IMG/VR virus record: IMGVR_UViG_3300017909_004107
Span: 56,974 to 120,973 of that record
Source of the DNA: a virus
Taxonomy: Duplodnaviria; Caudoviricetes
DNA: 64,000 nucleotides
Reading direction: 5' to 3' (one strand)
Below are positions 1-64,000 of the stretch, one piece after another. The notes below the pieces were generated by a model. That model had not been told where the DNA came from. It saw nothing but the letters and a program-made list of their open reading frames with translations, and ran no database searches. How positions within the stretch are numbered: the stretch's first letter is position 1; each line of letters opens with the position of its first letter. The translations under genes were made by a program, and so were the position numbers.

Positions 1-5
1 GAATT

Positions 6-887
6 TTGCCGGGTGTGTGTCGTGAAGCAATGGGTAGGAGAGACTGGATATATACCAACCCACAATTATTTCGCAGCAGCAAGATATACTCATGGAGTGA
101 CTTTCATCATAAGAGGTTATGTAAAGAAGGACGTTCTATTATATCATACTATGGTTCTGCACCATGGTTGTGGGACTTAGATCCAGCAGCAGGTGAAACT
201 GGCGGATCATTGTTTTTTCTACCACGAGACGATTGTGGTACTATAAGAGACGCTGATATTAACATAGTACAAGATGCGATAGATTCAGCACCAGAACCAA
301 TTACTTTCCTGCTGCCATGGCGTTTATGTGACCAGTGGAAAAGTTGGGAACAACTGGAAATCCCCAGTCATGCAGATTTTGTACAAATGTCAGATCGTAG
401 TACAAGACAACTTATACTAACAAAACTATTCCAACAGCATGAGTATGTGTATCTGCCGTGGGTGGGCACAGATTTATACTACGCCGAATTCCTTGATAAG
501 AAAGTTGTGATTTATGATAGTATAAAGAACTATAGAAAGAGAACAATAGAGGAGCAGGAAGAAGTGGGCACGAAAAGTTGGATCACCCGTAATTTAGTAT
601 GGGGTTATGACTTTCTAAATGACATACAAAAGGAGTTTTTACATCATACAGAGAAATGGTACGATATGAGTGAAGACGATAGAAAATTCCTAACATCAAA
701 GATGCTAGGATTAGATGTTTTGAAGTCTCCTCGTGAATTATATGATGATCTAATTCGTGTCGGATATCTTCACAAAGAAAAGTTTACAAGTAATGAGAAA
801 TATGAGGCAAATTATGAGTGGTTGAAGGAAAAATGTGTAGATTTCACACCAAGTGACCATATTCAGCAATTATACGCAAAATTGTAA
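6..887 (+). CDS. hypothetical protein (possibly 5'-truncated)
   Basis: 293-aa ORF at the window edge; no recognisable motif. Confidence 0.6.
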   Translation: MPGVCREAMGRRDWIYTNPQLFRSSKIYSWSDFHHKRLCKEGRSIISYYGSAPWLWDLDPAAGETGGSLFFLPRDDCGTIRDADINIVQDAIDSAPEPITFLLPWRLCDQWKSWEQLEIPSHADFVQMSDRSTRQLILTKLFQQHEYVYLPWVGTDLYYAEFLDKKVVIYDSIKNYRKRTIEEQEEVGTKSWITRNLVWGYDFLNDIQKEFLHHTEKWYDMSEDDRKFLTSKMLGLDVLKSPRELYDDLIRVGYLHKEKFTSNEKYEANYEWLKEKCVDFTPSDHIQQLYAKL

Positions 888-964
888 CATTTGATACCAA
901 ACTGCTCCCTCCAGAATCGCCTGTAAGGTGCCTGTTTTTATCTTTAGGTATGATAGTAACCCCC

Positions 965-1807
965 CTATGTTACGTTCCAATCGATCTTCGTGCGAATTTT
1001 TTCGTTATATTTCCATATCTCTTTGAACATCTTACTATTCAGTCCTACTTCGTCAAACTGAGCAATCAAAGCATTGAGGTCTTTCGGGAAACATGTTCCT
1101 CCAAATCCTCTATCATTATCTACACCCGGAACTTGAGTATGTGAATCTCCTATTCGTGGGTCTGCAACCACACCTCGTCTTACATGTTCATAATCCATTT
1201 TATGTTTTTCACAAAAATCATACATTTTATTAAAGTATGCAACCTTGTATGCTAAAAAGACATTAGAAAAATATTTTACTGTTTCACTTTCATTACTTGT
1301 CATATAATGTACATCAGTATTACTAAAATAATAATTATAGAATGTTCCTAACTTACTACTATAATGTTGTCTTGCTCCTATGATAGTTCGTGGTGCATCA
1401 CGAAAATCTTTTACAGCATTTCTTGCTGTTAGAAACTCAGGATTATGACATACAGTATGACCTAACTCAGCATATTTCTCAGTTGTTCCAACTGGAACTG
1501 TAGACTTGATAACATACAAAGGGTCATCATAAGCATCATTATCCAACGCTTCAAGTGATTGATATGGGTCTAACTTAGAAAAGAATTCGTCTAAGTATGT
1601 CAAGTCACACGTTCCGTCCATTTTCATTGGAGTGGGCAAGCAGACAAAAACAATACTTTGCTTCGTTGTTTCTTCAAATGTATTCAATGATCTCAATGGG
1701 TCTATATCATATACCTTTGTTTCTACTTCGTCTCTTACATTCTGATATATTGCATTTCCTACAAATCCATTACCTACGATACCAACAGTTAATCTATCTG
1801 AATACAT
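965..1807 (-). CDS. ugd: UDP-glucose/nucleotide-sugar 6-dehydrogenase (short form)
   Basis: Rossmann GIVGNGFVG, FVCLPTP, KSTVPVG, NPEFL, catalytic GFGGTCFPKD. Confidence 0.88.
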   Translation of the reverse strand: MYSDRLTVGIVGNGFVGNAIYQNVRDEVETKVYDIDPLRSLNTFEETTKQSIVFVCLPTPMKMDGTCDLTYLDEFFSKLDPYQSLEALDNDAYDDPLYVIKSTVPVGTTEKYAELGHTVCHNPEFLTARNAVKDFRDAPRTIIGARQHYSSKLGTFYNYYFSNTDVHYMTSNESETVKYFSNVFLAYKVAYFNKMYDFCEKHKMDYEHVRRGVVADPRIGDSHTQVPGVDNDRGFGGTCFPKDLNALIAQFDEVGLNSKMFKEIWKYNEKIRTKIDWNVT

Positions 1808-1836
1808 ATTCTATTTGTAAAGTACATTATATTATA

Positions 1837-2676
1837 TCACAATGATTCTTCTTTGTCAAGGAAGAAATCAGAATCATTTATTGCTCTATCGTCCACATAT
1901 ATTTTTGCTCTAGGTTTTCCAAAGAATAACCTAGTGTATTTTAGACCCCACTCTTTGAGTTGCTTTTCGGTTCGTGACCTGACATGATAGTCTGCTTCTC
2001 TTTGTTGAGCAAGTATATCATGAGGGTATCGAGTACTACTATGAATGAACCCTCTTGCTGTCATAAGGTATATTGTAGCACCTTCGTCAAAAAGTTTATT
2101 CACCTTCTCTATCCTGCTTGGTATGGGTATTGCTTCAAATGGAGTTCCATCATGAGGTTCAGTCAGAGTTCCATCTATATCAATACAATATACATTATCT
2201 CTAACACTCACATCTATATTATTCTGAACGATCTTAGGAAGAGTTGGTAAACTGACACCTGTTTGTTGCATCAGCATGTACATTGCATACAACGATCTAC
2301 ATTCAAATTCGTGATAATATGTTGATTCTATTCTTACTGTTGGTATTATATCGTGATAATCAGGAGCAAATAGTATTACGTTATCAAGATTTACTAACTG
2401 TCGGGTAAGTGGACTCTCAACTCTACATGTGATAGCAATAATCAAATCAGCACCACCTCGTGCATAATCTAACCATTTTGATTTCCAGTCTCCGTCTCCA
2501 CCTAAAGCAGTCAGATTGACTGAATCAGGAGCAAAACAAAACTTTCCTGTATGACGATACATGTCACTTGCCATGTGTTGAGCAATGGCAAGATTTCCTC
2601 CTGTACCAATAAGAGCAATACTTCGTGCTTTTTTGAATTTAGATAATATTTTACTCTCAATGAGAAGATTCATCAT
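1837..2676 (-). CDS. SIS sugar isomerase (GmhA-like) fused to HAD phosphatase
   Basis: N-terminal GTGGNLAIAQHMASD resembles GmhA GNGGSAADAQHFAAE; C-terminal HAD motifs DIDGTL, TAR, GKP, YVDD. Confidence 0.72.
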   Translation of the reverse strand: MMNLLIESKILSKFKKARSIALIGTGGNLAIAQHMASDMYRHTGKFCFAPDSVNLTALGGDGDWKSKWLDYARGGADLIIAITCRVESPLTRQLVNLDNVILFAPDYHDIIPTVRIESTYYHEFECRSLYAMYMLMQQTGVSLPTLPKIVQNNIDVSVRDNVYCIDIDGTLTEPHDGTPFEAIPIPSRIEKVNKLFDEGATIYLMTARGFIHSSTRYPHDILAQQREADYHVRSRTEKQLKEWGLKYTRLFFGKPRAKIYVDDRAINDSDFFLDKEESL

Positions 2677-3374
2677 AGTTTAGACTCTACCTCCTGTATG
2701 TGGTGTGGACGATCAACTGATCTTATTTTACCACAATTTAGGTCGTATGGTACAACATTATATTTGCCACAGAACCCAATAGTATCTAGACCTTTCCAAT
2801 ATTTGACAATACCCATATCACAATTAGGAAAGTCACGAATTACATTTATTTTATACAGATAAAAACCTAACTGAACAATAATATTATCGCACACTATTTC
2901 ACATTTTCTCATCATATTCGTTATTACACCATTATTGCATATCATTTTTACTACATCTTCGTCTTGTATATCGCTTTGTTCTAACTGTCTCATTGGTTGC
3001 ACCATATCACACTGATGCCTGACACCAAACTTTATTACCTGATCTAACCAGTCAGGTTGAGTTAGCGGTTCGTCTCCCTGCAAATTAAGAATGTAATCAC
3101 TTTCCACATTTTGAGATACCTCTGCAACTCTATGAGTGCAAGTGTAGTGTTTTCCTGTAAGTCTGGATTCATAACCCTCCTTTTTGCAAAGATCGACAAT
3201 TTCGTGATCTTCGGTAGCAACAATAACATTGTCAATATATTTAGACTTTCGTGCAATGTCGGCAACCCTGAGAACCATTGCTCTATCGTGTATGAGAGCA
3301 AGTGGTTTTCGTGGAAACCTAGATGACGACAGTCTAGCAGGGATTACACATGTAATCTTCTGACCTAGATACAT
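2673..3374 (-). CDS. kdsB: CMP-KDO synthetase-like cytidylyltransferase
   Basis: VIPARLSSSRFPRKPL, VATED, THRVAEV, NLQGDEPL, SVD; ATG at 3374 preferred to TTG at 3413. Confidence 0.85.
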   Translation of the reverse strand: MYLGQKITCVIPARLSSSRFPRKPLALIHDRAMVLRVADIARKSKYIDNVIVATEDHEIVDLCKKEGYESRLTGKHYTCTHRVAEVSQNVESDYILNLQGDEPLTQPDWLDQVIKFGVRHQCDMVQPMRQLEQSDIQDEDVVKMICNNGVITNMMRKCEIVCDNIIVQLGFYLYKINVIRDFPNCDMGIVKYWKGLDTIGFCGKYNVVPYDLNCGKIRSVDRPHHIQEVESKL

Positions 3375-3455
3375 AATTTTTCTCTTGTATAGATATGATA
3401 ACAGTGGTTGCAAAATATTGCAACGTGGAATATTATATAGAATTACAGTTTATCT

Positions 3456-3731
3456 ATGAGAAGAATCAATTTAGGAGACATTGTAACGTCAGGAAACGAT
3501 ACTGGCGAGGTCTGTTTTGTTTCTACTCATTATTTTTGTATGTGTGTTAGAATGGGGGAGATCGCATTGAATGATGTAAAAATAGTTGTATCCAGAACAA
3601 TAGACAACTTTGAGATTATACGCAAGGTGGAGAGTGACAGTTTAGAAAGTGTCACAAAAGAAATTGAAAAGAAATACATGTACAATAGAGTTAGATCAAA
3701 TCAAAAATGGAGAGTTCCTTATGTTATCTGA
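3456..3731 (+). CDS. hypothetical protein
   Basis: 91-aa ORF; first gene of the + strand block. Confidence 0.55.
   Translation: MRRINLGDIVTSGNDTGEVCFVSTHYFCMCVRMGEIALNDVKIVVSRTIDNFEIIRKVESDSLESVTKEIEKKYMYNRVRSNQKWRVPYVI
3634..3691 (+). promoter_or_regulatory. palindrome-type early promoter (weak -10)
   Basis: GTGACAGT-TTAGAA-AGTGTCAC (3634-3655); TACAAT 3681 or TAGAGT 3686 (30 nt downstream). Confidence 0.55.
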
Positions 3732-3894
3732 GAACGAGTACAATCTCATTTGTTATTGTTTAGAACATCAACTATATGAGTTCACACCTGAAGAGAGAAA
3801 TGATGCTAATAATATAGTAGTCAAATTATCAGAGCATGTGACACTTGACAAACTGGCACATAGGCACGAGCGTAGAGATTTAGACACACTATAA
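3721..3894 (+). CDS. small hypothetical protein
   Basis: ATG 3721 with GGAGAG SD-like sequence at 3709. Confidence 0.55.
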   Translation: MLSENEYNLICYCLEHQLYEFTPEERNDANNIVVKLSEHVTLDKLAHRHERRDLDTL

Positions 3895-3895
3895 T
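3838..3895 (+). promoter_or_regulatory. palindrome-type early promoter
   Basis: GTGACACT-TGACAA-ACTGGCAC (3838-3859), 30 nt, TATAAT 3890-3895; ATG 3917. Confidence 0.75.
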
Positions 3896-3916
3896 GATAG
3901 TATAACAACAAAGATT

Positions 3917-6172
3917 ATGACAGTATCAATCGAAATCAAAGGTAATCTTGCTAAACTTCTAGCAACTGAAGACCTTATCATAGAGCATAAACCAGTCGAG
4001 ACAGCATCATTTGATGTTGACAGAAGAGTACTTACTCTACCTGTATGGGATAGAGCAAGTGAGACTGTTTACGATATGCTAGTGGCACATGAGGTGGGTC
4101 ATGCCCTATACACACCTAATAGAGAGTGGTTCTTAGAACCAGAGTGGAAAACAATACCAAAGGATTATGTCAATGTGGTTGAAGATGCTCGCATTGAAAG
4201 ACTTATCAAGCAAAGATACAGAGGTCTCAACAGAGATTTCAAAAATGGATACAATGAATTACATAATGATGATCTATTTGAATTATCAGATCAGAATGTA
4301 AATCATTTGAAACCTATTGACAAAATCAATCTATACTTCAAGATCGGTGGTTACATTGACATTGAGTTCAATGACACTGAGAATGAGTTTGTGACCAGAA
4401 TATCTAAATGTCAAACATTTGACGAGGTACTTGTTATATCTAAAGAGATACATGAGTACACTAAAGAAATGCAAGAGCAAATGCAGAAGCAAGCAAATGC
4501 CGAGCAAAAAGAGTCCGAAGCACAAGATAATGGCAAAGTCGAGTCCAGACCTGACATGTCAAAATCTAATGATGATACTCAAGCACAAAAAGATGAGCAA
4601 AAAACTGATACTCAAGGAGAACCAGAAGAAGAACCAGTACAAAGTAGATCAGACAAATCATTTCCTGATGAAGTAGATGATACTGAACAGGAACAGAAAC
4701 AGGAAGAGATACAGAATTCTGGGGATACTCAAGGTGGAGAGTTCGGAGACATCAATACTGCTACAACTCAGAGATCACTTGATGAGAGTATTGAAGACTT
4801 GACCAACACATATAAAGATCAAGTGCCTACACAATATGTTACTATCCCGAACATGGTTTTGGATAAAGTTGTTGTTGATTTCAATACTATCAAGACATAT
4901 CTTGATGAACATTTTGTCAAGGAAAATACTACTGACTCATCAAATCAATTCTTGATCGAGCATACAAGAAGATTCAATGATTTCAAGAAGTCCAGTAACA
5001 AAGAAGTCAACTATCTTGTCAAAGAGTTTGAAATGAAAAAATCAGCAGACTCATATTCTAGACAGGCAACAGCAAAGACTGGTATGCTTGACACATCTAA
5101 ATTGCACACATATATGTACAATGAAGATATATTCAGAAAGGTAACAACAATACCTGACGGAAAGAATCATGGTCTTATATTTGTTCTGGACTGGTCAGGT
5201 TCAATGAACAGTATACTTGAAGATACTCTCAAGCAATTATTTCAATTAGTCTGGTTCTGTAAAAAGACTCAAATCCCTTACGAGGTCTACGCTTTTACAA
5301 ATGATTCATGGCAATTAGGTAAGAGTGATGATAATGCTGACCAACCACATTCATCATACAGAAGTGCATCACAGGAAATTCTGGTTGATAAGTGGAAAGA
5401 GGGAGACATCAATATTGATGGGTATTTCCGTATGGTAAACATATTATCATCTAAGGCAAGAACCAAAGATATTGAAAAGCAAATGCTAAACTTGTGGTTG
5501 ACAAACTGTAGTTTCAAGTATCACTACAATCATCATTTCCCACACCCTGCTAAGTTTCATCTATCAGGCACACCATTGAATGAAGCAATCATTTGTACTA
5601 AACAATTAGTCAAGCAAATGATGAAGAAAATCCAGAAGGTACACGTTGTTATCCTGACTGATGGAGAAGCACATCAACCTAGTTACAATGTTGACAGATC
5701 AAAATTACATGATGGTTATGGTCTAGATCATAAGGGTACAAGATCAATCAATTCAACTTGTATGTTGAGAAATCGTAAGTCAGGAAAGACTTACGGATTG
5801 ACCTATAGTAATTGTTCATTGAAACTCATTGAGTGCATCAAGGACGATCTACCTAATGTCTCATTCATTGCTTTCAGAGTGGTTGAGAGGGGTGGTATGA
5901 GATATGTCTGGACTCAGTATGGTATGGAGACATATCCTGATTACGAGGTCATGAAAGAGCAAATCAAGAAAGGCAATCTTTCACTCACATTGAACTCATA
6001 CGATAAATTCTTTATGATACCACAGCATCATCTAAGTGTGGACTCAGATCAACTAGAACAAGTTGAAGAGGGTGCATCTAAGGGAGAAGTCTCAAAGGCA
6101 TTTCGTAAGATGTTCAAAAACAAAAAGACTAACAAGTTTATGCTCTCAGAGTTTGCGAAAGCAATCGCATAA
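3917..6172 (+). CDS. CobT-like protein: N-terminal HExxH metallopeptidase-like domain, acidic linker, C-terminal VWA domain
   Basis: HEVGHALYT...NVVEDARIE; D/E/Q-rich linker; MIDAS DWSGS, GTPL, LTDGE; directly upstream of a MoxR AAA+ gene. Confidence 0.8.
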   Translation: MTVSIEIKGNLAKLLATEDLIIEHKPVETASFDVDRRVLTLPVWDRASETVYDMLVAHEVGHALYTPNREWFLEPEWKTIPKDYVNVVEDARIERLIKQRYRGLNRDFKNGYNELHNDDLFELSDQNVNHLKPIDKINLYFKIGGYIDIEFNDTENEFVTRISKCQTFDEVLVISKEIHEYTKEMQEQMQKQANAEQKESEAQDNGKVESRPDMSKSNDDTQAQKDEQKTDTQGEPEEEPVQSRSDKSFPDEVDDTEQEQKQEEIQNSGDTQGGEFGDINTATTQRSLDESIEDLTNTYKDQVPTQYVTIPNMVLDKVVVDFNTIKTYLDEHFVKENTTDSSNQFLIEHTRRFNDFKKSSNKEVNYLVKEFEMKKSADSYSRQATAKTGMLDTSKLHTYMYNEDIFRKVTTIPDGKNHGLIFVLDWSGSMNSILEDTLKQLFQLVWFCKKTQIPYEVYAFTNDSWQLGKSDDNADQPHSSYRSASQEILVDKWKEGDINIDGYFRMVNILSSKARTKDIEKQMLNLWLTNCSFKYHYNHHFPHPAKFHLSGTPLNEAIICTKQLVKQMMKKIQKVHVVILTDGEAHQPSYNVDRSKLHDGYGLDHKGTRSINSTCMLRNRKSGKTYGLTYSNCSLKLIECIKDDLPNVSFIAFRVVERGGMRYVWTQYGMETYPDYEVMKEQIKKGNLSLTLNSYDKFFMIPQHHLSVDSDQLEQVEEGASKGEVSKAFRKMFKNKKTNKFMLSEFAKAIA

Positions 6173-6229
6173 ACCAATCATCAAAGTGGCACATTGCTTA
6201 TTGCATTGCCACTTTGCCCCAATTACAAT
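6171..6229 (+). promoter_or_regulatory. palindrome-type early promoter with stem-loop
   Basis: AAACCAAT-N6-AGTGGCAC; TTGCAT(6201)-17-TACAAT(6224); inverted repeat CAAAGTGGCA/TGCCACTTTG; CAATCAATCA leader. Confidence 0.75.
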
Positions 6230-6252
6230 AAACACATAAGCAATCAATCATT

Positions 6253-7383
6253 ATGCCAAGAACAATCAACTTTGAACCACACTTTGATGCAATCACTTCT
6301 AAGTATGGTCAGGAACTAGATGCTGATATGGTCAAGGAGTATGTTGCAAACAATCCTGACGTATCCTATCAGACTGTCACTAAGTACCTAAACAAATGGA
6401 AAATATCTAGAGGTAAGTGGAATATCAAGACACCACAACAAGAGACTCAGATACCAACTGCTACATTCCAAGTACAGCAACCACAATCAACTAAACTCAC
6501 AAAGACTGAGAAAGTTGAACAGAATCTTATCCCTGCAAAGGATAACACATTCATTCCTTTTGGCAACTTCCCTGCACTCAAGAAAGTAATCGCATCTAGG
6601 GAGTTCTATCCTACATTCATCACTGGTATGAGTGGCAATGGTAAGACATTCGGTGTTGAGCAAGCATGCTCTCAGTTGAACAGAGAACTTATCAGAGTCA
6701 ACATTACAGTCGAGACTGACGAGGACGATTTGATCGGTGGTTTCAGACTTGTCAATGGTCAAACAGTATGGCACAATGGTGCTGTTGTTGAAGCGTTAGA
6801 GCGTGGTGCAATCTTATTACTTGATGAGATCGATCTAGCATCAAACAAGATACTATGCTTACAACCCATACTAGAGGGCAAAGGTCTGTTTCTCAAGAAG
6901 ATTGGCGAGTACATCAAACCTGCTAAAGGATTCAATGTCATTGCTACTGCTAACACAAAGGGTAAGGGTTCTGATGATGGTCGTTTCATAGGTACTAACA
7001 TACTCAATGAAGCGTTCCTTGAGAGATTCCCTATCACATTCGAGCAAGAGTATCCTACAGTCGTGACTGAGAAAAAGATACTTACAAGATTATGTGAAGA
7101 GATCGGCATACCACTTACAGGAGATCACAAAGGATTCATTGACTACCTATGTGACTGGAGTGATATTGTAAGACGTACATTCAAAGACGGTGGTGTTGAT
7201 GAAATCATATCCACTCGTAGACTCGTTCACATCATGAGAGCATATCAAATCTTCGGCGATAAAGTCAAAGCAATGCAAATGTGTCTCAACAGATTTGATG
7301 ACGAGACTAAAGAGTCATTCATGCAACTCTATACTAAACTAGACGAGCATATCAAGTCAGAAGAGAATGTTACCGAGTCGTAA
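6253..7383 (+). CDS. cobS: CobS-like MoxR AAA+ ATPase
   Basis: Walker A GMSGNGKT, EDDLIGG, Walker B LLLDEID, ATANTKG, EAFLERF, STRRL. Confidence 0.9.
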   Translation: MPRTINFEPHFDAITSKYGQELDADMVKEYVANNPDVSYQTVTKYLNKWKISRGKWNIKTPQQETQIPTATFQVQQPQSTKLTKTEKVEQNLIPAKDNTFIPFGNFPALKKVIASREFYPTFITGMSGNGKTFGVEQACSQLNRELIRVNITVETDEDDLIGGFRLVNGQTVWHNGAVVEALERGAILLLDEIDLASNKILCLQPILEGKGLFLKKIGEYIKPAKGFNVIATANTKGKGSDDGRFIGTNILNEAFLERFPITFEQEYPTVVTEKKILTRLCEEIGIPLTGDHKGFIDYLCDWSDIVRRTFKDGGVDEIISTRRLVHIMRAYQIFGDKVKAMQMCLNRFDDETKESFMQLYTKLDEHIKSEENVTES

Positions 7384-7390
7384 CATTCCC

Positions 7391-7419
7391 TTGACAGGGT
7401 AAACCAAACCTGTCATAAT
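7391..7419 (+). promoter_or_regulatory. sigma70-type early promoter with internal inverted repeat
   Basis: TTGACA-17-CATAAT; TGACAGG/CCTGTCA inverted repeat spans the spacer. Confidence 0.8.
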
Positions 7420-7424
7420 GAGTA

Positions 7425-7501
7425 TGTCAGTCAAGGTTTTGATTGATGACTGTTGACTGACAAACTCTTTCGAGTCCTGTCGTATGACCTAAAACTAGGC
7501 A
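7425..7501 (+). ncRNA. structured 5' leader or sRNA with a loop antisense to (AAUC)n early leaders
   Basis: 10-bp stem TGTCAGTCAA/TTGACTGACA at the predicted TSS, terminal loop TTGATTGAT; then ACTC/GAGT hairpin and possible pseudoknot GTC-CTGTCGTAT-GAC-CTAAAACT-AGGCA. Confidence 0.5.
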
Positions 7502-7519
7502 TTGAAAACTTACAACATT

Positions 7520-7741
7520 ATGATTATGCAAATCACAGGTTCTTCCGCTATCGCAAACGTAAACTTCAAAGACGCTAGTCTTGTTGGTATCACATTCACA
7601 TCACAAGATACTGAATATGATTTCCTTGCGAAGGATTCAAACCTTGTTCGTAATGAACTAAGTAATGCTATCTCTAAGGGAGACAGCGTTGGTAAGTTGA
7701 TCGCTTCATACAGAAGAGAAGGTCAACTAACAGAAGTGTAA
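7520..7741 (+). CDS. small protein with weak KTSC-domain resemblance
   Basis: SSAIANVNF...ITF...EYDF...DSVGKLI pattern; start 7520 or 7526. Confidence 0.55.
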   Translation: MIMQITGSSAIANVNFKDASLVGITFTSQDTEYDFLAKDSNLVRNELSNAISKGDSVGKLIASYRREGQLTEV

Positions 7742-7797
7742 TCTAGAATTACACAAAGACAATTGAATATTTTGATACTAGCATAATCTCGCAAAGC

Positions 7798-7823
7798 AAA
7801 CCCACTCACAAGGTGGGTTTTCT
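7798..7823 (+). terminator. intrinsic terminator
   Basis: AAACCCAC-tcacaag-GTGGGTTT followed by T-rich tail. Confidence 0.75.
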
Positions 7824-7824
7824 T

Positions 7825-7882
7825 ATGCCAATTTATATACTGGTACGAACTGGTTGTTATAGCATAACAATTATACTATAAT
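7825..7882 (+). promoter_or_regulatory. palindrome-type early promoter for the nuclease/MTase pair
   Basis: ATGCCAAT-TTATAT-ACTGGTAC, 30 nt, TATAAT 7877; TTGTTA at -35 (17-nt spacer); TTGTTAT/ATAACAA hairpin. Confidence 0.75.
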
Positions 7883-7904
7883 GAGTATATCAATCAAACA
7901 TACA

Positions 7905-8429
7905 ATGATTACAGCAAAAGACATTTTACAATTCAAGACACACAAAGTTTCTCTACAAGAAAGTAAGAGTTGTATCTACAATGGTAGTCCGTTTCAAATC
8001 TACAAACAAATGAGTAGTAAGAAGAAAGGGGCAAGGTTCGAGGGTATTGTACAAGAGTATTGCACAAACTTAGGATACAAAGTTACAAAACCAGATAACT
8101 CAGATCATGATAGAAAGATCAACAATATCAAGGTTGAGATCAAGGGTTCAATGTTATGGTCTAATCCACAGTTTTTCCGTTGGCAACAATTACGACCGCA
8201 TCAAGATTATGATGTTGTTATATTCCTTGCAATATTCCCACAACAAATAGAATTCTATGGGTGTACAAAACAAGATATAAAAGATCATCTTGAAATACAG
8301 GACGAGAAGGGCAACTGGATACACAACCAACATGGAGGACTCAAGGTCAACTCAGGCACATTCTTTTTGGATAGTGACGGTCTAACCATACCCACATGGT
8401 TCAAATCAATCAAAGAGGTATTACAATGA
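7905..8429 (+). CDS. putative PD-(D/E)XK endonuclease (restriction enzyme-like)
   Basis: KGARFE...DHDRKINNIKVEIKGS catalytic pattern; stop overlaps the MTase ATG; start reassigned to 7905, downstream of the promoter. Confidence 0.6.
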   Translation: MITAKDILQFKTHKVSLQESKSCIYNGSPFQIYKQMSSKKKGARFEGIVQEYCTNLGYKVTKPDNSDHDRKINNIKVEIKGSMLWSNPQFFRWQQLRPHQDYDVVIFLAIFPQQIEFYGCTKQDIKDHLEIQDEKGNWIHNQHGGLKVNSGTFFLDSDGLTIPTWFKSIKEVLQ

Positions 8430-9214
8430 AACTCAACACAATTACAAACTCAGACTGTTTGAAGTATCTAAAGAAACTACCAGACAACTCAGTTGATCTC
8501 GTATTGACTGACCCGCCATACTTCATAGGATTTGACGGTGGTAAGGGTTGGGATAGTCAATGGAAGAGTGACAGGGAGTACATTCAATGGTGTATAGAGT
8601 GGACTAAGGAGTGTGTCAGGGTACTCAAGGACGAGCGTATGCTCGTTGTATGGGGTACTCTCAAGACTGAAGCGTTCTTGCTATACAAACTAGCACTCAA
8701 TCGTATGGAAGGTATCAAACCACAGAATGAGATCATTTGGTCTTATAACTGGGGTGGTAGGTCTAAGGATAACTTTGCTCGTAAACATGAGTATGCTTGG
8801 TGCTATTCGACAGGTGATAAATTTTTATTCAACGGTGATGATGTAAGAATTGATCGTAAGATGAATACTAACATAAGAACTGGATTACAGCATACAAAGG
8901 GAACTATACCAACATGTGTATGGGAGAAGAACAATCACACAACCAGTAAGGACTATATCGGTTGGCATGCTACAACTAAGAACATTGATATACTGTCAAG
9001 AATAATCAAGGCATATACAAATGTCAATGATGTGGTTCTGGACTGTTTCATGGGTTCTGGAAGTACAGCAGTTGCAAGTATCAGGACTGGACGTAACTTC
9101 ATAGGGTGTGAAAGAGATAAAGAATACTACACAAAGGCAAAGAAACGTATTTGTGACAGTCAAAAAAGTGACACTAAAAACTTGTCTAAGGCAAGTCTAG
9201 CGTCTATACTATAG
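8426..9214 (+). CDS. beta-class N6-adenine/N4-cytosine DNA methyltransferase
   Basis: DCL...SVDLVLTDPPY before VLDCFMGSGST...FIGCE; AGAGG SD; ATGA overlap. Confidence 0.92.
   Translation: MKLNTITNSDCLKYLKKLPDNSVDLVLTDPPYFIGFDGGKGWDSQWKSDREYIQWCIEWTKECVRVLKDERMLVVWGTLKTEAFLLYKLALNRMEGIKPQNEIIWSYNWGGRSKDNFARKHEYAWCYSTGDKFLFNGDDVRIDRKMNTNIRTGLQHTKGTIPTCVWEKNNHTTSKDYIGWHATTKNIDILSRIIKAYTNVNDVVLDCFMGSGSTAVASIRTGRNFIGCERDKEYYTKAKKRICDSQKSDTKNLSKASLASIL
9153..9210 (+). promoter_or_regulatory. palindrome-type early promoter
   Basis: GTGACAGT-CAAAAA-AGTGACAC, 30 nt, TATACT 9205; TTGTCT-17 spacer. Confidence 0.75.
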
Positions 9215-9235
9215 ACATGTACAGGAGTTACACCT

Positions 9236-9376
9236 ATGAGACAATTCACAGTTTCAGCACTTCTTGAAGGATATAGGGTGGAAGAGACTGTAACAGCAGT
9301 TTCTATTCATCATGCTATCAGAATCATGAAGGCAAAGTATGGCAATTCTGCTAGAAACATTTACGTCCTAAACTAA
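9236..9376 (+). CDS. 46-aa early protein (not in ORF track)
   Basis: AGGAG SD; MRQFTVSALLEGYRVEETVTAV... Confidence 0.65.
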   Translation: MRQFTVSALLEGYRVEETVTAVSIHHAIRIMKAKYGNSARNIYVLN

Positions 9377-9384
9377 TCAATCAA

Positions 9385-9606
9385 ATGAACAGAACTAAAC
9401 AACAACTTCAGAGAGACATTCAATTCTGCAGAAATGTCTTAGGTCTTACTGACGAGCAAACCGATCAAATGATTATGGTCTGCGACAAATTGAAAATAGG
9501 TGCAGAGTATTTCTCAGAGGAATTCGTATTCGAGGGAGACGGTATTCAATCTATTATCAGACTCAATGACCCTGACTATCTCAAAATCACATGGAGACTA
9601 GAATGA
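9385..9606 (+). CDS. small early hypothetical protein
   Basis: ATCAATCAAATG start context. Confidence 0.7.
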   Translation: MNRTKQQLQRDIQFCRNVLGLTDEQTDQMIMVCDKLKIGAEYFSEEFVFEGDGIQSIIRLNDPDYLKITWRLE

Positions 9607-9794
9607 AACTAGACATCAACAAAGAGGAACAGCAAATCTTATTAGATGCTATGATGTTCTACTTCACATTCTACTATTACAATACAAAAGGTCATACAAC
9701 AGACAACCTCGTTGACCAGTATAGTGTATGGTATGAGAAACTCACTCGTCAAGAGACAAAATCAATTTTTGAAAAGGTATTTCATGGAACTTAG
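9603..9794 (+). CDS. small early hypothetical protein
   Basis: ATGA overlap with the previous gene. Confidence 0.6.
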   Translation: MKLDINKEEQQILLDAMMFYFTFYYYNTKGHTTDNLVDQYSVWYEKLTRQETKSIFEKVFHGT

Positions 9795-9805
9795 AAAAGA
9801 TAGCT

Positions 9806-9866
9806 AGGTCAATTCAAAGACTGACACACAATCGGTTGCTATTCTATTGTAACCGATTATTATAAT
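9806..9866 (+). promoter_or_regulatory. palindrome-type early promoter with stem-loop
   Basis: AGGTCAAT-TCAAAG-ACTGACAC; TATTAT 9858/TATAAT 9861; AATCGGTT/AACCGATT inverted repeat; (CAAT)3 leader. Confidence 0.7.
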
Positions 9867-9886
9867 ACTATAGCAATCAATCAATC

Positions 9887-10138
9887 ATGGCAATGACACC
9901 TCGACAATTCATGGAAGAAGTTTACGAGATAGCGTATGGCGATCAAGCATACTATCGTGGTTTCTTTCCAGAAGAAGTGCTAGAAACACTCAGAGAATTT
10001 TCAGATAATGCTCTCAAGGTCGAAGAGTTGAGTCTAGAACCCGAACAGTATGAAGACATGGATAGGCAACTCGAAGAGTCTTACCGCAGAGGATACATGG
10101 ACGGTCGTAAATTTGCATTACAGCAACAAGAATCATGA
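9887..10138 (+). CDS. small acidic early protein
   Basis: 83 aa, E/D-rich; (AATC)n leader. Confidence 0.7.
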   Translation: MAMTPRQFMEEVYEIAYGDQAYYRGFFPEEVLETLREFSDNALKVEELSLEPEQYEDMDRQLEESYRRGYMDGRKFALQQQES

Positions 10139-10326
10139 AACAGTACACTATTACAGCAATCAAAGAGTATGAATACACTAAGACAGTTTTCGCTGAAAAC
10201 CTCGTTGATGCACATGTCAAGGCATTTGAGAAACCAGAAGACCCAGAGGACGATTGGCAACTTATTACTGACCCTGACTATGATGACCACAACCCTTACA
10301 ACATTTCACTAATTGAGGAATCATGA
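10135..10326 (+). CDS. small acidic early protein
   Basis: ATGA-coupled, 63 aa. Confidence 0.65.
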   Translation: MKQYTITAIKEYEYTKTVFAENLVDAHVKAFEKPEDPEDDWQLITDPDYDDHNPYNISLIEES

Positions 10327-10475
10327 CTCTACCATTGAAAACAGTCACTTACACATTTGATGAACTACACGCTTTTAGCGAACACGTTACTTGGTGCATC
10401 ATGGAACAAGATCAACCAGTAGATGACAACCTACAATCGTTTATCGACAAAACTTTATACGATAATCAATTATGA
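10323..10475 (+). CDS. 50-aa early protein (not in ORF track)
   Basis: ATGA-coupled ORF MTLPLKTVTYTFDELHAF... Confidence 0.6.
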   Translation: MTLPLKTVTYTFDELHAFSEHVTWCIMEQDQPVDDNLQSFIDKTLYDNQL

Positions 10476-10642
10476 AAGTCTACACTCTACTATTGACAGA
10501 AGGCGAGATCAATTCGTTGAAAGATCGTCTTGAGTCAGACAACTACGTCAATTATGACAATGATCTCAAATCAGTAGTTGAAAAGATCGGGTATTTCTTT
10601 GAACCCGAAAACACTTACAATGACATTCCTGAGAGGTATTGA
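10472..10642 (+). CDS. 56-aa acidic early protein (not in ORF track)
   Basis: ATGA-coupled ORF MKVYTLLLTEGEINSLKD... Confidence 0.6.
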   Translation: MKVYTLLLTEGEINSLKDRLESDNYVNYDNDLKSVVEKIGYFFEPENTYNDIPERY

Positions 10643-10644
10643 AC

Positions 10645-10866
10645 ATGGACAAACTAACTAAAGAACAATTTGACACACTCAAAGAGTTATATGTTGAAAG
10701 ACTCGTTGATAATATGTCAACAAAAGACCTCGTGAATTATGTTATGACTGACTTATCAGAGTGGGTTGACGGTCTCGGATATACTGAAGCAATGAATGAA
10801 TTTGAGAACTACTGGCAAGAATACTTCACAGATACGATAAATGAGGTGCTAGAGGGTCAGATATAA
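10645..10866 (+). CDS. small acidic helical early protein
   Basis: GAGG SD-like sequence; LKELYVERLVDNMSTKDLVNYV. Confidence 0.7.
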   Translation: MDKLTKEQFDTLKELYVERLVDNMSTKDLVNYVMTDLSEWVDGLGYTEAMNEFENYWQEYFTDTINEVLEGQI

Positions 10867-10911
10867 AAGTGTCATCATATCGTTGACTTATAGTATCATA
10901 ACGTTTATTAT
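10854..10911 (+). promoter_or_regulatory. palindrome-type early promoter
   Basis: GGGTCAGA-TATAAA-AGTGTCAT, 30 nt, TATTAT 10906; TTGACT-17 spacer. Confidence 0.7.
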
Positions 10912-10932
10912 AAGAGTAATTCAATCAATCAC

Positions 10933-11235
10933 ATGAACTCAGGAACAGCAGAAAGAGATCTAAACCAAGAACTCAAAGATTTTATCGATTATGTTTTTTC
11001 GTTTTATGGAGACGTTGACCCTGTTTATCCTATGAGAAAAGTTATTGGAGACGCTCCACTCAATAAGAGTGATATTCTAGATGCTACCTATGACTACCTA
11101 TCAGCAATTTCTAAGAGAAATTCTGAGACTTACACATGGGGCGAGGGCGATAGTCTTGATCGTGAAAGAGTGAGAGATATTCTATTACAGAATTACGATT
11201 TCTACCTCGTTCATTTACAGCATGGTAACATTTGA
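10933..11235 (+). CDS. early hypothetical protein
   Basis: 100 aa; FIDYVFSFYG...GDSLDRERVRD; (AATC)n leader. Confidence 0.75.
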   Translation: MNSGTAERDLNQELKDFIDYVFSFYGDVDPVYPMRKVIGDAPLNKSDILDATYDYLSAISKRNSETYTWGEGDSLDRERVRDILLQNYDFYLVHLQHGNI

Positions 11236-11295
11236 TACCATAGCAGAAATTCGTTGAAATTGGTAGTTGACATACTCAAGACTACCATATAATAT
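11225..11295 (+). promoter_or_regulatory. sigma70 promoter in a stem-loop with an upstream GTA-N8-TAC site
   Basis: GTAACATTTGATAC 11225-11238; TTGACA 11267; TATAAT 11288/TAATAT 11290; TGGTAGT/ACTACCA inverted repeat. Confidence 0.7.
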
Positions 11296-11321
11296 AAAAG
11301 TAATCAATCAATCAAACAATC

Positions 11322-11537
11322 ATGGCAAAAACAAAACTAATCACAGTTGACGGATTCACACTAGATGAGCGTTACAGAGTCAGTTTACAATGGTGCGGTC
11401 ACGCTTATCCATTATGGGTTGCAACATTTTGTGATGATGAGATTCTAGGGTGGTATAAAACTGAAGATGAAGCGAAAACCGCATGCCTAGTTTATAGAAA
11501 ATCTCAAGTCAAGTCACTCAATTTTACTTGGGACTAA
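11322..11537 (+). CDS. small early hypothetical protein
   Basis: 71 aa; (AATC)n leader. Confidence 0.7.
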   Translation: MAKTKLITVDGFTLDERYRVSLQWCGHAYPLWVATFCDDEILGWYKTEDEAKTACLVYRKSQVKSLNFTWD

Positions 11538-11549
11538 TCAATTTCGATT

Positions 11550-11610
11550 ATGGTATCATTTGATACAACATTATGATACCATAACCATTATAATAGAAAC
11601 ATCAATCAAT
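11550..11610 (+). repeat. ~61-bp direct repeat, copy 1 (copy 2 at 12202-12262)
   Basis: ATGGTATCAwwTGATACAACATTATGATACCATAACCAyTATAATAGAAACATCAATCAAT; 3 mismatches between copies. Confidence 0.9.
11553..11594 (+). promoter_or_regulatory. NtcA-type promoter
   Basis: GTA-TCATTTGA-TAC, exactly 22 nt, TATAAT. Confidence 0.8.
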
Positions 11611-11619
11611 TCAAAAACT

Positions 11620-11787
11620 ATGATCCAATTAGGCATGTATGTAAATCACAAAATCCATGATGATCTCAACGGAAGTGAGGTTATATTATTGGATAGAGTG
11701 ACTAATACCGCAGTCATAAAAAACTGGTTCGACGAATTTGATTTTCAGACTATAGAAGTATTTTTATCAGATTTGGAAATGGTATAA
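11620..11787 (+). CDS. 55-aa early protein
   Basis: Start reassigned to the ATG downstream of the promoter and leader. Confidence 0.65.
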   Translation: MIQLGMYVNHKIHDDLNGSEVILLDRVTNTAVIKNWFDEFDFQTIEVFLSDLEMV

Positions 11788-11823
11788 TCTGATACAACAC
11801 AATAATACAATACCCACTATAAT
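11782..11823 (+). promoter_or_regulatory. NtcA-type promoter
   Basis: GTA-TAATCTGA-TAC, 22 nt, TATAAT 11818; AGAAAC(ATCA)5 leader. Confidence 0.8.
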
Positions 11824-11851
11824 AGAAACATCAATCAATCAATCAATCACT

Positions 11852-12193
11852 ATGGACGCTTATCAAAAAAGAATTCTCTACGCTATCAACAAAAGAGAAT
11901 CATGCAGTCTAAGAAATCACGTTACAGTATGGAACAGTTATCATACAGGCAACGAATTTACAAGTGCTATCAGAGTACAAAACAAGACAGTTGCAACTGT
12001 TCACTATAAACTTAGTCATGATGACCTATCTGTCAACATACATGGGGGAACATCAAAAGATTTTGATGATATGATGAAAAATGATAAATGGGAGATCGAA
12101 GAGTTATTTGTAAATGAGCAGGCAGTTCAACGTTGTTTAGGTACTCAGGCAAGAAGAGTTGTAAATTTCTTGAATCAGGCACTTTTTACCTAA
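11852..12193 (+). CDS. early hypothetical protein
   Basis: 113 aa. Confidence 0.75.
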   Translation: MDAYQKRILYAINKRESCSLRNHVTVWNSYHTGNEFTSAIRVQNKTVATVHYKLSHDDLSVNIHGGTSKDFDDMMKNDKWEIEELFVNEQAVQRCLGTQARRVVNFLNQALFT

Positions 12194-12204
12194 TTTCTAA
12201 AATG

Positions 12205-12246
12205 GTATCAAATGATACAACATTATGATACCATAACCACTATAAT
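12205..12246 (+). promoter_or_regulatory. NtcA-type promoter (within repeat copy 2)
   Basis: GTA-TCAAATGA-TAC, 22 nt, TATAAT 12241. Confidence 0.8.
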
Positions 12247-12269
12247 AGAAACATCAATCAATCATTATT

Positions 12270-12419
12270 ATGTTTGTAATTTACACCAGTCCAGTCAAAT
12301 TTACGACTGACGAAAATCACGCTCGCATTATTGCTGAAGATCACTTTCAGCAAACTCGCGAAATAGTTGCTATCGAAGAAATCGATACAACAAAAGAATT
12401 TTATACAACATCACTATAG
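12270..12419 (+). CDS. 49-aa early protein (not in ORF track)
   Basis: MFVIYTSPVKFTTDENHARIIAE... directly after the (AATC)n leader. Confidence 0.65.
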   Translation: MFVIYTSPVKFTTDENHARIIAEDHFQQTREIVAIEEIDTTKEFYTTSL

Positions 12420-12431
12420 GAGGTTTTTACA

Positions 12432-12611
12432 ATGTCAGTTTTACATCATGAGGGCATACTTGAAACTTGTTTTGAAGATGCTTATGAGTCTTTCAGAATC
12501 GAAAACAATTATACAATTTCAGAAATGGAAGATTTGTATATTGAGAATCAAAACCTTAGAATGAGACTAGAAGAAGTTGCTACACAGTTATTTGAGGATA
12601 AATGCCAGTAA
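12432..12611 (+). CDS. 59-aa acidic early protein (not in ORF track)
   Basis: AGGAGG SD; MSVLHHEGILETCFEDAYE...LFEDKCQ. Confidence 0.7.
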   Translation: MSVLHHEGILETCFEDAYESFRIENNYTISEMEDLYIENQNLRMRLEEVATQLFEDKCQ

Positions 12612-12796
12612 CTAACCAATTCTATAAATCATTCTCTCAAATCGGAATAGGGGATAAAGTCAAGTATCTCACAATAGATTATCAGGTTATCATGAGATTT
12701 GACACTAATGAATGTGTTGTATTACATAATGATCTAGGCAATATTTCAACCTATAACTGGGAAGAACTTGAAATAATTGACCTAATGAATGAGTAA
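12602..12796 (+). CDS. small early protein
   Basis: 64 aa; IGIGDKVKY SH3-like start. Confidence 0.6.
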   Translation: MPVTNQFYKSFSQIGIGDKVKYLTIDYQVIMRFDTNECVVLHNDLGNISTYNWEELEIIDLMNE

Positions 12797-12834
12797 CTCA
12801 TATTTTACTTGTTTAGAGAGTCGAAAGAAATTTA

Positions 12835-12862
12835 TTGACATTCGACTCTTATCCACTATAAT
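12835..12862 (+). promoter_or_regulatory. sigma70 promoter in a stem-loop
   Basis: TTGACA-16-TATAAT; AGAGTCGAA/TTCGACTCT flanks the -35. Confidence 0.8.
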
Positions 12863-12887
12863 GTAAGTAAATCAATCAATCACTCAA

Positions 12888-13100
12888 ATGTTCACAAAAA
12901 CAACTAAGTCTCAAGCGATCGAACAATTCAAGTATAATTGGAAGGTTTACACGCTAAGATGCAAACGTGAAGGTTTACCAGTCACAAAACTAGCAAAAGT
13001 TTTTGCATGGAATGATTATACTGAATTTCTTGCAAGTGATGGATACATTACTGAATGGCAAAGAGCAAACTGGACAAATCCCTACGAATATCGAAATTAG
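12888..13100 (+). CDS. small early protein
   Basis: 70 aa; AWNDYTEFLASDGYITEWQ...WTNP. Confidence 0.75.
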   Translation: MFTKTTKSQAIEQFKYNWKVYTLRCKREGLPVTKLAKVFAWNDYTEFLASDGYITEWQRANWTNPYEYRN

Positions 13101-13141
13101 TATCGAATGATACTAGACAAACGTCCAGAATCCACTATAAT
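13100..13141 (+). promoter_or_regulatory. NtcA-type promoter
   Basis: GTA-TCGAATGA-TAC, 22 nt, TATAAT 13136; (CAAT)5 leader. Confidence 0.8.
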
Positions 13142-13172
13142 AACAGTATAGCAATCAATCAATCAATCAATC

Positions 13173-13514
13173 ATGACAACACTAAAATCAATTCTACTCG
13201 ACGCAATCAATCAAGACTTAGAATCAAGCGATTACTCTAACAATGCTATACTCGATAATACTGACTCTAAAAACTGGTCAGACTCAGATAAATTTGAATG
13301 GTGCTTCGATCGCTACATGATCGAGGTAGGTGGTTATGAAAGTCTAGAATATTGGTTTTCAGGTTTAGCACTTAGTGGAATTCCATTTACATATTATGAG
13401 ATCGGAAAGTTAGGATTCAATACTGATACATTCTTTCAAGATTTATCTGACGAATTGCAGAGAATTACAGGATACAGCGATAGAAAAGCATATAAGAGAA
13501 AGTTGAGAGCATAA
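13173..13514 (+). CDS. acidic early protein
   Basis: 113 aa. Confidence 0.75.
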   Translation: MTTLKSILLDAINQDLESSDYSNNAILDNTDSKNWSDSDKFEWCFDRYMIEVGGYESLEYWFSGLALSGIPFTYYEIGKLGFNTDTFFQDLSDELQRITGYSDRKAYKRKLRA

Positions 13515-13524
13515 AAAAAGATAT

Positions 13525-13563
13525 AGGGAACTGGTTGACAGTTCCCTTTTTTTCCCTTATAAT
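13525..13563 (+). promoter_or_regulatory. overlapping terminator-like hairpin and perfect sigma70 promoter
   Basis: AGGGAACTG-gttga-CAGTTCCCT followed by a T-run; TTGACA(13535)-17-TATAAT(13558). Confidence 0.85.
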
Positions 13564-13591
13564 AAAGTATATCAATCAATCAATCAAAAAA

Positions 13592-14047
13592 ATGGAATTC
13601 AATCTTACTGAACTTACAAACAAGTCTTATATCTGGAGTACATTTTCAAAAGTGTCTCAAGATACATCTCTCATCATGAGAATGAATTGCACACAAAAGA
13701 GTGGTAACACAGAAACAAGAGTCAGGCAAGACGGTAGTCGTATTGTAGACGTATTTCTACATGGTAACCTCATCTGTTCATACAATCCTACAAACTACGA
13801 TAATCAGAAAGTCAAATTATTCTCAGCAGGTTACTACACAAAAACAACAAAAGAACGACTCAATGCAATTTTACACTTACATACGAATGGTAAGGTTAGA
13901 ATCGTACAAGTTAGAGGTAAGTGGATAGTCAGAGATTCAAATACTGGTGCAGAGATCAATTTCTACGACGGCATGGTAGTATTTCAAAAACCTCTAACAC
14001 TAGCAGATATTGAGGAAACAAAACAATTAGAATTTATACCAGTATAG
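13592..14047 (+). CDS. early hypothetical protein
   Basis: Start reassigned after the (ATCA)4 leader; VFLHGNLI...TTKERLNAIL. Confidence 0.75.
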   Translation: MEFNLTELTNKSYIWSTFSKVSQDTSLIMRMNCTQKSGNTETRVRQDGSRIVDVFLHGNLICSYNPTNYDNQKVKLFSAGYYTKTTKERLNAILHLHTNGKVRIVQVRGKWIVRDSNTGAEINFYDGMVVFQKPLTLADIEETKQLEFIPV

Positions 14048-14049
14048 GG

Positions 14050-14078
14050 TTGACATACTCACATATAACCCTTATAAT
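14050..14078 (+). promoter_or_regulatory. perfect sigma70 promoter in a stem-loop
   Basis: TTGACA-17-TATAAT; AGGGTT/AACCCT inverted repeat. Confidence 0.85.
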
Positions 14079-14107
14079 AAAGTATATCAATCAATCACTA
14101 ATCAATC

Positions 14108-14374
14108 ATGAATTTATTTGATGCAGTTCCAGTAGTAGTCAAAGAAAGATACGACGGTTATGTAGTAGGCGATTCTATTTCAACTAAAGACTTTCAATCA
14201 ACTATGAATGAGGTTATCGACCGTTGCGAAAACTTTACAAGAGAAACACTTGACTCACAGACATACATGCAAATTAGGAGAATGGTCAGTAATGCTATCG
14301 ACCTATTGCTACATGATAGGAGGACATTCGACAGCATGATGACTGACATACTTATAGATGATTTATGGAGTTAG
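14108..14374 (+). CDS. small acidic early protein
   Basis: 88 aa; (AATC)n leader. Confidence 0.7.
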   Translation: MNLFDAVPVVVKERYDGYVVGDSISTKDFQSTMNEVIDRCENFTRETLDSQTYMQIRRMVSNAIDLLLHDRRTFDSMMTDILIDDLWS

Positions 14375-14625
14375 GAGGGCGTTACGCAAAATGAAAGAAA
14401 TATCATTATAAATCTAAAAGTGTTATTTCTTTCATTCTCTTAGCGGTCATCTTATAAAAGTCAACCAAACTTCACAAAATCCACACAATTCTCCCAGATT
14501 CGTGATTATGACAGTATCGTGTAATTTTTCGTTTATTGAATCGTCCTTACATCATCGTCCACACTTTGAGACAGTTATGCAGGATTTTGAAAAAAGCAAA
14601 TTGTTACATAATCCAAACAAAAGGG

Positions 14626-14654
14626 TTGACAGTATGACAAACACGCATTATAAT
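14626..14654 (+). promoter_or_regulatory. perfect sigma70 promoter with no downstream ORF
   Basis: TTGACA-17-TATAAT. Confidence 0.8.
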
Positions 14655-14659
14655 AAAGG

Positions 14660-14900
14660 CATGGGAAGGAGGTTTTAGTTAGCACTGGCAAACAGTTAGG
14701 ATAAACCACCCGACCAACTCACACGATACCCGAAGCGAGGGGAATCGAATCAGACAGTTATAAACAGTTCTGGGCGGTTCTCCCCGTTTTTTTATGGGGG
14801 GCGGTGCCCGTTATTAAAACAATGGGTCCTTCTAACCTACAAACGTTTCCAGACGCGAGAGTGATATCGACTTTCAGTTACATCAAATATCAAAATTTTT
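14660..14900 (+). ncRNA. candidate non-coding transcript / origin-associated RNA
   Basis: No ORF; locally GC-rich; hairpin GGGC..CTCCCC-GTTTTTTTAT-GGGGGG..GCCC at 14772-14809; boundaries approximate. Confidence 0.4.
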
Positions 14901-14913
14901 TTCGGATATAAAA

Positions 14914-15525
14914 TTACCCCACACCCCGATCATATGCATAGTGTACGTATGGACCTTGTGCATTGACATAATGAAAGAAGATCTGATGATGATATGAGTC
15001 TTTTCCTGTAAGAGGTTCTCTCCAATGATCTCTTTCACACCCTTTGTATAATACCATATCTCCATTCTTCATACTAACAGAGTTTTCTGTATGATCTGGC
15101 AGTTCAAACCATATCGGCCATGCTTCATCACGATTGGTGCTGATTTGTACTGTTGCACTGATCTCACAGGATGGTCGATCATGATGTCGAGTCAGTTCCT
15201 GTCCCTCATAGTAAAACCGGTCAAAGTAATATGTGGGCAATAAGTCCATACTCAGAATACCTTCGATCTTTTTCATTAAGGAGTAATGTGTTCTCTTATA
15301 GAATGGATGATTGTATCTTGCTAAAGAACCATTGACCTGTGGTTCGACTGAATTGAACTCTGTCTTTTGATGTCGAAAGTGTCTTTCAATTCCAGTGATT
15401 CTTTGACCCTCTTTGTCAACAGGCGGTGAGCAGTAAAGACTTTTGAAGTCAACTGCATCAGGAACATAAAGATATCCAGTCGTATCAAATTGTTTTCTTA
15501 TTTCCATCTTGGACCTACCACCCAT
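14914..15525 (-). CDS. 2OG-Fe(II) oxygenase-like protein
   Basis: LTRHHDRPSCEIS (HxD), GDMVLYKGC...HWREP, QIFFHYV. Confidence 0.75.
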   Translation of the reverse strand: MGGRSKMEIRKQFDTTGYLYVPDAVDFKSLYCSPPVDKEGQRITGIERHFRHQKTEFNSVEPQVNGSLARYNHPFYKRTHYSLMKKIEGILSMDLLPTYYFDRFYYEGQELTRHHDRPSCEISATVQISTNRDEAWPIWFELPDHTENSVSMKNGDMVLYKGCERDHWREPLTGKDSYHHQIFFHYVNAQGPYVHYAYDRGVG

Positions 15526-16115
15526 CCTACGATACTCTTACGAAGTCCCTCTTTGACCTTTCTGACTCGGTGACGAGTTCTTGAATCAAAGACAATCATC
15601 GTGCCTCTCTGTTTAGGTGCCAAAAATCTTTGACCTTCACTATCTAAGAATTCAACCTCTCCTCCTCTGTAATCTGTGGGGTCGGATAATTGTAGAGTAA
15701 ATGAGAGTTTCCTGACATATTCTCCTGCTTGAATCATTTCCTCCTTTGCTCGATTTGCTCCTGAACGGAAATTTTCTTGTGGTTTATGATAAGTATCTAA
15801 AACTGTATCTGAGTGCCAAGTGTAATATTGTCCTTCCTGATAATGAGTATATTGTAGAGTTTGACTGTCAATATCTATAATGTCGTATAAAAAGTTATCA
15901 CGATTAATTTTAGAGACATAATACCATAGATACCCACCTATCCAGTGTGATGTGGGGATCCATGTATTCTGACTGTTACGAATGAAGTTATTACTATAAT
16001 CGCCCTTCAACAGAGAAGGTTGAACAGATGTATCAAATTTCTTGATGTCATTCTCTAAAATGTCAATCACTTCAACTGGAAGTTCAGTAAACTCCCAACA
16101 TACACTATTCGCCAT
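15498..16115 (-). CDS. 2OG-Fe(II) oxygenase (prolyl-hydroxylase-like)
   Basis: YTWHSD, RKLS, DYRGGE, VFDS...HRV, RKSIVGW. Confidence 0.88.
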   Translation of the reverse strand: MANSVCWEFTELPVEVIDILENDIKKFDTSVQPSLLKGDYSNNFIRNSQNTWIPTSHWIGGYLWYYVSKINRDNFLYDIIDIDSQTLQYTHYQEGQYYTWHSDTVLDTYHKPQENFRSGANRAKEEMIQAGEYVRKLSFTLQLSDPTDYRGGEVEFLDSEGQRFLAPKQRGTMIVFDSRTRHRVRKVKEGLRKSIVGWVVGPRWK

Positions 16116-16746
16116 GATTCAATAGATAATCTGCAATTTTTTGATGAGCAGGTTCGAGTGGGTGAGTTTCATCTTCTCCAAGAGGACCTTCTTTATATGT
16201 ATGTCCAAGCATTTGAGCCCATATCCAGTGATGCTTCATTCTACAAAGTTGATACCAGTAACTTTGCTCATGCATCCAATATCTCTTCTTCTTATTATCA
16301 CCGCAACAATCAGCAGATAGGAATATGAGTGGAGTACGATAGTCTACAGCATTTTCAATCAGAAACTTATTCTTATACATGTTCTCAATACCGAGTTGTC
16401 GATTGTAGACCCACTTATAATATCTTCTTCCCTCATAATAATACTTTTCTTCCCTTTTCCGTCGTTCCATCATCTGTATTCTGAACTTGTGAGTATCATT
16501 TTCAGTGAAATACTCTAATCGACTTGGTATTGTAAGTTGAACATAGATTCTATCATATCTTCTTTTTCGAGTCTCTTCAACAGTTCTTCGGGCAATCCAA
16601 TCATTACTCTGACCACACTCAGCAATGTTATGTTCATTTGCCCCCAAAGCATCACAGACAAGTTTACTGTAACGTGTATTCAATCGGTCTTTCAACTCAT
16701 CACCCCATGTGATGCTACATCCTACAAATAAAAAATCCATCAGCAC
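16105..16746 (-). CDS. SGNH hydrolase-like hypothetical protein
   Basis: GCSITWG block I, NIA..GQSND, C-terminal DETHP...HQKIA. Confidence 0.55.
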   Translation of the reverse strand: MLMDFLFVGCSITWGDELKDRLNTRYSKLVCDALGANEHNIAECGQSNDWIARRTVEETRKRRYDRIYVQLTIPSRLEYFTENDTHKFRIQMMERRKREEKYYYEGRRYYKWVYNRQLGIENMYKNKFLIENAVDYRTPLIFLSADCCGDNKKKRYWMHEQSYWYQLCRMKHHWIWAQMLGHTYKEGPLGEDETHPLEPAHQKIADYLLNHGE

Positions 16747-17303
16747 ATATTGAAAGAAATAGAGATACGTTTGTCTTCACTCATATTAGGTGAGACGTAA
16801 TGCTCTAACCAAGATGGAAAGATATAAAGAGATGATTCACGGGCAGGCATTATACGTCTTGATGATGTGTAATTAGTCAGTTCTTCTTCGACAGTATCAT
16901 AGTCCCAATCATGATTCATATGTGTCGCCGGATTACATAATACAAGATCTCCACAGTTTTCAGGTGTCTTCACATAGTATACTCCAGATAACATGCAACG
17001 ACTGTGAATGTGTGAAAGATTGCTGTCTTTATATCCATTTATATTGATCCAGACATCAGTAAGTTGAGTGGGTTTCAACCCAATAAGTTTTGCCATCTTA
17101 TTTGAATGGTGTATAATATTTTCAAATAGATCATTCAACATAGGTATCGTTCCAGTTAGAGGATTTGATTGATATCCGCCAGAATTAGATATAGTGCGAC
17201 CTTCATCTTTTTTTGAGTGATGTACACAATATAAGGATATTGCCTTATTGTCTAGTTTGAGTTCAGTTTGATATACAGGTGTTTTGAATACATCATTTAT
17301 CAT
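16740..17303 (-). CDS. putative 2OG-Fe(II) oxygenase (TIGR02466-like)
   Basis: WININ...HIH...LSGVYY, IFPSWLEHYV, RISISFN. Confidence 0.85.
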   Translation of the reverse strand: MINDVFKTPVYQTELKLDNKAISLYCVHHSKKDEGRTISNSGGYQSNPLTGTIPMLNDLFENIIHHSNKMAKLIGLKPTQLTDVWININGYKDSNLSHIHSRCMLSGVYYVKTPENCGDLVLCNPATHMNHDWDYDTVEEELTNYTSSRRIMPARESSLYIFPSWLEHYVSPNMSEDKRISISFNMC

Positions 17304-17304
17304 A

Positions 17305-17466
17305 TTAGAAAGATGCCTCCTCTACACATACTTCATCATAGCATACAGTGTATGTAATGTCTTCTTTCCAGTATGAAGTGTAAAGTTTATTCCATATGAG
17401 ACCAAACTCTTCAAGTGTGAGATTTTTGAATAGAACTTTTTCTTGAAAGTAAATGTGATAAGTCAT
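17305..17466 (-). CDS. 53-aa protein (not in ORF track)
   Basis: MTYHIYFQEKVLFKNLTLEEF...EEASF fills the gap between neighbouring genes. Confidence 0.65.
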   Translation of the reverse strand: MTYHIYFQEKVLFKNLTLEEFGLIWNKLYTSYWKEDITYTVCYDEVCVEEASF

Positions 17467-18266
17467 AGTTGCTCTCCTGTACCTCCGATTTCGATAGGAC
17501 GTTCAATGTTCAATACCTCCTCATCTATATACTCAATATTTTTTTGACTTAAATAATCTTTATATGCACCAATTATTCCTTTTCTGACCTTTAATTGTCT
17601 TTCATCACTTTTATCTATATAACTTTTTTCACTTAAAGGAACACGACCAGATATCTCTGCTTCTCTCATTTTATCAAATGTAGATTCATCAATTGCTTGA
17701 TATAATATATCTTTATCTATTTTAGCACCCATTATATTTAATATCTTTTCTAAAAAAACTTCTGGTGTTTCACACAAATCTTCATAGTCTATTACTAATT
17801 CGTGATTAAAATTTTTAATAACATTTTCAAACTTCAAAAGACTTGTTATGCCTAAATCAGATTCTATAAACTCTGATATTGTTCCATCAAATAGTTTTTT
17901 TCTATAACGACATTGATGATAAAATGAAACAATTGTATCATATCTATTTCTTTTTAAAAATATTGTTTTTCCTTCAATACTTTGATTACCTTTAATACCT
18001 TGAAGTTTTATATAATTTTGAAGTTTTATATAATTTATTCCATCTTCGTCTTCTTCCTCCGATGAACCTGCATGAGTAAAATGTAAATTATATAAACAAT
18101 TATAACCTCTAGCAAATTTACTATAATTAAGTACATCATATTCTTCAAGATTATGTTTTAGTTGAAAATATTTTCCAATCATATATCTCAAATATGTTCT
18201 TCCTGATTTAGGAAAAGAAAATAAATAAATCGAATCACTTCTCAAACATCTGGGTTTCAACATCAC
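17463..18266 (-). CDS. sulfotransferase (Sulfotransfer_1-like)
   Basis: PAPS 5'-PSB SFPKSGRTYL, 3'-PB KRNRYDTIVS, YEDL, VRKGIIG. Confidence 0.85.
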   Translation of the reverse strand: MMLKPRCLRSDSIYLFSFPKSGRTYLRYMIGKYFQLKHNLEEYDVLNYSKFARGYNCLYNLHFTHAGSSEEEDEDGINYIKLQNYIKLQGIKGNQSIEGKTIFLKRNRYDTIVSFYHQCRYRKKLFDGTISEFIESDLGITSLLKFENVIKNFNHELVIDYEDLCETPEVFLEKILNIMGAKIDKDILYQAIDESTFDKMREAEISGRVPLSEKSYIDKSDERQLKVRKGIIGAYKDYLSQKNIEYIDEEVLNIERPIEIGGTGEQL

Positions 18267-18466
18267 CCAAAACCTCTCGTTTTTTTCTCTGGTATATTTA
18301 GAACCTCGACGACTGCATCAAAACCAATCATATTAGAATGATTCCACCACCACTCTTGAACCTCTTCCCAAGACTTTACAATAAAAGTAGCATAGTGCTT
18401 AGAAACTATCTTATAATGATGCCTGTCATAGGGGGCATCTGATGTCTGCTTGAAGAACTTAGTCAT
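18263..18466 (-). CDS. hypothetical protein
   Basis: 67 aa; PYDRHHYK. Confidence 0.65.
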   Translation of the reverse strand: MTKFFKQTSDAPYDRHHYKIVSKHYATFIVKSWEEVQEWWWNHSNMIGFDAVVEVLNIPEKKTRGFG

Positions 18467-18605
18467 TTTGTTTTGGATAGTAGACTTCTACATATGAGTT
18501 GCATTTAGGGCAGGATAGGTTTGTTACGAAACTATACTGCTCATCATAGTCACAATCATGGTCACCGCCCCAAATGAGTTCAGTCTGACAGTGCCAACAG
18601 TTCAA
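18459..18605 (-). CDS. 48-aa CxxC...CxxC zinc-ribbon protein (not in ORF track)
   Basis: TTG start; NCWHCQTELIWGGDHD...NLSCPKCNSYVEVY. Confidence 0.7.
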   Translation of the reverse strand: MNCWHCQTELIWGGDHDCDYDEQYSFVTNLSCPKCNSYVEVYYPKQND

Positions 18606-18903
18606 TTGCTTTCTCCACGTATACTTTTGCTTTCATAAGATCATCCAGTTCCGTCTCTCCTGACTTGGAACCTGCACGACATACGTATTTTACCACGTTA
18701 CCTTTGAAGAAGTCAAGTTTCTGGTCGGCAATAAAATCCCAAACCTGTATGTTACCCTTCTGATAATGTTGTGGGTCGTGCTTTTTTACGATGGGTTTCC
18801 CCCAAAACTCAGCAGGAATGTCTTCTCTGATAGGATAAGTCTCTTCCTGCTTCTCTAGTTCTTGCTTTTTCTTAGCAAGTTGGTAAAAATTTAGTTCTTC
18901 CAT
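18580..18903 (-). CDS. DUF3310 protein (T7 gp1.7-like nucleotide kinase family)
   Basis: PQHYQKG...FFKGNVVKYVCRAGSK...DLMKA. Confidence 0.8.
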   Translation of the reverse strand: MEELNFYQLAKKKQELEKQEETYPIREDIPAEFWGKPIVKKHDPQHYQKGNIQVWDFIADQKLDFFKGNVVKYVCRAGSKSGETELDDLMKAKVYVEKAIELLALSD

Positions 18904-18994
18904 GATTATAGTATACCACAATACCGCAAAAATGCAAGTATTTCAAAAAAACAGACGGTCGCTGCTGCAATAATCAAGAATTTTAGTGTTTTTA

Positions 18995-19909
18995 TCATTC
19001 GTAACGAAGGAATACAGTATCCATTTGGATTCCCCAAAACTTGCCAAGTTCTGCATAGTGACTCTTAATCTTGGTTTTGATGTCCGTGTTCATCAATTTT
19101 TCAACCTGCGTCATGGTTGAACAATAGAAGATAATCAGTGCTTTCTTCTTATTGTTCTCCATACACTCAACAAAGGCAGATGAAATGGCAGTACGGTCCC
19201 ATCCATCCAATGTGCGAGGTTCTGTAATAACGTGGTCTTTGTAGTCCTCCAGATTCTCAAAGTTGATACGTTGACTGGCAAGTTCTCCAGTAGTATAAGT
19301 TCGCATGGGTTTCATGCGCCCACCAACAACTCCATGGTGTGAGATCCACTGCCCAATGGTTTTGCGAGAGATGTGTGGATAAGTTTCAACAAATTCATCA
19401 AGAATGTCATCTGTTGGTTTAGGGTCAAGACCTTCAGATTGACGCTCTTCCATCAACTCATACAATTCTTTCCGAACATCATTACTCTTTACAGCAGTCT
19501 TTTCTACGTCCTGCTTGTTCAGAAGATTGCCAAGTCGAATAGCATTAGACTTTTTACCTCCCAACTGAGTGTCAAAATTGACAATACAAGCGTTAGACTT
19601 GAAAATGTTAATTTTTACCTTAATCTCAGCAGTGTGGTTGCCATCCAGAAGTTTAACTTCATTCTCATCTGGAAAATAAACACAGGTGAGATCTTCAAGT
19701 TTGCTAGTATCTCCAGATTGTTTGATTTTGTTGGAGATACGCTCTACAAAATCAATGTCGCGGTCAACATCTCTAACCTGAACACGTTTGTCACGATTAG
19801 GAATAAATTCACCGTCGTTCATTTTGTGAAAAAATTGAGTGATATCAATCTCTTCGCGTGGATATTCACCAGAACGAATTTGGTCAGCAAGTTGTTGAAT
19901 GGGGTTCAT
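18995..19909 (-). CDS. hypothetical protein with ParB/Srx-like motif
   Basis: 304 aa; VKLLDGNHT resembles the ParB-like DGxHR motif. Confidence 0.6.
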   Translation of the reverse strand: MNPIQQLADQIRSGEYPREEIDITQFFHKMNDGEFIPNRDKRVQVRDVDRDIDFVERISNKIKQSGDTSKLEDLTCVYFPDENEVKLLDGNHTAEIKVKINIFKSNACIVNFDTQLGGKKSNAIRLGNLLNKQDVEKTAVKSNDVRKELYELMEERQSEGLDPKPTDDILDEFVETYPHISRKTIGQWISHHGVVGGRMKPMRTYTTGELASQRINFENLEDYKDHVITEPRTLDGWDRTAISSAFVECMENNKKKALIIFYCSTMTQVEKLMNTDIKTKIKSHYAELGKFWGIQMDTVFLRYE

Positions 19910-19930
19910 TGATTTGTTTGAACTGAAGTT

Positions 19931-19988
19931 AGTATAGGGTCAATAGGTGGGAGCATTGCTCCCTATGGGACACTTATTGAACTGGCAC
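19931..19988 (-). promoter_or_regulatory. palindrome-type early promoter (isolated copy)
   Basis: Minus strand GTGCCAGT-TCAATA-AGTGTCCC, 30 nt containing a GGGAGCA/TGCTCCC hairpin, TATACT; leader TCAAACAAATCA-ATG. Confidence 0.75.
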
Positions 19989-20483
19989 ATACATCTGACC
20001 ATACTTGCCGAATACCTCTTTGAATCGGTCCATATCTTTACCCAGATAGATGATGGCAGATTGAAATGGTGCAGCACTAGCAGCAGCACCAAACCTTAGA
20101 CGCTTGTTTACAGCAATCCAAGGATATTTGGTGATTGCTCTCCACCATTTGGTAGAAACATCCAGTTTGATGAGAAGAACCATTTCTTTTGCATTTCCAG
20201 ATTCATACTGGAGTGCAGCATAAGGAACCCAAGTTTTAGAATCAGAATATGGATGATTCATAAAAACTTTTCCCAACCACGGATGTGCTAAACCGTTGGT
20301 TTCTTCAGTATAAAGAACCTTGGCAGGTACATTCGGATTGTTGACATCATTACAACACGGGTCAGTATCAATCTGCCCGTCGAAGAACTTAACAACGTCG
20401 CCAACAAATTCGACAGGAGTGTTCCAACAATCAGTACGATTGCCCGTAGTTGCTGTTAGTGCCTTGAGTGCAGTTGATGTCAT
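19974..20483 (-). CDS. phage-type DNA N6-adenine methyltransferase (Dam-like)
   Basis: DCWNTP, IDTDPC, NGLAHPW..VFMNHPYS, RLRF...APF. Confidence 0.8.
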   Translation of the reverse strand: MTSTALKALTATTGNRTDCWNTPVEFVGDVVKFFDGQIDTDPCCNDVNNPNVPAKVLYTEETNGLAHPWLGKVFMNHPYSDSKTWVPYAALQYESGNAKEMVLLIKLDVSTKWWRAITKYPWIAVNKRLRFGAAASAAPFQSAIIYLGKDMDRFKEVFGKYGQMYVPVQ

Positions 20484-20890
20484 TGATAGGTATACTCTTG
20501 AACAAATTGATCGTGATTGATGATACGAACGTCTGGATAGATAGACTTCATTTTAGCACGGAAATCGTCAGAAAGATAGTAATCTTTCCACTTCCATGCT
20601 TTATCTGGTCCAGCAACAATAATCGTTGCAGATTTATATCCATGGTCATCAATCGCATGTTGCAATTTCATGAACTCAAAAGGAATTTTCTCCTCTGCTG
20701 TTCCTTGAACACGTTGATACTTTAGACTGATAAGTTCAATTTTGTTGATAACAATGTCACAGTAATGTTTGCCACCATTACGTTTTGCACCAATCATAAC
20801 TTGTGACTCTACTTCATGGTCACTGAATTGTTCTAGAAGATTCTCAACTTCTGTTTCATATTTAGTTCCTGTTGTAGTATTACGAGACAT
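20480..20890 (-). CDS. putative PD-(D/E)XK nuclease
   Basis: GTKYE...CDIVI...ISLKYQRVQGTAEEKIP; overlaps the MTase start; upstream TTGCAA-16-TATAAT. Confidence 0.65.
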   Translation of the reverse strand: MSRNTTTGTKYETEVENLLEQFSDHEVESQVMIGAKRNGGKHYCDIVINKIELISLKYQRVQGTAEEKIPFEFMKLQHAIDDHGYKSATIIVAGPDKAWKWKDYYLSDDFRAKMKSIYPDVRIINHDQFVQEYTYQ

Positions 20891-20943
20891 AATCAATATA
20901 ACTTACAATATGTTAATTATAACACAAAAAAAGACTTTTGCAA

Positions 20944-21183
20944 CTATTTTCTGACGACTACGATGTCTCCTTCGCCATCATCTTCGTCTTCATCTTCGGA
21001 TGCATGAAAAATTAGCAGTTCAGTACCGCTTTGAACGTCTCTCATCTCTGGGTGAACGTTAGATTTCATCGGTTTTCCCATTTCACTGAAGACAAACGTC
21101 ATACTTCTCCACATAAAGACGAGTGCAGAGACCAAAGTTACCATGAAAAGTAGAAAATAGAGAAAAATGACGGTTGAATTCAT
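20944..21183 (-). CDS. small membrane protein (DUF2973-like)
   Basis: N-terminal TM helix, HPEM motif, acidic tail. Confidence 0.55.
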   Translation of the reverse strand: MNSTVIFLYFLLFMVTLVSALVFMWRSMTFVFSEMGKPMKSNVHPEMRDVQSGTELLIFHASEDEDEDDGEGDIVVVRK

Positions 21184-21545
21184 TATCTAATCATAGATTT
21201 GAGTTTGAGAAGCATATCTCCTTCGATTTTGTCCAAAATATTAACATTGAGGTCCATAAAAGGTGGAATTATCCCTAACATTCTGAGTAAACCATCTACA
21301 AACAAGGCAAGTGTTGTAAATCCAAGTATCATACTGATGACAGTAGCATCTCGATTGTGTTTTTTCATCGATGCTTCATCAATTTCTCTTGCTTTTGCCA
21401 CCGCACCGGCAATCAGAGCATCAACCTCCTCGGTTGTGTACACTGTTTTTGGCATTTTGAACTGTACATTAGCAAAGTTATCCGAAACTGGAAAATGTTT
21501 GACGAATTTGTTGATCATAGTTACTTGAGAAGGAGATTTGCCCAC
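21183..21545 (-). CDS. membrane-associated hypothetical protein
   Basis: HNRDATVISMILGF...GIIPPF hydrophobic segment. Confidence 0.65.
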   Translation of the reverse strand: MGKSPSQVTMINKFVKHFPVSDNFANVQFKMPKTVYTTEEVDALIAGAVAKAREIDEASMKKHNRDATVISMILGFTTLALFVDGLLRMLGIIPPFMDLNVNILDKIEGDMLLKLKSMIR

Positions 21546-21578
21546 GCTGCAATCACTAAGAGTGTCAGACAGAGTTGA

Positions 21579-22619
21579 TTATACCTCATAGTTGTACGGT
21601 TTTCCCCAGTATAGCGGTAAACTGCCATACCTGTCCACCCATTGTTGGTAAACTGGGAAAAATGGTTTGACTTGATTGTATAATTCGTCTCGTAACCAAT
21701 ATTTATCAGATGACCACTGGTCCATTAGACCCGCATACTTCGGAGCGTTTGGTCCACGGTCAGGACAATAGACATTTTCATGTATATTTTTGATGTCATA
21801 GTCTAGGAAGTCGGATAACCGTTGCTTTTCTCTCTCTTGTTTGTCGCCCTCCCACAATTGTTCCATTATGATGACATGAAGTGGACAAATCTTCTCCCAT
21901 TTGTCAATAATTCTAAAATAACTGGATTGATTAGTCCTCTTGATGAAATCGTAAAATAGTTTGTGTTGCTCTTCTTCTGTGCCCCCATCTGGTTGATCCT
22001 CATAATTCCGCAATCCGCATCGTCCACTTGCTTCTGACCATAAACGACGAATTGGGTCTCTCACAATCATGACTGCTTTGACATCAAAATATTCAGAGAG
22101 TCTCTCAACCAATTTATGACAAAATTCTTCTGGCATCCAAGCATTTGCATTAGAAAAATCACCAACTGCTTTATATGGGCAATTATTTTCCTGTAAGGTC
22201 TCCCAGAGTCTTTTATAGTAATTGATATACTTTTCTAGGGAGAGGGGTAGTGAAGTGTAGTCATCTATTTCTTCTTGAGTCAAAAAAAGGTCTTTTTTTA
22301 CTTCTGGAATACGACATTTTTCTTCTGGAATACGACTACTGACATTATGATAAAATTTTCTATTACTGAACTTGAATGCACCAGTCAACAAAGCACGACC
22401 CACAACATAATCACTAGTTATACCGTATGCCTTGAAACGTTTTCGATGTTCTAATCTCTTCTTTAGTCTATCAGCAGGTTTTTCTGCTATAAGTGGAAGA
22501 TATTCGCAATCTTTCGCAATTCCTACATGCAAGTACTGATTATCTGCTTGAAGAGTATACCAAAGAGGAGTGGTTGCCGACCACCCAATGCCTAGACTTA
22601 TCACAAAAGTCGGTTTCAA
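21579..22619 (-). CDS. sulfotransferase-like P-loop protein
   Basis: LGIGWSATTPL, VGDFS, IVRDPIRRLWS. Confidence 0.6.
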   Translation of the reverse strand: MKPTFVISLGIGWSATTPLWYTLQADNQYLHVGIAKDCEYLPLIAEKPADRLKKRLEHRKRFKAYGITSDYVVGRALLTGAFKFSNRKFYHNVSSRIPEEKCRIPEVKKDLFLTQEEIDDYTSLPLSLEKYINYYKRLWETLQENNCPYKAVGDFSNANAWMPEEFCHKLVERLSEYFDVKAVMIVRDPIRRLWSEASGRCGLRNYEDQPDGGTEEEQHKLFYDFIKRTNQSSYFRIIDKWEKICPLHVIIMEQLWEGDKQEREKQRLSDFLDYDIKNIHENVYCPDRGPNAPKYAGLMDQWSSDKYWLRDELYNQVKPFFPVYQQWVDRYGSLPLYWGKPYNYEV

Positions 22620-22648
22620 AATAAATAAAAATACTATACCAAATATAT

Positions 22649-23032
22649 ATGCTACTTAGCAAACCTTCAGATTATGTTTTTGAAATGTTGGTGAGTAATT
22701 ATGGTAAAGCGAAAAAGATGTGGAGGAGAAATATAAAGGAGGCATGGGATTATAGGTGTGCCTACTGTGGTGAATACGGAGATACGATAGATCACATACA
22801 CCCTCAAACATACGGCGGTAGAGATGAGTTACCAAACATGATATGTTGTTGTAATCATTGTAATAAAGAAAAATCACACGAACCTGTGCAAATTTGGTAT
22901 TTTCAACAAGATTTCTTCAATCAGGAACGATGGGACAAAATTGAAGAATGGAGAGATAATCGTGCACCTGCTCAACGAAAACGCTATATAAGAGGTAGGG
23001 GAGGAATTCCTACAAAGTGTATAGTTTTATGA
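22649..23032 (+). CDS. HNH endonuclease
   Basis: CAYCG...TIDHIHP...GG...N..CCNHCN. Confidence 0.9.
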   Translation: MLLSKPSDYVFEMLVSNYGKAKKMWRRNIKEAWDYRCAYCGEYGDTIDHIHPQTYGGRDELPNMICCCNHCNKEKSHEPVQIWYFQQDFFNQERWDKIEEWRDNRAPAQRKRYIRGRGGIPTKCIVL

Positions 23033-23196
23033 GTTACTCCGTATATCTCAACGAAAAAAGAATTTATCACGACATCAGTGAAGAAGAAGCATTACGACGA
23101 CAGAAAATGTTTCGTCAAATGATACATGCCGGTGTTAAGAGTTGTTATTCACCAGAACAGGTGACAATTAAGTATGATTCTGTTACAATAGAGTAA
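23029..23196 (+). CDS. 55-aa protein (not in ORF track)
   Basis: ATGA overlap; MSYSVYLNEKRIYHDISEEEA... Confidence 0.55.
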   Translation: MSYSVYLNEKRIYHDISEEEALRRQKMFRQMIHAGVKSCYSPEQVTIKYDSVTIE

Positions 23197-23510
23197 ACAA
23201 GTAAAAAAATGGAAAAAGACTCACTTCTCGATGAATTAGCAGATGCGATAGCACAAGGTCCTGTAATTTTTACTCCTGACGACTCTTGGGAAGAGAAACT
23301 TGAGGAGAAAAAGAATGAAACTTAAAAATACACCATTTACCATACAGCATGTGAAGAATTGGCATCCAATTCGTTGGATCAAGACTCAGTACAAACTATG
23401 GAAACTTAGAAAGGATGATCCTTTCGATTATGACGAAAATTGACATAGGTTAAAATTTTTATAACTAACTCTGTGAGTTTTCACCGAAGGGTATAACTTA
23501 ATATTTCTTT

Positions 23511-23534
23511 AAGGCGACAAAAGTCGCCTTTTTT
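23511..23534 (+). terminator. intrinsic terminator
   Basis: AAGGCGAC-aaaa-GTCGCCTT-TTTT. Confidence 0.8.
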
Positions 23535-23586
23535 AATAAAATGGATAAAATTGAAATTAGATATAGAAGCATTATAAAATCATGAA

Positions 23587-23615
23587 TTGACACTTACTAA
23601 ATAAACCAGTATAAT
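23587..23615 (+). promoter_or_regulatory. sigma70 promoter with a nested T4 late-type box
   Basis: TTGACA-17-TATAAT; ACTAAATA at 23596 inside the spacer. Confidence 0.7.
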
Positions 23616-23637
23616 GAATTGAAAAGCATTTTCTGTA

Positions 23638-24399
23638 ATGGCAAAAGGATTTAAGGTGGTGACTACTCCACCAAAAACAGCAAAAAAAGATGAGACTGAG
23701 TTTTCGATAGATGAAGCAAGAAAACTCATCAAAGGTAAAGCAATTGTATTCTGTCTTCCCGGTCGTGGAGTATCATACACCTTTCTAAAGAACTTTGTAC
23801 AACTCTGTTTTGAATGTGTGCAGCAAGGAGCATCAATACAGATCTCACAAGACTACTCTTCAATGGTCAACTTTGCTCGATGTAAAGTATTAGGAGCAAA
23901 CGTGCTCAAAGGACCAGATCAGTTACCATGGCAAGGTAAACTTGAATATGACTATCAATTATGGATTGACAGCGATATTGTATTCAATCTAGAAGCATTT
24001 TATAAACTTGTATGGATGCAAAAAGATATTGCTGCAGGATGGTATGTGACAGAAGATGGTAGAACTACATCTGTTGCACATTGGTTAGAAGAAGATGAAT
24101 TTGAACAGAATGGTGGAGTCATGAATCATGAAATGGTTGATGGTATACAGAAGAGAAGAAAACCATTTACATGTGATTACACAGGGTTTGGATGGGTTAT
24201 GATTAAGAAAGGTGTGTTTGAACATCCTGATATGAAGTATCCATGGTTTGCACCACAAATGCAGGTTTTTGAATCTGGTGCAGTACAGGACATGTGTGGT
24301 GAAGACGTTTCTTTCTGTCTTGAAGCAATCAAAGCAGGATTCGAGATTTGGTGCGATCCAACCATAAGAGTGGGACACGAGAAGACAAGAATTATATAA
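23638..24399 (+). CDS. glycosyltransferase-like (GT-A fold) protein
   Basis: LWIDSDI (DxD), TGFGWVMIKKGVFE, GEDVSFC, VGHEK. Confidence 0.7.
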   Translation: MAKGFKVVTTPPKTAKKDETEFSIDEARKLIKGKAIVFCLPGRGVSYTFLKNFVQLCFECVQQGASIQISQDYSSMVNFARCKVLGANVLKGPDQLPWQGKLEYDYQLWIDSDIVFNLEAFYKLVWMQKDIAAGWYVTEDGRTTSVAHWLEEDEFEQNGGVMNHEMVDGIQKRRKPFTCDYTGFGWVMIKKGVFEHPDMKYPWFAPQMQVFESGAVQDMCGEDVSFCLEAIKAGFEIWCDPTIRVGHEKTRII

Positions 24400-24434
24400 G
24401 TAGGGTTGTAATGTTAAATATACAACCAACAAAG

Positions 24435-24602
24435 ATGGAAAGATACGATATATACTTGCAGGGTGAGAAAATCCGTTCTGACATTGATGAAGAAGAGATG
24501 CTTGATGTAACTCAAGAACTTGCAGAACAATTTTATCGTGACGGAACTCCACACCCTGACGATATCGAAGTCAAATACCTTGGTTTAGACAGAGAGGACT
24601 AA
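24435..24602 (+). CDS. small acidic protein
   Basis: MERYDIYLQGEKI...; N-terminus similar to the 17305 and 23029 ORFs. Confidence 0.6.
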   Translation: MERYDIYLQGEKIRSDIDEEEMLDVTQELAEQFYRDGTPHPDDIEVKYLGLDRED

Positions 24603-24616
24603 TGTCCTCTTTTTTT
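24593..24616 (+). terminator. intrinsic terminator
   Basis: AGAGGAC-taat-GTCCTCT-T6 between convergent genes. Confidence 0.7.
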
Positions 24617-25211
24617 ATGTCACAAGACAGTCTACTGCCTTCTGCCATTCGAGTGGGTTGTCAAAACGATAAGAGAAAGAAAATCTACGACATTCAGTTT
24701 TAGCACAGTGCCATAATACGTTCTCTGGTTCTGCAGGAAATCTACCCACTCTCGCATTCCATCCGGGTTTATCCTCTAGAGTTACCAACTTATTTTTATG
24801 ATAATATTTGAAATATCCTTTTCCCTCTTCAGACCAGTTGAATAATATAATCCATCCCGGTGCATTACAGTTTGTATGCCAACCAACATATCCCATCGGC
24901 GGGTAATAACCAATTACAGGATTGTCTATACACGCAGGAAACTTAGATGTAAGTAAATTCTTTATTTGTTCTAAATCGAATTTCTCTCGTTTTGTTTCTG
25001 CCCATTGAGCACTACGAACAACACTAGTTGGTGGGAGATCATGTATAATCCCACGAGATTGTATCATTTCGAGTAAGGTAAAACTACACTCCCATATCGG
25101 ATCTTCAACTATCTTATATGGAAACTCCCACTGACTATCAGTTATACATCTTCTCTCTACCTTCGTCAAAAACTTAGCAAACTCGTCACCGATCTTAATA
25201 TTGTCAAACAT
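24615..25211 (-). CDS. hypothetical protein, possible DSBH/oxygenase-like fold
   Basis: YYPPMGYVGWHTN...WHCA...RRFSFS. Confidence 0.55.
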   Translation of the reverse strand: MFDNIKIGDEFAKFLTKVERRCITDSQWEFPYKIVEDPIWECSFTLLEMIQSRGIIHDLPPTSVVRSAQWAETKREKFDLEQIKNLLTSKFPACIDNPVIGYYPPMGYVGWHTNCNAPGWIILFNWSEEGKGYFKYYHKNKLVTLEDKPGWNARVGRFPAEPENVLWHCAKTECRRFSFSYRFDNPLEWQKAVDCLVT

Positions 25212-25246
25212 TTTTTTGTTATAATTACTAATAGTGATAGTTTATT

Positions 25247-25963
25247 ATGTCAACACTGATCTGTAATTTACCTGCAATACATGTGTGGGTAAGGAAGGAG
25301 TATCTAAGAGACCATAAAGATGGACATGGTGAGTTTGTAAAAGGAGTGTGGGTATCTGCAAAGTCTATGCCCGGTCGTGCCTTTTACTTTGAAACATATT
25401 TATATGAGTATGCTGCATTATTTGATAAACTGCCGATCTCTGCTTTTGTCTCTTCTCCTAAGACACCGGATCCTGATATGAATCTGCCAAATTTACAATT
25501 CTGGAACTGTATGGACTATGGAGTCACAGCAATTGCAAAATCAATCATCGGAAGTGCAGATTACGAAATTAATACCCGTGATCACGGAAGCATTAGAGGA
25601 GAATACATTTGCACACTGGACAACTACCACGACTCTGCAGATAGCATTGACTGTTCTACTGCTGAGACTCCTGCAGAACATAAAAGTCACAACCTGATTG
25701 CATTGAATAACGGTCAGTTCGCTCTGTATCCCAATAACAGGATGAGAATCTATGACAACAGTCTAACACCCCCAGAACCTAAAACACCCGACTTCAAGGT
25801 CTCTACAGAGTACTATCAGGTTGAGCATGGATATGATAATCTAGGACTTGGTGATCAAGAGGAGTATTTCTGGAAGACTCAGAAGGACAGAGAAGTCATG
25901 GCAGACATAGATGATCAATATTATCACCACTTTACTGAGCAACATCGATCAGACGAAAGATAA
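25247..25963 (+). CDS. hypothetical protein
   Basis: 238 aa; LNNGQFALYPNNR. Confidence 0.7.
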   Translation: MSTLICNLPAIHVWVRKEYLRDHKDGHGEFVKGVWVSAKSMPGRAFYFETYLYEYAALFDKLPISAFVSSPKTPDPDMNLPNLQFWNCMDYGVTAIAKSIIGSADYEINTRDHGSIRGEYICTLDNYHDSADSIDCSTAETPAEHKSHNLIALNNGQFALYPNNRMRIYDNSLTPPEPKTPDFKVSTEYYQVEHGYDNLGLGDQEEYFWKTQKDREVMADIDDQYYHHFTEQHRSDER

Positions 25964-25986
25964 CTCGTAGCAACTGTCTAAATAGC

Positions 25987-25994
25987 ACTAAATA
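25987..25994 (+). promoter_or_regulatory. T4-type late promoter
   Basis: ACTAAATA about 20 nt before gp25; similar boxes at 39829, 56136 (TATAAATA), 58793, 62721 (TATAAATA). Confidence 0.6.
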
Positions 25995-26012
25995 CACGAG
26001 TATTGTATAAAA

Positions 26013-26417
26013 GTGCCTCTCAATAAAATATCAAGAGGTTTTAGGGACATTTCATTATCCTTCAAACGTCACCCTGTTACAAATGATTTGCTTCCTCTAA
26101 AGAATGAGGATGCGATCAAACGTGCTGTACAGAATCTTGTTAGAACAAAAATTGGTGAAGTATTTTTTAGAAATGATATAGGTACAAGGATTACAGGATC
26201 ATTATTTGAATTAGCGAATGATGATTTAGTTGATCCTATTTCTACCGAAATTGAAACTGTTATAACAAACTTTGAACCTAGAGTTAATCTTAAAAATGTA
26301 AATGTGAATTCTAGACCTGAAGATAATGCATTAGATATTGAAATATCATACAATATCGTTGGGTTATCTTTACCAATTCAAACCATCAATTTTATACTAG
26401 AACCGACTAGACTATAA
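26013..26417 (+). CDS. gp25: baseplate wedge subunit gp25
   Basis: DISLSFKRHP, AIKRAVQNL, IxNFEPRV. Confidence 0.9.
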   Translation: MPLNKISRGFRDISLSFKRHPVTNDLLPLKNEDAIKRAVQNLVRTKIGEVFFRNDIGTRITGSLFELANDDLVDPISTEIETVITNFEPRVNLKNVNVNSRPEDNALDIEISYNIVGLSLPIQTINFILEPTRL

Positions 26418-28540
26418 TGGCTCTCAATCAATTCACAAATCTAAATTTTGAAGATATAAAAACTTCAATCAAAGATTATCTGAGGCAAAACTCTAATTTC
26501 TCAGATTTTGACTTTGAGGGATCTAATCTGTCTGTACTTATTAATACACTAGCATATAATTCTTATATTACAGCATATAACACAAATATGGTTGCCAATG
26601 AGTCATTTATTGATTCGGCGACACTTAGAGAAAATGTAGTATCATTAGCAAGAAATATTGGTTATGTCCCTAGATCTAAACGTGCAGCGACAGCACTTGT
26701 GCAATTTGTAACAACAGGTATATCAACAGATAACACATCTATAACATTACAACCCGGAGTATTTGCTAATTCAGGTATAAATCAAACTAATTTTATATAC
26801 TCACTTCCAGAAAGAGTGCAGGCTCCTTCTTTCTTAGGACAATCACAGGGTATGGTTACAATCTATCAGGGTCAATATCTAGAGAAAGAGTGGACAATTG
26901 ATACATCACAACCAAATCAAAAATATGTATTACCTAATGATAGTATTGACACATCTACTTTACGAGTGTTCGTCAAAGAGAGTTCTTCAAGCAATACACG
27001 AACTGAATACAAGTTGCTTGATAGTATAGTAGGAATAACTTCGGTAACTAATATGTTCCTCATTCAGGAGACGTCTGATGAAAAATATGAGTTATTATTT
27101 GGAGATGGTATTTTTGGTAAGAAATTAGAGTCTGGTAATGTAGTCACCGCATCTTATATAAAAACTGATGGTAAAGATGGTAATGGAGCAACTAATTTTA
27201 ATTATGCAGGAACTATAAAAGACGAAAATGGTGGTGATATTACCACTGCCACTACTAGATTAATTACTATGATACCATCTGAGAATGGTGATGATATAGA
27301 ATCAGTGGAAAGTATTAGAAACTACGCACCTAGAAGATTTGCTGCACAGAATCGTGCGGTGACTGCTACTGATTATGAAGCATTACTCCCATCAATATAC
27401 CCAAACATTCAATCAGTTAGTGCTTTTGGCGGTGAAGATTTGAATCCACCTCAATATGGTCGTGTCTTTATTGCTGCAAAACCAAGAAACGGTAATTTCC
27501 TTGCAGATTCGACTAAGAAAAGTTTACTCAAATCACTAAAAAACTATTCCATAGCAGGTATTGTGCCATCTTTCGTAGACTTAAAGTTTTTGTACGTTGA
27601 ATTAGATAGTTACATCTATTACAATACTAATTTTATTGGAAACGCTGATACTTTGCGAGCAAGCATTGTAAATTCAGTCATACAGTATGGTGGATCAAGT
27701 GAATTAAACAAATTTGGCGGTAGATTCAAATACTCTAAGATGATTTCGGTAATCGATAATACAGATTCCTCCATCACATCAAATATTACTAACATCAAGA
27801 TTAGAAGAAACTTAAAAACTCTACCAAATACTTTTTCACAATATGAATTATGTTATGACAATGAATTTTATAAAGAGTTAGACTCTTATAATATCAAGAG
27901 CACTGGATTTACAGTATCAGGAATTACAGGCACAGTATATCTTGCTGATAAAACAATCGAGGGTTCAGATATTGGTAATCTCTTCTTGTTTAGAATTACG
28001 GATGACGTTGAAGTTGATATAGTGTCATCAAACTTTGGAACTGTAAATTATAAGAAAGGAGAAATCTTAATTAATACAGTAAATATCACATCAACTGTAC
28101 AACCAGAGGGAATTATTGAAATACAAGCGATTCCACTATCAAATGATGTTCTAGGTAGAAAAGAATTATACTTACAACTGAGTGTAGAAAATAGTAACTT
28201 CACTATGAGACAAGACTTGATTGCTTCGGGTGCGAATGTGTCTGGAACAAGATTTGACGTGCAATCTAGTTACAGTAATGGAAGTAAGGTAAGAGGTTCC
28301 ATAGTAACAAGTTCAACGGGAAGTACTTTAGTTGGATATGTCAATGGTCAAGCTTATTATGGTGAGTTTCATACTATGCCAGATGGCACTAAAATGACCG
28401 GTTCTTCTCACTCAGTAAATAGTGTACAGATTCGTGATAATCTTAATTTCGTATCTCCTGTGAATACTTCTTCTACCACGACATCATCATCTTCGTCATC
28501 AACAAGTTCATCGCCAAATAATTATAGTAGCGGATACTAA
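26417..28540 (+). CDS. gp6: baseplate wedge subunit gp6
   Basis: LNFEDIK...DFDFEGSNLSVL, QNRAVTATDY. Confidence 0.93.
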   Translation: MALNQFTNLNFEDIKTSIKDYLRQNSNFSDFDFEGSNLSVLINTLAYNSYITAYNTNMVANESFIDSATLRENVVSLARNIGYVPRSKRAATALVQFVTTGISTDNTSITLQPGVFANSGINQTNFIYSLPERVQAPSFLGQSQGMVTIYQGQYLEKEWTIDTSQPNQKYVLPNDSIDTSTLRVFVKESSSSNTRTEYKLLDSIVGITSVTNMFLIQETSDEKYELLFGDGIFGKKLESGNVVTASYIKTDGKDGNGATNFNYAGTIKDENGGDITTATTRLITMIPSENGDDIESVESIRNYAPRRFAAQNRAVTATDYEALLPSIYPNIQSVSAFGGEDLNPPQYGRVFIAAKPRNGNFLADSTKKSLLKSLKNYSIAGIVPSFVDLKFLYVELDSYIYYNTNFIGNADTLRASIVNSVIQYGGSSELNKFGGRFKYSKMISVIDNTDSSITSNITNIKIRRNLKTLPNTFSQYELCYDNEFYKELDSYNIKSTGFTVSGITGTVYLADKTIEGSDIGNLFLFRITDDVEVDIVSSNFGTVNYKKGEILINTVNITSTVQPEGIIEIQAIPLSNDVLGRKELYLQLSVENSNFTMRQDLIASGANVSGTRFDVQSSYSNGSKVRGSIVTSSTGSTLVGYVNGQAYYGEFHTMPDGTKMTGSSHSVNSVQIRDNLNFVSPVNTSSTTTSSSSSSTSSSPNNYSSGY

Positions 28541-31500
28541 TGATAGAAACCTCATTATCTAGAGTCAAAATACACGAAGTAATTGAGAGTCAGATACCTG
28601 AAGCAATAGATTCTGACAATCCTTTACTTGGTACATTTCTAAAGCAATATTACATATCACAAGAGTTTCAAGGTGGTCCAGTTGATATCGCTGAGAATCT
28701 CAATGACTATAGAAGTGTTGATTTTCTCAATAAAGACAATCTTACTGGATTTACTTCAACCTCTCAGTTCATAAAAAAGTTTGACAAAACAATATATGTT
28801 GACTCTACAATAGGGTGGCCTAGTAAGTATGGTTTACTTAAAATCGATGATGAGATAATCACTTATACTGGTATAGGTTCTACTTCATTTACAGGATGCG
28901 TTAGAGGATTTAGTGGTATTGAAAATAGCGAGAAAACAAACTCTCCAGAGTACCTCACATTTTCTGAAACCGGTATTAGTACTCATGCAGAGAACGCACA
29001 AGTCAAGAATCTAAGTAATATCTTCTTACAGAAGTTTTATAAGAAAGTAAAGACACAAATATCTCCGGGGTTTGAAGATCGATCCTTTACAGGAGACTTA
29101 GATATATCAAATTTTCTAAGACAGTCAAAAGACTTCTATACCACTAAAGGCACAGAAGAAGCGTATAAAATTTTATTTGGAACTCTGTATAAAGAGAAGG
29201 TTGAATTAGTCAAACCTCAAGAGTTTCTCTTCAAACCATCAGATGCAGAGTATTCTGTCAATGATGTGCTAATTTGCGAAAAGGTATCAGGCGATCCTGA
29301 ATCAATTGTTAATGAAGGTATAATTCAAGGAGATGCGAGTGCATCAGTGTATGAAGTGGAGAATATTTTTCTTGATGGTAAGACTTACTATAAAATAAGA
29401 CTATCTTCAGATACAATCATAGGTTCTTTCAAACCTATCACTAGAACTCATATAACTGCTTATGTTGCAGCAGGTTCAAGTGTTGTAAGTGTAGACTCTA
29501 CAGTTGGTTTTGCTAAATCTTCATCATTTAATGTAGGGAGACAAAAATTTACCTACACAGATAAAACCATTAATGAATTTTTGAATGTAAGTGGTATAGG
29601 CACTATAAGTGTAGGTGCAACTGTAGATGCAGGTGATGATGCAATCGCATTTATGAGAATACCTGTAAGATTAAAAATATTGAATAGTATTACCGGTTTT
29701 ACAGGGACAGGTATTCTTCAGCAAAAAGGCAGTGAATATAATATTAAGACTCTTGGTATCAAAAAGAAAGATATAAGATATAGTCAGTGGTTGGAGAATA
29801 TTGCAACTAAACACACAGTAAAAGACTTCAAGACAATATCTGCAGGTAATTTTGAACTTGTATTGACTGCGAAACACTATTATAAGAAAGGGCAACCTAT
29901 ATCCGTAATAGATATCGATGGTCAGAATCAAGATGGCGTTATTACAGGAATATTGAATGATCAAGTTGTGTATATAAGTGCACCATCTCTTTTAGCGGGT
30001 AATCAATATTACATTCAAGCAAAATTATATAAACAAAATAATAATGTCGCTAATATTCAAAATACCTACGCACAAGGTGACACTGTTGTTGTAGCATCAA
30101 ATAGTTTACCTCATTATTTAATAGATGTACAAAAAAGAATTAGAAACTTTAGCACATCTGGAATTTCTACAAGATCTCAAGTGATTACAATACCAGATCA
30201 CAATTTACAGAATGGTGATATCGTTCTTTATAATCCTAGTGTATCAGGATCCCCTGTAGCAGGTCTCAGCACCGGTCAATCATACTATGTGACCAATCTA
30301 ACCTCATCTACGATTTCACTCTCTCTATCGGCAGAGAACGCCCGTAGAAGTCAATATATTACTGTTTTTGATACTTCTGATATTGGAACTAACACTAATC
30401 ATAATCTCACTCCATTTGAAGTTGGTTTCGGAACTATTGGTGCTCAAAAAATACTTCGTAAGTTTGCGGAACCAGAATACGGATCTTCTAAAGATAAAAC
30501 TGAAACAGGTAAAGGTGTAGGACTCTTTGTAAATGGTGTAGAGGCATATTCTTATAAATCTTCTGATAAAATTTACTATGGATCACTAGAAACAGTAGAT
30601 GTATTGAATACTGGATCTGATTATGATGTAATCAATCCTCCTCGCATTTCAATACAGCAGAATGGACACACTGGTGTGGGTGCATCTGTTATCGCTCATG
30701 TTAGTGGTAAATTAAGAGAAATACAAGTAACTTCTCGTGGATTAGATTACGAGACAACTCCTGATGTCAAGATTACCGGTGGTAATGGACAGGCGACTGC
30801 TGAAGCGAAGATGAGACTCGCACCCCATGAAGTATTCTTTGACAGCACTAGTGTTGGTGGTATTTTAAATACCAGCACTGACAAATTTACATTTACTGAA
30901 CCACATGGATTCAAACATGGAGAAGAAATTATCTATGGAACCGATGGTTCAACGACCATTGGAATTGGCACTACTCCGGGAAATCTTATTAACAAATCAA
31001 GTTATTTTGTCAATAAGAATGATGATTTTACCATATCACTCACCAAAACCCGTAATGAGGCACTTGCAGGTATCGCAACACTTCCAATTACAACCAATGG
31101 TGGAGGATTGCATAAGTTTGAAACAAAAGAGTCTAGACTAAAAGTAGATAATATAGAAATTATTTCGTCCACTGATTTTCAAAATAGAGAGAACACTGTT
31201 GATAGTGTAGGTATCAATACCTTCAAAGATTTAATAACCATACCAAATCATAGATACTCATCAGGAGAATTAATAAGATATGGTGGAGGGACAGTAACAG
31301 ATATCTCTGGTCTTACATCTGGAAAAGATTATTATGTTGTAAAGATTGATGATAATAATTTCAGAGTTTCTATTTCAACTTCTTTAGTTGATTATGTAAA
31401 GATGTCTTTACCCGGAACCGGAAAACATACATTCAATTATCCACCACTATCCGTAACTATTGATGGTAGACAAGGAATATCAACTTCAAACGCGACTGCA

Positions 31501-34500
31501 TCTGCTGTCATTCGAGGAGAAGTTGATGGAATTCATATAAAAGCAAAAGGTGATAATTTTGGATCTCTCTTTATCAATGACAATTATAAACCTGATGCGA
31601 TAGTTGTTGAAGGATCTAAATCGGCATTTGATCCTGTTATTGTAAATGGAAGAATAGATTCTGTGTCAATTAAGAGTGGTGGTAAGGATTATTTCAGTGC
31701 TCCTGATATAATTGTGAATGGCGACGGTGTGGGTGCAAAACTAATTGCAAGAGTGGCAAATGGAAAAATCGTGGGTGTAGATGTAATAACAAAAGGTGCT
31801 GGATACACAGTTAATGGAACCACTATCACCGCAAAAACTCCGGGTTCTGGTGTAATTATATCACCTAACTTGAAGACATGGACTATTAATAATGTTCAAC
31901 GTTACGCTAATTATGGTGATGTAAAGGATGATGATGGATTTTATGGCGAATTAAAGGTAGCAGAAAACGGATACCCTTACGTAAATTATTATGCATCAAG
32001 AAAATTACGCGATTATTTGGATGATAATGGCACTGATCATTCACCAATACTAGGATGGGCATATGACGGTCATCCAATATACGGACCTTACGCGACTCAA
32101 AATTTTGATGGTAGTGGACCTCTAAAATACATGCAATCCAGTTATGTCAAGATATCTGGAATATCGAGAAGTGATGGTCCCGCATTGACAGACTATCCTG
32201 CAGGATTTTTTATTGAAGATTATGAATATCAAGAAGGATACGGAGATCTTGATGAACATAATGGTAGATTTGCGGTAACACCAGAATATCCTAATGGTGT
32301 ATACGCTTACTACATTACAGTTTCTAATAATCTTGTTACAAATCCTTTATCACCCTTTACTAATAGAAGAGAACCTATTTTCCCTTATATTGTTGGTGAT
32401 ACTTACAACTCTAAGTTATTACAGTATAACAATCAATTTACATCAACACAGGATTCTTTTCCTGAAGATTTGTTAAGAAATACTGAGAAATATAACTTAG
32501 AAGAATACTCAGGCGTTGCTGCTAGTGCAAAGAAAAAAGTAAGCATTGCTAAAATAAAAAATACTCAAAAAGGATCTGTTGACTCTGTTAAAATTGTAGA
32601 AGGTGGGACAAATTATAATGTAGGAGATAAACTTACTTTTGATAATTCAAACACAGATGGTTTTGGTGCATTTGGTAAAGTTACTGAATTAGTTGGAGTT
32701 GCTGCAACTGTTGTCACCTCTACCGTAAAAATCAACAAAAGAATTGAACTATTTGCCAAAGGTAAAACTGTAACAGGTATTGTTACGACAGGTATACATG
32801 ATTACGTAACTGGAATACCAATACAGATTAGTGGCATATCATCTACGGCATTTAGTGGATTAGAGGGCACATTTCCAATCAAAGTTAATTTTGTAAGAAG
32901 TGGATTAGGAACATCACTTCTTGCAAGTGGTCTGACAACTACAATACCTCTTCGAGACGACATAGACATTTTTGATAATAATGATCTTGTGCAGGTAGAT
33001 GAAGAGCAAATGAGAGTGATTTCACACGATCGTCTCAATCAGAAAATTACATTACTACGTGCTCAGAACGGAACTACAGGTGCTGCACATACAGATAGAG
33101 CAGAAATTTATAGAAGAGAAAATAAGTTTACATATGAAATTGATAGACCAATAGTTACTGCAACACCTATCAATGAATCACTATTTTTTGATGCCACAAA
33201 AAATATTGGTGCGGGTCTTACAAGTGGTGTAGGAATTGGTTCTACAGTATCATTCATAGGTGCAGGAAATATATCTACAACAACATTTATTCCAATCAAG
33301 TCAATAAGACTTCCCGGACACCCATTTAAGCATGGTGATCCTCTAACTTATACACCTAACAATGGAACAAATTTACTGTATTCATTTGATGGCACTAACA
33401 CACACTTTTTACCAAATTCAGGATTATTTGTACAAAAAATTAATAATGATCTAATTGGTATCGTGACGAATGCTTATCAAATTGATAATAAGCATGATAG
33501 AGTCTTTTTGACTGGAAATACAGGTGTGGGTAATAGTCACTCATTTAGAACTAATAGAAACGTTGCAACTGCAGATGCAACTACATTTGAGGTCACTGTT
33601 TCCACTGCTACAACACATCATCTTGATAGTTTCGATGAAATCGACATGAAGATTGTCTCTGCAGGATCAAGCACACTTAATATTAATTACGATCCCGGAA
33701 CAAAATTTATAAGTATTGGTTCATCAAATAATCCACCAATTGAAAGCACAGTTGGTGAAAAACTTATTTTCGATACTTCTGATTCTGATTTGTTAGGAAC
33801 AAAACTTGATTTCTTTTTAGATCAAAAATTTACAAAAACATTTGTAGGATCTGGTAAATCTACAGTGGAACGAACTGATAATTTAATTCCCGGAATCACA
33901 TCTGCAAGAACCACACTTCACTTAACAGAAAATGTTCCTGATGTTTTATATTATAAGTTCTCATCTGTTTCTAACAAAATTGTAAATATTGATGAAGATA
34001 CTACTGATTATGGTAAGATTATTGTTAACCCAAGTAAATTTACAGGTAAACATTCTCTAACAACATCTACAGGTGGAACATTCACATTCTTGGTTGGTGG
34101 ACTACCAGAAAGAGTCGGATATACAAGTGAATCAAGTATTACTTACACTACTAATTCTACTAATGCTCGTGGACCTATTTCAAGAGTTATTTTAGAAGAA
34201 GGTGGATTAAACTACAAAGATTTACCCAAAATTTCTGTTGCTTCCACTACAGGTAAATCAGCAGTGATATTAGCAGAAACTGAAACAGCAGGTAAATTAC
34301 TAACCACAGAAATTTTAGAATTTGGATATGATTATCCTTCAGATTCAACATTATCTCCTGAAGCATCTGTACCAAATATTATTACACTCAAAGATAATTT
34401 TAGTCTAAAATCTATAGGAATTACTTCTACTGGTTCTAAGTATCTAACTGCCCCTGATATCATCATATACAATAGAGAAGATGATGTTGTGAATACAACT

Positions 34501-36705
34501 GTAGAGGCAGTGGCAAATCTTGAGGGTTCATCTGTTAATAATGTTAGAATCATAAATTCCGGTGGTAATTTGAAAAGCACAGATACTGAAGTCTTTGCTG
34601 TCAACAATACGAATGGTGTTGGTATTATAAGTGCAACATATTCCGATCCTACTGTTACTTTAAGATTACAAACACCTTCAGGTGGTTTTACAACAGCACT
34701 GCCTGTACCATTCACAATAGGTGATGAGATTTTTGTTGAAAATGTTGGTGTATCAACAGGACACGGTTACAATTCCTCTGATTTCCAGTACTCATATTTT
34801 GTTGTCAGTGGTGTTAATACAAATGCAGGTCTTGTAAATCAGGCAACTATTACATACATTGTAAACACAAATCCCGGAATTCATGATTTTCAAAATTTTG
34901 GTATGGTGACAAAGAAATCTGATATTGCACAATTCAACGCTATCTTAGAGGAAGGAACTTTCTTCTCAGGTGAAGAAGTTTATACTGACAATACAGCAAC
35001 AAACATCTCAAGGGGACAAGATAGTTCTACAAATATTATTCGAGTTGATTCTGTTGATGGACTCAATGTCGGAGATTTAGTATCAGGTAGAACTTCTAGA
35101 GCATCAGGTATTATAGAGAGCATCACTCCAAACACAGGTAGATTTAAGTTAGGGTCTACATTGAAAAAAGCGTACGGGTGGGAGAGAGATACTGGTAAAA
35201 CAAATGAGTTTTTTCAAAGAATACAAGATAATGATTATTATCAAAATTTTTCTTACTCTCTCAAGTCTCTTGTAGGTATATCAAGTTGGAGTGAGCCAGT
35301 TGAATCATTGGCACATCCTGCAGGATTCAAAAAACATTCTGATCTTTTAGTGCCTTCAGTAGGGTCTGTTGGTTTTGGATCTACAGTTGCAGCAAAAGAG
35401 CAAGTTATTTCTTCCATTGTTCTTATTGATAATAAAGCAGATATTAATTGTAAGCATGACTTTGATTTAGTCAGAGAAATTACTGACGCTACTCAAACTA
35501 AAAGTGATAAGGTTGTATTTCAGTCTAATAAGTTTGGTAATGCTCTTGTTTGTAAGTCAAACAGAGTTTTGGAGATAGATGATATTAGTCCTCAATTCTA
35601 TACAGATCCAAATTTATTAAGATCAGCACAAATTGATGCTTGGTCTGCTGCTGAAATTTCAGCAGTGAAATACTATGCTCAAGTAGTTCTTGACGCCACT
35701 GCGGGTGTCTTGGTAAATGAAACACAATATTCAGAGTTTGTTGTATCACATAATGGTGATGTGGCAATAATCAATCAATATTCAGATTTATCAGATTCCT
35801 TTGATCTGGGTGATTTCACTGCAGATATGGCAAATGGTCAGGTTTCAGTATCGTTCAGTCCTTATAATAGCACCTTTGTTTATGATATAACAGTGTATCG
35901 TGAGATCTTGAATCAGGGAGTGGGTGTTGGAACTACGTCCTACGGTGGTATAAAGAAGGTCGGTGTTTCATCTTTTGTCGCATCTTCAGGTTCTCCATCT
36001 GAACAGATAATTCAATCAATTGATGCTAATGCATTCAAGTCTGGAACTGTCCTTGTCGCTGCAACTGGAAATACAAAAGAAAAAGAATTTCTAGAAGCGA
36101 GTTTTGTTGGAATAGGATCTACAGTTCAATTCATTGAATATGGCAAGATGAAAGAGGATATGGATTTAGGCACATTCAATGTGGGTATGACCACTACAAA
36201 TAATATACAACTCAAGTTCACACCTGCTGCAGGTATAGGTGTGACGATTGCAACACTAGCAACTCTTGTAGGTGTGGGCACTACAGTGTCGGATGGTATT
36301 CCGGGTGGTTCTTATGAGGTGGGAGATGCATATCTACAATCGAATAGAACTGAGATATCAGCATCTGGAACTCCTGCTGCTACTAATGTATCCTCTTTAT
36401 CATATAGTAATTACACCAGTGTTAAATATTATGTGGAAGTTGAAAACGTTACTAATAACGAATATTCAACATTTCATGTCGCTACTAATGCATATGAGGG
36501 TGATTCTAATTATATCAAGTATGGAAATGTCTCTACTGCTCTAACTGCTAAACGAGATATTCAAAATACAGATATTATTGTTTCTGGTTTCAATGTAATT
36601 TTACAATTTACTCCTATGGAAAATAGAGATTATATTGTAAGAGTATCTGAGATAAGAATCGACAAACCTGATGATGTTAATAACGATACTACAATAGAAT
36701 ACTAA
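28540..36705 (+). CDS. gp7: baseplate wedge initiator gp7-like (2721 aa, with YHYH-type insert)
   Basis: Lies between gp6 and gp8; KDFYTTKGT, IQDNDYYQNFSY, HPAGFK. Confidence 0.78.
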   Translation: MIETSLSRVKIHEVIESQIPEAIDSDNPLLGTFLKQYYISQEFQGGPVDIAENLNDYRSVDFLNKDNLTGFTSTSQFIKKFDKTIYVDSTIGWPSKYGLLKIDDEIITYTGIGSTSFTGCVRGFSGIENSEKTNSPEYLTFSETGISTHAENAQVKNLSNIFLQKFYKKVKTQISPGFEDRSFTGDLDISNFLRQSKDFYTTKGTEEAYKILFGTLYKEKVELVKPQEFLFKPSDAEYSVNDVLICEKVSGDPESIVNEGIIQGDASASVYEVENIFLDGKTYYKIRLSSDTIIGSFKPITRTHITAYVAAGSSVVSVDSTVGFAKSSSFNVGRQKFTYTDKTINEFLNVSGIGTISVGATVDAGDDAIAFMRIPVRLKILNSITGFTGTGILQQKGSEYNIKTLGIKKKDIRYSQWLENIATKHTVKDFKTISAGNFELVLTAKHYYKKGQPISVIDIDGQNQDGVITGILNDQVVYISAPSLLAGNQYYIQAKLYKQNNNVANIQNTYAQGDTVVVASNSLPHYLIDVQKRIRNFSTSGISTRSQVITIPDHNLQNGDIVLYNPSVSGSPVAGLSTGQSYYVTNLTSSTISLSLSAENARRSQYITVFDTSDIGTNTNHNLTPFEVGFGTIGAQKILRKFAEPEYGSSKDKTETGKGVGLFVNGVEAYSYKSSDKIYYGSLETVDVLNTGSDYDVINPPRISIQQNGHTGVGASVIAHVSGKLREIQVTSRGLDYETTPDVKITGGNGQATAEAKMRLAPHEVFFDSTSVGGILNTSTDKFTFTEPHGFKHGEEIIYGTDGSTTIGIGTTPGNLINKSSYFVNKNDDFTISLTKTRNEALAGIATLPITTNGGGLHKFETKESRLKVDNIEIISSTDFQNRENTVDSVGINTFKDLITIPNHRYSSGELIRYGGGTVTDISGLTSGKDYYVVKIDDNNFRVSISTSLVDYVKMSLPGTGKHTFNYPPLSVTIDGRQGISTSNATASAVIRGEVDGIHIKAKGDNFGSLFINDNYKPDAIVVEGSKSAFDPVIVNGRIDSVSIKSGGKDYFSAPDIIVNGDGVGAKLIARVANGKIVGVDVITKGAGYTVNGTTITAKTPGSGVIISPNLKTWTINNVQRYANYGDVKDDDGFYGELKVAENGYPYVNYYASRKLRDYLDDNGTDHSPILGWAYDGHPIYGPYATQNFDGSGPLKYMQSSYVKISGISRSDGPALTDYPAGFFIEDYEYQEGYGDLDEHNGRFAVTPEYPNGVYAYYITVSNNLVTNPLSPFTNRREPIFPYIVGDTYNSKLLQYNNQFTSTQDSFPEDLLRNTEKYNLEEYSGVAASAKKKVSIAKIKNTQKGSVDSVKIVEGGTNYNVGDKLTFDNSNTDGFGAFGKVTELVGVAATVVTSTVKINKRIELFAKGKTVTGIVTTGIHDYVTGIPIQISGISSTAFSGLEGTFPIKVNFVRSGLGTSLLASGLTTTIPLRDDIDIFDNNDLVQVDEEQMRVISHDRLNQKITLLRAQNGTTGAAHTDRAEIYRRENKFTYEIDRPIVTATPINESLFFDATKNIGAGLTSGVGIGSTVSFIGAGNISTTTFIPIKSIRLPGHPFKHGDPLTYTPNNGTNLLYSFDGTNTHFLPNSGLFVQKINNDLIGIVTNAYQIDNKHDRVFLTGNTGVGNSHSFRTNRNVATADATTFEVTVSTATTHHLDSFDEIDMKIVSAGSSTLNINYDPGTKFISIGSSNNPPIESTVGEKLIFDTSDSDLLGTKLDFFLDQKFTKTFVGSGKSTVERTDNLIPGITSARTTLHLTENVPDVLYYKFSSVSNKIVNIDEDTTDYGKIIVNPSKFTGKHSLTTSTGGTFTFLVGGLPERVGYTSESSITYTTNSTNARGPISRVILEEGGLNYKDLPKISVASTTGKSAVILAETETAGKLLTTEILEFGYDYPSDSTLSPEASVPNIITLKDNFSLKSIGITSTGSKYLTAPDIIIYNREDDVVNTTVEAVANLEGSSVNNVRIINSGGNLKSTDTEVFAVNNTNGVGIISATYSDPTVTLRLQTPSGGFTTALPVPFTIGDEIFVENVGVSTGHGYNSSDFQYSYFVVSGVNTNAGLVNQATITYIVNTNPGIHDFQNFGMVTKKSDIAQFNAILEEGTFFSGEEVYTDNTATNISRGQDSSTNIIRVDSVDGLNVGDLVSGRTSRASGIIESITPNTGRFKLGSTLKKAYGWERDTGKTNEFFQRIQDNDYYQNFSYSLKSLVGISSWSEPVESLAHPAGFKKHSDLLVPSVGSVGFGSTVAAKEQVISSIVLIDNKADINCKHDFDLVREITDATQTKSDKVVFQSNKFGNALVCKSNRVLEIDDISPQFYTDPNLLRSAQIDAWSAAEISAVKYYAQVVLDATAGVLVNETQYSEFVVSHNGDVAIINQYSDLSDSFDLGDFTADMANGQVSVSFSPYNSTFVYDITVYREILNQGVGVGTTSYGGIKKVGVSSFVASSGSPSEQIIQSIDANAFKSGTVLVAATGNTKEKEFLEASFVGIGSTVQFIEYGKMKEDMDLGTFNVGMTTTNNIQLKFTPAAGIGVTIATLATLVGVGTTVSDGIPGGSYEVGDAYLQSNRTEISASGTPAATNVSSLSYSNYTSVKYYVEVENVTNNEYSTFHVATNAYEGDSNYIKYGNVSTALTAKRDIQNTDIIVSGFNVILQFTPMENRDYIVRVSEIRIDKPDDVNNDTTIEY

Positions 36706-39700
36706 TGTTTAAGATAGGATCAGTAAATAAAAAATTTAATAAAGAAACTGAAACCTTTAGGTATTCATTTCATCTAACTCATAAGGGAGATCCTATTTTC
36801 CTAAAATCTTTTGATGGGGCGGACCCAGAAAAGGTTTTGTTAGGTTCAGATTCAATAGTATTAAAAAATCATTTCTTCACCACAGGTGAGGAGTTAGAAT
36901 ATTTTGCAGATGGTTCATCAATAGGTATAGATCACACAAGTAGTGGTGTTGGTGCTGCCACTACATTACCGACTAAGGTTTATGCTATAAAGGTCGATGA
37001 AAATAAAATAAAACTTGCAGCGACACCTGCTTTAGCAGCAGCAGGAACACACATCGGATTAACAACCGTTGGCGTTGGAGCAAGTCATGCATTTATTGCA
37101 ACGAAACAGAATAGTAAAGTTATTGTAGCATTAGATAATATAATTCAGTCTCCACTTTACGAAAAGGTTGGTGCTGCCACCACAACAGTATCGATTCTAA
37201 ACAGAGTTGTGTCATTATATGATGCAAGTATATTTAAACCATATGATCTTATAAAGATTGATAATGAGATCATGAGAATTCAAGTTGTTGGATATAATGG
37301 AAATACAAATGATGTATTTGTTGACAGAGAATGGATGGGAACACAACTATCAGGACATACTAATGGATCTGATGTTCAATTAGTAAAAGGTGACTATAAC
37401 ATTATTAAGGATAAAATAACTTTTGCTGATGTTCCTTTTGGTGGTATAAAGGAAACTGTTGGTGTGAGTTCAAATCAATTTAATCTAGTAACAAATAGTT
37501 TTACAGCACTATCAGATTTCTTAATCACTGGATCGGAAGTAAGATTAAGAAGTTTCAATCCTCCTGCACCATTAGTAGGAAATGATAATTACTTTATAAT
37601 AAAAAATGGTAATAATAACTTTTCTCTTGCAGCAAATAAAGGTGATGCTCTTGTAGGAACTGCCATAACCTTTACATCTGCAGGGGTGGGAACTCACAAC
37701 TTTTTATTTGTAGACACTTCAAATGGAAGTTCATTTCAAGGTAGATCATTTATGCGATCTGACTACACTGGTAATGTGATTATGGACGATGTTTCTGGAG
37801 GTTTTACTGGTATAGCAAAGACTTTTACTATTACAAGTTCAGGAGTCAATACAACAGGTATTACAAGTGATTTTGGTGCTATACTGGTAAATAATATTTT
37901 TCAAAAACCAGAAATAGATTATGACTTTATAGGTGGTTCTGCAACAGGTATTACATCAATAAGATTTACAGGTAATGATACAGATACTATAAATCTAAGT
38001 GATGTAAATGCGAATCAATTACCTAGAAAAGGTCTTATAGTTTCAATAGCAAATTCGGAGGGATATGGATATCAACAACGACAAGTGGGAACAGGAACCG
38101 CAGTGGTTACGGGATTTGGTACGATTACAGTTGCAATTGGATTCAGTGGATCCGGATACAGAAATCCTCCTACAACTTATAGAATTTTGGTCGATGGCGG
38201 AAATCCTACGGTTGGGAGTGCTGGCACATTTACAGTCGAAGGGGGACATATAAAGGATGTGTTTATGAGTCCTGTTGGAACAGGATACACACATACGAAT
38301 GTACCTAGAATTACTTTTGACAGTCCAGTTGGATATGATGATTTACAACTCATCAGTTCTTCCACAGGTATTGGTGCCTCTGTAACTGTAGATGTGGGAG
38401 TAGGTCTAAGTATAACTTCAGTAAATCTGAATAATATAGGTTATGGTTTTACAATTGGTGAACAACTTAGAATTGCAGGAATACCCACAGTAGCAAGTAT
38501 TGGATCTACATTTCAAAACGCTGTATTTACAGTGACTGAAACGAGAGATGATGAATTTGCAGGATGGGTATTTGGTAAATTACAAGTTTTGGATGATTTT
38601 TCCAATGAATTTGATGGTCGTAAGAAAGTCTTTACAATGACTGAGAACAAACAACCATTGAGTGTCGAGAAAGATGCAGGTTCACTTATAGATTTAGAGA
38701 ATAACTTACTAATATTCTTAAATGATATTATACAAGAACCTAATGTTGCATATGTGTTTAGTGGTGGAACTCAAATTGAATTTACTGAACCCCCTGTAGA
38801 GGGAACATCTTTACAAATTCTTTTGTATAGAGGAACTGACTCTGATGTTGCTATAGAAGGAGCATTACAAACAATCAAGACTGGTGACAGTATAACAATA
38901 AGAAAGAGTAATGGTGAAATCACCCCTGTTACACAAAATGAGAGAATTGTTGCTGCAATTACATCAAGAGATACATTGAGAACTAACATATATTCTCAAC
39001 AAGGAATATCAAATCAGATCTCACCACTAAGACCTGTGATTTGGTGTAAGCAACAGGATGATCTATTTGTTGATGGTGCTGCTGTGAGTAAATCAAGAGA
39101 TCTTTATGATGCGAGAGTGAAACCTGCAGCAAGAATAATAAAAAATATCAGCACAAGTGATAACACATTCTATACTGGTGGTGGGGCTGTTATATTCAGT
39201 ACAGCAGAAGAACCTAACACATCAACATTTGATATTCAAATTATAGATGCTGATAAAAATAATACTGGGTTTGGAACCACCACATTTGCAAACCCAGTTG
39301 AAACGGTAACAGATGTGTCTGTCTCTGGAGATCATGGTGTTATAACTGGTATCGGAACAACTGCACAAGGAATACAGTTTAATATTCACATACCATTATC
39401 ATCACCAATTAGAGATAATGATTTGGGTGGTTTGACCAAGACAGGAATCTCTACTGGAGATTTCTTCTTAGTAAGTAGATCGAATGTGGGAGGTGGAGTG
39501 ACTGCATTATCACAAGATAGAACGGTTGCAATTTCGTCATGCTCTGACCTTATAGATACTGTGTACCAAGTATCACATATAGAAGATATCGCTCCTATAG
39601 GTTCTGCATCTTCTGTTAGAGTTCATGTAAATGTAGAGACCGGTCATGGTCTTAACTTCACAGGACTAGGTTCAGGGATTGGAAACTATTACGGTGACTA

Positions 39701-39833
39701 TAGTTGGGCAAAATTCAGTTCATCTAGAACCACTGGAATAGCATTCACTTGCAATACCTCAGATGGACTCACAGGTCTGTCTACTGCACCAACAATAGTT
39801 CGTACAACGAAACTATCATTAGATTATACCTAA
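36705..39833 (+). CDS. virion structural protein (baseplate-associated)
   Basis: 1042 aa, G/T/S-rich; shares modules with the gp7-like ORF. Confidence 0.75.
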   Translation: MFKIGSVNKKFNKETETFRYSFHLTHKGDPIFLKSFDGADPEKVLLGSDSIVLKNHFFTTGEELEYFADGSSIGIDHTSSGVGAATTLPTKVYAIKVDENKIKLAATPALAAAGTHIGLTTVGVGASHAFIATKQNSKVIVALDNIIQSPLYEKVGAATTTVSILNRVVSLYDASIFKPYDLIKIDNEIMRIQVVGYNGNTNDVFVDREWMGTQLSGHTNGSDVQLVKGDYNIIKDKITFADVPFGGIKETVGVSSNQFNLVTNSFTALSDFLITGSEVRLRSFNPPAPLVGNDNYFIIKNGNNNFSLAANKGDALVGTAITFTSAGVGTHNFLFVDTSNGSSFQGRSFMRSDYTGNVIMDDVSGGFTGIAKTFTITSSGVNTTGITSDFGAILVNNIFQKPEIDYDFIGGSATGITSIRFTGNDTDTINLSDVNANQLPRKGLIVSIANSEGYGYQQRQVGTGTAVVTGFGTITVAIGFSGSGYRNPPTTYRILVDGGNPTVGSAGTFTVEGGHIKDVFMSPVGTGYTHTNVPRITFDSPVGYDDLQLISSSTGIGASVTVDVGVGLSITSVNLNNIGYGFTIGEQLRIAGIPTVASIGSTFQNAVFTVTETRDDEFAGWVFGKLQVLDDFSNEFDGRKKVFTMTENKQPLSVEKDAGSLIDLENNLLIFLNDIIQEPNVAYVFSGGTQIEFTEPPVEGTSLQILLYRGTDSDVAIEGALQTIKTGDSITIRKSNGEITPVTQNERIVAAITSRDTLRTNIYSQQGISNQISPLRPVIWCKQQDDLFVDGAAVSKSRDLYDARVKPAARIIKNISTSDNTFYTGGGAVIFSTAEEPNTSTFDIQIIDADKNNTGFGTTTFANPVETVTDVSVSGDHGVITGIGTTAQGIQFNIHIPLSSPIRDNDLGGLTKTGISTGDFFLVSRSNVGGGVTALSQDRTVAISSCSDLIDTVYQVSHIEDIAPIGSASSVRVHVNVETGHGLNFTGLGSGIGNYYGDYSWAKFSSSRTTGIAFTCNTSDGLTGLSTAPTIVRTTKLSLDYT

Positions 39834-39859
39834 ATAACACTATCAAATTGTAGAGAAGA

Positions 39860-41398
39860 ATGCCTGCGATCATTACAGATCAAATAAGAGTATTAAATGC
39901 GGAGAATTTTGTCAACGGAATTTCAACGACGACAAATAGTTACTACGTGTTTATTGGGTTGCCGAACGCTACGGAAATTAATTCAGATTGGAATACCAAT
40001 ACTCCGGCACCTATTGATAACTTTGACGATCACGATAATATATACGATACACTTATATCTGCTAAGAAAATAAATTCTAGCGATGTTCTTCAAGTTATAA
40101 GAAAAATTACTTGGACTACCGGAACGATATATGAGATGTATCGTCATGATTATGACATCAATAATACCACACCACAAACTAATTCATCAAATTTATATAA
40201 TTCAAATTTTTATGTGATGAACTCTGACTTCAGGGTTTATGAGTGTATATTCAATGGAGCAAACCCAACAAATAGTGGAAAGGGTATTGCATCTCTTGAA
40301 GAACCAACACATACTGATTTGCAACCAAGATTAGAGTCTGATGGATATCTTTGGAAATATCTTTATACTGTAAAACCAAGCGATATTGTAAAATTTGATA
40401 GTGTGGACTATATTCCAGTTCCACAAGATTGGTTGAATAGTTCTGATACTCTTGATGTGAGAAATGCTGCTGTAGACGGTAAAATAGAAACAGTGGTTAT
40501 TGAGGATACGACCTCTGCTGCTTATCAATTCAGTGGTACAAAAAATAATGTACCTATCAGGGGAGATGGTCAAGACGGACTAGCATCTGTAACATTTGTC
40601 AATGGTAAACCCACCTCTGTTCAGGTCACTAATGGTGGTTCAGGATACACCTTTGCAACATTAGATCTAGATTCAGTTGTTACAGGATCAGGTGCAGTTT
40701 TTTCAGTTATAATACCACCACCAAAAGGACATGGTGCAAACATATATACAGAACTTGGAGCAAACAAAGTTCTTGTCTACTCTAGAATAGAAAACAGTGA
40801 TACAACAAATCCTGATTTTCCGGTAGGTAATCAGTTTGCTCGTATCGGAATTTTGAAAAATCCAAACATAAACGGAACAACTAATTTACTCACAGCATCC
40901 AGTGCAAGTGGTGTATATGGTTTACGTCTTGCAGGAGCAGCATCAAGCACTATGAGTGTATCTGTTGATGGACAAATTACACAAACAATAGGTATAGGAT
41001 CAACTGCAGTTGGAAAAATTATATCCTATGATCCAGTAACCAAATTTCTGAGATATTGGCAAGATAGATCTCTCGCTACGAATAGTTCTACAGGTGCAAA
41101 TCCCACCTATGGTTATCGTCTAAATAGGTTCACGAGCACTCCTGCAACGGGCGGTTCTATCAATGTTGTTGTAACAACAACCACAGGAACACAGACTGTA
41201 GGGATTGAGACCACATTCACAGGTGTATCTACATCAGTGAATTCAAAAACATATTATTTCGGACAATCCATTAATAGCGGTATTGCTTCCCCTGAGATAG
41301 AAAAATACTCTGGAGACATTATTTACATTGATAATCGTCCAGAGGTGACAAGAGCACCAAATCAAAGAGAAGATATTAAAATCGTCTTAGAATTCTAA
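39860..41398 (+). CDS. gp8: baseplate wedge subunit gp8
   Basis: YVFIG, DGYLWKYLY, YSGDIIYIDNR...EDIKIVLEF. Confidence 0.9.
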   Translation: MPAIITDQIRVLNAENFVNGISTTTNSYYVFIGLPNATEINSDWNTNTPAPIDNFDDHDNIYDTLISAKKINSSDVLQVIRKITWTTGTIYEMYRHDYDINNTTPQTNSSNLYNSNFYVMNSDFRVYECIFNGANPTNSGKGIASLEEPTHTDLQPRLESDGYLWKYLYTVKPSDIVKFDSVDYIPVPQDWLNSSDTLDVRNAAVDGKIETVVIEDTTSAAYQFSGTKNNVPIRGDGQDGLASVTFVNGKPTSVQVTNGGSGYTFATLDLDSVVTGSGAVFSVIIPPPKGHGANIYTELGANKVLVYSRIENSDTTNPDFPVGNQFARIGILKNPNINGTTNLLTASSASGVYGLRLAGAASSTMSVSVDGQITQTIGIGSTAVGKIISYDPVTKFLRYWQDRSLATNSSTGANPTYGYRLNRFTSTPATGGSINVVVTTTTGTQTVGIETTFTGVSTSVNSKTYYFGQSINSGIASPEIEKYSGDIIYIDNRPEVTRAPNQREDIKIVLEF

Positions 41399-41400
41399 AG

Positions 41401-44400
41401 ATGCCACAGAACACCAACTTAAACGTCAATCCATATTTTGATGATTTCGATAAGAATAAGAATTTTAATAAAGTCTTATTCAAACCCGGAACTCCTGTTC
41501 AAGCAAGGGAACTAACAACTTTACAATCTATCTTACAAGATCAGATTGAAAAATTTGGACAACATATGTTCAAAGAAGGATCAGTTGTGATACCCGGATC
41601 TGTTGCTTATGATAATTCATATTATGCTGTAAAATTAGAGTCTACATTTTTTGGTGTTCCAGTAGAGTCATATTTTGATAAATTAGTTGGATTAGAAATA
41701 AAAGGTAAATCATCAGGTGTGACTGCTGTAGTCAAAAGTGTTCTAAAAGCATCAAAGTCTACTCAAAATACTACAACATTATATGTAAAGTATAGAGCAT
41801 CAAACGCTAATGACAAGACAACGCAAACATTCCAAGACGGAGAAAACCTTGTTACTTTATCTGATTTTACTTTTGGTAGCACTACTATTACTACAGGATC
41901 GGATTTTGCAACTTGTATACTAAAAAATGCCACAGCGACAGGATCTGCATTCACTGTTGTTGAGGGTGTATTTTTTGCTCGCGGTGCTTTTGTACAGGTA
42001 AATACAGAAACTATAGTATTAGATCAGTATAGTAATAATCCATCTTATAGAGTTGGATTTCAAGTTATTGAAGAGATTATAACTGCGGTGGAAGATGATT
42101 CATTATATGATAATGCTGCAGGATTTAGTAATTATACAGCCCCCGGTGCTGACAGACTTAAGATTAGTCTAAGATTAACCAAGAAAGCGTTAGATAACTT
42201 TCAAGATGAAAACTTTATTGAACTCTTCAGAACTAATAAAGGTGATATTAAGAAAATTGAAGTAAGAACTATATATAATGAAATAGCAAAAGAACTTGCT
42301 AGAAGGACATTCGATGAGAGTGGAGATTATTTTGTTACACCATTTTCCTTTGAACCTAAAGAAAGTCTAAATGATAGACATTCTCAATTTGGAGTATTTT
42401 TCCCAGAAGAAACCACTGATGATAATAATACACCATCTAAAGAAATTGTAAGTATTAAAGTTGGACCCGGTAAAGCGTATGTTAAGGGTTATGAAACAGA
42501 AACTTATGGATCAGTATTTGTTGATTCTAAGAAACCAAGAGAAACAGAATTAGTAGAATCTTCTACAGTTCCTTTTCAAGCAGGAAATCTTATAAGACTC
42601 AACAATGTATATGGTGGTGCGAGTGTCGGTATAGCAACAACAGGATATGTTGATCTAAGAAATGACAGATTATCTACTGATAGAGATGAACCTGCAGGTC
42701 AATCAATTGGTAGAGCAAGAGTATATGATTTCAAACTTTCTGCAGGTGGATACTCAAATGCTGCATCTAGTTTTGATTTATTCTTATTTGATATTCAAAC
42801 AGACACAGAGATCACCTTAAATAATACATTATCATTATCAGCACCTGCATTAGTCGAGGGTAAAAGATCTGGTGCTAGAGGATTTTTAAGATCTCAGACA
42901 GGAAATATCTTAACCTTACATCAAACTGCAGGTCAATTTATTCAAGATGAAGCGATTACTGTAGATGGAATCGATAATGGAAGAATTATCACAAAGGTCA
43001 CAGAATTTGGTGTAAATGATATTCATTCTATTAGACAAGAAGTTGGTGTTCAAACATTCAGTGGTGACACAATTTTAGAACCTAGAATTGTATTTGGTGG
43101 ACAGTCATTTAACATTTCTGCTGCTGCAGGAAGTAAATCAACTGTATCATCATCTTCAAACTCATGGACAGTTGGAATACAAACAGGTGATATTATTCAA
43201 TATAATCGATCTGGAGTTACAGGAACTGTACTTAATAGAGTCAAAACTGTATCTCCATTGGGTACAAGTATTGAAGTAGAAGCAGTTGCAAATGTATCTA
43301 ATGTATGCACAGGTTCTATTCCTTCAAGTGCAATTAATGTATCAGGTTTGAGTGTTGTATCTCCAATCATAAGAAGTTCGCAGAGTGGATTTTTATTTGC
43401 AGAGATGCCTGATAGAAATATAGAGTCTGTTGATCTTACACGTTCGGATATATTTGTAAGAGATGAACTTAGAGGAAGAACAATAAATTCATTAGGGACA
43501 TTAGATTTACCTACTCTAAGTGGTACAGATTTTGTATATGCACCATTTGATGAAGAGAGATATACATTATTATATGAAGATGGAACTATCGAACCTCTTA
43601 CAACAGATCAATTCGTAATAACTGGTGGTGGAAAAGGTGCAACTTTGAGTGGATTATCTGCAAGCAAGAATAATGTGGTTGTTCATGTAACTAAACAGAA
43701 AGTGAAGGTTGTAGCAAAAGATAAAGATCTACGACGTTGTGAATCTATTGTTGTAAGTGGATCAAAGTACTCTTATTCGGGTGTATCAACTTCTATAGGT
43801 GACGGACTGACTTACAATATTGCGTATGGAAAGAGAGTTCAAGACAGAGAAATATCTTTAGACACTGCTGACGTAGTAAGAGTTCGTGCTGTGTTTGAAT
43901 CCTCAACTAACGCTGATCCAACAATACCATCTCTTACATTTACAGGTTTGGATGGACCTAATGCTAACAATTCAGATCTTATCAAGGGCGAATCTGTAAT
44001 AGGAAAAGTCTCAGGTGCATCTGCATTGATTCTAGGCACCACTGGCACACAATCTGCATTTACTAAAAGTAGTAATGAAGGAAACTTTATAGAGGGAGAG
44101 GAGATTTACTTCACTGAGAGTGGAGTTGGTGGTAAAGTTAGTTCTGCAACGTTAGGTGATAAGGAAATAAGTGCAAATTTCATATTAGATAATGGTCAGA
44201 GAGCAGAATTCTATGACTTTGGTAGATTGATAAGAAGACAGAATGCTCCTGAACCATCAGGTAGAATCAAAGTTTTTTTTGATAAATTTGTCATAAATTC
44301 TGAAGATAGTGGGGAACTGATAACAGCAAGTAGTTATAATTCAGATTTTTATGATATTGTTCCAAGTTTTAGAGGAAGAAGAAACACTGATGTTGTTGAT

Positions 44401-47400
44401 ATTAGACCAAGAGTAGCAGATTATTCTGGTTCATTATCTCCGTTTGAGTGGAGTTCAAGAATATTCTCAGGATCCGGTCAATCAGTATCAAATGTTCTTG
44501 TCTCTGATGAGAATATCACATTTGATTATAAGTATTATCTTGGTAGAATAGACAGACTGTTTTTAAATAGTGATTCTACTTTCACACTTGTTGAAGGAAA
44601 CGCTGCTAGATCACCTCAAAGACCTGAAGCAGTTGACAGTTCATTTGAATTAGCAGAGATTACATATGCTCCATATGTATTTGATGTGAATAGAGACATC
44701 ACAATTGAAACTAGAGGTAATAAGAGATACACCATGAAAGATATTGGTGCTATCGAAAAACGAATTGAAAATGTAGAATTTGCAACTTCACTATCATTAC
44801 TAGAGGCAAAAACTGAAGCATTAGTTGTCAAAGATCCAGATACAGGATTAGATAGTTTTAAAACTGGTTTTGCGGTAGATAATTTTAGTACTTTTGCTTT
44901 AGCGGATACCACTATACCAGAATTAAAATATGATATAGAAGACGGTGCTGCTGTGGCAAGAGCAAACTATGATGTTATTGACCTACTCATTGGATCTGAA
45001 TCAATAATTGGTTTGTCAGGTGTTCCCAACAATGCAGTTGATATTAGATATGCAACTGACCTAGGTTCTCAGAATGTTAAGAAAATAGGTTCCAAGGTTC
45101 TTTTGGATTATCAAGAAGTTGTAGATTTTGATCAACCATTTGCGAGTAGAGTCATAAATGTCAATCCATATGATGTTGTCACATGGCTTGGACAGATGTT
45201 TATAAATCCAACCGAGGACGTATGGGTAGAAAGAGAGTTCAAGAGTTTTGATGGTGGTTTTGGTGTTACAGAGGTAATTACAGAAACTGAATCTATACCA
45301 AATCTTAGATCACAGAACATTGCATTTACAGGAAATAGACTAAAACCCGGAACTAAGTTTTTTAGTTCATTCTCTAGAACAGATATGTCAGATGACAGAA
45401 GTTTGACAGTTCCAAAACTAATTGAAGTCACACCAATCAAAGGTGCATTCCAAATTGGCGAAACAGTAACAGGTAAACTTCTTAATAATCAAAACACAAA
45501 TATAATTCCTGAAATTAGATTTCGTGTTGCTACACCTAATCATAAAGATGGTCCATATAATGCCCCTACATTAGTATATGAATCGAGTCCATATGACGGT
45601 GCCGGTATATCATCTTCTTATAGTGACACAAGCACACTTATAAACGTTGACACTGGTAGTTTGAATCAGAAATCTGATGAAAGATTTTTTGGTAATATTG
45701 TCAAAGATATGAGACTTGTCGGTGAAACAAGTAATGCAGAAGCACAAGTCAAAGAAGTCAGATTAATTTCAGATGAATTTGGTGCGTTACTAGGGTCTAT
45801 TCATATTCCTACTGGCAATCCTAGTTTTACTAATGGAAGCAATACTGTTGCTATTAGTGCTGCTAAAGGAGATGTAACACAAAAACCCGGAGAATTGCCA
45901 ATAAGTAAGGCAAGTTCAAACTTCTTCTCCAGAGGAGAATTGATTACACAGACCACTATAAACCGAGTGGCACCCCCACCCCCTCCACCACCACCTAATA
46001 ACTTTCAGGGAGATGACCCTCTTGCACAATCTTTCAATGTGACAGAGTATCCCGGAATCTTTATGACATCTGTGGATATGTTCTTCTTCACAAAGAGTAA
46101 AAATATACCTGTAGAAGTAAGATTGGTTCATGTAGAAAATGGATATCCAACAACTCGTTCAATAGCAAGTAAAGTTTTGGAACCAAGTCAGGTTAATACA
46201 TCTGACAATGGAACAGTGCCGACTAATTTCAAGTTTGATTTCCCAGTATATCTTCCTGCAGGAGAATATGCTTTTGTGATCTTAGCATCTACTCAAGAGT
46301 ATCAAGCATGGATATGTCGTGTGGGTGAAGATGATATTCTCACAAAAGATTTGCCAGAACTTGCAAAGGTTGTTATTAGTAAACAACCATCAACAGGTTC
46401 TCTATTCAAATCACAAAATGCATCTACTTGGACTGCATCTCAATTAGAAGACCTCAAGTATAAAGCATATAAAGCAAAATTCATAACTGGTCAGGGTACA
46501 TTCAAGATGTACAATCCAGAGTTGCAAACTTTCAATCAAAGAAATCTTTTACCTCCTAATCCAATTGAAGTATTTGATAAGAAAGTTACAGTTGGTCTCT
46601 CCTCTGATTTGAAAAATCCAAATATTGTTGTTGGAACACAAATCAAACAAAACAACAGAACATCTAGTGGGTTTGTTGAAGGAAGATTAGGTGCTGTTGG
46701 TGCAGCAAATACTGGATTGAATATTACTAATGCAGGTATTGGTTACTCAAATACAACCTTTGGCACAGTGAACTTCACAACCTTGACTGGTAACGGATCT
46801 GGTGCAACAGGTATTGTTACTGTGTCAGGTGGAACTGTAGATAGTGTATATGTTCTAAACACAGGATCTGGATATCAAGTTGGTGACACTGTGACCGCAA
46901 CACTTGGAAGTAATAACCTTGGTAGAAACTTGGTATTAACAGTAGGTGTTGTAACATCCACTAATGCATTAAAATTAACAGGTGTAACAGGACAAGATTT
47001 CAACACATCTGAACTTGTACAGTATGTCTCATCAGGAGGATCAACTGAAACTCTTACAGCAATAACTCCAACAAGTGTGACTATCAATTCTGATGAGTTT
47101 GATGGAAAACATATCAGAGTTTCTCATCCCAATCATGGTATGCATGCTTTCAACAATAAAGTTGAACTCACACGTATAGAAGGAGACACTATACCAACAA
47201 ATATTACTGTTGGTTATGGTGCTAGTTCAATTGAAAATATTAGTATAGCATCTTCTGCAAACTTCAACATATTTGAGGGATCACAAGTATCCAGTACCAA
47301 TCCCGGCTTTGCATTAGTTGCAAATGAAATTATTGCTTACACAGGTGTAGGTAATAATATATTGACTGGTATTACAACAAGAGGTGTTGATGGTACAACA

Positions 47401-48399
47401 ACTCAATCATTCTTACCCGGAACACCAATTCAAAAATATGAATTCAAGGGTGTTTCACTTAGAAACATTAATAAAGAGCATAGTTTTGTTGACGTCACAA
47501 ATCCCATCACAGAGAAGATTGGTTTAGATCATTACTTCTTGAATATTGGTGGTACAAAGTCATTTACATCACACTCACTTGGTGGTGGAGTAAATGTAAG
47601 AGCGTCACAAAATATTCAATTTGAATCAATGTTTCCAAACTTGAAACACTCTTTACCTGATGATACAACCATAAATGCTAGTGCAAGAACTACCTCTGGT
47701 ACAAGTATAAGTGGTAATGAAACATCATTCCAAGATCGTGGTTATCAACCTGTTTCTCTAAGTGGCGAGACTCAATTTTCTGACCCTAGAATAATTGCAT
47801 CTAGAGTCAATGAGTCAAATAAACTCACCGCTTTACCCGGTGCTAAGTCATTTACACTTGAAGTAACTATTGGAAGTACAAATGAAAATGTATCACCTGT
47901 TGTTGATGTTTTTGATAGCAATATTACAGTCAAATCAAATAGAGTAAATGCACCGATTGCTAATTATATTACTGATAGAAGATCTAACACATTACTCGAA
48001 GATCCTCATTCATTCTCATATGTAACATCTGTAATTGAATTAGAAAACCCTGCAAGTTCATTGAAAGTTATTCTTTCTGCATTCAAACCCGGAACTTCTG
48101 ACATCAGAGTTCTTTATAGGTTGAGAAGAGCAGATGGGTCTGATATTGATAAGGTGTTTGAACTGATGCCCGGATTCAATAATATTGATATTAATGGTAA
48201 AGTTATAGATGGTAAGAATAATGATGGTAGATCTGATAGACAGATAAGTAATAGTGTGACAGGACAGTTCCTAGAGCATCAGTTCACAGCGAACAGTCTT
48301 CCACAGTTTAGTGGTTATCAGGTAAAGGTTGAAGTAACTTCAACCAATCAGGCACAATCACCAAGCATACGTGACTTTAGAGTGATTGCTTTAGCGTAG
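41401..48399 (+). CDS. vrlC: VrlC-like / DUF4815 large virion structural protein
   Basis: PYFDDFD, VQARELTTLQ, APGADRLKI, LARRTFDESGDY, DPLAQSF. Confidence 0.82.
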   Translation: MPQNTNLNVNPYFDDFDKNKNFNKVLFKPGTPVQARELTTLQSILQDQIEKFGQHMFKEGSVVIPGSVAYDNSYYAVKLESTFFGVPVESYFDKLVGLEIKGKSSGVTAVVKSVLKASKSTQNTTTLYVKYRASNANDKTTQTFQDGENLVTLSDFTFGSTTITTGSDFATCILKNATATGSAFTVVEGVFFARGAFVQVNTETIVLDQYSNNPSYRVGFQVIEEIITAVEDDSLYDNAAGFSNYTAPGADRLKISLRLTKKALDNFQDENFIELFRTNKGDIKKIEVRTIYNEIAKELARRTFDESGDYFVTPFSFEPKESLNDRHSQFGVFFPEETTDDNNTPSKEIVSIKVGPGKAYVKGYETETYGSVFVDSKKPRETELVESSTVPFQAGNLIRLNNVYGGASVGIATTGYVDLRNDRLSTDRDEPAGQSIGRARVYDFKLSAGGYSNAASSFDLFLFDIQTDTEITLNNTLSLSAPALVEGKRSGARGFLRSQTGNILTLHQTAGQFIQDEAITVDGIDNGRIITKVTEFGVNDIHSIRQEVGVQTFSGDTILEPRIVFGGQSFNISAAAGSKSTVSSSSNSWTVGIQTGDIIQYNRSGVTGTVLNRVKTVSPLGTSIEVEAVANVSNVCTGSIPSSAINVSGLSVVSPIIRSSQSGFLFAEMPDRNIESVDLTRSDIFVRDELRGRTINSLGTLDLPTLSGTDFVYAPFDEERYTLLYEDGTIEPLTTDQFVITGGGKGATLSGLSASKNNVVVHVTKQKVKVVAKDKDLRRCESIVVSGSKYSYSGVSTSIGDGLTYNIAYGKRVQDREISLDTADVVRVRAVFESSTNADPTIPSLTFTGLDGPNANNSDLIKGESVIGKVSGASALILGTTGTQSAFTKSSNEGNFIEGEEIYFTESGVGGKVSSATLGDKEISANFILDNGQRAEFYDFGRLIRRQNAPEPSGRIKVFFDKFVINSEDSGELITASSYNSDFYDIVPSFRGRRNTDVVDIRPRVADYSGSLSPFEWSSRIFSGSGQSVSNVLVSDENITFDYKYYLGRIDRLFLNSDSTFTLVEGNAARSPQRPEAVDSSFELAEITYAPYVFDVNRDITIETRGNKRYTMKDIGAIEKRIENVEFATSLSLLEAKTEALVVKDPDTGLDSFKTGFAVDNFSTFALADTTIPELKYDIEDGAAVARANYDVIDLLIGSESIIGLSGVPNNAVDIRYATDLGSQNVKKIGSKVLLDYQEVVDFDQPFASRVINVNPYDVVTWLGQMFINPTEDVWVEREFKSFDGGFGVTEVITETESIPNLRSQNIAFTGNRLKPGTKFFSSFSRTDMSDDRSLTVPKLIEVTPIKGAFQIGETVTGKLLNNQNTNIIPEIRFRVATPNHKDGPYNAPTLVYESSPYDGAGISSSYSDTSTLINVDTGSLNQKSDERFFGNIVKDMRLVGETSNAEAQVKEVRLISDEFGALLGSIHIPTGNPSFTNGSNTVAISAAKGDVTQKPGELPISKASSNFFSRGELITQTTINRVAPPPPPPPPNNFQGDDPLAQSFNVTEYPGIFMTSVDMFFFTKSKNIPVEVRLVHVENGYPTTRSIASKVLEPSQVNTSDNGTVPTNFKFDFPVYLPAGEYAFVILASTQEYQAWICRVGEDDILTKDLPELAKVVISKQPSTGSLFKSQNASTWTASQLEDLKYKAYKAKFITGQGTFKMYNPELQTFNQRNLLPPNPIEVFDKKVTVGLSSDLKNPNIVVGTQIKQNNRTSSGFVEGRLGAVGAANTGLNITNAGIGYSNTTFGTVNFTTLTGNGSGATGIVTVSGGTVDSVYVLNTGSGYQVGDTVTATLGSNNLGRNLVLTVGVVTSTNALKLTGVTGQDFNTSELVQYVSSGGSTETLTAITPTSVTINSDEFDGKHIRVSHPNHGMHAFNNKVELTRIEGDTIPTNITVGYGASSIENISIASSANFNIFEGSQVSSTNPGFALVANEIIAYTGVGNNILTGITTRGVDGTTTQSFLPGTPIQKYEFKGVSLRNINKEHSFVDVTNPITEKIGLDHYFLNIGGTKSFTSHSLGGGVNVRASQNIQFESMFPNLKHSLPDDTTINASARTTSGTSISGNETSFQDRGYQPVSLSGETQFSDPRIIASRVNESNKLTALPGAKSFTLEVTIGSTNENVSPVVDVFDSNITVKSNRVNAPIANYITDRRSNTLLEDPHSFSYVTSVIELENPASSLKVILSAFKPGTSDIRVLYRLRRADGSDIDKVFELMPGFNNIDINGKVIDGKNNDGRSDRQISNSVTGQFLEHQFTANSLPQFSGYQVKVEVTSTNQAQSPSIRDFRVIALA

Positions 48400-48593
48400 T
48401 GAAATTTCCATCCATTCAAGACTTAATAAGGAAGTACGCTCGTCTTCCCAGTAAGAAATTATGGATTGCTGCTTTGAAAATAAATCGTTGGCCAGTCAAA
48501 TGGTGGGACGAAGAAGTAGAAGCAAGAAGGAAAAAAGAAGAACTACGTAAAAAACGAATCAAATCTTTATACCCTAGTAATGGCAAAAAATGA
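48399..48593 (+). CDS. small basic hypothetical protein
   Basis: 64 aa; GTG start overlaps the previous stop. Confidence 0.5.
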   Translation: MKFPSIQDLIRKYARLPSKKLWIAALKINRWPVKWWDEEVEARRKKEELRKKRIKSLYPSNGKK

Positions 48594-48847
48594 TTAATGC
48601 ATGGAGTCTAGCAGCAGAAGTTCTTGAGGGAACTTTAGATGAAAATTACCCAATTATGAAAAAAGCACCTATCAACGATCGCGACGATCTAAAAAGAGAT
48701 CTGAATACTGGAGCGATTGTAAACACAGACACCGTATATTATGAAAAATATATGGCAGAAAAGAATAGAGTCAAATCTCAAAGAAATGAGATTACGGAAT
48801 TGAGAGCAGAGATAGAACTGCTCAAGGCAATGATACGAGATAAATAA
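48590..48847 (+). CDS. hypothetical protein with C-terminal coiled coil
   Basis: RDLNTGAIVNTD. Confidence 0.65.
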   Translation: MINAWSLAAEVLEGTLDENYPIMKKAPINDRDDLKRDLNTGAIVNTDTVYYEKYMAEKNRVKSQRNEITELRAEIELLKAMIRDK

Positions 48848-48866
48848 TCTTAGTATATAAGGTATA

Positions 48867-49229
48867 ATGGCAGTTCCAACAGTCAATTTAGTAATTGAAC
48901 AGGGTGCTGACTTCGCAAGGACTTATTCCTTGAAGAAGGCAGATAATACTCCTTTGGATCTTACTTTCTATACCTTTGAAGCACATATGATCAAGAGTCG
49001 TTCCTCTATTCATAGAGGAATGGAAGGTAATATGATCAGTATGGGCACTACCTTTGGCAACAATCCTGCACAAGGACAACTAACTGTTTCATTTGCATCG
49101 ACAATGACTTCAGTGGGTATTCTGACAGCAGGAAGATATGATTATGATATTGTTATCAAAAACACTAACAATAATAAAAAGACAAAGGTCATTCAAGGTC
49201 AAGCATTAGTAAATGGCACCGCTATCTAA
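48867..49229 (+). CDS. putative virion structural protein
   Basis: NLVIEQGADF...GRYDYDI...KVIQG. Confidence 0.7.
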   Translation: MAVPTVNLVIEQGADFARTYSLKKADNTPLDLTFYTFEAHMIKSRSSIHRGMEGNMISMGTTFGNNPAQGQLTVSFASTMTSVGILTAGRYDYDIVIKNTNNNKKTKVIQGQALVNGTAI

Positions 49230-49645
49230 TGAATGAAGATATTCAATTATTTGTAGTCGAATCAAGTTCTGATTTTGTTGCGTCTATCACAGTAGACGAC
49301 AATAATGTAGCAGACTCAAATCTTACTGGTGATGGTGTCGGAGACCTTATAGTACAATTTGTAGACTCAGTATCAGGAGCAGGGTTATCAGTGTCAAACT
49401 TAAGAGATCTAGGAGATGTAGATTCTACAGCAATACCTTCGGGTTCATCTGCAGGAGATAAATTTGTATTGACATATGATGCATCAAATAATAGATTTAC
49501 GTTTGTAAATCCAGATGCAGTGATAGATGCTGCAGTCGGTGTTGGAGCAACATTCCCACCACCTGTAGGACTCTCTACACAGACAATTGATTACCTTGAT
49601 ACAGCACTAGATGATAAAATAGATTTGGATGCCGGAACATTCTAG
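49229..49645 (+). CDS. putative tail-fibre-associated protein
   Basis: LRDLGDVD, VLTYDA, C-terminal DAGTF. Confidence 0.65.
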   Translation: MNEDIQLFVVESSSDFVASITVDDNNVADSNLTGDGVGDLIVQFVDSVSGAGLSVSNLRDLGDVDSTAIPSGSSAGDKFVLTYDASNNRFTFVNPDAVIDAAVGVGATFPPPVGLSTQTIDYLDTALDDKIDLDAGTF

Positions 49646-49727
49646 GTTAAGAATGTATTAACACTCATAGGGTAGGTATTAGATTTAATAAATAAAAGGG
49701 AGTAAATTTACCAATCTTAAAAAAAAT

Positions 49728-52700
49728 ATGGGATCTCCTGTTTTACAGTTTAAGAGGGGTCAGTTTTCAAATCTACCGGGTCTACGTGCAGGTGAACCGG
49801 GATTTACGACTGACAAATTTGACCTCTATGTGGGAATAGATTCCACAACATCAAGTAATAAATTTTTCGGATCACATCGTTATTGGAACAGAGAAACTGC
49901 AACGGTAGGTTCATCTGTAAGAGTAGTTGAAGGAAGTAATAATGGTTCAAACTATATTGAACTAAAATCACCAAATTCACTTGCACAAAACGTTACCTAT
50001 ACTCTACCTGCAACAGATGTAGCGAACGGTATTTTAGTAAGTGACGGGTCAGGGAATCTATCATATACCACAACAGTTACAGGATCTGGTTCTGGATTAT
50101 CAGCAGGAACTGTTCCTCTTTCATCTCTAGACATAGATGGAGGCTCAGACATAGGTGCTGCTATAGTTGATGCTGATGAGTTTATAGTTGACGACGGTGG
50201 AACCGGTACTAATAGAAAGGTAGACGCTTCTAGAATTAAGGACTATGTTCTTGGTGGTGGACAGGGTGCAAACTTTGCTGCTATTCAGGTAACTGGTATT
50301 AGTACACTAGGATTTGCAGATGCCTCTCAACTCAAAGTATCTGGTGTTTCTACATTTACAGGTACAGTAGATATCAACGGAGCAATCGATGTTGACGGTG
50401 GTGCTAATATCGCCGGTGGTGAAACAGTCCTAAGTTCTGCTACGGTATCTGATCTAACTGATGGAAGAGTTGTTCTTGCAGGCACATCTGGAGCAATAGA
50501 AGATAGCGGTAATCTTACCTTTAATGGTTCGCTTCTAAACGTCACAGGTGCTGTAACTGCATCAGGAACAGTTACTGCCAACCAATTTACTGGATCTGGA
50601 GCAGGATTATCTGGTGGTACAACTCCTATTACTACATTAGATATTGATGGCGGTACAGACGTTGGTGAAGACTTAGTAGATGCCGATTTGATTGTAGTTG
50701 ACAATGGGGCAGGTGGAACAAACCGTAAGTCTACATTATCTAGAGTCAAGAACTATGTTCTTGGTGGTGGACAAGGTGCTACATTTGCTGCAATCAATGT
50801 TACAGGAATTAGTACTCTAGCATTTGTTGATTCAACTCAACTTAAAGTATCTGGTGTTTCTACATTCACAGGTGCTATTGATGCTAATGGAAATTTAGAT
50901 GTAGCAGGAACTGCCACATTTGCCACTCCACTTGCAAACTCCAACTTAGCAAACCCAAGCATGAGTGTTGGTGGAGTCACACTGACACTGGGTGGAACAG
51001 ATGCAACTCCAGCGTTCAACTTGAGTGATGCTACGAGTTATCCTACTACAAGTCTGGTTGGTACTATAACTAATGCTCAACTTGCAGGATCTATTGCAAA
51101 TGACAAACTATCAAATAGCACGGTTTCTTTAGGTGGTGTATCTATAGCATTAGGTGGATCAGATTCTACTCCGGCATTCGATCTTTCAGATGCAACAAAC
51201 TATCCTACCACAAGTCTAACTGGCACCATAACCAATGCTCAATTAGCAGGTTCAATTTCAAATGATAAACTTGCTGGATCAATTGCAAATGACAAGTTAG
51301 CAAACAGCACTGTATCATTTGGTGGTGTAACTCTAGCGTTAGGTGCGTCTGATGCAACTCCAGCATTCGATCTTCAGGATGCGACAAACTATCCTACTTC
51401 AAGTCTAACAGGTACTATAACCAATACTCAACTTGCAGGGTCAATTGCTGATAGTAAACTAAACACAATTACTACAGCAAATAAAGTTGGTCTTGATGCT
51501 TTAGATATTGATGGTGGTACAGATATAGGTGCTGCTATAACTGATTCTGACGAGTTTATTGTAGATGATGGTGGCAACGGTACAAATAGAAAAACAGACG
51601 CCTCACGAATCAAGGACTACGTTCTTGGCGGTGGACAAGGTGCTAACTTCAGTGCTATAAACGTATCTGGAATTGGTTCTATTGCTTTTGCAGATGTTAC
51701 TCAATTAAAAGTATCTGGTGTTTCTACGTTTACAGGCACAGTCGATGTCAATGGTGCTATTGATGCTGACGGTGGTGCTAATATTGCAGGCGGTTTAGTT
51801 GCTAACTCAGCAGCGATTTCAGATCTAACTGACGGAAGAGTTGTTCTTGCAGGCACATCTGGAGAACTAGAAGATTCCGGAAACCTAACATTCAACGGAT
51901 CACAATTAGGTGTAACTGGTACTGTAAATGCTTCAAGCACTGTTACTGGTTCTGAATTCCACACAGGTGCTGAAGGATCTGCAATCAGAGTTACTTCAAA
52001 CACAATCTCAGGACCTGCAACAATCACTCTTGACCCTGCAGGGGTAGGTGACAACACAGGTAAGGTTGTGATCGCGGGTGACTTCCAAGTAGACGGTACA
52101 ACCACTACAGTTAATTCTACAACTGTTACTGTTACTGATAAAAATATTCAACTTGCAGACGGTGCTGCTAACGATGCTGCTGCTGATGGTGGTGGTATTA
52201 CTATTGAATCTGGTGAAGGTAACAAGACATTCCAATTTGAAGCAACAGGTGACAACTTAGGATCTTCTGAGAACCTAAACGTTGCATCTGGTAAAGTATA
52301 CAAGATAAACAACGTAGAGACCTTGAGTGCAACTACTCTTGGATCTGCTGTTGTAAACTCTTCTCTTACTAACGTTGGAACTCTAACTGCACTCACAGTT
52401 TCCGGAACATCAACATTGCAAGGTGATGTAAATTTAGGAGACGCTACAAGTGATACTGTTACTGTAACAGGTCGTTTTGATAGTGACCTTGTTCCTTCAG
52501 CAGATGGCACAAGTGACCTTGGTACATCCGATAACGAGTGGCAGGATCTATTCATTGATGGAACTGCTCATATCGACACACTAGATGTTGATGAGAATGC
52601 AGGAATAATCGGCAATGCAACAGTTGGAGGCACATTAGGTGTTACTGGTGATGGAACATTTTCAGCAGACGTTGATGTCACAGGCACAGTTACTGCTAAT

Positions 52701-55340
52701 CAATTTACTGGATCTGGAGCAGGATTATCTGCAGGAACTACACCTATTGCCACATTAGATATAGATGGTGGCACAGATATAGGTGCTGACTTAGCAGATG
52801 GCGACTTGATCGTAGTTGATGACGGTGCAGGCGGTACAAACCGTAAGTCTGCAATGTCTAGAGTAAAAGAGTATGTTCTAGGTGGTGGATCAGGTGCTAC
52901 ATTCGCAGCAATCAACGTCACAGGTATTAGTACAGTTGCATTTGTAGATGCTACACAACTCAAAGTATCTGGTGTTTCCACATTTACTGGAGCGATTGAT
53001 GCTAATGGTGGAGCAACTATCGATAATATCCAAATCGGTGTTACCGGTGATAATGAAATAGATACTGCTTCTGGAAATCTAACTATCGATTCTGCAGGTG
53101 GCACTGTAGCAGTCGATGATAACTTAACAGTTAGTGGCGATGCAACAGTTACAGGAGGATTAGTTGCAAACGGAAACGTTGATTTAGGAAACGCGACTAG
53201 TGATACTATCACAGCAACAGGTCGTTTCGATAGTGATCTAGTTCCTTCTACTGATGGTGCAAGAGACTTAGGTTCATCTGCCTTAGAATGGAAAGATTTA
53301 TTCCTCGATGGAACTGCTCATGTTGATACATTAGACGTTGATGCAAACGCAGGTATCATTGGTGACGCGACAGTTGGTGGTACACTTGGTGTTACTGGAG
53401 AATCAACTTTAGCATCTGCTACAGTCTCAGATTTGACAGCAGGTCGTGTTGTATTAGCAGGCACAGCAGGTGCTATTGAAGACAGTGGTAACCTTACATT
53501 CAATGGTTCACTTCTAAATGTCACAGGTGCTGTTACTTCTTCTGGTGCAGTCAACATAGATGACGCCACACAATCAACCAGTAATACAACTGGTGCTTTG
53601 ATTGTTGATGGTGGTGTTGGTATTGCCAAGAACGCACACATCGGTGGAACACTTGATGTTGATGGACAAATTACAAGTTCTGCACCACTAAGAAACTCAA
53701 CTGGTGGTGGATTGATTGCAGGAGTTGGTGTACACAGTACTTCTTCTGCAGGTCTTGTAACTGCATTCAAGTTTAGAGGATCAGGTCTAGAGAACTTTAT
53801 TGTTGAAGATGGCATCGCTGACGTTGTAATGTCTGGTGTTGCTGCTTCCACATTCACAACTCAACAAACTACAGTTGCTACTGAAGGACAGACTGCTATT
53901 TCAGTTGATGCTAGTTACACAAACGGATTTGTAGATGTATACCTAAACGGTGTTCGTCTTATCACAGGAGTTGACTACACAGAAACAAACTCAACCACAG
54001 TTACTCTTGCATCAGGTGCTACTGCAGGGGATGAAATTCAAACAGTATCTTGGAAAGAACTTGGTGATCTCATTCATGTTCAGTCACTAAAAACTGTTTC
54101 TGATCTAACAGTATCTGGGGTGGCAACTGTTACTGGTGGAGTCATTGGTGACGTAACCGGTGATCTAACGGGTAACGCAGATTCTGCTACTGTTGCTACA
54201 ACTATCACAGTTGCTGATGAGTCATCAGACACAACTTGTTTCCCTCTATTCGCTACTGCTGCGACTGGAAACCTTGCTCCTAAGAGTGGCACAAACTTAA
54301 CTTTCAATTCTGATACAGGTGCACTAAGTGCTACTTCATTTGCTGGATCTGGTTCTGGATTGACAGCAGGAACTACACCTATTACAACTCTTGATATAGA
54401 CGGTGCTACAGCAACAAATACACTTGCTGACGCTGACCTATTCATTGTTGATGACGGTGCAGGTGGTACAAATAGAAAAGTCACATTAGAGACAATATCT
54501 GAAACAATCTTAGGTGGATCTGGCGGTGCTACATTCGCTGCTGTAAACGTAACTGGTATCGGTACATTCGGTGGTGTAATCGATGGTAACGGTGGTGCTA
54601 ACATCTCTGGTGGTGCAGGTTTAGTTGCTTCATCTGCAAAGGTATCTGACTTAACATCTGGTCGTGTTGTATTAGCAGGTACAGATGGAGAGATAGAGGA
54701 TTCTGGAAACCTCACATTCAACGGTTCTAAGTTGACTGTCACTGGTAATGCTCAAGTGACATCAGATCTAGATGTTGATGGTGGAATGAATGTTTCTGGT
54801 GGTGAATCTGTAATGAGTTCTGCTACAGTTTCAGATCTTACTTCTGGAAGAGTGGTTCTCGCAGGCACATCCGGAGCAATAGAAGACTCAGGAAATCTTA
54901 CATTCAACGGTTCTACTCTTGCTGTTACTGGTTCTATTACTGCATCAAGTAACGTCACAGTTTCTGGAAACCTAACAGTCAATGGAACGACTACACAGAT
55001 CAATACAGTCAACACAACCATTGAAGACACACTACTTGAATTACAGAAAGTAGATGGTGGAAACCTAAGTTCAGATACTAACAAAGACGTTGGTGTCGTC
55101 TTGAACTACTATGATGGTTCTGCTAAGAAAGCAGCAATCTTCTGGGATGACTCAGCAGGTAGATTTGCTCTAGCAAGTGAAGCGACTGAAACTGGTGGTG
55201 TTCTAGGTTCACTAACATACGGTGGTTTAGAAGTCGGTTCATTATATGTAAATGACTGTGCCGGTGCTTCACAAGTTATCTCATGTAGTGGCACTACAAG
55301 GTCCCTTGAAAACATCACGATCGACGGTGGCTCCTTCTAA
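49728..55340 (+). CDS. long tail fibre protein with internal repeats
   Basis: QFKRG...GEPGFTTD N-terminus; several repeated G/T/D-rich modules; C-terminal IDGGSF. Confidence 0.85.
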   Translation: MGSPVLQFKRGQFSNLPGLRAGEPGFTTDKFDLYVGIDSTTSSNKFFGSHRYWNRETATVGSSVRVVEGSNNGSNYIELKSPNSLAQNVTYTLPATDVANGILVSDGSGNLSYTTTVTGSGSGLSAGTVPLSSLDIDGGSDIGAAIVDADEFIVDDGGTGTNRKVDASRIKDYVLGGGQGANFAAIQVTGISTLGFADASQLKVSGVSTFTGTVDINGAIDVDGGANIAGGETVLSSATVSDLTDGRVVLAGTSGAIEDSGNLTFNGSLLNVTGAVTASGTVTANQFTGSGAGLSGGTTPITTLDIDGGTDVGEDLVDADLIVVDNGAGGTNRKSTLSRVKNYVLGGGQGATFAAINVTGISTLAFVDSTQLKVSGVSTFTGAIDANGNLDVAGTATFATPLANSNLANPSMSVGGVTLTLGGTDATPAFNLSDATSYPTTSLVGTITNAQLAGSIANDKLSNSTVSLGGVSIALGGSDSTPAFDLSDATNYPTTSLTGTITNAQLAGSISNDKLAGSIANDKLANSTVSFGGVTLALGASDATPAFDLQDATNYPTSSLTGTITNTQLAGSIADSKLNTITTANKVGLDALDIDGGTDIGAAITDSDEFIVDDGGNGTNRKTDASRIKDYVLGGGQGANFSAINVSGIGSIAFADVTQLKVSGVSTFTGTVDVNGAIDADGGANIAGGLVANSAAISDLTDGRVVLAGTSGELEDSGNLTFNGSQLGVTGTVNASSTVTGSEFHTGAEGSAIRVTSNTISGPATITLDPAGVGDNTGKVVIAGDFQVDGTTTTVNSTTVTVTDKNIQLADGAANDAAADGGGITIESGEGNKTFQFEATGDNLGSSENLNVASGKVYKINNVETLSATTLGSAVVNSSLTNVGTLTALTVSGTSTLQGDVNLGDATSDTVTVTGRFDSDLVPSADGTSDLGTSDNEWQDLFIDGTAHIDTLDVDENAGIIGNATVGGTLGVTGDGTFSADVDVTGTVTANQFTGSGAGLSAGTTPIATLDIDGGTDIGADLADGDLIVVDDGAGGTNRKSAMSRVKEYVLGGGSGATFAAINVTGISTVAFVDATQLKVSGVSTFTGAIDANGGATIDNIQIGVTGDNEIDTASGNLTIDSAGGTVAVDDNLTVSGDATVTGGLVANGNVDLGNATSDTITATGRFDSDLVPSTDGARDLGSSALEWKDLFLDGTAHVDTLDVDANAGIIGDATVGGTLGVTGESTLASATVSDLTAGRVVLAGTAGAIEDSGNLTFNGSLLNVTGAVTSSGAVNIDDATQSTSNTTGALIVDGGVGIAKNAHIGGTLDVDGQITSSAPLRNSTGGGLIAGVGVHSTSSAGLVTAFKFRGSGLENFIVEDGIADVVMSGVAASTFTTQQTTVATEGQTAISVDASYTNGFVDVYLNGVRLITGVDYTETNSTTVTLASGATAGDEIQTVSWKELGDLIHVQSLKTVSDLTVSGVATVTGGVIGDVTGDLTGNADSATVATTITVADESSDTTCFPLFATAATGNLAPKSGTNLTFNSDTGALSATSFAGSGSGLTAGTTPITTLDIDGATATNTLADADLFIVDDGAGGTNRKVTLETISETILGGSGGATFAAVNVTGIGTFGGVIDGNGGANISGGAGLVASSAKVSDLTSGRVVLAGTDGEIEDSGNLTFNGSKLTVTGNAQVTSDLDVDGGMNVSGGESVMSSATVSDLTSGRVVLAGTSGAIEDSGNLTFNGSTLAVTGSITASSNVTVSGNLTVNGTTTQINTVNTTIEDTLLELQKVDGGNLSSDTNKDVGVVLNYYDGSAKKAAIFWDDSAGRFALASEATETGGVLGSLTYGGLEVGSLYVNDCAGASQVISCSGTTRSLENITIDGGSF

Positions 55341-55366
55341 AATAGGGTTATAAAACTTACATATAT

Positions 55367-55392
55367 AAGGGGACTAGACAGTCTCCTTTTTT
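55367..55392 (+). terminator. intrinsic terminator
   Basis: AGGGGACT-agac-AGTCTCCT followed by a T-run. Confidence 0.7.
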
Positions 55393-55398
55393 ATTACC

Positions 55399-55602
55399 AT
55401 GGACCCTGAAGTACAAGCATTGATCGCAGTTTATCAAAAAAGATTGTCGGATATGACTGCACAAGCGATTGCCTATGAAGCAAGGATTGCAATCTTATTG
55501 AAACAGGTACAAGAACTATCGCAACAACCTGCTCCACAACCTCCTGCACCACAGAAAAAAACAACAAAATCTAGAAAAACAACAGACGCTGGAACATTTT
55601 AG
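55399..55602 (+). CDS. small coiled-coil protein
   Basis: 67 aa; ends DAGTF like the 49229 ORF. Confidence 0.65.
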   Translation: MDPEVQALIAVYQKRLSDMTAQAIAYEARIAILLKQVQELSQQPAPQPPAPQKKTTKSRKTTDAGTF

Positions 55603-55612
55603 ATTTTGACTT

Positions 55613-56140
55613 ATGGAATCATATTTTAGTGGTAAGTGGTCAGACAGTAGTTTTGATTCTTACAAGTGGTCTGGTTACCGATTGGTTGAAGAAGTAAACT
55701 CTTATAAACCTAGATCTGTTTTAGACGTTGGTTGTGGTTTCAATAGATTCAAAGGAAAAATAAACAATCTACTAGGTATTGATCCGTATAATGATTACGC
55801 AGATATAAAAGTATCACTTGAGGATTACAAAGCAGGACCTGTAGATATAGCGTTATGTCTTGGGTCAATAAATTTTGGAGACGACTATACCATAGATAAA
55901 CAAATAGAAATATTAGATTCATTATGGTATAAAAAGGCATACTTTAGAGTCAATCCCGGTATGGAACATACATGGCATGACAAGGCAGATTGGGACGGAA
56001 TCGTTTGGTATCACTGGACTCGTAAGAAGGTAGATAGTATTGTTGGTAATTATAAGTACAATCTAGATCGTTTTGAAGAAGAGTATACAACGCAAGGTCA
56101 TCGACGTTATTATTTTGAATTAAGTAAACCAATTTTATAA
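55613..56140 (+). CDS. class I SAM-dependent methyltransferase
   Basis: VLDVGCG, GIDPY, LCLGSINFG. Confidence 0.8.
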   Translation: MESYFSGKWSDSSFDSYKWSGYRLVEEVNSYKPRSVLDVGCGFNRFKGKINNLLGIDPYNDYADIKVSLEDYKAGPVDIALCLGSINFGDDYTIDKQIEILDSLWYKKAYFRVNPGMEHTWHDKADWDGIVWYHWTRKKVDSIVGNYKYNLDRFEEEYTTQGHRRYYFELSKPIL

Positions 56141-56168
56141 ATAAAAAGGTAATTACCAAAATATTTAC

Positions 56169-56843
56169 ATGTTATCTGGAACAGATTTCGTAAAGAAAAT
56201 CAAAGAAGGAAACAAAGAATTATTTGAAATATCACGCTCAAATGTTCGTCGTTTCTTCAACTCAAATCCAAGCGACGAATACTTAGTTGAGCACTTCCGT
56301 GGACGTATGGTAAACGAAGCTCAAAATATGTATGCAATCGCAGGACAAGTTGCATCTGCTGATCCATCTGCAGACGTAAAAGATCTAGAACTACTTTCTA
56401 AGCAAGCATTAGACGAAGCAAAGCACTTCAGAATGGTAAAGGAAGTCATCGAGCATATCACTGGTGAAGAACTAGACGTTGCTGCTGCATTCGCTGCTGA
56501 AGCAGAAGCACCACAAGCAAAGGGTGCATCACTTCTTGAGAAGTATGAAGCATCAAACGACGAAGCAGCACTTGCTGCATATCAGTTAGTTGCTGAAGGA
56601 AGAGCAGAAGCAGTATGGAACGAAATGGCAGACTGTGTAGAAGACAAGTTCATCTCTACAAGATATGCTTCAATCGCTAAAGACGAAGGATTCCACTCAA
56701 ACTTAGGTGGAAGAGCACTTTCAAAATTAGTTGAAGGTAGCGAGTCACTTCAGTCACACGTACTTGCATTAGTAGAAAAAATGAGAGCAGATCTACTAGA
56801 GATCAGCAATCAGAACACTGCTACTCCTCTTGCCGTTGTATAA
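56169..56843 (+). CDS. ferritin-like di-iron protein
   Basis: E...DEAKH...E...DEGFH ligand pattern; TATAAATA late promoter upstream. Confidence 0.75.
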   Translation: MLSGTDFVKKIKEGNKELFEISRSNVRRFFNSNPSDEYLVEHFRGRMVNEAQNMYAIAGQVASADPSADVKDLELLSKQALDEAKHFRMVKEVIEHITGEELDVAAAFAAEAEAPQAKGASLLEKYEASNDEAALAAYQLVAEGRAEAVWNEMADCVEDKFISTRYASIAKDEGFHSNLGGRALSKLVEGSESLQSHVLALVEKMRADLLEISNQNTATPLAVV

Positions 56844-57456
56844 AAGGTTTACGACCTTCACGGATCTTACTGTCTAACCAATGTTCTTTACATGGAAAGA
56901 CATACTTATGATTGGCATCGACGCTTATAAAGTTGTCGATGCCTTTTTTTGTGACTGGAAATTCTAAAATACGACCAAGATATTCAATATACTTTTCTTT
57001 GTATAGAAAGAATGCTTCATGATCTATGAAGTGTACTGCCATATCTTTGTAATACTCAAGGGCAGTATCCATGGTGCACTCACCACCAACTCTTACTTGT
57101 TGTAGTTCGTTTATATTTCTGTCTCTCACTATCACTGCTATGATTGGCATCACACCTAATTCAAATGCTCTCATTGCAACTTCTTTTATCTTAGGTGTCT
57201 GTCTCTCTCCATCAAAAAAGAAAGGCACACTTACATTTGCACAAAAGTAATCACCTCTGTCAAAATGTTCCTTTGTGAGTTCTTCTGGGTGAACCCAGAA
57301 TCTTGCAAATGGTTCTTGATCACTTGGAACCCAGTACTTGTCATGAAGACTCTCCCACCCAACTACGTTTTCGTGGAGAGAAAATAAACGTGCAAAAAGA
57401 TGGTTTCCTGATCCTTGTGGACCTGTTACGATTAGTAGTTTTTTCATTGGCAGCAC
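56821..57456 (-). CDS. P-loop/sulfotransferase-like protein
   Basis: TGPQGSGNHL, IVRD; paralogue of the neighbouring gene. Confidence 0.55.
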   Translation of the reverse strand: MLPMKKLLIVTGPQGSGNHLFARLFSLHENVVGWESLHDKYWVPSDQEPFARFWVHPEELTKEHFDRGDYFCANVSVPFFFDGERQTPKIKEVAMRAFELGVMPIIAVIVRDRNINELQQVRVGGECTMDTALEYYKDMAVHFIDHEAFFLYKEKYIEYLGRILEFPVTKKGIDNFISVDANHKYVFPCKEHWLDSKIREGRKPFIQRQEE

Positions 57457-58160
57457 GGTCTAGAACCTTCGTCATAAGAATGATCTGTGTCTTTATAGTG
57501 TGGTTTATCTGGTATGTTTGGATTACACGGAAAAGGAACTCCAGTTTTATTTCCATCGTCTAATGGATTCTCTTTTACATAATTGATATACTTTGCATTA
57601 GCATCTTGCTCAAGTATTTCATTCACTCTTTTATCATACCATGCAATAGGAAATTCAAGATCAAGTGACTTCAAATATTCTTGTTTGTAAAGATATAATA
57701 ATTCATAACTTAGATATGTAGGGCATGGAAATGCTTCTTGTATTCCTTTCAATGCATCATAAAAATGTCTTATGGTAGACTCTTCTCTTATTCTTGTCTG
57801 TTGATTTTTCAGTATTGTTTGATCTCTGCCTATGACACATATCTTTACCTTCATTCCCAAACTCTGTGCCTTCAATCCAAACTCCTTGATGTCAGGACAC
57901 CATTTAGTCCCTTTGCTCTCTATACCAAGTGGCACACTGATGCTAGTAAAGAAATGATCATGTGAACTAAAATCAAATTGAGATAATAATTCTGGATCTC
58001 TCCAACATGCAGCAAATGGTTCTGAGTATCTATGTGCTTCCCAGTAGTTATCTAATAAAGATTTCCAACCAAATACATCTTCATGTAGAGAGAATATTTT
58101 AGACCATAGATGATTGCCAGATCCTTGTGGACCCGTGAGTATGGCAAGAGTTTTCATCAT
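57444..58160 (-). CDS. P-loop/sulfotransferase-like protein
   Basis: TGPQGSGNHL, IGRD, LSYE. Confidence 0.55.
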   Translation of the reverse strand: MMKTLAILTGPQGSGNHLWSKIFSLHEDVFGWKSLLDNYWEAHRYSEPFAACWRDPELLSQFDFSSHDHFFTSISVPLGIESKGTKWCPDIKEFGLKAQSLGMKVKICVIGRDQTILKNQQTRIREESTIRHFYDALKGIQEAFPCPTYLSYELLYLYKQEYLKSLDLEFPIAWYDKRVNEILEQDANAKYINYVKENPLDDGNKTGVPFPCNPNIPDKPHYKDTDHSYDEGSRPCCQ

Positions 58161-58247
58161 ATATTATTAGTTACTACTAATTATAACACATAAATAGTGG
58201 CACAACAACGTGTGTCTTTACACACAAAGTGCTCTTTAGCTTACATA

Positions 58248-58793
58248 ATGGCAAATCCAAAAATAAAGGTCAAACGTTCCTCCATTGAAGGAAAAGTACC
58301 GGCAGTTACACAATTAGAACGTGGTGAGTTAGCAGTAAACTCATACGACGGAAAAGTTTACATTTTAAAAGATCAGTTCTCTGTAGGTATCGCTACAACA
58401 ACTCATACTCTCAACCCATGGAATGAACCAAGTGGTGTGGGTGCGGGTATTTCTTATAGTGGTGATGTAAGAGTTGATGGATTGACAGTTGGTAATTATG
58501 ACTTTCCGACAGATGCAGGATCAGAAGGTTTATTTCTAAAGGTTGCATCAGATGGTAATTTAGAATTTGGTTCTGGTGCTGTTGGTGGAGTTGTGCCAAC
58601 CGAAAAAGCATTTACTGCCACACAAGGTCAAACAGTTTTTACTGATACAACTAACTTACCTACATATGTTCAAGTTTTTGTGAATGGTGTAAAAATTAGA
58701 CCAACCACAGATTTTAGTAAATCTGGTGCCTCATTTACTTTGGTTTCTGCTGCAACTGCAGGAGATGAGATAGATCTTGTTAGGTTTGACTAA
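58248..58793 (+). CDS. short fibre-like structural protein
   Basis: IKVKRSS...GELAVN N-terminus; ATQGQTVF...VFVNGV domain also present in the long fibre. Confidence 0.7.
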   Translation: MANPKIKVKRSSIEGKVPAVTQLERGELAVNSYDGKVYILKDQFSVGIATTTHTLNPWNEPSGVGAGISYSGDVRVDGLTVGNYDFPTDAGSEGLFLKVASDGNLEFGSGAVGGVVPTEKAFTATQGQTVFTDTTNLPTYVQVFVNGVKIRPTTDFSKSGASFTLVSAATAGDEIDLVRFD

Positions 58794-58813
58794 CTAAATA
58801 ACTAAAAAGTAAT

Positions 58814-59701
58814 ATGGCAGGACAATTAACAACTGAAGAAAGAAATGACGATATGCTCAATTACAAAGAGGAATTTTTTCTCTATGCTTTGAGACAGTTG
58901 GGTCATCCTGTCGTGGAAGTTAATGTTGCTGATGAACAACTAGAATCAATTTTTGAAGATACTGTATCATACTTTCAAAATAGACATATGGATGGTGTTG
59001 AGAAAGTATATCTAAAACATAAAATTACAGAAGATTTAATTAAGAGAGTTGGTGGAAGAAATGACGATAATGGAGTGGGTATTGTTACAACTACATCAAG
59101 AGATCAAACTATTGTAGGTATTGGAAGCACTGTTCAACATAAGTTTGAAGAAGATTCAAATTGGATTGCTGTGCCTGATCATATTATTGGTGTAGAGAAG
59201 ATATGGAAGATTGATAGTCGTGCAATCAGCACTAACATGTTTAGTGTAAACTATCAATTATTTTTGAATGAGATTTATTATTTTAGTAGCACTGAAGTAT
59301 TGAATTACACGATGACTAAAAGATACTTAGAGGATTTGAATTTTATATTGCATCCAGATAAACAGATAAGATATAATAGAAGACGTAATAGAATATATCT
59401 TGACACAGATCAAAGCAGTTTGAAAATTGATGATTATCTAATCATACAATGTTATAGAGCACTAGACCCTAGTGAGGTAGGTAATAGAGTATACGGTGAT
59501 ATTTTCTTTAGAAGATATTTTACTTCTCTATTGAAAAGACAGTGGGGACAAAACCTAATGAAGTTCCAAGGTGTTAAGATGCCGGGTGGTATGGAACTAA
59601 ATGGCAGACAGATATGGGAAGATGGTACAGCAGAACTAGAAAAGTTGGAGTCTCGTATGAATATGGATTATGAATTACCTCCACTTGATTTTATAGGATA
59701 A
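58814..59701 (+). CDS. gp13: neck protein gp13
   Basis: LRQLGHPVVEVNV, KRQWGQNLMKF.GV.MPGG..LNG. Confidence 0.93.
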   Translation: MAGQLTTEERNDDMLNYKEEFFLYALRQLGHPVVEVNVADEQLESIFEDTVSYFQNRHMDGVEKVYLKHKITEDLIKRVGGRNDDNGVGIVTTTSRDQTIVGIGSTVQHKFEEDSNWIAVPDHIIGVEKIWKIDSRAISTNMFSVNYQLFLNEIYYFSSTEVLNYTMTKRYLEDLNFILHPDKQIRYNRRRNRIYLDTDQSSLKIDDYLIIQCYRALDPSEVGNRVYGDIFFRRYFTSLLKRQWGQNLMKFQGVKMPGGMELNGRQIWEDGTAELEKLESRMNMDYELPPLDFIG

Positions 59702-59871
59702 TGAAAACATACAAACAATTTATGGAAGGTGTAAGGGCAGTAGGTAAACCTGTGAGTCCAACAGATTTTATAAATGACATCAAAACAATTGATGGTGACC
59801 CAAACCCATTAAGAAAACAACTAAAACACATAAGATATAAAAAGTATATTGACACATACGGTATAGGATAA
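59701..59871 (+). CDS. 56-aa putative internal head protein (not in ORF track)
   Basis: N-terminus MKTYKQFME resembles the T4 internal-protein capsid targeting sequence MKTYQEFIAE. Confidence 0.65.
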   Translation: MKTYKQFMEGVRAVGKPVSPTDFINDIKTIDGDPNPLRKQLKHIRYKKYIDTYGIG

Positions 59872-61277
59872 TGGCACTCAATAATTATATTAGACTTACC
59901 GGTGTGAGAAATGAGCAGGATCTTGCTCAGTCTCTCATTGATGAGCATATAAAAATTCATGGTGTAGAGTTCGTCTATATGCCACGTACTTTTGTAAATA
60001 CAAAAACTGTGATGAGAGAAGTCACTTCATCAAAGTTTCAAAAATCATTTCCTATTGAAGGATATATTGAAAACTATGAGGGTTTTGGAGATCAAGATAA
60101 TTTACTAACAAAATTTGGAGTCAGATCTACAGCAGAGATGCAGATTACTATATCTCAAGCAAGATTTAGTGAGTTGATCACTCCTGTTTTGCAAAAAGGA
60201 GGAGGACTTGGAATTGGTGTTCCTGTAAGACCTATAGAAGGAGATCTTGTATACTTTCCACTTGGAGATATATTATTTGAAATTAAACATGTAAAACATA
60301 ATGCTCCTACATTTTATGCTTTAGGTAAGAACTATTGTTATGTGTTAGAGTGTGAGATGTTTGAACTTGGTGATGAAAAAATTCAAACAGGGATTGGTGA
60401 AATTGATGATGATTTTGCAACATTAGGATATAATGTCACAATGTCATTATCGGGTGTTGGTACAACTGCAACAGCGATCACATCGTTGGTAAATGGTGGA
60501 ATCCATAAAATTAAGATATTCAATGAGGGAACAGGATTTACAGCAGATCCCACAGTTCTCATATCAAAACCTAATGGTACTGGTAGAAGAGCAACTGCTG
60601 TTGCTATCACTACTTCAAATTCACAGGGTTCTAGATCATTACAAGAGTTTAGAATCACAGATCCCGGTTTTGGATACACAACTTCTCCAAGTATCACGGT
60701 TACTCCTGTTGATGGTCAAGGTGGAGGAGTATCTCTAGGAGTTGGTATTGCAACAACAGGTGCAGTTGGTATTGTTACAGTTACACTTAAGGGGTCTGAT
60801 TATATTCTTCCCCCTCCAATTACATTTACATCAGCACCTTCAGGTGGTGTGACTGCTATCGGAACTGCAATACTTGTAGATGGTAAGGTAGATAGAATTA
60901 TTACAACTAATGCAGGATATGGTTATACAGTAGCACCTACAGTAACTGTTGGTGTAGCAGGTACAGTTGGAATAGGAACATTCATATATGGAATGATTCT
61001 TACTGGTAGTGAATCTTCAACAACTGCATATGCTGGAACTTGGGATGCTACTACTGGCACTCTGACTGCCAAAGATCTTACAGGTAAATTCTCAGTAGGT
61101 GAATTGATTGTGGGAACAGCGAAGACTACAGGAGAAACTATCGCTTACCGTCTAAATAGCATCGACTACAACGATGATGAGACAAATCTAGATTCGTATG
61201 GAGACAATGTTAGCTTCCAATCAGAAGGAGATGCTATCCTTGACTTTACAGAAAAAAATCCATTTGGTGAAGCATAA
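59871..61277 (+). CDS. gp14: neck protein gp14
   Basis: EHIKIHG..YMPR, LTKFG, RPIEGDLVYFP, DFTEKNPFG. Confidence 0.92.
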   Translation: MALNNYIRLTGVRNEQDLAQSLIDEHIKIHGVEFVYMPRTFVNTKTVMREVTSSKFQKSFPIEGYIENYEGFGDQDNLLTKFGVRSTAEMQITISQARFSELITPVLQKGGGLGIGVPVRPIEGDLVYFPLGDILFEIKHVKHNAPTFYALGKNYCYVLECEMFELGDEKIQTGIGEIDDDFATLGYNVTMSLSGVGTTATAITSLVNGGIHKIKIFNEGTGFTADPTVLISKPNGTGRRATAVAITTSNSQGSRSLQEFRITDPGFGYTTSPSITVTPVDGQGGGVSLGVGIATTGAVGIVTVTLKGSDYILPPPITFTSAPSGGVTAIGTAILVDGKVDRIITTNAGYGYTVAPTVTVGVAGTVGIGTFIYGMILTGSESSTTAYAGTWDATTGTLTAKDLTGKFSVGELIVGTAKTTGETIAYRLNSIDYNDDETNLDSYGDNVSFQSEGDAILDFTEKNPFGEA

Positions 61278-62326
61278 TGTTTGGAAAGTATTTTTACAAC
61301 GAGACAATTAGAAAGACTGTAATTGCTTTCGGAACTCTGTTCAATGATATTACAATAAAGCATACTAATGATACAACAGATGCTGTAATATCAACAATCA
61401 AAGTTCCTATTGCATATGGACCTATGCAGAAATTTTTAGCGAGAATAGAACAACAACCAAATTTCAATAAGAACGTAGCAATAACATTACCAAGATTATC
61501 CTTTGAGATTATTTCATATCAATATGACCCTACAAGAAAAATTGCACCTATAACAAAATTTTGTTTAGTCCCAAATAGTAGTAAAAATAAAATCAAAAAA
61601 GTTTTTATGCCTGTTCCTTACAACATAGGATTCAGACTTAGTTTTGCTACAAAATTACAAGATGATGCTCTACAAATACTAGAACAAATATTGCCATTCT
61701 TTCAACCATCATATAATGTAACTCTCAACATGATAGATGGTCATGATGAAAAAAGAGATATACCGTTTACATTGAGTGATATATCTTTCAAAGATGAATA
61801 TGAAGATGATTTTAATACAAGAAGAGCAATCGTATATGACTTAGATTTTACAGCAAAAACATATTTTTACAACGAGATTCCTACAGACGAAACTGGTGGT
61901 ATTATTAAGAAGGTTCAGATCGATTACTCATCTGCTATTAGAGCACCTAGAGAGGTCAGATATGTTGTCACACCTACCGCTACGAAAGATTACAATCAAG
62001 ATCAAACTCTTGCACTTGCTGCAACATTAGAGGTTGGTAAAACTCTTATGACCGTAACAAGTGGAGCAAGTTTAGTTGTAGGTCAATACATTCAAATAAA
62101 CTCTGAAGTTATGAGAGTTGAGGAGAAAGATAATGTCTCAATTATAGTTGCTAGAGGTCAATATAGAACTGCTGAAACGAAGCATAGCAACGGTGATGTT
62201 ATAAATCTTATTAACGCTGCCGATCATGCATTGATTGAAGTCGGTGATGATTTTGGTTTCAATAGTGATATTGATTTCTTCCAAGATTCTAAATTCTTTA
62301 GTCCTAGTCAGGGCACTGACCAATAA
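61277..62326 (+). CDS. gp15: tail sheath stabiliser/terminator gp15
   Basis: FGTLFNDI, VPIAYGP, LPRLSFE, QILEQILPFFQP. Confidence 0.93.
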   Translation: MFGKYFYNETIRKTVIAFGTLFNDITIKHTNDTTDAVISTIKVPIAYGPMQKFLARIEQQPNFNKNVAITLPRLSFEIISYQYDPTRKIAPITKFCLVPNSSKNKIKKVFMPVPYNIGFRLSFATKLQDDALQILEQILPFFQPSYNVTLNMIDGHDEKRDIPFTLSDISFKDEYEDDFNTRRAIVYDLDFTAKTYFYNEIPTDETGGIIKKVQIDYSSAIRAPREVRYVVTPTATKDYNQDQTLALAATLEVGKTLMTVTSGASLVVGQYIQINSEVMRVEEKDNVSIIVARGQYRTAETKHSNGDVINLINAADHALIEVGDDFGFNSDIDFFQDSKFFSPSQGTDQ

Positions 62327-62736
62327 TGGAAAACTTTGATGAGTTAGAAAAAGCAATGAATGTGAAGACAGAAATAGTCAAAGAGACTAAATCTGTCAAA
62401 GTCAAACCTGTTAAGAATGATGGTGATGATCCTCAAAAAGATTACGAATATAGCAGAGCACAATTATATAATCTTGTAGAGAAGGGTCAGGAGGCAATAA
62501 ATGGTATACTAGATGTATGTCAAGATTCACAACATCCTAGGGCATATGAAGTTGCAGGTCAATTGATAAAAAGTGTGGCAGATACCACAGATAAACTTAT
62601 CGATTTACAAAAGAAAATGGTTGAGTTAGAAAAACCAACAGGGTCTAGTCCAAAGACTGTAAATAACTCAGTATTCATTGGTAGCACTGCAGATCTTCAA
62701 AAGATTATCAAGCAAGGAAATATAAATAAGAAATAG
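62326..62736 (+). CDS. gp16: terminase small subunit gp16
   Basis: DYEYSR, HPRAYEV, VFIGSTADLQK. Confidence 0.92.
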   Translation: MENFDELEKAMNVKTEIVKETKSVKVKPVKNDGDDPQKDYEYSRAQLYNLVEKGQEAINGILDVCQDSQHPRAYEVAGQLIKSVADTTDKLIDLQKKMVELEKPTGSSPKTVNNSVFIGSTADLQKIIKQGNINKK

Positions 62737-62749
62737 CGATCAATATAAT

Positions 62750-64000
62750 ATGGCCAAGTCTTGCCCGAAGGGACAATATTATTGCTACACTGATAAGAAG
62801 TGTAAAAAAATACCGAAAGGGTATGTGATCGGTGCTCGCGGTTATTTGCGACAAGAACCAGAAGATGATGATTCTAAAAAAAATGGTAATGGGAACGGTA
62901 ACGGACACTCTAAGTCAAATGGGAGTGGTGGGAATGGTGGTGGAAATGGTAACGGTGGCAATGGTGGTAATGGTGGTGGTGGTGGCATGTCTGAAGCGAC
63001 GATGACATCATCTCAAAAAAGAAAGGACACGATGCTGAAGAAAAAATATGATGACTCAGATATGAAAAAGAATATGAAAAAACAATATGGTAAAGAAGAG
63101 GGTGAAAAAGTTTATTATGCAACAATAAGAAAGCAGGCGATGGAACAAAGAAATCCTAATACTGGATTACCGATGGGTTTAAAAAGCACCAGTGATACAA
63201 AGACAGATAAAAAGATGAAGAAAGTTCCATACGAAATGCTTCGTGCACATCTTGAGATACCCGTGACTGACATACAAGTGTCAAGTATGGATGAATTGAC
63301 TGATTATAGGTCATTTGCTGCAGCAGCACAGGAAGCAAGAGATAAAAAGGCGAAGAGAAGAGAAGAAAAACAAAAAGCAGATAAGGAATATATGGCAAAG
63401 AAAAAGGAGAGAGTGCAGAAAGGTATAAAATTCTATGATACGAAAGGAAAAGGATATGTAAAGGGGGGAGTCAAAACATATGAAGAGACTCTTGATGAAA
63501 TAAGTCCTGCTAATCCTGCTAGAATCAAGAGACCTAATCCATATTCATTAAGTAAAAAACTCAAGATGATAATTAGATCTATTGGTGCCGGTCCTATCAG
63601 GGAGAAAAAATTATTTCCAGATGGTTTCTTAGATAAGTATAAAAATCTAGACCCTACTAACATTAGCGACTATAAGAAATTGAAACAACTTCTTAGACAA
63701 CAAAATAATAAAAAAGTGATGGTGGATGTAAATCCTAATGTTCAGACAGAAGGGACATTACATAAATGGTTTAAGGGATCTAAATCAAAAGATGGTAAAC
63801 CCGGTTGGGTAAACGTCAAGACAGGAGGCACCTGTGCTAGTGACGAACCCGGAGAAGGCACACCTAAATGTGTTTCATCTTCTAAGAGAGCAAGTATGAC
63901 AAAAGCAGAAAGATTATCTGCTGCACGTCGCAAGAAAAAAGCAGACCCCGGACAGCAATCAAAATCTGGTGCTGCGAAACCTACATATGTTAGTACTGAT
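62750..64000 (+). CDS. basic multi-module late protein, 3'-truncated (not in ORF track); probable head-internal protein
   Basis: Open from ATG 62750 to the window end (417 codons); TATAAATA at 62721; CPKGQYYC, Gly/Asn linker, EGTLHKWF...WVNVKTGGTC. Confidence 0.75.
   Translation, partial: MAKSCPKGQYYCYTDKKCKKIPKGYVIGARGYLRQEPEDDDSKKNGNGNGNGHSKSNGSGGNGGGNGNGGNGGNGGGGGMSEATMTSSQKRKDTMLKKKYDDSDMKKNMKKQYGKEEGEKVYYATIRKQAMEQRNPNTGLPMGLKSTSDTKTDKKMKKVPYEMLRAHLEIPVTDIQVSSMDELTDYRSFAAAAQEARDKKAKRREEKQKADKEYMAKKKERVQKGIKFYDTKGKGYVKGGVKTYEETLDEISPANPARIKRPNPYSLSKKLKMIIRSIGAGPIREKKLFPDGFLDKYKNLDPTNISDYKKLKQLLRQQNNKKVMVDVNPNVQTEGTLHKWFKGSKSKDGKPGWVNVKTGGTCASDEPGEGTPKCVSSSKRASMTKAERLSAARRKKKADPGQQSKSGAAKPTYVSTD

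Follow-up and report, generated by a model that had tools for sequence, protein, structure and literature searches.

To our knowledge, regional site-free early blocks had been described only in phages with a fixed end at which injection begins. T4-type packaging is headful and yields permuted ends, and contractile-tailed phages normally eject their DNA much more quickly than genes can be expressed, so that the order of DNA entry matters only if entry is slow or stalled. In Murciavirus and T5, restriction sensitivity depends solely on motifs within the DNA that is injected first, and for headful, permuted phages avoidance in the early region is said not to matter (PMC12455610). For T4-like cyanophages, circular permutation, which the preliminary description of the DNA studied here had taken as given for T4-like genomes, rests only on assembly closure (PMC1079782).

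In this work we describe a block of ~14 kb from which about ten recognition-type words are purged, although the rest of the genome has them in abundance. The block lies in a window of 64,000 nucleotides, the whole stretch of DNA that was analysed, on a 121-kb contig. Marker genes (gp14, gp15, gp16, peptidase T4-GC 146, CobS and Kyano_Gp96) place the source, an uncultured marine phage, among the Kyanoviridae-like T4-type cyanomyoviruses, with an identity of only 37-64% to cultured members; megablast against cultured phages returned no close relative.

A multi-word site desert over two divergent transcription units

The features of the block are as follows.

950..14800, multi-word restriction-site desert over two divergent early units (observed/expected counts and gap profile)
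3089..14813, strictly TTAA-free interval (scan, shuffles, TAA/TTA context counts)
965..3413, minus strand, sugar-nucleotide operon, leaky left part of the desert (Pfam)
965-1807, minus strand, UDP-glucose/GDP-mannose dehydrogenase-like gene (Pfam)
1837-2676, minus strand, SIS-like gene (Pfam)
2673-3413, minus strand, cytidylyltransferase gene (Pfam)
1859-1831, minus strand, perfect TTGACA-17-TATAAT promoter (sequence match)
3456..14678, plus strand, early unit of ~25 genes (ORF calls)
3917..6172, plus strand, conserved cyanomyovirus 'peptidase' (T4-GC 146; tblastn)
6253..7383, plus strand, CobS-like AAA_5 ATPase (Pfam PF07728)
7881..8429, plus strand, putative PD-(D/E)xK Type II restriction-type nuclease, presumed target TTAA
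8396..9214, plus strand, predicted beta-class DPPY N6-adenine DNA methyltransferase, overlapping the nuclease gene
12835, 13535, 14050 and 14626, plus strand, perfect sigma-70 consensus promoters (cluster 12835..14654)
13114, plus strand, sigma-70 promoter with an 11/12 match
13535..14047, plus strand, Kyano_Gp96-like gene (PF23790), by which the right boundary was placed in relatives
14772..14799, plus strand, intrinsic terminator, end of the plus-strand unit and right edge of the desert

A computed scan located consecutive TTAA sites at 3085 and 14814 with none between, exactly as the preliminary description had read from the letters; its flanking sites at 259, 1230, 1789 and 15904 were also recovered, while the one it gave as 15277 lies at 15276. 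The resulting gap of 11,729 bp is five times the second-longest on the 121-kb contig. Within 3089-14813 there are 202 TAA trinucleotides, none preceded by T (the earlier count had been well over 100), and 217 TTA trinucleotides, none with A next. TTA codons are followed by a codon starting with A in 0 of 55 cases (13% elsewhere), and NTT codons by AAN in 0 of 269 (5% elsewhere). Against the zero sites observed in this interval, 114 are expected from base composition (earlier rough estimate on the order of 100), 48 from a second-order Markov model and 33 from the rate in the remaining genome. Shuffling synonymous codons within genes left 53.0±5.2 sites (minimum 36 in 1000 shuffles), shuffling codon order 60±7, and resampling codons by genome usage 75±6. 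Codon usage is thus ruled out as the cause of the desert, and the depletion stands against the codon-shuffled controls that had been named as its possible undoing. Low complexity was also ruled out, with 1642 distinct canonical 6-mers in the block and a median of 1731.

For seven words together, 8 sites are observed in 950-14800 and 161 are expected, the expectations being taken from the remaining genome: TTAA (3 observed, 38.5 expected), CCGG (1, 18.5), GCWGC (0, 21.2), GGATG (0, 18.9), GGTGA (3, 30.1), GGATC (1, 24.7) and GGWCC (0, 8.9). The control words GATC, CTAG, GANTC and CATG occur at normal frequency. The depletion of the seven words is not evenly spread over the genome, and their avoidance outside the block is weak or absent; genome-wide avoidance is also present in this phage, of GCGC (1 site), RGCY and CCWGG (0 sites). 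CCGG, which had been noted as missing from the TTAA-free stretch, is absent from a longer gap spanning 1126-15217. An unbiased gap profile over 768 words found 13-22 overlapping significant gaps at ~500-15500, compared with 0-1 over most of the contig and up to 6 in the flanks of the block. The profile has one further peak, at 50-55.5 kb, where an A-poor island of a different nature lies.

Four asymmetric word pairs (GGATG/CATCC, GGTGA/TCACC, GGATC/GATCC and GCAGC/GCTGC) retain only 0-2 sites per orientation on the sense strand; GGATG and CATCC are each at 0 (9.2 and 3.7 expected), as are GCAGC and GCTGC (6.3 and 9.2 expected). As TTAA is palindromic, it cannot by itself separate selection on DNA from selection on RNA, but the loss of asymmetric words in both orientations indicates that selection acts on double-stranded DNA. 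RNA-level selection is ruled out by this strand test.

The edges of the desert match the ends of transcription units, with a terminator on the right and a convergent junction near 950 on the left. The block comprises two divergent units with host sigma-70-type promoters, closed by the terminator, and reaches further left, across the minus-strand operon, than the stretch that was first described. This operon retains TTAA at 1230, 1789 and 3085, CCGG at 1126 and GGTGA at 2100, while the plus-strand unit holds 3 sites of the seven words versus 131.7 expected. To the right of the block, sites resume with TTAA at 14814, GGWCC at 14825, GGATG at 15169 and CCGG at 15217.

On the evidence of its promoters, its terminator and its homologs, the block can be classed as a set of early genes that the host polymerase transcribes, in agreement with the earlier view that the TTAA-free stretch covers early genes. 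The peptidase, for which tblastn found matches in 463 phage records, has PHM2_135 as its homolog in P-HM2, where RNA-seq classes this gene, the cobS gene (PHM2_136) and the small-ORF cluster as Early(A). About 20 small ORFs in the block gave PHROGs matches only to families of unknown function, and PADLOC gave no match for five block proteins other than the nuclease and the methylase.

A phage-borne nuclease-methylase pair and the loss of TTAA

The gene pair at 7881-9214 combines a PD-(D/E)xK core with an adjacent methylase that has an intact catalytic motif, as in orthodox Type II systems. In the nuclease, D77...E86-x-K88 is invariant in 30 homologs, the AlphaFold2 model has a pLDDT of 91, and the best Foldseek matches are I-Ssp6803I, NhoI, Eco15I, EcoRV and PvuII; PADLOC assigns it to REase_II (E=4e-15), NCBIfam gave no match, and a natural variant lacks the ORF, its sequence being joined from 7826 to 8438. 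The methylase has a full-length PF01555 match (E=2e-49) with the DPPY motif visible in the alignment, is assigned by PADLOC to MTase_II (E=3e-54), and was the sole DNA methylase that a search of the contig with three Pfam families recovered. Its nearest solved structures are M.MboIIA, M.RsrI and CcrM; these have unrelated targets, so that specificity cannot be read from the methylase sequence.

Comparison across cyanophages offers a different route to the target. Among loci that are related to one another, the median observed/expected ratio for TTAA is 0.03 in 31 loci centred on the nuclease versus 0.74 in 17 loci without the nuclease (P=4e-8). The same pair occurs in 25 of the 31 nuclease loci and in the distant contig L039, and in all six loci where the nuclease has no adjacent methylase the ratio is at most 0.03. 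Phages with both genes tolerate TTAA outside the block, whereas those with the nuclease alone lack TTAA everywhere; S-ShM2 has none across 179.6 kb. We infer from this pattern, in which depletion follows the nuclease and is relaxed beside the methylase, that the two enzymes may share TTAA specificity, in which case the methylase would serve to protect TTAA. Since the loss of TTAA follows a phage-borne family, the TTAA cutter is probably this PD-(D/E)xK nuclease family, including 7881-8429, and not a host MseI-like enzyme. These findings connect the disappearance of TTAA from whole genomes of some cyanophages with a nuclease of restriction type that the phages carry themselves.

The pair alone does not produce a regional TTAA gap: this candidate was ruled out by 11 other carriers, which retain scattered TTAA beside the pair and through the neighbouring small-ORF DNA.

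Recurrence in relatives and the origin of the desert

A desert is found at the homologous place in ten clade contigs, with word sets that are specific to each lineage. In this place TTAA is absent from nine of the ten, and GGATG is absent from six and present (8-26 sites) in four, while the loss of RGCY is limited to the block in G001 and AG-345-D19 and genome-wide in the contig studied here. Among cultured phages, P-RSM4 and S-ShM2 have a desert at the analogous small-ORF place. In P-RSM4, 40.7-52.4 kb holds no GGTGA, GGATC, GGATG, GGWCC or CATCG, with 8-27 expected for each, and in S-ShM2 there is an RGCY gap at 34632-53988. No desert was seen in P-HM2, at the peptidase-cobS locus of S-PM2, or in the distant T4-like contigs L039 and L040, which rules out that small-ORF regions have such a desert in general. 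The occupation of one place by lineage-specific word sets argues for position-specific selection that is continuing, and disfavours a foreign origin.

We are fairly confident that the block has been purged by early, unprotected exposure to nucleases. As an immediate-early region read by the host RNA polymerase, it would be under much stronger selection against sites for sequence-specific double-strand endonucleases than the DNA elsewhere, because a cut made while the entering DNA is single-copy and unprotected would end the infection; sites outside the block would be exposed less, or later. CCGG, GCWGC, GGATG, GGTGA, GGATC and GGWCC (in relatives, RGCY or CCWGG) would presumably reflect host Type II/IIS enzymes, and TTAA the cyanophage-carried Type II nuclease family that includes ORF 7881-8429, with the adjacent methylase providing protection. 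The preliminary description had proposed that the region must survive an MseI-like TTAA restriction until protection is expressed, and this is the best supported of its three suggestions, albeit with TTAA as one of about ten words and a cutter that is probably phage-borne. The remaining genome could be spared because the block enters first or because protection arrives later.

We lean, tentatively, to the first of these routes, in which genome ends are not random and the block lies within the first-entering DNA, as in T5 and T7. It would then be situated just upstream of a pac-type packaging start, to be packaged last and ejected first. In favour of such a leading end, location outweighs expression class in P-RSM4: the desert is depleted at least 6-fold, and the peptidase-cobS pair, which lies remote from it, 2-fold (18 sites versus 37.9 expected, P=3e-4). 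The modest depletion of this remote early pair in itself points to some effect of expression class. The desert is also uniform even over genes that natural variants have lost and that are thus apparently dispensable, and together with the location effect in P-RSM4 this suggests that what matters is the break itself, whatever the cut gene does. There are in addition hints of localised ends. Depth directly to the right of the block is ~1.5x in run X2 (contig depths), and in S-PM2 read density is 2-3x directly downstream of the small-ORF region (PMC4503421), a signal that counts only as a hint since a GC-rich island (48-56% GC at 20-25 kb) could cause it. Against a leading end stand the T4-type small terminase subunit (gp16) that the contig encodes, with gp14 and gp15 adjoining, the bridging of both block edges by independent assemblies, and the missing desert in P-HM2 and at the S-PM2 peptidase locus. 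Furthermore, contig depths give no 2x step over the block, which argues against a long terminal repeat, of the kind seen in T5 or SPO1, having been collapsed there.

The terminase, the depth and the bridged edges speak for a randomly permuted genome that has no fixed end, which we consider only slightly less probable than a leading end. Here the block alone would have to function from naked single-copy DNA, and would encode the protection itself, in the form of the methylase and perhaps of anti-restriction proteins among the ~20 small ORFs. A break in the block, or exonuclease nibbling near it, would stop protection so that cutting goes on, whereas sticky-end breaks elsewhere would be resealed, or prevented once the DNA is protected. 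Such a scheme would accommodate the coincidence of both block edges with transcription-unit ends, the position within the block of the only methylase found, the tolerance of TTAA outside the block where the methylase is present and its loss everywhere with the nuclease alone, and the 2-fold depletion of the remote early pair in P-RSM4; ligation is also said to weaken restriction by sticky-end cutters in T5-like phages (PMC8594841). However, if any unrepaired break were lethal, selection per site would be equal everywhere, so that this scheme would have to assume efficient repair outside the block. The uniformity of the desert over naturally polymorphic genes, the precedence of location over expression class, and the retention of TTAA adjoining the pair in other carriers also count against a genome without a fixed end.

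A mosaic history, in which the block was imported from, or exchanged among, phages lacking these words genome-wide and is a fossil of another host range, is in our view very unlikely. In its favour, T4-like phages have plastic small-ORF regions, the block is where many clade contigs break, a foreign origin is presumed for the S-PM2 ORFanage, in which several palindromes are partly depleted, and S-ShM2 shows that whole genomes without TTAA exist. On the other hand, synteny and divergence continue unbroken across the block edge in three lineages (identity inside versus outside of 88% vs 83-88%, 67-73% vs 69-81% and 65-73% vs 63-77%), GC content is 0.365 both inside and outside, and sites are as scarce in the conserved peptidase and cobS genes as in the small ORFs. 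Because the word set at this one place differs from lineage to lineage, repeated imports with identical boundaries would be needed.

The earlier proposal that virion TTAA is methylated and hinders the host RNA polymerase, such that early genes avoid it, can draw on the N6-adenine methylase encoded by this phage and its likely TTAA target. We regard it as highly improbable, since with a single methylase it would account for one of about ten words and not for word sets that vary by lineage; other carriers of the pair have TTAA throughout the DNA beside these genes, and P-RSM4, with a homologous methylase, has TTAA at a normal frequency in its desert (78 observed, 75 expected). Evasion of a UUAA-cutting RNase by early mRNAs, also proposed, is practically dismissed, as it speaks to the TTAA gap itself only, whereas asymmetric words are missing from the sense strand in both orientations and the minus-strand operon is covered as well.

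Comparison with known systems

In a literature search of incomplete coverage, no account of such deserts in T4-like cyanophages came to light, and the desert contradicts the stated view that avoiding sites in one region brings headful phages no benefit (PMC12455610). On balance we think it probable that a 'vulnerable window' exists in T4-like cyanophages, which are presumed to package by the headful route with random permutation, and that their immediate-early block is like the first-step-transfer DNA of T5. This would imply either localised ends with slow or staged entry, or an undescribed survival of cuts outside the early block, and the purged words would be a fingerprint of the nucleases that each uncultured phage lineage meets, including a TTAA restriction-modification system deployed by phages themselves. 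The word sets may thereby record the Type II/IIS specificities faced by the phages of marine picocyanobacteria, and they point to a nuclease arms race richer than the sparse restriction-modification content of the hosts suggests. DNA delivery and protection in T4-like cyanophages become testable in the cultured P-RSM4 and S-ShM2, and a site desert may serve as a purely computational marker of the immediate-early or leading region in uncultured phages.

Among described systems, the block most resembles the first-step-transfer DNA of T5 and the leading regions of T7 and Murciavirus, which are likewise host-transcribed early segments free of sites found elsewhere. The segment occupies ~7-8% of the genome here (from a CheckV completeness of 61% for the 121-kb contig), compared with 8% in T5, and where those segments carry anti-restriction functions the block carries a predicted methylase. 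It differs in that those phages have fixed ends and stepwise or transcription-driven entry, whereas this one has T4-like gp14, gp15 and gp16 and no 2x depth over the block; one or two words are purged in those phages, compared with about ten different 4-5-bp words across two divergent units here. SPO1-like Bacillus myoviruses carry a host-takeover module in their terminal redundancy, which is injected first, and SPO1 escapes restriction largely through hydroxymethyluracil DNA. That module, like the block, belongs to a large contractile-tailed phage and has ~25 small genes over ~13 kb, with strong promoters of host type; unlike the module, the block gives no sign of a terminal repeat in contig depths.

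Classical genome-wide site avoidance involves the same selection and the same kinds of words, as seen here for GCGC, RGCY and CCWGG, but the seven words of the desert are fully avoided only in the block. The pair at 7881-9214 is like Type II systems of the MseI/Tru9I class (TTAA) in that a PD-(D/E)xK nuclease gene overlaps the gene for a DPPY N6-adenine methylase, and differs from them in being phage-borne, in lying within an early unit, and in having a TTAA specificity that is suggested by the comparative pattern.

Words missing from an early-gene block

A manual scan of the window, part of a T4-like marine cyanophage contig, had suggested a long stretch lacking TTAA over its early genes, and the computed scan bears this out: after a site at 3085 there is none until 14814, an 11,729-bp gap that is the largest in the contig (runner-up 2,334 bp; the window corresponds to positions 56,974-120,973 of 120,973 bp). 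Within this interval none of 202 TAA trinucleotides follows a T, and none of 217 TTA precedes an A. Base composition predicts 114 TTAA sites in the interval, a Markov model 48, and extrapolation from the remaining genome 33. Within-gene synonymous-codon shuffling, set as the decisive control, gave 53.0±5.2 sites (minimum 36 in 1000 shuffles) and thus did not reproduce the gap; shuffled codon order gave 60±7, and resampling by genome codon usage 75±6. The reported absence of CCGG was also confirmed (gap 1126-15217). Low complexity was rejected as a cause of the desert, the early-gene block (approximately 950-14800) having tested as not low-complexity.

Block and remaining genome were compared for every 4-6-mer, and 768 words were scanned for their largest gap. 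Five further words have their widest genomic gap over the block.

Largest gaps over the block (window coordinates)
GCWGC: 311-18961
GGATG: -259 to 15169
GGATC: 580-11622, then to 15956
GGTGA: 2100-8813 and 8834-15425
GGWCC: -767 to 14825

CASTG, CATCG and CAGATG show the same gap behaviour, and the seven main words together occur 8 times in 950-14800 against 161 expected (3 against 132 in the plus-strand unit). Counts of GATC, CTAG, GANTC, CATG, TCGA, GTAC, ACGT, TATA and AATT in the block equal or exceed expectation. The purged words correspond to the specificities of known Type II or IIS enzymes (MseI, HpaII, TseI/BbvI, FokI, HphI, AlwI, AvaII, TspRI, CviJI, HhaI and EcoRII). CATCG/CGATG, for which we know of no enzyme, is purged both here (-1430 to 14553) and in the cultured cyanophage P-RSM4 (37586-55855). 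The only two GGTGA sites remaining in the plus-strand unit, at 8813 and 8834, both lie within the methylase gene. An A-poor compositional island at 50000-55500 holds the largest gaps of AAAA, ATAA, TATAA and CATA; it has related repeats in three related contigs (G001-G003) and is unlike the restriction desert in nature.

The block comprises two divergent transcription units.

Transcriptional features of the block
965-3413, minus strand: operon of sugar-nucleotide genes
1859-1831, minus strand: perfect TTGACA-16/17-TATAAT promoter
3456-14678, plus strand: run of about 25 genes
12835, 13535, 14050 and 14626: perfect TTGACA-16/17-TATAAT promoters
14772-14789: terminator

The first TTAA, GGWCC, GGATG and CCGG come 25-450 bp past this terminator. 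Recognisable genes are a conserved cyanomyovirus peptidase, cobS, a Kyano_Gp96-like gene and a nuclease-methylase pair, the remainder being small ORFs with no assigned function. RNA-seq of phage P-HM2 places its small-ORF cluster PHM2_060-074, PHM2_135 (the homolog of the block peptidase) and cobS all in class Early(A) (PMC5082946 S2 Table). Typical cyanomyoviruses have the peptidase-cobS pair in the replication module, where S-PM2, S-BM3 and P-HM2 carry it between gp46 and gp45; in this clade the pair (3917-7383 here) has been relocated to the head of the small-ORF block, which thus brings together the genes with early expression in P-HM2. Outside the window, at contig positions 4600-19800 (window -52374 to -37157), near-consensus sigma-70 promoters form a second, loose cluster; TTAA density is somewhat lower there, with no desert. 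The contig carries gp14, gp15 and gp16 homologs, has a CheckV completeness of 61%, and is common in marine metagenomes (12 studies); we found no close cultured relative.

Deserts in related contigs and cultured phages

Ten IMG/VR or GenBank contigs crossing the left or right block edge were compared. In all that cross the left edge the desert begins at a homologous position, some 3 kb upstream of the peptidase, and in all that cross the right edge it stops no more than about 1-1.5 kb past the Gp96-like gene. The purged word sets vary by lineage: TTAA is missing from the block in nine of the ten and normal in AG-345-D19 (63 sites, where composition predicts 90), GGATG is missing in six and present at 8-26 sites in G001, AG-345-D19, L046 and L047, GGTGA is found in three, and RGCY, GGWCC, CCGG and GCGC number 0-1 site per block throughout. 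Some words that one lineage avoids only in the block are avoided throughout the genome by another: G001 and AG-345-D19 avoid RGCY and CCWGG in the block alone, and the contig studied here avoids both, together with GCGC, over its whole length. Synteny and divergence are continuous across the block edge, and GC content is equal inside and outside. Shared edges, lineage-specific words and this continuity argue for continuing, graded selection acting on position, and render a foreign origin of the block improbable.

Most clade contigs start or stop within the block or at its edge (G001, G002, G003, AG-345-D19, L043, L044, L046, L047 and L048), one of them obtained by single-cell amplification; a physical end of the genome or highly variable gene content could account for this.

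Among complete genomes of cultured cyanophages, P-RSM4 has a multi-word desert across its small-ORF and methylase region (40.7-52.4 kb; observed/expected GGTGA 0/27, GGATC 0/24, GGATG 0/11, GGWCC 0/8, CATCG 0/13, GCWGC 3/26) in which TTAA is normal (78 observed, 75 expected). In S-ShM2, RGCY is missing between 34632 and 53988 (log10 P = -8.6), and several palindromes are partly depleted in the S-PM2 ORFanage. The negative controls, namely P-HM2, two distant contigs (L039 and L040) and the S-PM2 peptidase locus, showed no desert. Of the marine cyanomyoviruses examined (this contig, S-PM2, P-RSM4, S-ShM2, P-HM2, L004, L005 and L009), almost all have few or no CCGG sites anywhere in the genome, with 0 in S-PM2 against 249 expected, 0 in P-RSM4, 1 in S-ShM2 and 0 in P-HM2, and GCGC is likewise rare in most of them. 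Avoidance this uniform across hosts points to a common agent, which may be encoded by phages.

A putative phage-borne TTAA system

The ORF at 7881-8429 has an invariant D...ExK motif and a confidently predicted fold (pLDDT 91) resembling I-Ssp6803I, NhoI, EcoRV and PvuII; PADLOC classes it among Type II restriction enzymes, and it overlaps a gene for a DPPY N6-adenine methylase. Across nuclease-centred loci from mutually related phages, median TTAA observed/expected is 0.03 with the nuclease (31 loci) and 0.74 without it (17 loci; Mann-Whitney P=4e-8). Where the nuclease lacks an adjacent methylase the ratio is at most 0.03 in six of six loci, and with one it reaches up to 0.46. Whole genomes concur: S-ShM2 (NC_015281), which has the nuclease without an adjacent methylase, contains 0 TTAA in 179,563 bp, S-BM3 has 18 against 307 expected, and P-RSM4 and S-PM2, which lack the nuclease, have normal TTAA. 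On these sequence comparisons, the pair is probably a phage-borne TTAA restriction-modification system.

As sole maker of the regional TTAA gap the pair was rejected, since 11 other carriers keep TTAA beside it. In metagenome run X3, a natural variant with a deletion joining 7826 to 8438 has lost just the nuclease ORF and keeps the methylase, so the nuclease is dispensable and polymorphic in the population. The S-ShM2 nuclease homolog SShM2_059 directly follows a helicase gene, and the gene following that same helicase in P-RSM4 is a methylase (T4-GC 38) of the block methylase family.

Selection on the block and known systems

Were all breaks equally lethal, every site would face the same selection wherever it lay in the genome; a regional desert implies that breaks in the block would be likelier or more harmful than elsewhere. 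We tentatively favour, at somewhat under an even chance, the possibility that the block enters the cell ahead of all other phage DNA. No other mechanism has a precedent from experiments (PMC12455610), and this one matches a desert uniform across dispensable genes, with a sharp right edge and a leaky left one. Location also outweighs expression class: in P-RSM4 the depletion is 2-fold in the remote peptidase-cobS pair and 6-fold or more in the desert. Two weak hints of localised terminal redundancy point the same way: contig depth of about 1.5x right of the block in metagenome run X2, and a 2-3x read density past the S-PM2 small-ORF region, read as terminal redundancy by PMC4503421. In S-PM2 (NC_006820) the 20-25 kb stretch that immediately follows the ORFanage has 48-56% GC, and the rise in read density could be sequencing bias from this island.

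A second reading, only slightly less probable, requires no fixed end: the block would have to function from naked, single-copy DNA and would encode protection. It is consistent with the T4-type terminase, with the lack of a depth step over the block, with assemblies that bridge its edges, and with edges that coincide with transcription-unit ends, alongside a modest expression-class effect. For cyanomyoviruses, genome permutation has been deduced from assembly closure only (PMC1079782).

Of the three explanations in the preliminary description, survival of TTAA restriction is supported in generalised form, extended to many words, though the TTAA cutter is probably phage-borne rather than a host MseI-like enzyme. 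Methylated TTAA hindering host RNA polymerase was not supported and is very unlikely. An RNase cutting UUAA in early mRNA is scarcely credible, as each asymmetric word is missing in both orientations from the sense strand, which indicates recognition of duplex DNA.

We found no published description of such a desert in T4-like cyanophages in the literature searched. The block is a site-free segment of the same kind as in the restriction avoidance of T5 and T7, but differs in belonging to T4-like cyanophages, in involving many enzymes, and in having lineage-specific word sets.

Follow-up and report, generated by a model that had tools for sequence, protein, structure and literature searches.

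A short RNA hairpin is predicted just downstream of cobS in a marine phage genome, and its loop is the exact complement of a motif that stands ahead of the start codons of many small genes nearby. Does this loop read those leaders by base pairing, as the original prediction had proposed for a trans-acting RNA, or does the hairpin serve only the mRNA that carries it? The sequence analyzed here (the window) covers 64 kb at the right-hand end of a viral record of 120,973 nt, which is ~61% complete. Its cobS gene, at positions 6253-7383, shares 60-75% identity with cobS of T4-like cyanomyophages; the source is therefore taken to be an uncultured marine cyanomyophage. The promoter, hairpin, leader element, small gene, terminator and early units described below all lie on the plus strand.

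The locus downstream of cobS

On the 3' side of cobS, a 73-codon gene (7520-7741) is followed by ~6.5 kb of small ORFs. A blastn comparison of this region with 50,697 phage records returned no match. The record contains cobS and an upstream 751-aa 'peptidase' homolog, while homologs of gp45, gp44, gp62, RegA, and gp55 were not detected: tblastn with the S-RIM32 versions of these five proteins found none in this 61%-complete, 121-kb record, and the regA Pfam profile matched neither the record nor the controls. Either the gene order near cobS is unlike that of cultured cyanomyophages, or the replication module lies within the missing 39%.

An early sigma70-type promoter was found at 7391-7419. 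As originally predicted, it consists of TTGACA (7391-7396), a 17-nt spacer and CATAAT (7414-7419), and a TG precedes the latter to form an extended -10 box. On sequence evidence, it scores 11/12 and is the top promoter match within 7300-7950, and it is kept in 56 related loci. Its spacer contains an inverted repeat (TGACAGG, 7392-7398, and CCTGTCA, 7409-7415), as in the PeSL cassettes described below. The hairpin begins at the predicted +1 of the transcript. A terminator scan of 7300-7950 detected a single intrinsic terminator, at 7804-7824, 3' of the small gene, and none between 7462 and that gene. The hairpin is therefore a 5'UTR element of the small-gene mRNA, and no discrete small RNA is expected. 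Of the proposed trans-acting RNA, the hairpin, its covariation and a constrained loop complementing the early leader were retained, while the idea of a discrete RNA gene was not. Inspection revealed no minus-strand promoter or ORF relics beneath the hairpin, and no overlapping ORF is conserved at the leader, as indels and insertions occur there in relatives.

The hairpin itself spans 7425-7462 and is backed by fold prediction, covariation, and homology with the neighboring unit at 7877-7897. Its 10-bp stem pairs TGTCAGTCAA (7425-7434) with TTGACTGACA (7453-7462) and is extended by an inner stem of GGUU/GACU pairs (7435-7438 with 7448-7451, G7452 being bulged). This leaves a 9-nt loop, UUGAUUGAU (7439-7447), which is the exact complement of the leader motif AUCAAUCAA. 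Stem, extension and loop had all been claimed from the sequence, and all were recovered in the minimum-energy fold (-15 kcal/mol, z = -3.3 versus shuffles) and in the ensemble prediction, where the unpaired probability of the loop bases is 0.54-0.95, and at least 0.87 in seven of the nine. All coordinates of the original prediction proved correct. Its 'second hairpin/pseudoknot' did not hold up, as a weak 4-bp consensus helix alone (-2.1 kcal/mol) was found. The AUG of the small gene lies ~60 nt past the hairpin and is not sequestered in the predicted fold, and no 6-nt complement to the loop was visible by eye elsewhere within the same mRNA. Rfam yielded no gathering-score match in the window and nothing at E <= 1 in four relatives; its rows for 7300-7900 are at chance level.

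Between the hairpin and the small gene lies a conserved leader element, AGTCCTGTCGTATGAC..AAACTAGG (7473-7502), in which no convincing structure was found. It is also present in relatives that lack the hairpin and, judging from these comparisons, is older than the hairpin. It is partly recognizable in AG-345-D19.

The small early gene encodes a protein of 73 aa, or of 71 aa in some relatives, which start at the third codon. The weak KTSC resemblance noted originally holds at the level of the fold and not at that of the profile. Pfam, including KTSC (PF13619), gave no hit for this protein, 12 homologs, or 10 distant relatives, and no sequence match to solved structures was found. The AlphaFold model (pLDDT 83) has four main strands, two helices, and a short C-terminal strand, and its top PDB matches are the KTSC proteins 7x8c and 4rgi (TM 0.51-0.71, probability 0.80-0.96, E ~0.3). 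In BFVD, the best matches are uncharacterized proteins of cultured cyanomyophages, among them S-RIM32, ACG-2014e/h, and MED4-213 (TM 0.84-0.89), followed by KTSC-domain phage proteins. The structure matches gave no DNA-binding fold. Nucleic-acid binding has only been proposed for the KTSC family, and adjacency is the sole link of this protein to the hairpin.

Complementarity between the loop and the early leaders

In the window, ATCAATCAA, which is complementary to the loop, occurs 24 times, compared with 2.6 +/- 1.7 expected copies (~9-fold enrichment); in the 121-kb record, 23 copies are forward and 4 are reverse. Within 7889-14107, the forward copies are located 6-7 nt past TATAAT-like boxes and 0-13 nt ahead of an ATG, so that the motif makes up the entire G-free 5'UTR. 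From these counts and this placement, the (AUCA)n 5'UTRs of 12-13 early units (7889-14107) are candidate targets, with motif starts at 7889, 8405, 9376, 9876, 10921, 11303, 11600, 11829, 12252, 12871, 13154, 13571, and 14086. The early-unit leaders share one orientation and vary in repeat number between the start site and the AUG. A weaker copy of the motif is found ahead of cobS, at 6243. In the literature searched, neither (AATC)n leaders nor an anti-leader RNA had been described for cyanophages.

The contiguous matches quoted in the original prediction were reproduced, with 10 nt at 9376, 11307, 11600, 11829, and 12252 and 11 nt at 13579; those at 7889 and 8405 are of 10 nt by direct reading. 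Matches of 9 nt to the loop region were also present at 9876, 12871, 13154, and 14086. When the whole 5'UTR of the window was considered, complements of at least 8 nt were detected in the start regions of 16 of 46 ORFs, versus 2 for shuffled UTRs. In two related phages, 14 and 9 start regions were complementary, always via the loop; for the hairpin carriers overall, shuffled UTRs gave 2-3 matches against the 9-16 observed.

Predicted energies were less informative. The loop-leader duplexes are AU-rich and have duplexfold energies of -12 to -14 kcal/mol, which many chance sites equal, and an energy ranking of targets with this program did not discriminate: shuffled probes yielded equally many 'targets'. 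The net gains given by cofold range from -0.7 to -8.4 kcal/mol, versus a mean of -3.5 for shuffled targets; it should be noted that cofold must open the stem and cannot model loop-only pairing. Long (AAUC)n leaders were predicted by cofold to be able to invade both antisense copies of the hairpin. The case for a putative anti-leader RNA rests on exact seeds, placement and conservation rather than on energy.

The early units resemble the PeSL cassettes of T4-type phages, in which a sigma70-like promoter with a stem-loop in or over its spacer stands before ORFans and ends 3' in a Shine-Dalgarno sequence (PMC2839356, PMC4122927). The likeness lies in the strong promoter and the spacer stem-loop, repeated before small ORFans in a hyperplastic region. 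The units described here differ in that they end in (AATC)n and not in a Shine-Dalgarno sequence, and one cassette, to which the promoter and 5' arm of the hairpin belong, gained inverted leader copies. In the early region (7850-14110), a terminator-type stem-loop overlaps the -35 box or the spacer and is followed by TATAAT; examples are GGGAACTG..CAGTTCCC-T7 at ~13535 and GGTATCA..TGATACC at ~11560, 11790, and 12215. The cassettes end in G-free (AATC)2-5, which forms the whole 5'UTR, without a Shine-Dalgarno sequence. For the mechanically called ORFs at 7881 and 8396, the first ATG falls within the -10 box or leader or ahead of it, and the true starts are likely ATG 7906 and ATG 8426, 3' of the AATC leader; ATG 8426 also has an AGAGG Shine-Dalgarno-like box.

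Origin and variation of the hairpin

The segment from the -10 box through the 5' arm of the stem (ATAATGAGTAT-GTCAGTCAA) is homologous to ATAATGAGTAT-ATCAATCAA of the next unit, and the 5' arm (7425-7434) is therefore read as a copy of the AUCAAUCAA leader with G substitutions. The remainder of the hairpin (7439-7461) corresponds to a longer (NTCA)n leader in antisense. Either of the two antisense copies is a possible partner for the 5' arm: pairing with the proximal one (the loop) involves two G-U pairs and has an energy of -8.4 kcal/mol, while pairing with the distal one is perfect, at -15 kcal/mol. As the G-C pairs favor the distal pairing, the canonical anti-leader stays exposed. The other three copies of TTGATTGAT in the record have neither an early-type promoter nor a hairpin-loop placement.

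We compared this locus with 60-odd loci gathered from ~50 close metagenomic clusters of the small protein and by means of a cobS-end pattern. A 14-nt block covering the loop, GGTTTTGATTGATG (7435-7448), is unchanged in all 56 loci with the promoter, which represent 25 distinct promoter-leader sequences. None of its 14 sites varies, whereas the remainder of the leader has 29 variable sites out of 57 (Fisher p = 2e-4); the CDS and the promoter of the same loci have 93 of 222 and 11 of 36 variable sites, respectively. The stem does change: pair 5-36 is GC in six sequences, AU in four and GU in one, and pair 9-32 is AU or GU. The structure is 93.5% paired; sliding the partners lowers this to 15-47%. 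Where A has become G in the 5' arm, the 3' arm has the matching C, and the loop is never so changed. In locus L014, the inner stem is lost and the loop text is retained. Stem covariation combined with loop conservation, as anticipated in the original prediction, was thus observed (A-U, G-U, and G-C exchanges around an invariant loop block), although the covarying pairs number just one or two. A sequence-specific constraint on the loop is supported by this comparison. All hairpin-bearing phages in the comparison also have AATC leaders, so that the expectation that the loop tracks the leader of each phage was borne out in every hairpin carrier; it was not outside the clade, where the relatives show no complementary element.

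This clade is narrow, its members having a nearly identical cobS end and promoter. Among the fetched loci, five leader architectures between the promoter and the small gene were distinguished. Type A has the hairpin as in the window, and type A+ has the hairpin plus an inserted stem-loop of ~80 nt. Type B lacks the hairpin and has the conserved element, AGTCCTGTC.TATGAC..AAACT.G, directly after the promoter. Type C has a different 5' hairpin, and the distant forms L001 and L012 have long unrelated leaders; type C, L012, and L001 all carry a different hairpin at the 5' end of the small-gene mRNA. Since the leaders of relatives differ in this way, the hairpin is viewed as a clade-specific module inserted upstream of the older conserved leader element. 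No complementary element was found in types B and C or in L012 and L001. In type B phages, weak AATC-like cobS leaders persist without a hairpin.

Other leader elements were seen in these relatives. In L012, a distant relative on a 193-kb contig, two other shared leader motifs, GTTCAAACAAAGGTTCA and CCTTATCTAACATC, precede small early genes (9500-13200), and the complement of its shared leaders (CAAACAAAGGTTCA; CCTTATCTAACATC) is absent from its small-gene leader. Lineage-specific 'private' leaders may be general in these phages. The type A+ insert (L035, 2988-3066; also L025, L034, L036, L039, and L053) is a ~80-nt stem-loop, GTGGGGTCAG...CTGACCCCAC, with a second allele, GTGGGATGAC...GCATCCCAC, and it separates the hairpin from the conserved leader element. 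No Rfam family matches it, and its occurrence on differing promoter backgrounds suggests a mobile or recombining module.

The stretch, in whole or in part, was present in 14 metatranscriptomic runs. Contigs of four runs, drawn from three studies, cover the region; contigs reveal neither transcript ends nor levels. In contigs of two runs from one study (X1 and X3), 7421-7473 is replaced by 19 nt, TTATTGATTGACAACATGT. This variant keeps the antisense ATTGATTGA right behind the promoter and has no stem; it was not found in IMG/VR or in the fetched loci. A contig of run X6 joins 7387 straight to 7474, like the hairpin-less type. The run X5 contig covering 7228-7773 has a depth of 136, versus 4-6 in adjacent contigs, a hint that the small-gene transcript is abundant.

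Possible roles of the loop

The frozen loop, the stem changes that strengthen distal pairing and the stem-less variant that keeps the antisense motif are difficult to attribute to chance or to a purely structural cap; they fit a loop that is read by base pairing, and the early leaders are the only abundant partners that the phage offers it. We tentatively favor, as a candidate with a little less than an even chance, an anti-leader RNA embedded in a 5'UTR that would pair with the early leaders. The wider proposal is held with somewhat less confidence still: that this mRNA-leader hairpin would act as the master antisense regulator of a lytic T4-like cyanophage, its invariant loop reading (AAUC)n 5'UTRs and timing the early regulon.

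In such a scheme, transcription from a strong early promoter would yield the mRNA of the small KTSC-fold gene with the hairpin at its 5' end, and the hairpin would derive from an (AAUC)n leader of the phage itself, copied in inverted orientation. The leader-like 5' arm would be locked to the distal antisense copy by G-C pairs, and the proximal copy would be left as an open 9-nt loop with two UUGA (YUNR-like) turns. This loop would then pair with the G-free, unstructured (AUCA)n 5'UTRs of ~12 other early mRNAs. Because the paired stretch would end 0-13 nt from the AUG, within the ribosome footprint, a block of 30S binding would be the most likely effect, and accumulation of the stable hairpin-capped RNA could produce a timed shut-down of early translation. 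In an alternative of opposite sign, the same pairing would protect the leaders from RNase E; during cyanophage infection, RNA duplexes mask RNase E sites (PMC3113571). Here, we infer where the transcript starts, that the pairing takes place in vivo, and how large and of which sign its effect would be. Several points count against an anti-leader role. A dozen or more mRNAs, transcribed from similar promoters, would need to be titrated by a single RNA, descent from an inverted leader copy is a trivial explanation of the complementarity, the predicted affinity is weak, the clade is narrow, and there is no separate transcript.

In the main rival reading, the hairpin would be a cis-acting 5' stem-loop only, guarding the small-gene mRNA from 5'-end-dependent decay or tuning its translation. 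In its full form, aberrant inverted recombination of PeSL-like cassettes would have produced the hairpin, the complementarity would be inherited, and a protein, perhaps the KTSC-fold product, would bind the loop; taken jointly, this is a serious contender that we nevertheless consider rather unlikely. It agrees with the location of the hairpin at the predicted +1, the homology of its 5' arm and promoter to the neighboring cassette, the other hairpins borne at the same mRNA end by type C, L012, and L001, the acceptance of inserted stem-loops at this site in type A+, and the unremarkable leader binding energies. However, a structural cap leaves unexplained why no site of the loop block varies while the stem and flanks do, and why the stem-less variant keeps the antisense motif. 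That a protein site should by coincidence exactly complement the 9-mer repeated most often in the genome has a chance of ~1e-5 per loop, unless it had been inherited and then frozen.

The roles of the two partners might also be reversed, with abundant (AAUC)n leaders pairing with the loop, invading the stem and thereby setting the stability or translation of the small-gene mRNA according to the level of early transcripts. The same complementarity and conservation would apply as for the anti-leader reading, the cofold prediction of long leaders invading both antisense copies would fit, and the stoichiometry favors many leaders acting on one RNA. The position of the AUG, ~60 nt past the hairpin and unsequestered, speaks against such control, which we regard as improbable.

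It is more improbable again that the hairpin has no function and is a recombination scar retained through the close kinship of the sampled phages. The narrow clade and the one or two covarying pairs would allow this, but the flanking leader and the synonymous-rich CDS vary at 42-51% of their sites, and the loop block never does. Least probable is a role at the DNA level, in which the 'hairpin' would be a palindromic autoregulatory site, its inverted copies (7425-7462) serving, like the AATC repeats at +1 of early promoters, as operators for a DNA-binding regulator: although every early promoter has the motif in its initially transcribed region and a perfect 10-bp inverted repeat adjoins this one, the concerted A-to-G/T-to-C arm changes, which include a G-U intermediate, fit RNA pairing better than a half-site consensus, the genomic AATC copies stayed the same while the arms changed, the leader copies have a single orientation and a variable repeat number, and no DNA-binding fold was found for the neighboring protein.

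The candidate anti-leader RNA can be compared with known loop-antisense systems. Staphylococcal RNAIII and RNAs of the RsaE/RoxS type carry C-rich loops that are antisense to the universal Shine-Dalgarno G-run and form G-C-rich pairings. They have in common with the hairpin a loop motif antisense to a shared translation-start signal and, on the anti-leader reading, many mRNA targets that would be reached by loop-initiated pairing; they differ in that the target here would be a phage-specific, G-free (AAUC)n whole 5'UTR, paired through AU-rich contacts by an mRNA leader of a lytic phage. The c4 RNA of P1/P7 and the CI RNA of P4 are immunity RNAs of temperate elements, processed to discrete molecules that act on one operon; their loops pair with short repeats on the phage's own transcripts and block ribosome binding or cause termination. 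Here too, a phage-encoded stem-loop has a loop complementary to repeats on the phage's own transcripts, but the phage is T4-like and lytic, no processing is known, and there are ~12 separate candidate units. The proposed mechanism would join these loop-antisense regulators of shared start-region motifs and phage immunity RNAs, and would not form a new category.

T4 RegA, a protein, globally shuts down ~30 early and middle mRNAs after transcription; it occupies their unstructured, A+U-rich start regions, either at the AUG or immediately 5' of it (PMC3014915). The candidate pairing would likewise abut the AUG, with ribosome occlusion as its simplest outcome, although the agent would be an RNA and the mechanism a different one. 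The cyanobacterial Yfr1 and Yfr2 are short hairpin host sRNAs with an invariant unpaired motif (PMC6778093). The present hairpin has no sequence or family relation to them or to cis-antisense RNAs (no Rfam hit), those being host RNAs or long cis-antisense transcripts.

Early shut-off in T4-like phages is known through the proteins RegA and RegB. If the anti-leader reading is true, a lytic phage would have a new route to the timing of early expression, through an RNA that recognizes a leader code private to the phage. Such an RNA would be the counterpart of T4 RegA/RegB, would derive from the leader that it controls, and would show how inverted copying of a target can create its regulator in a single step. 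One variant of the small protein is indexed in 147 blocks of the metagenome collection; the clade is thus common in ocean metagenomes, which makes the element ecologically widespread. The G-free (AAUC)n whole-leader design also bears on Shine-Dalgarno-independent translation in cyanobacteria.
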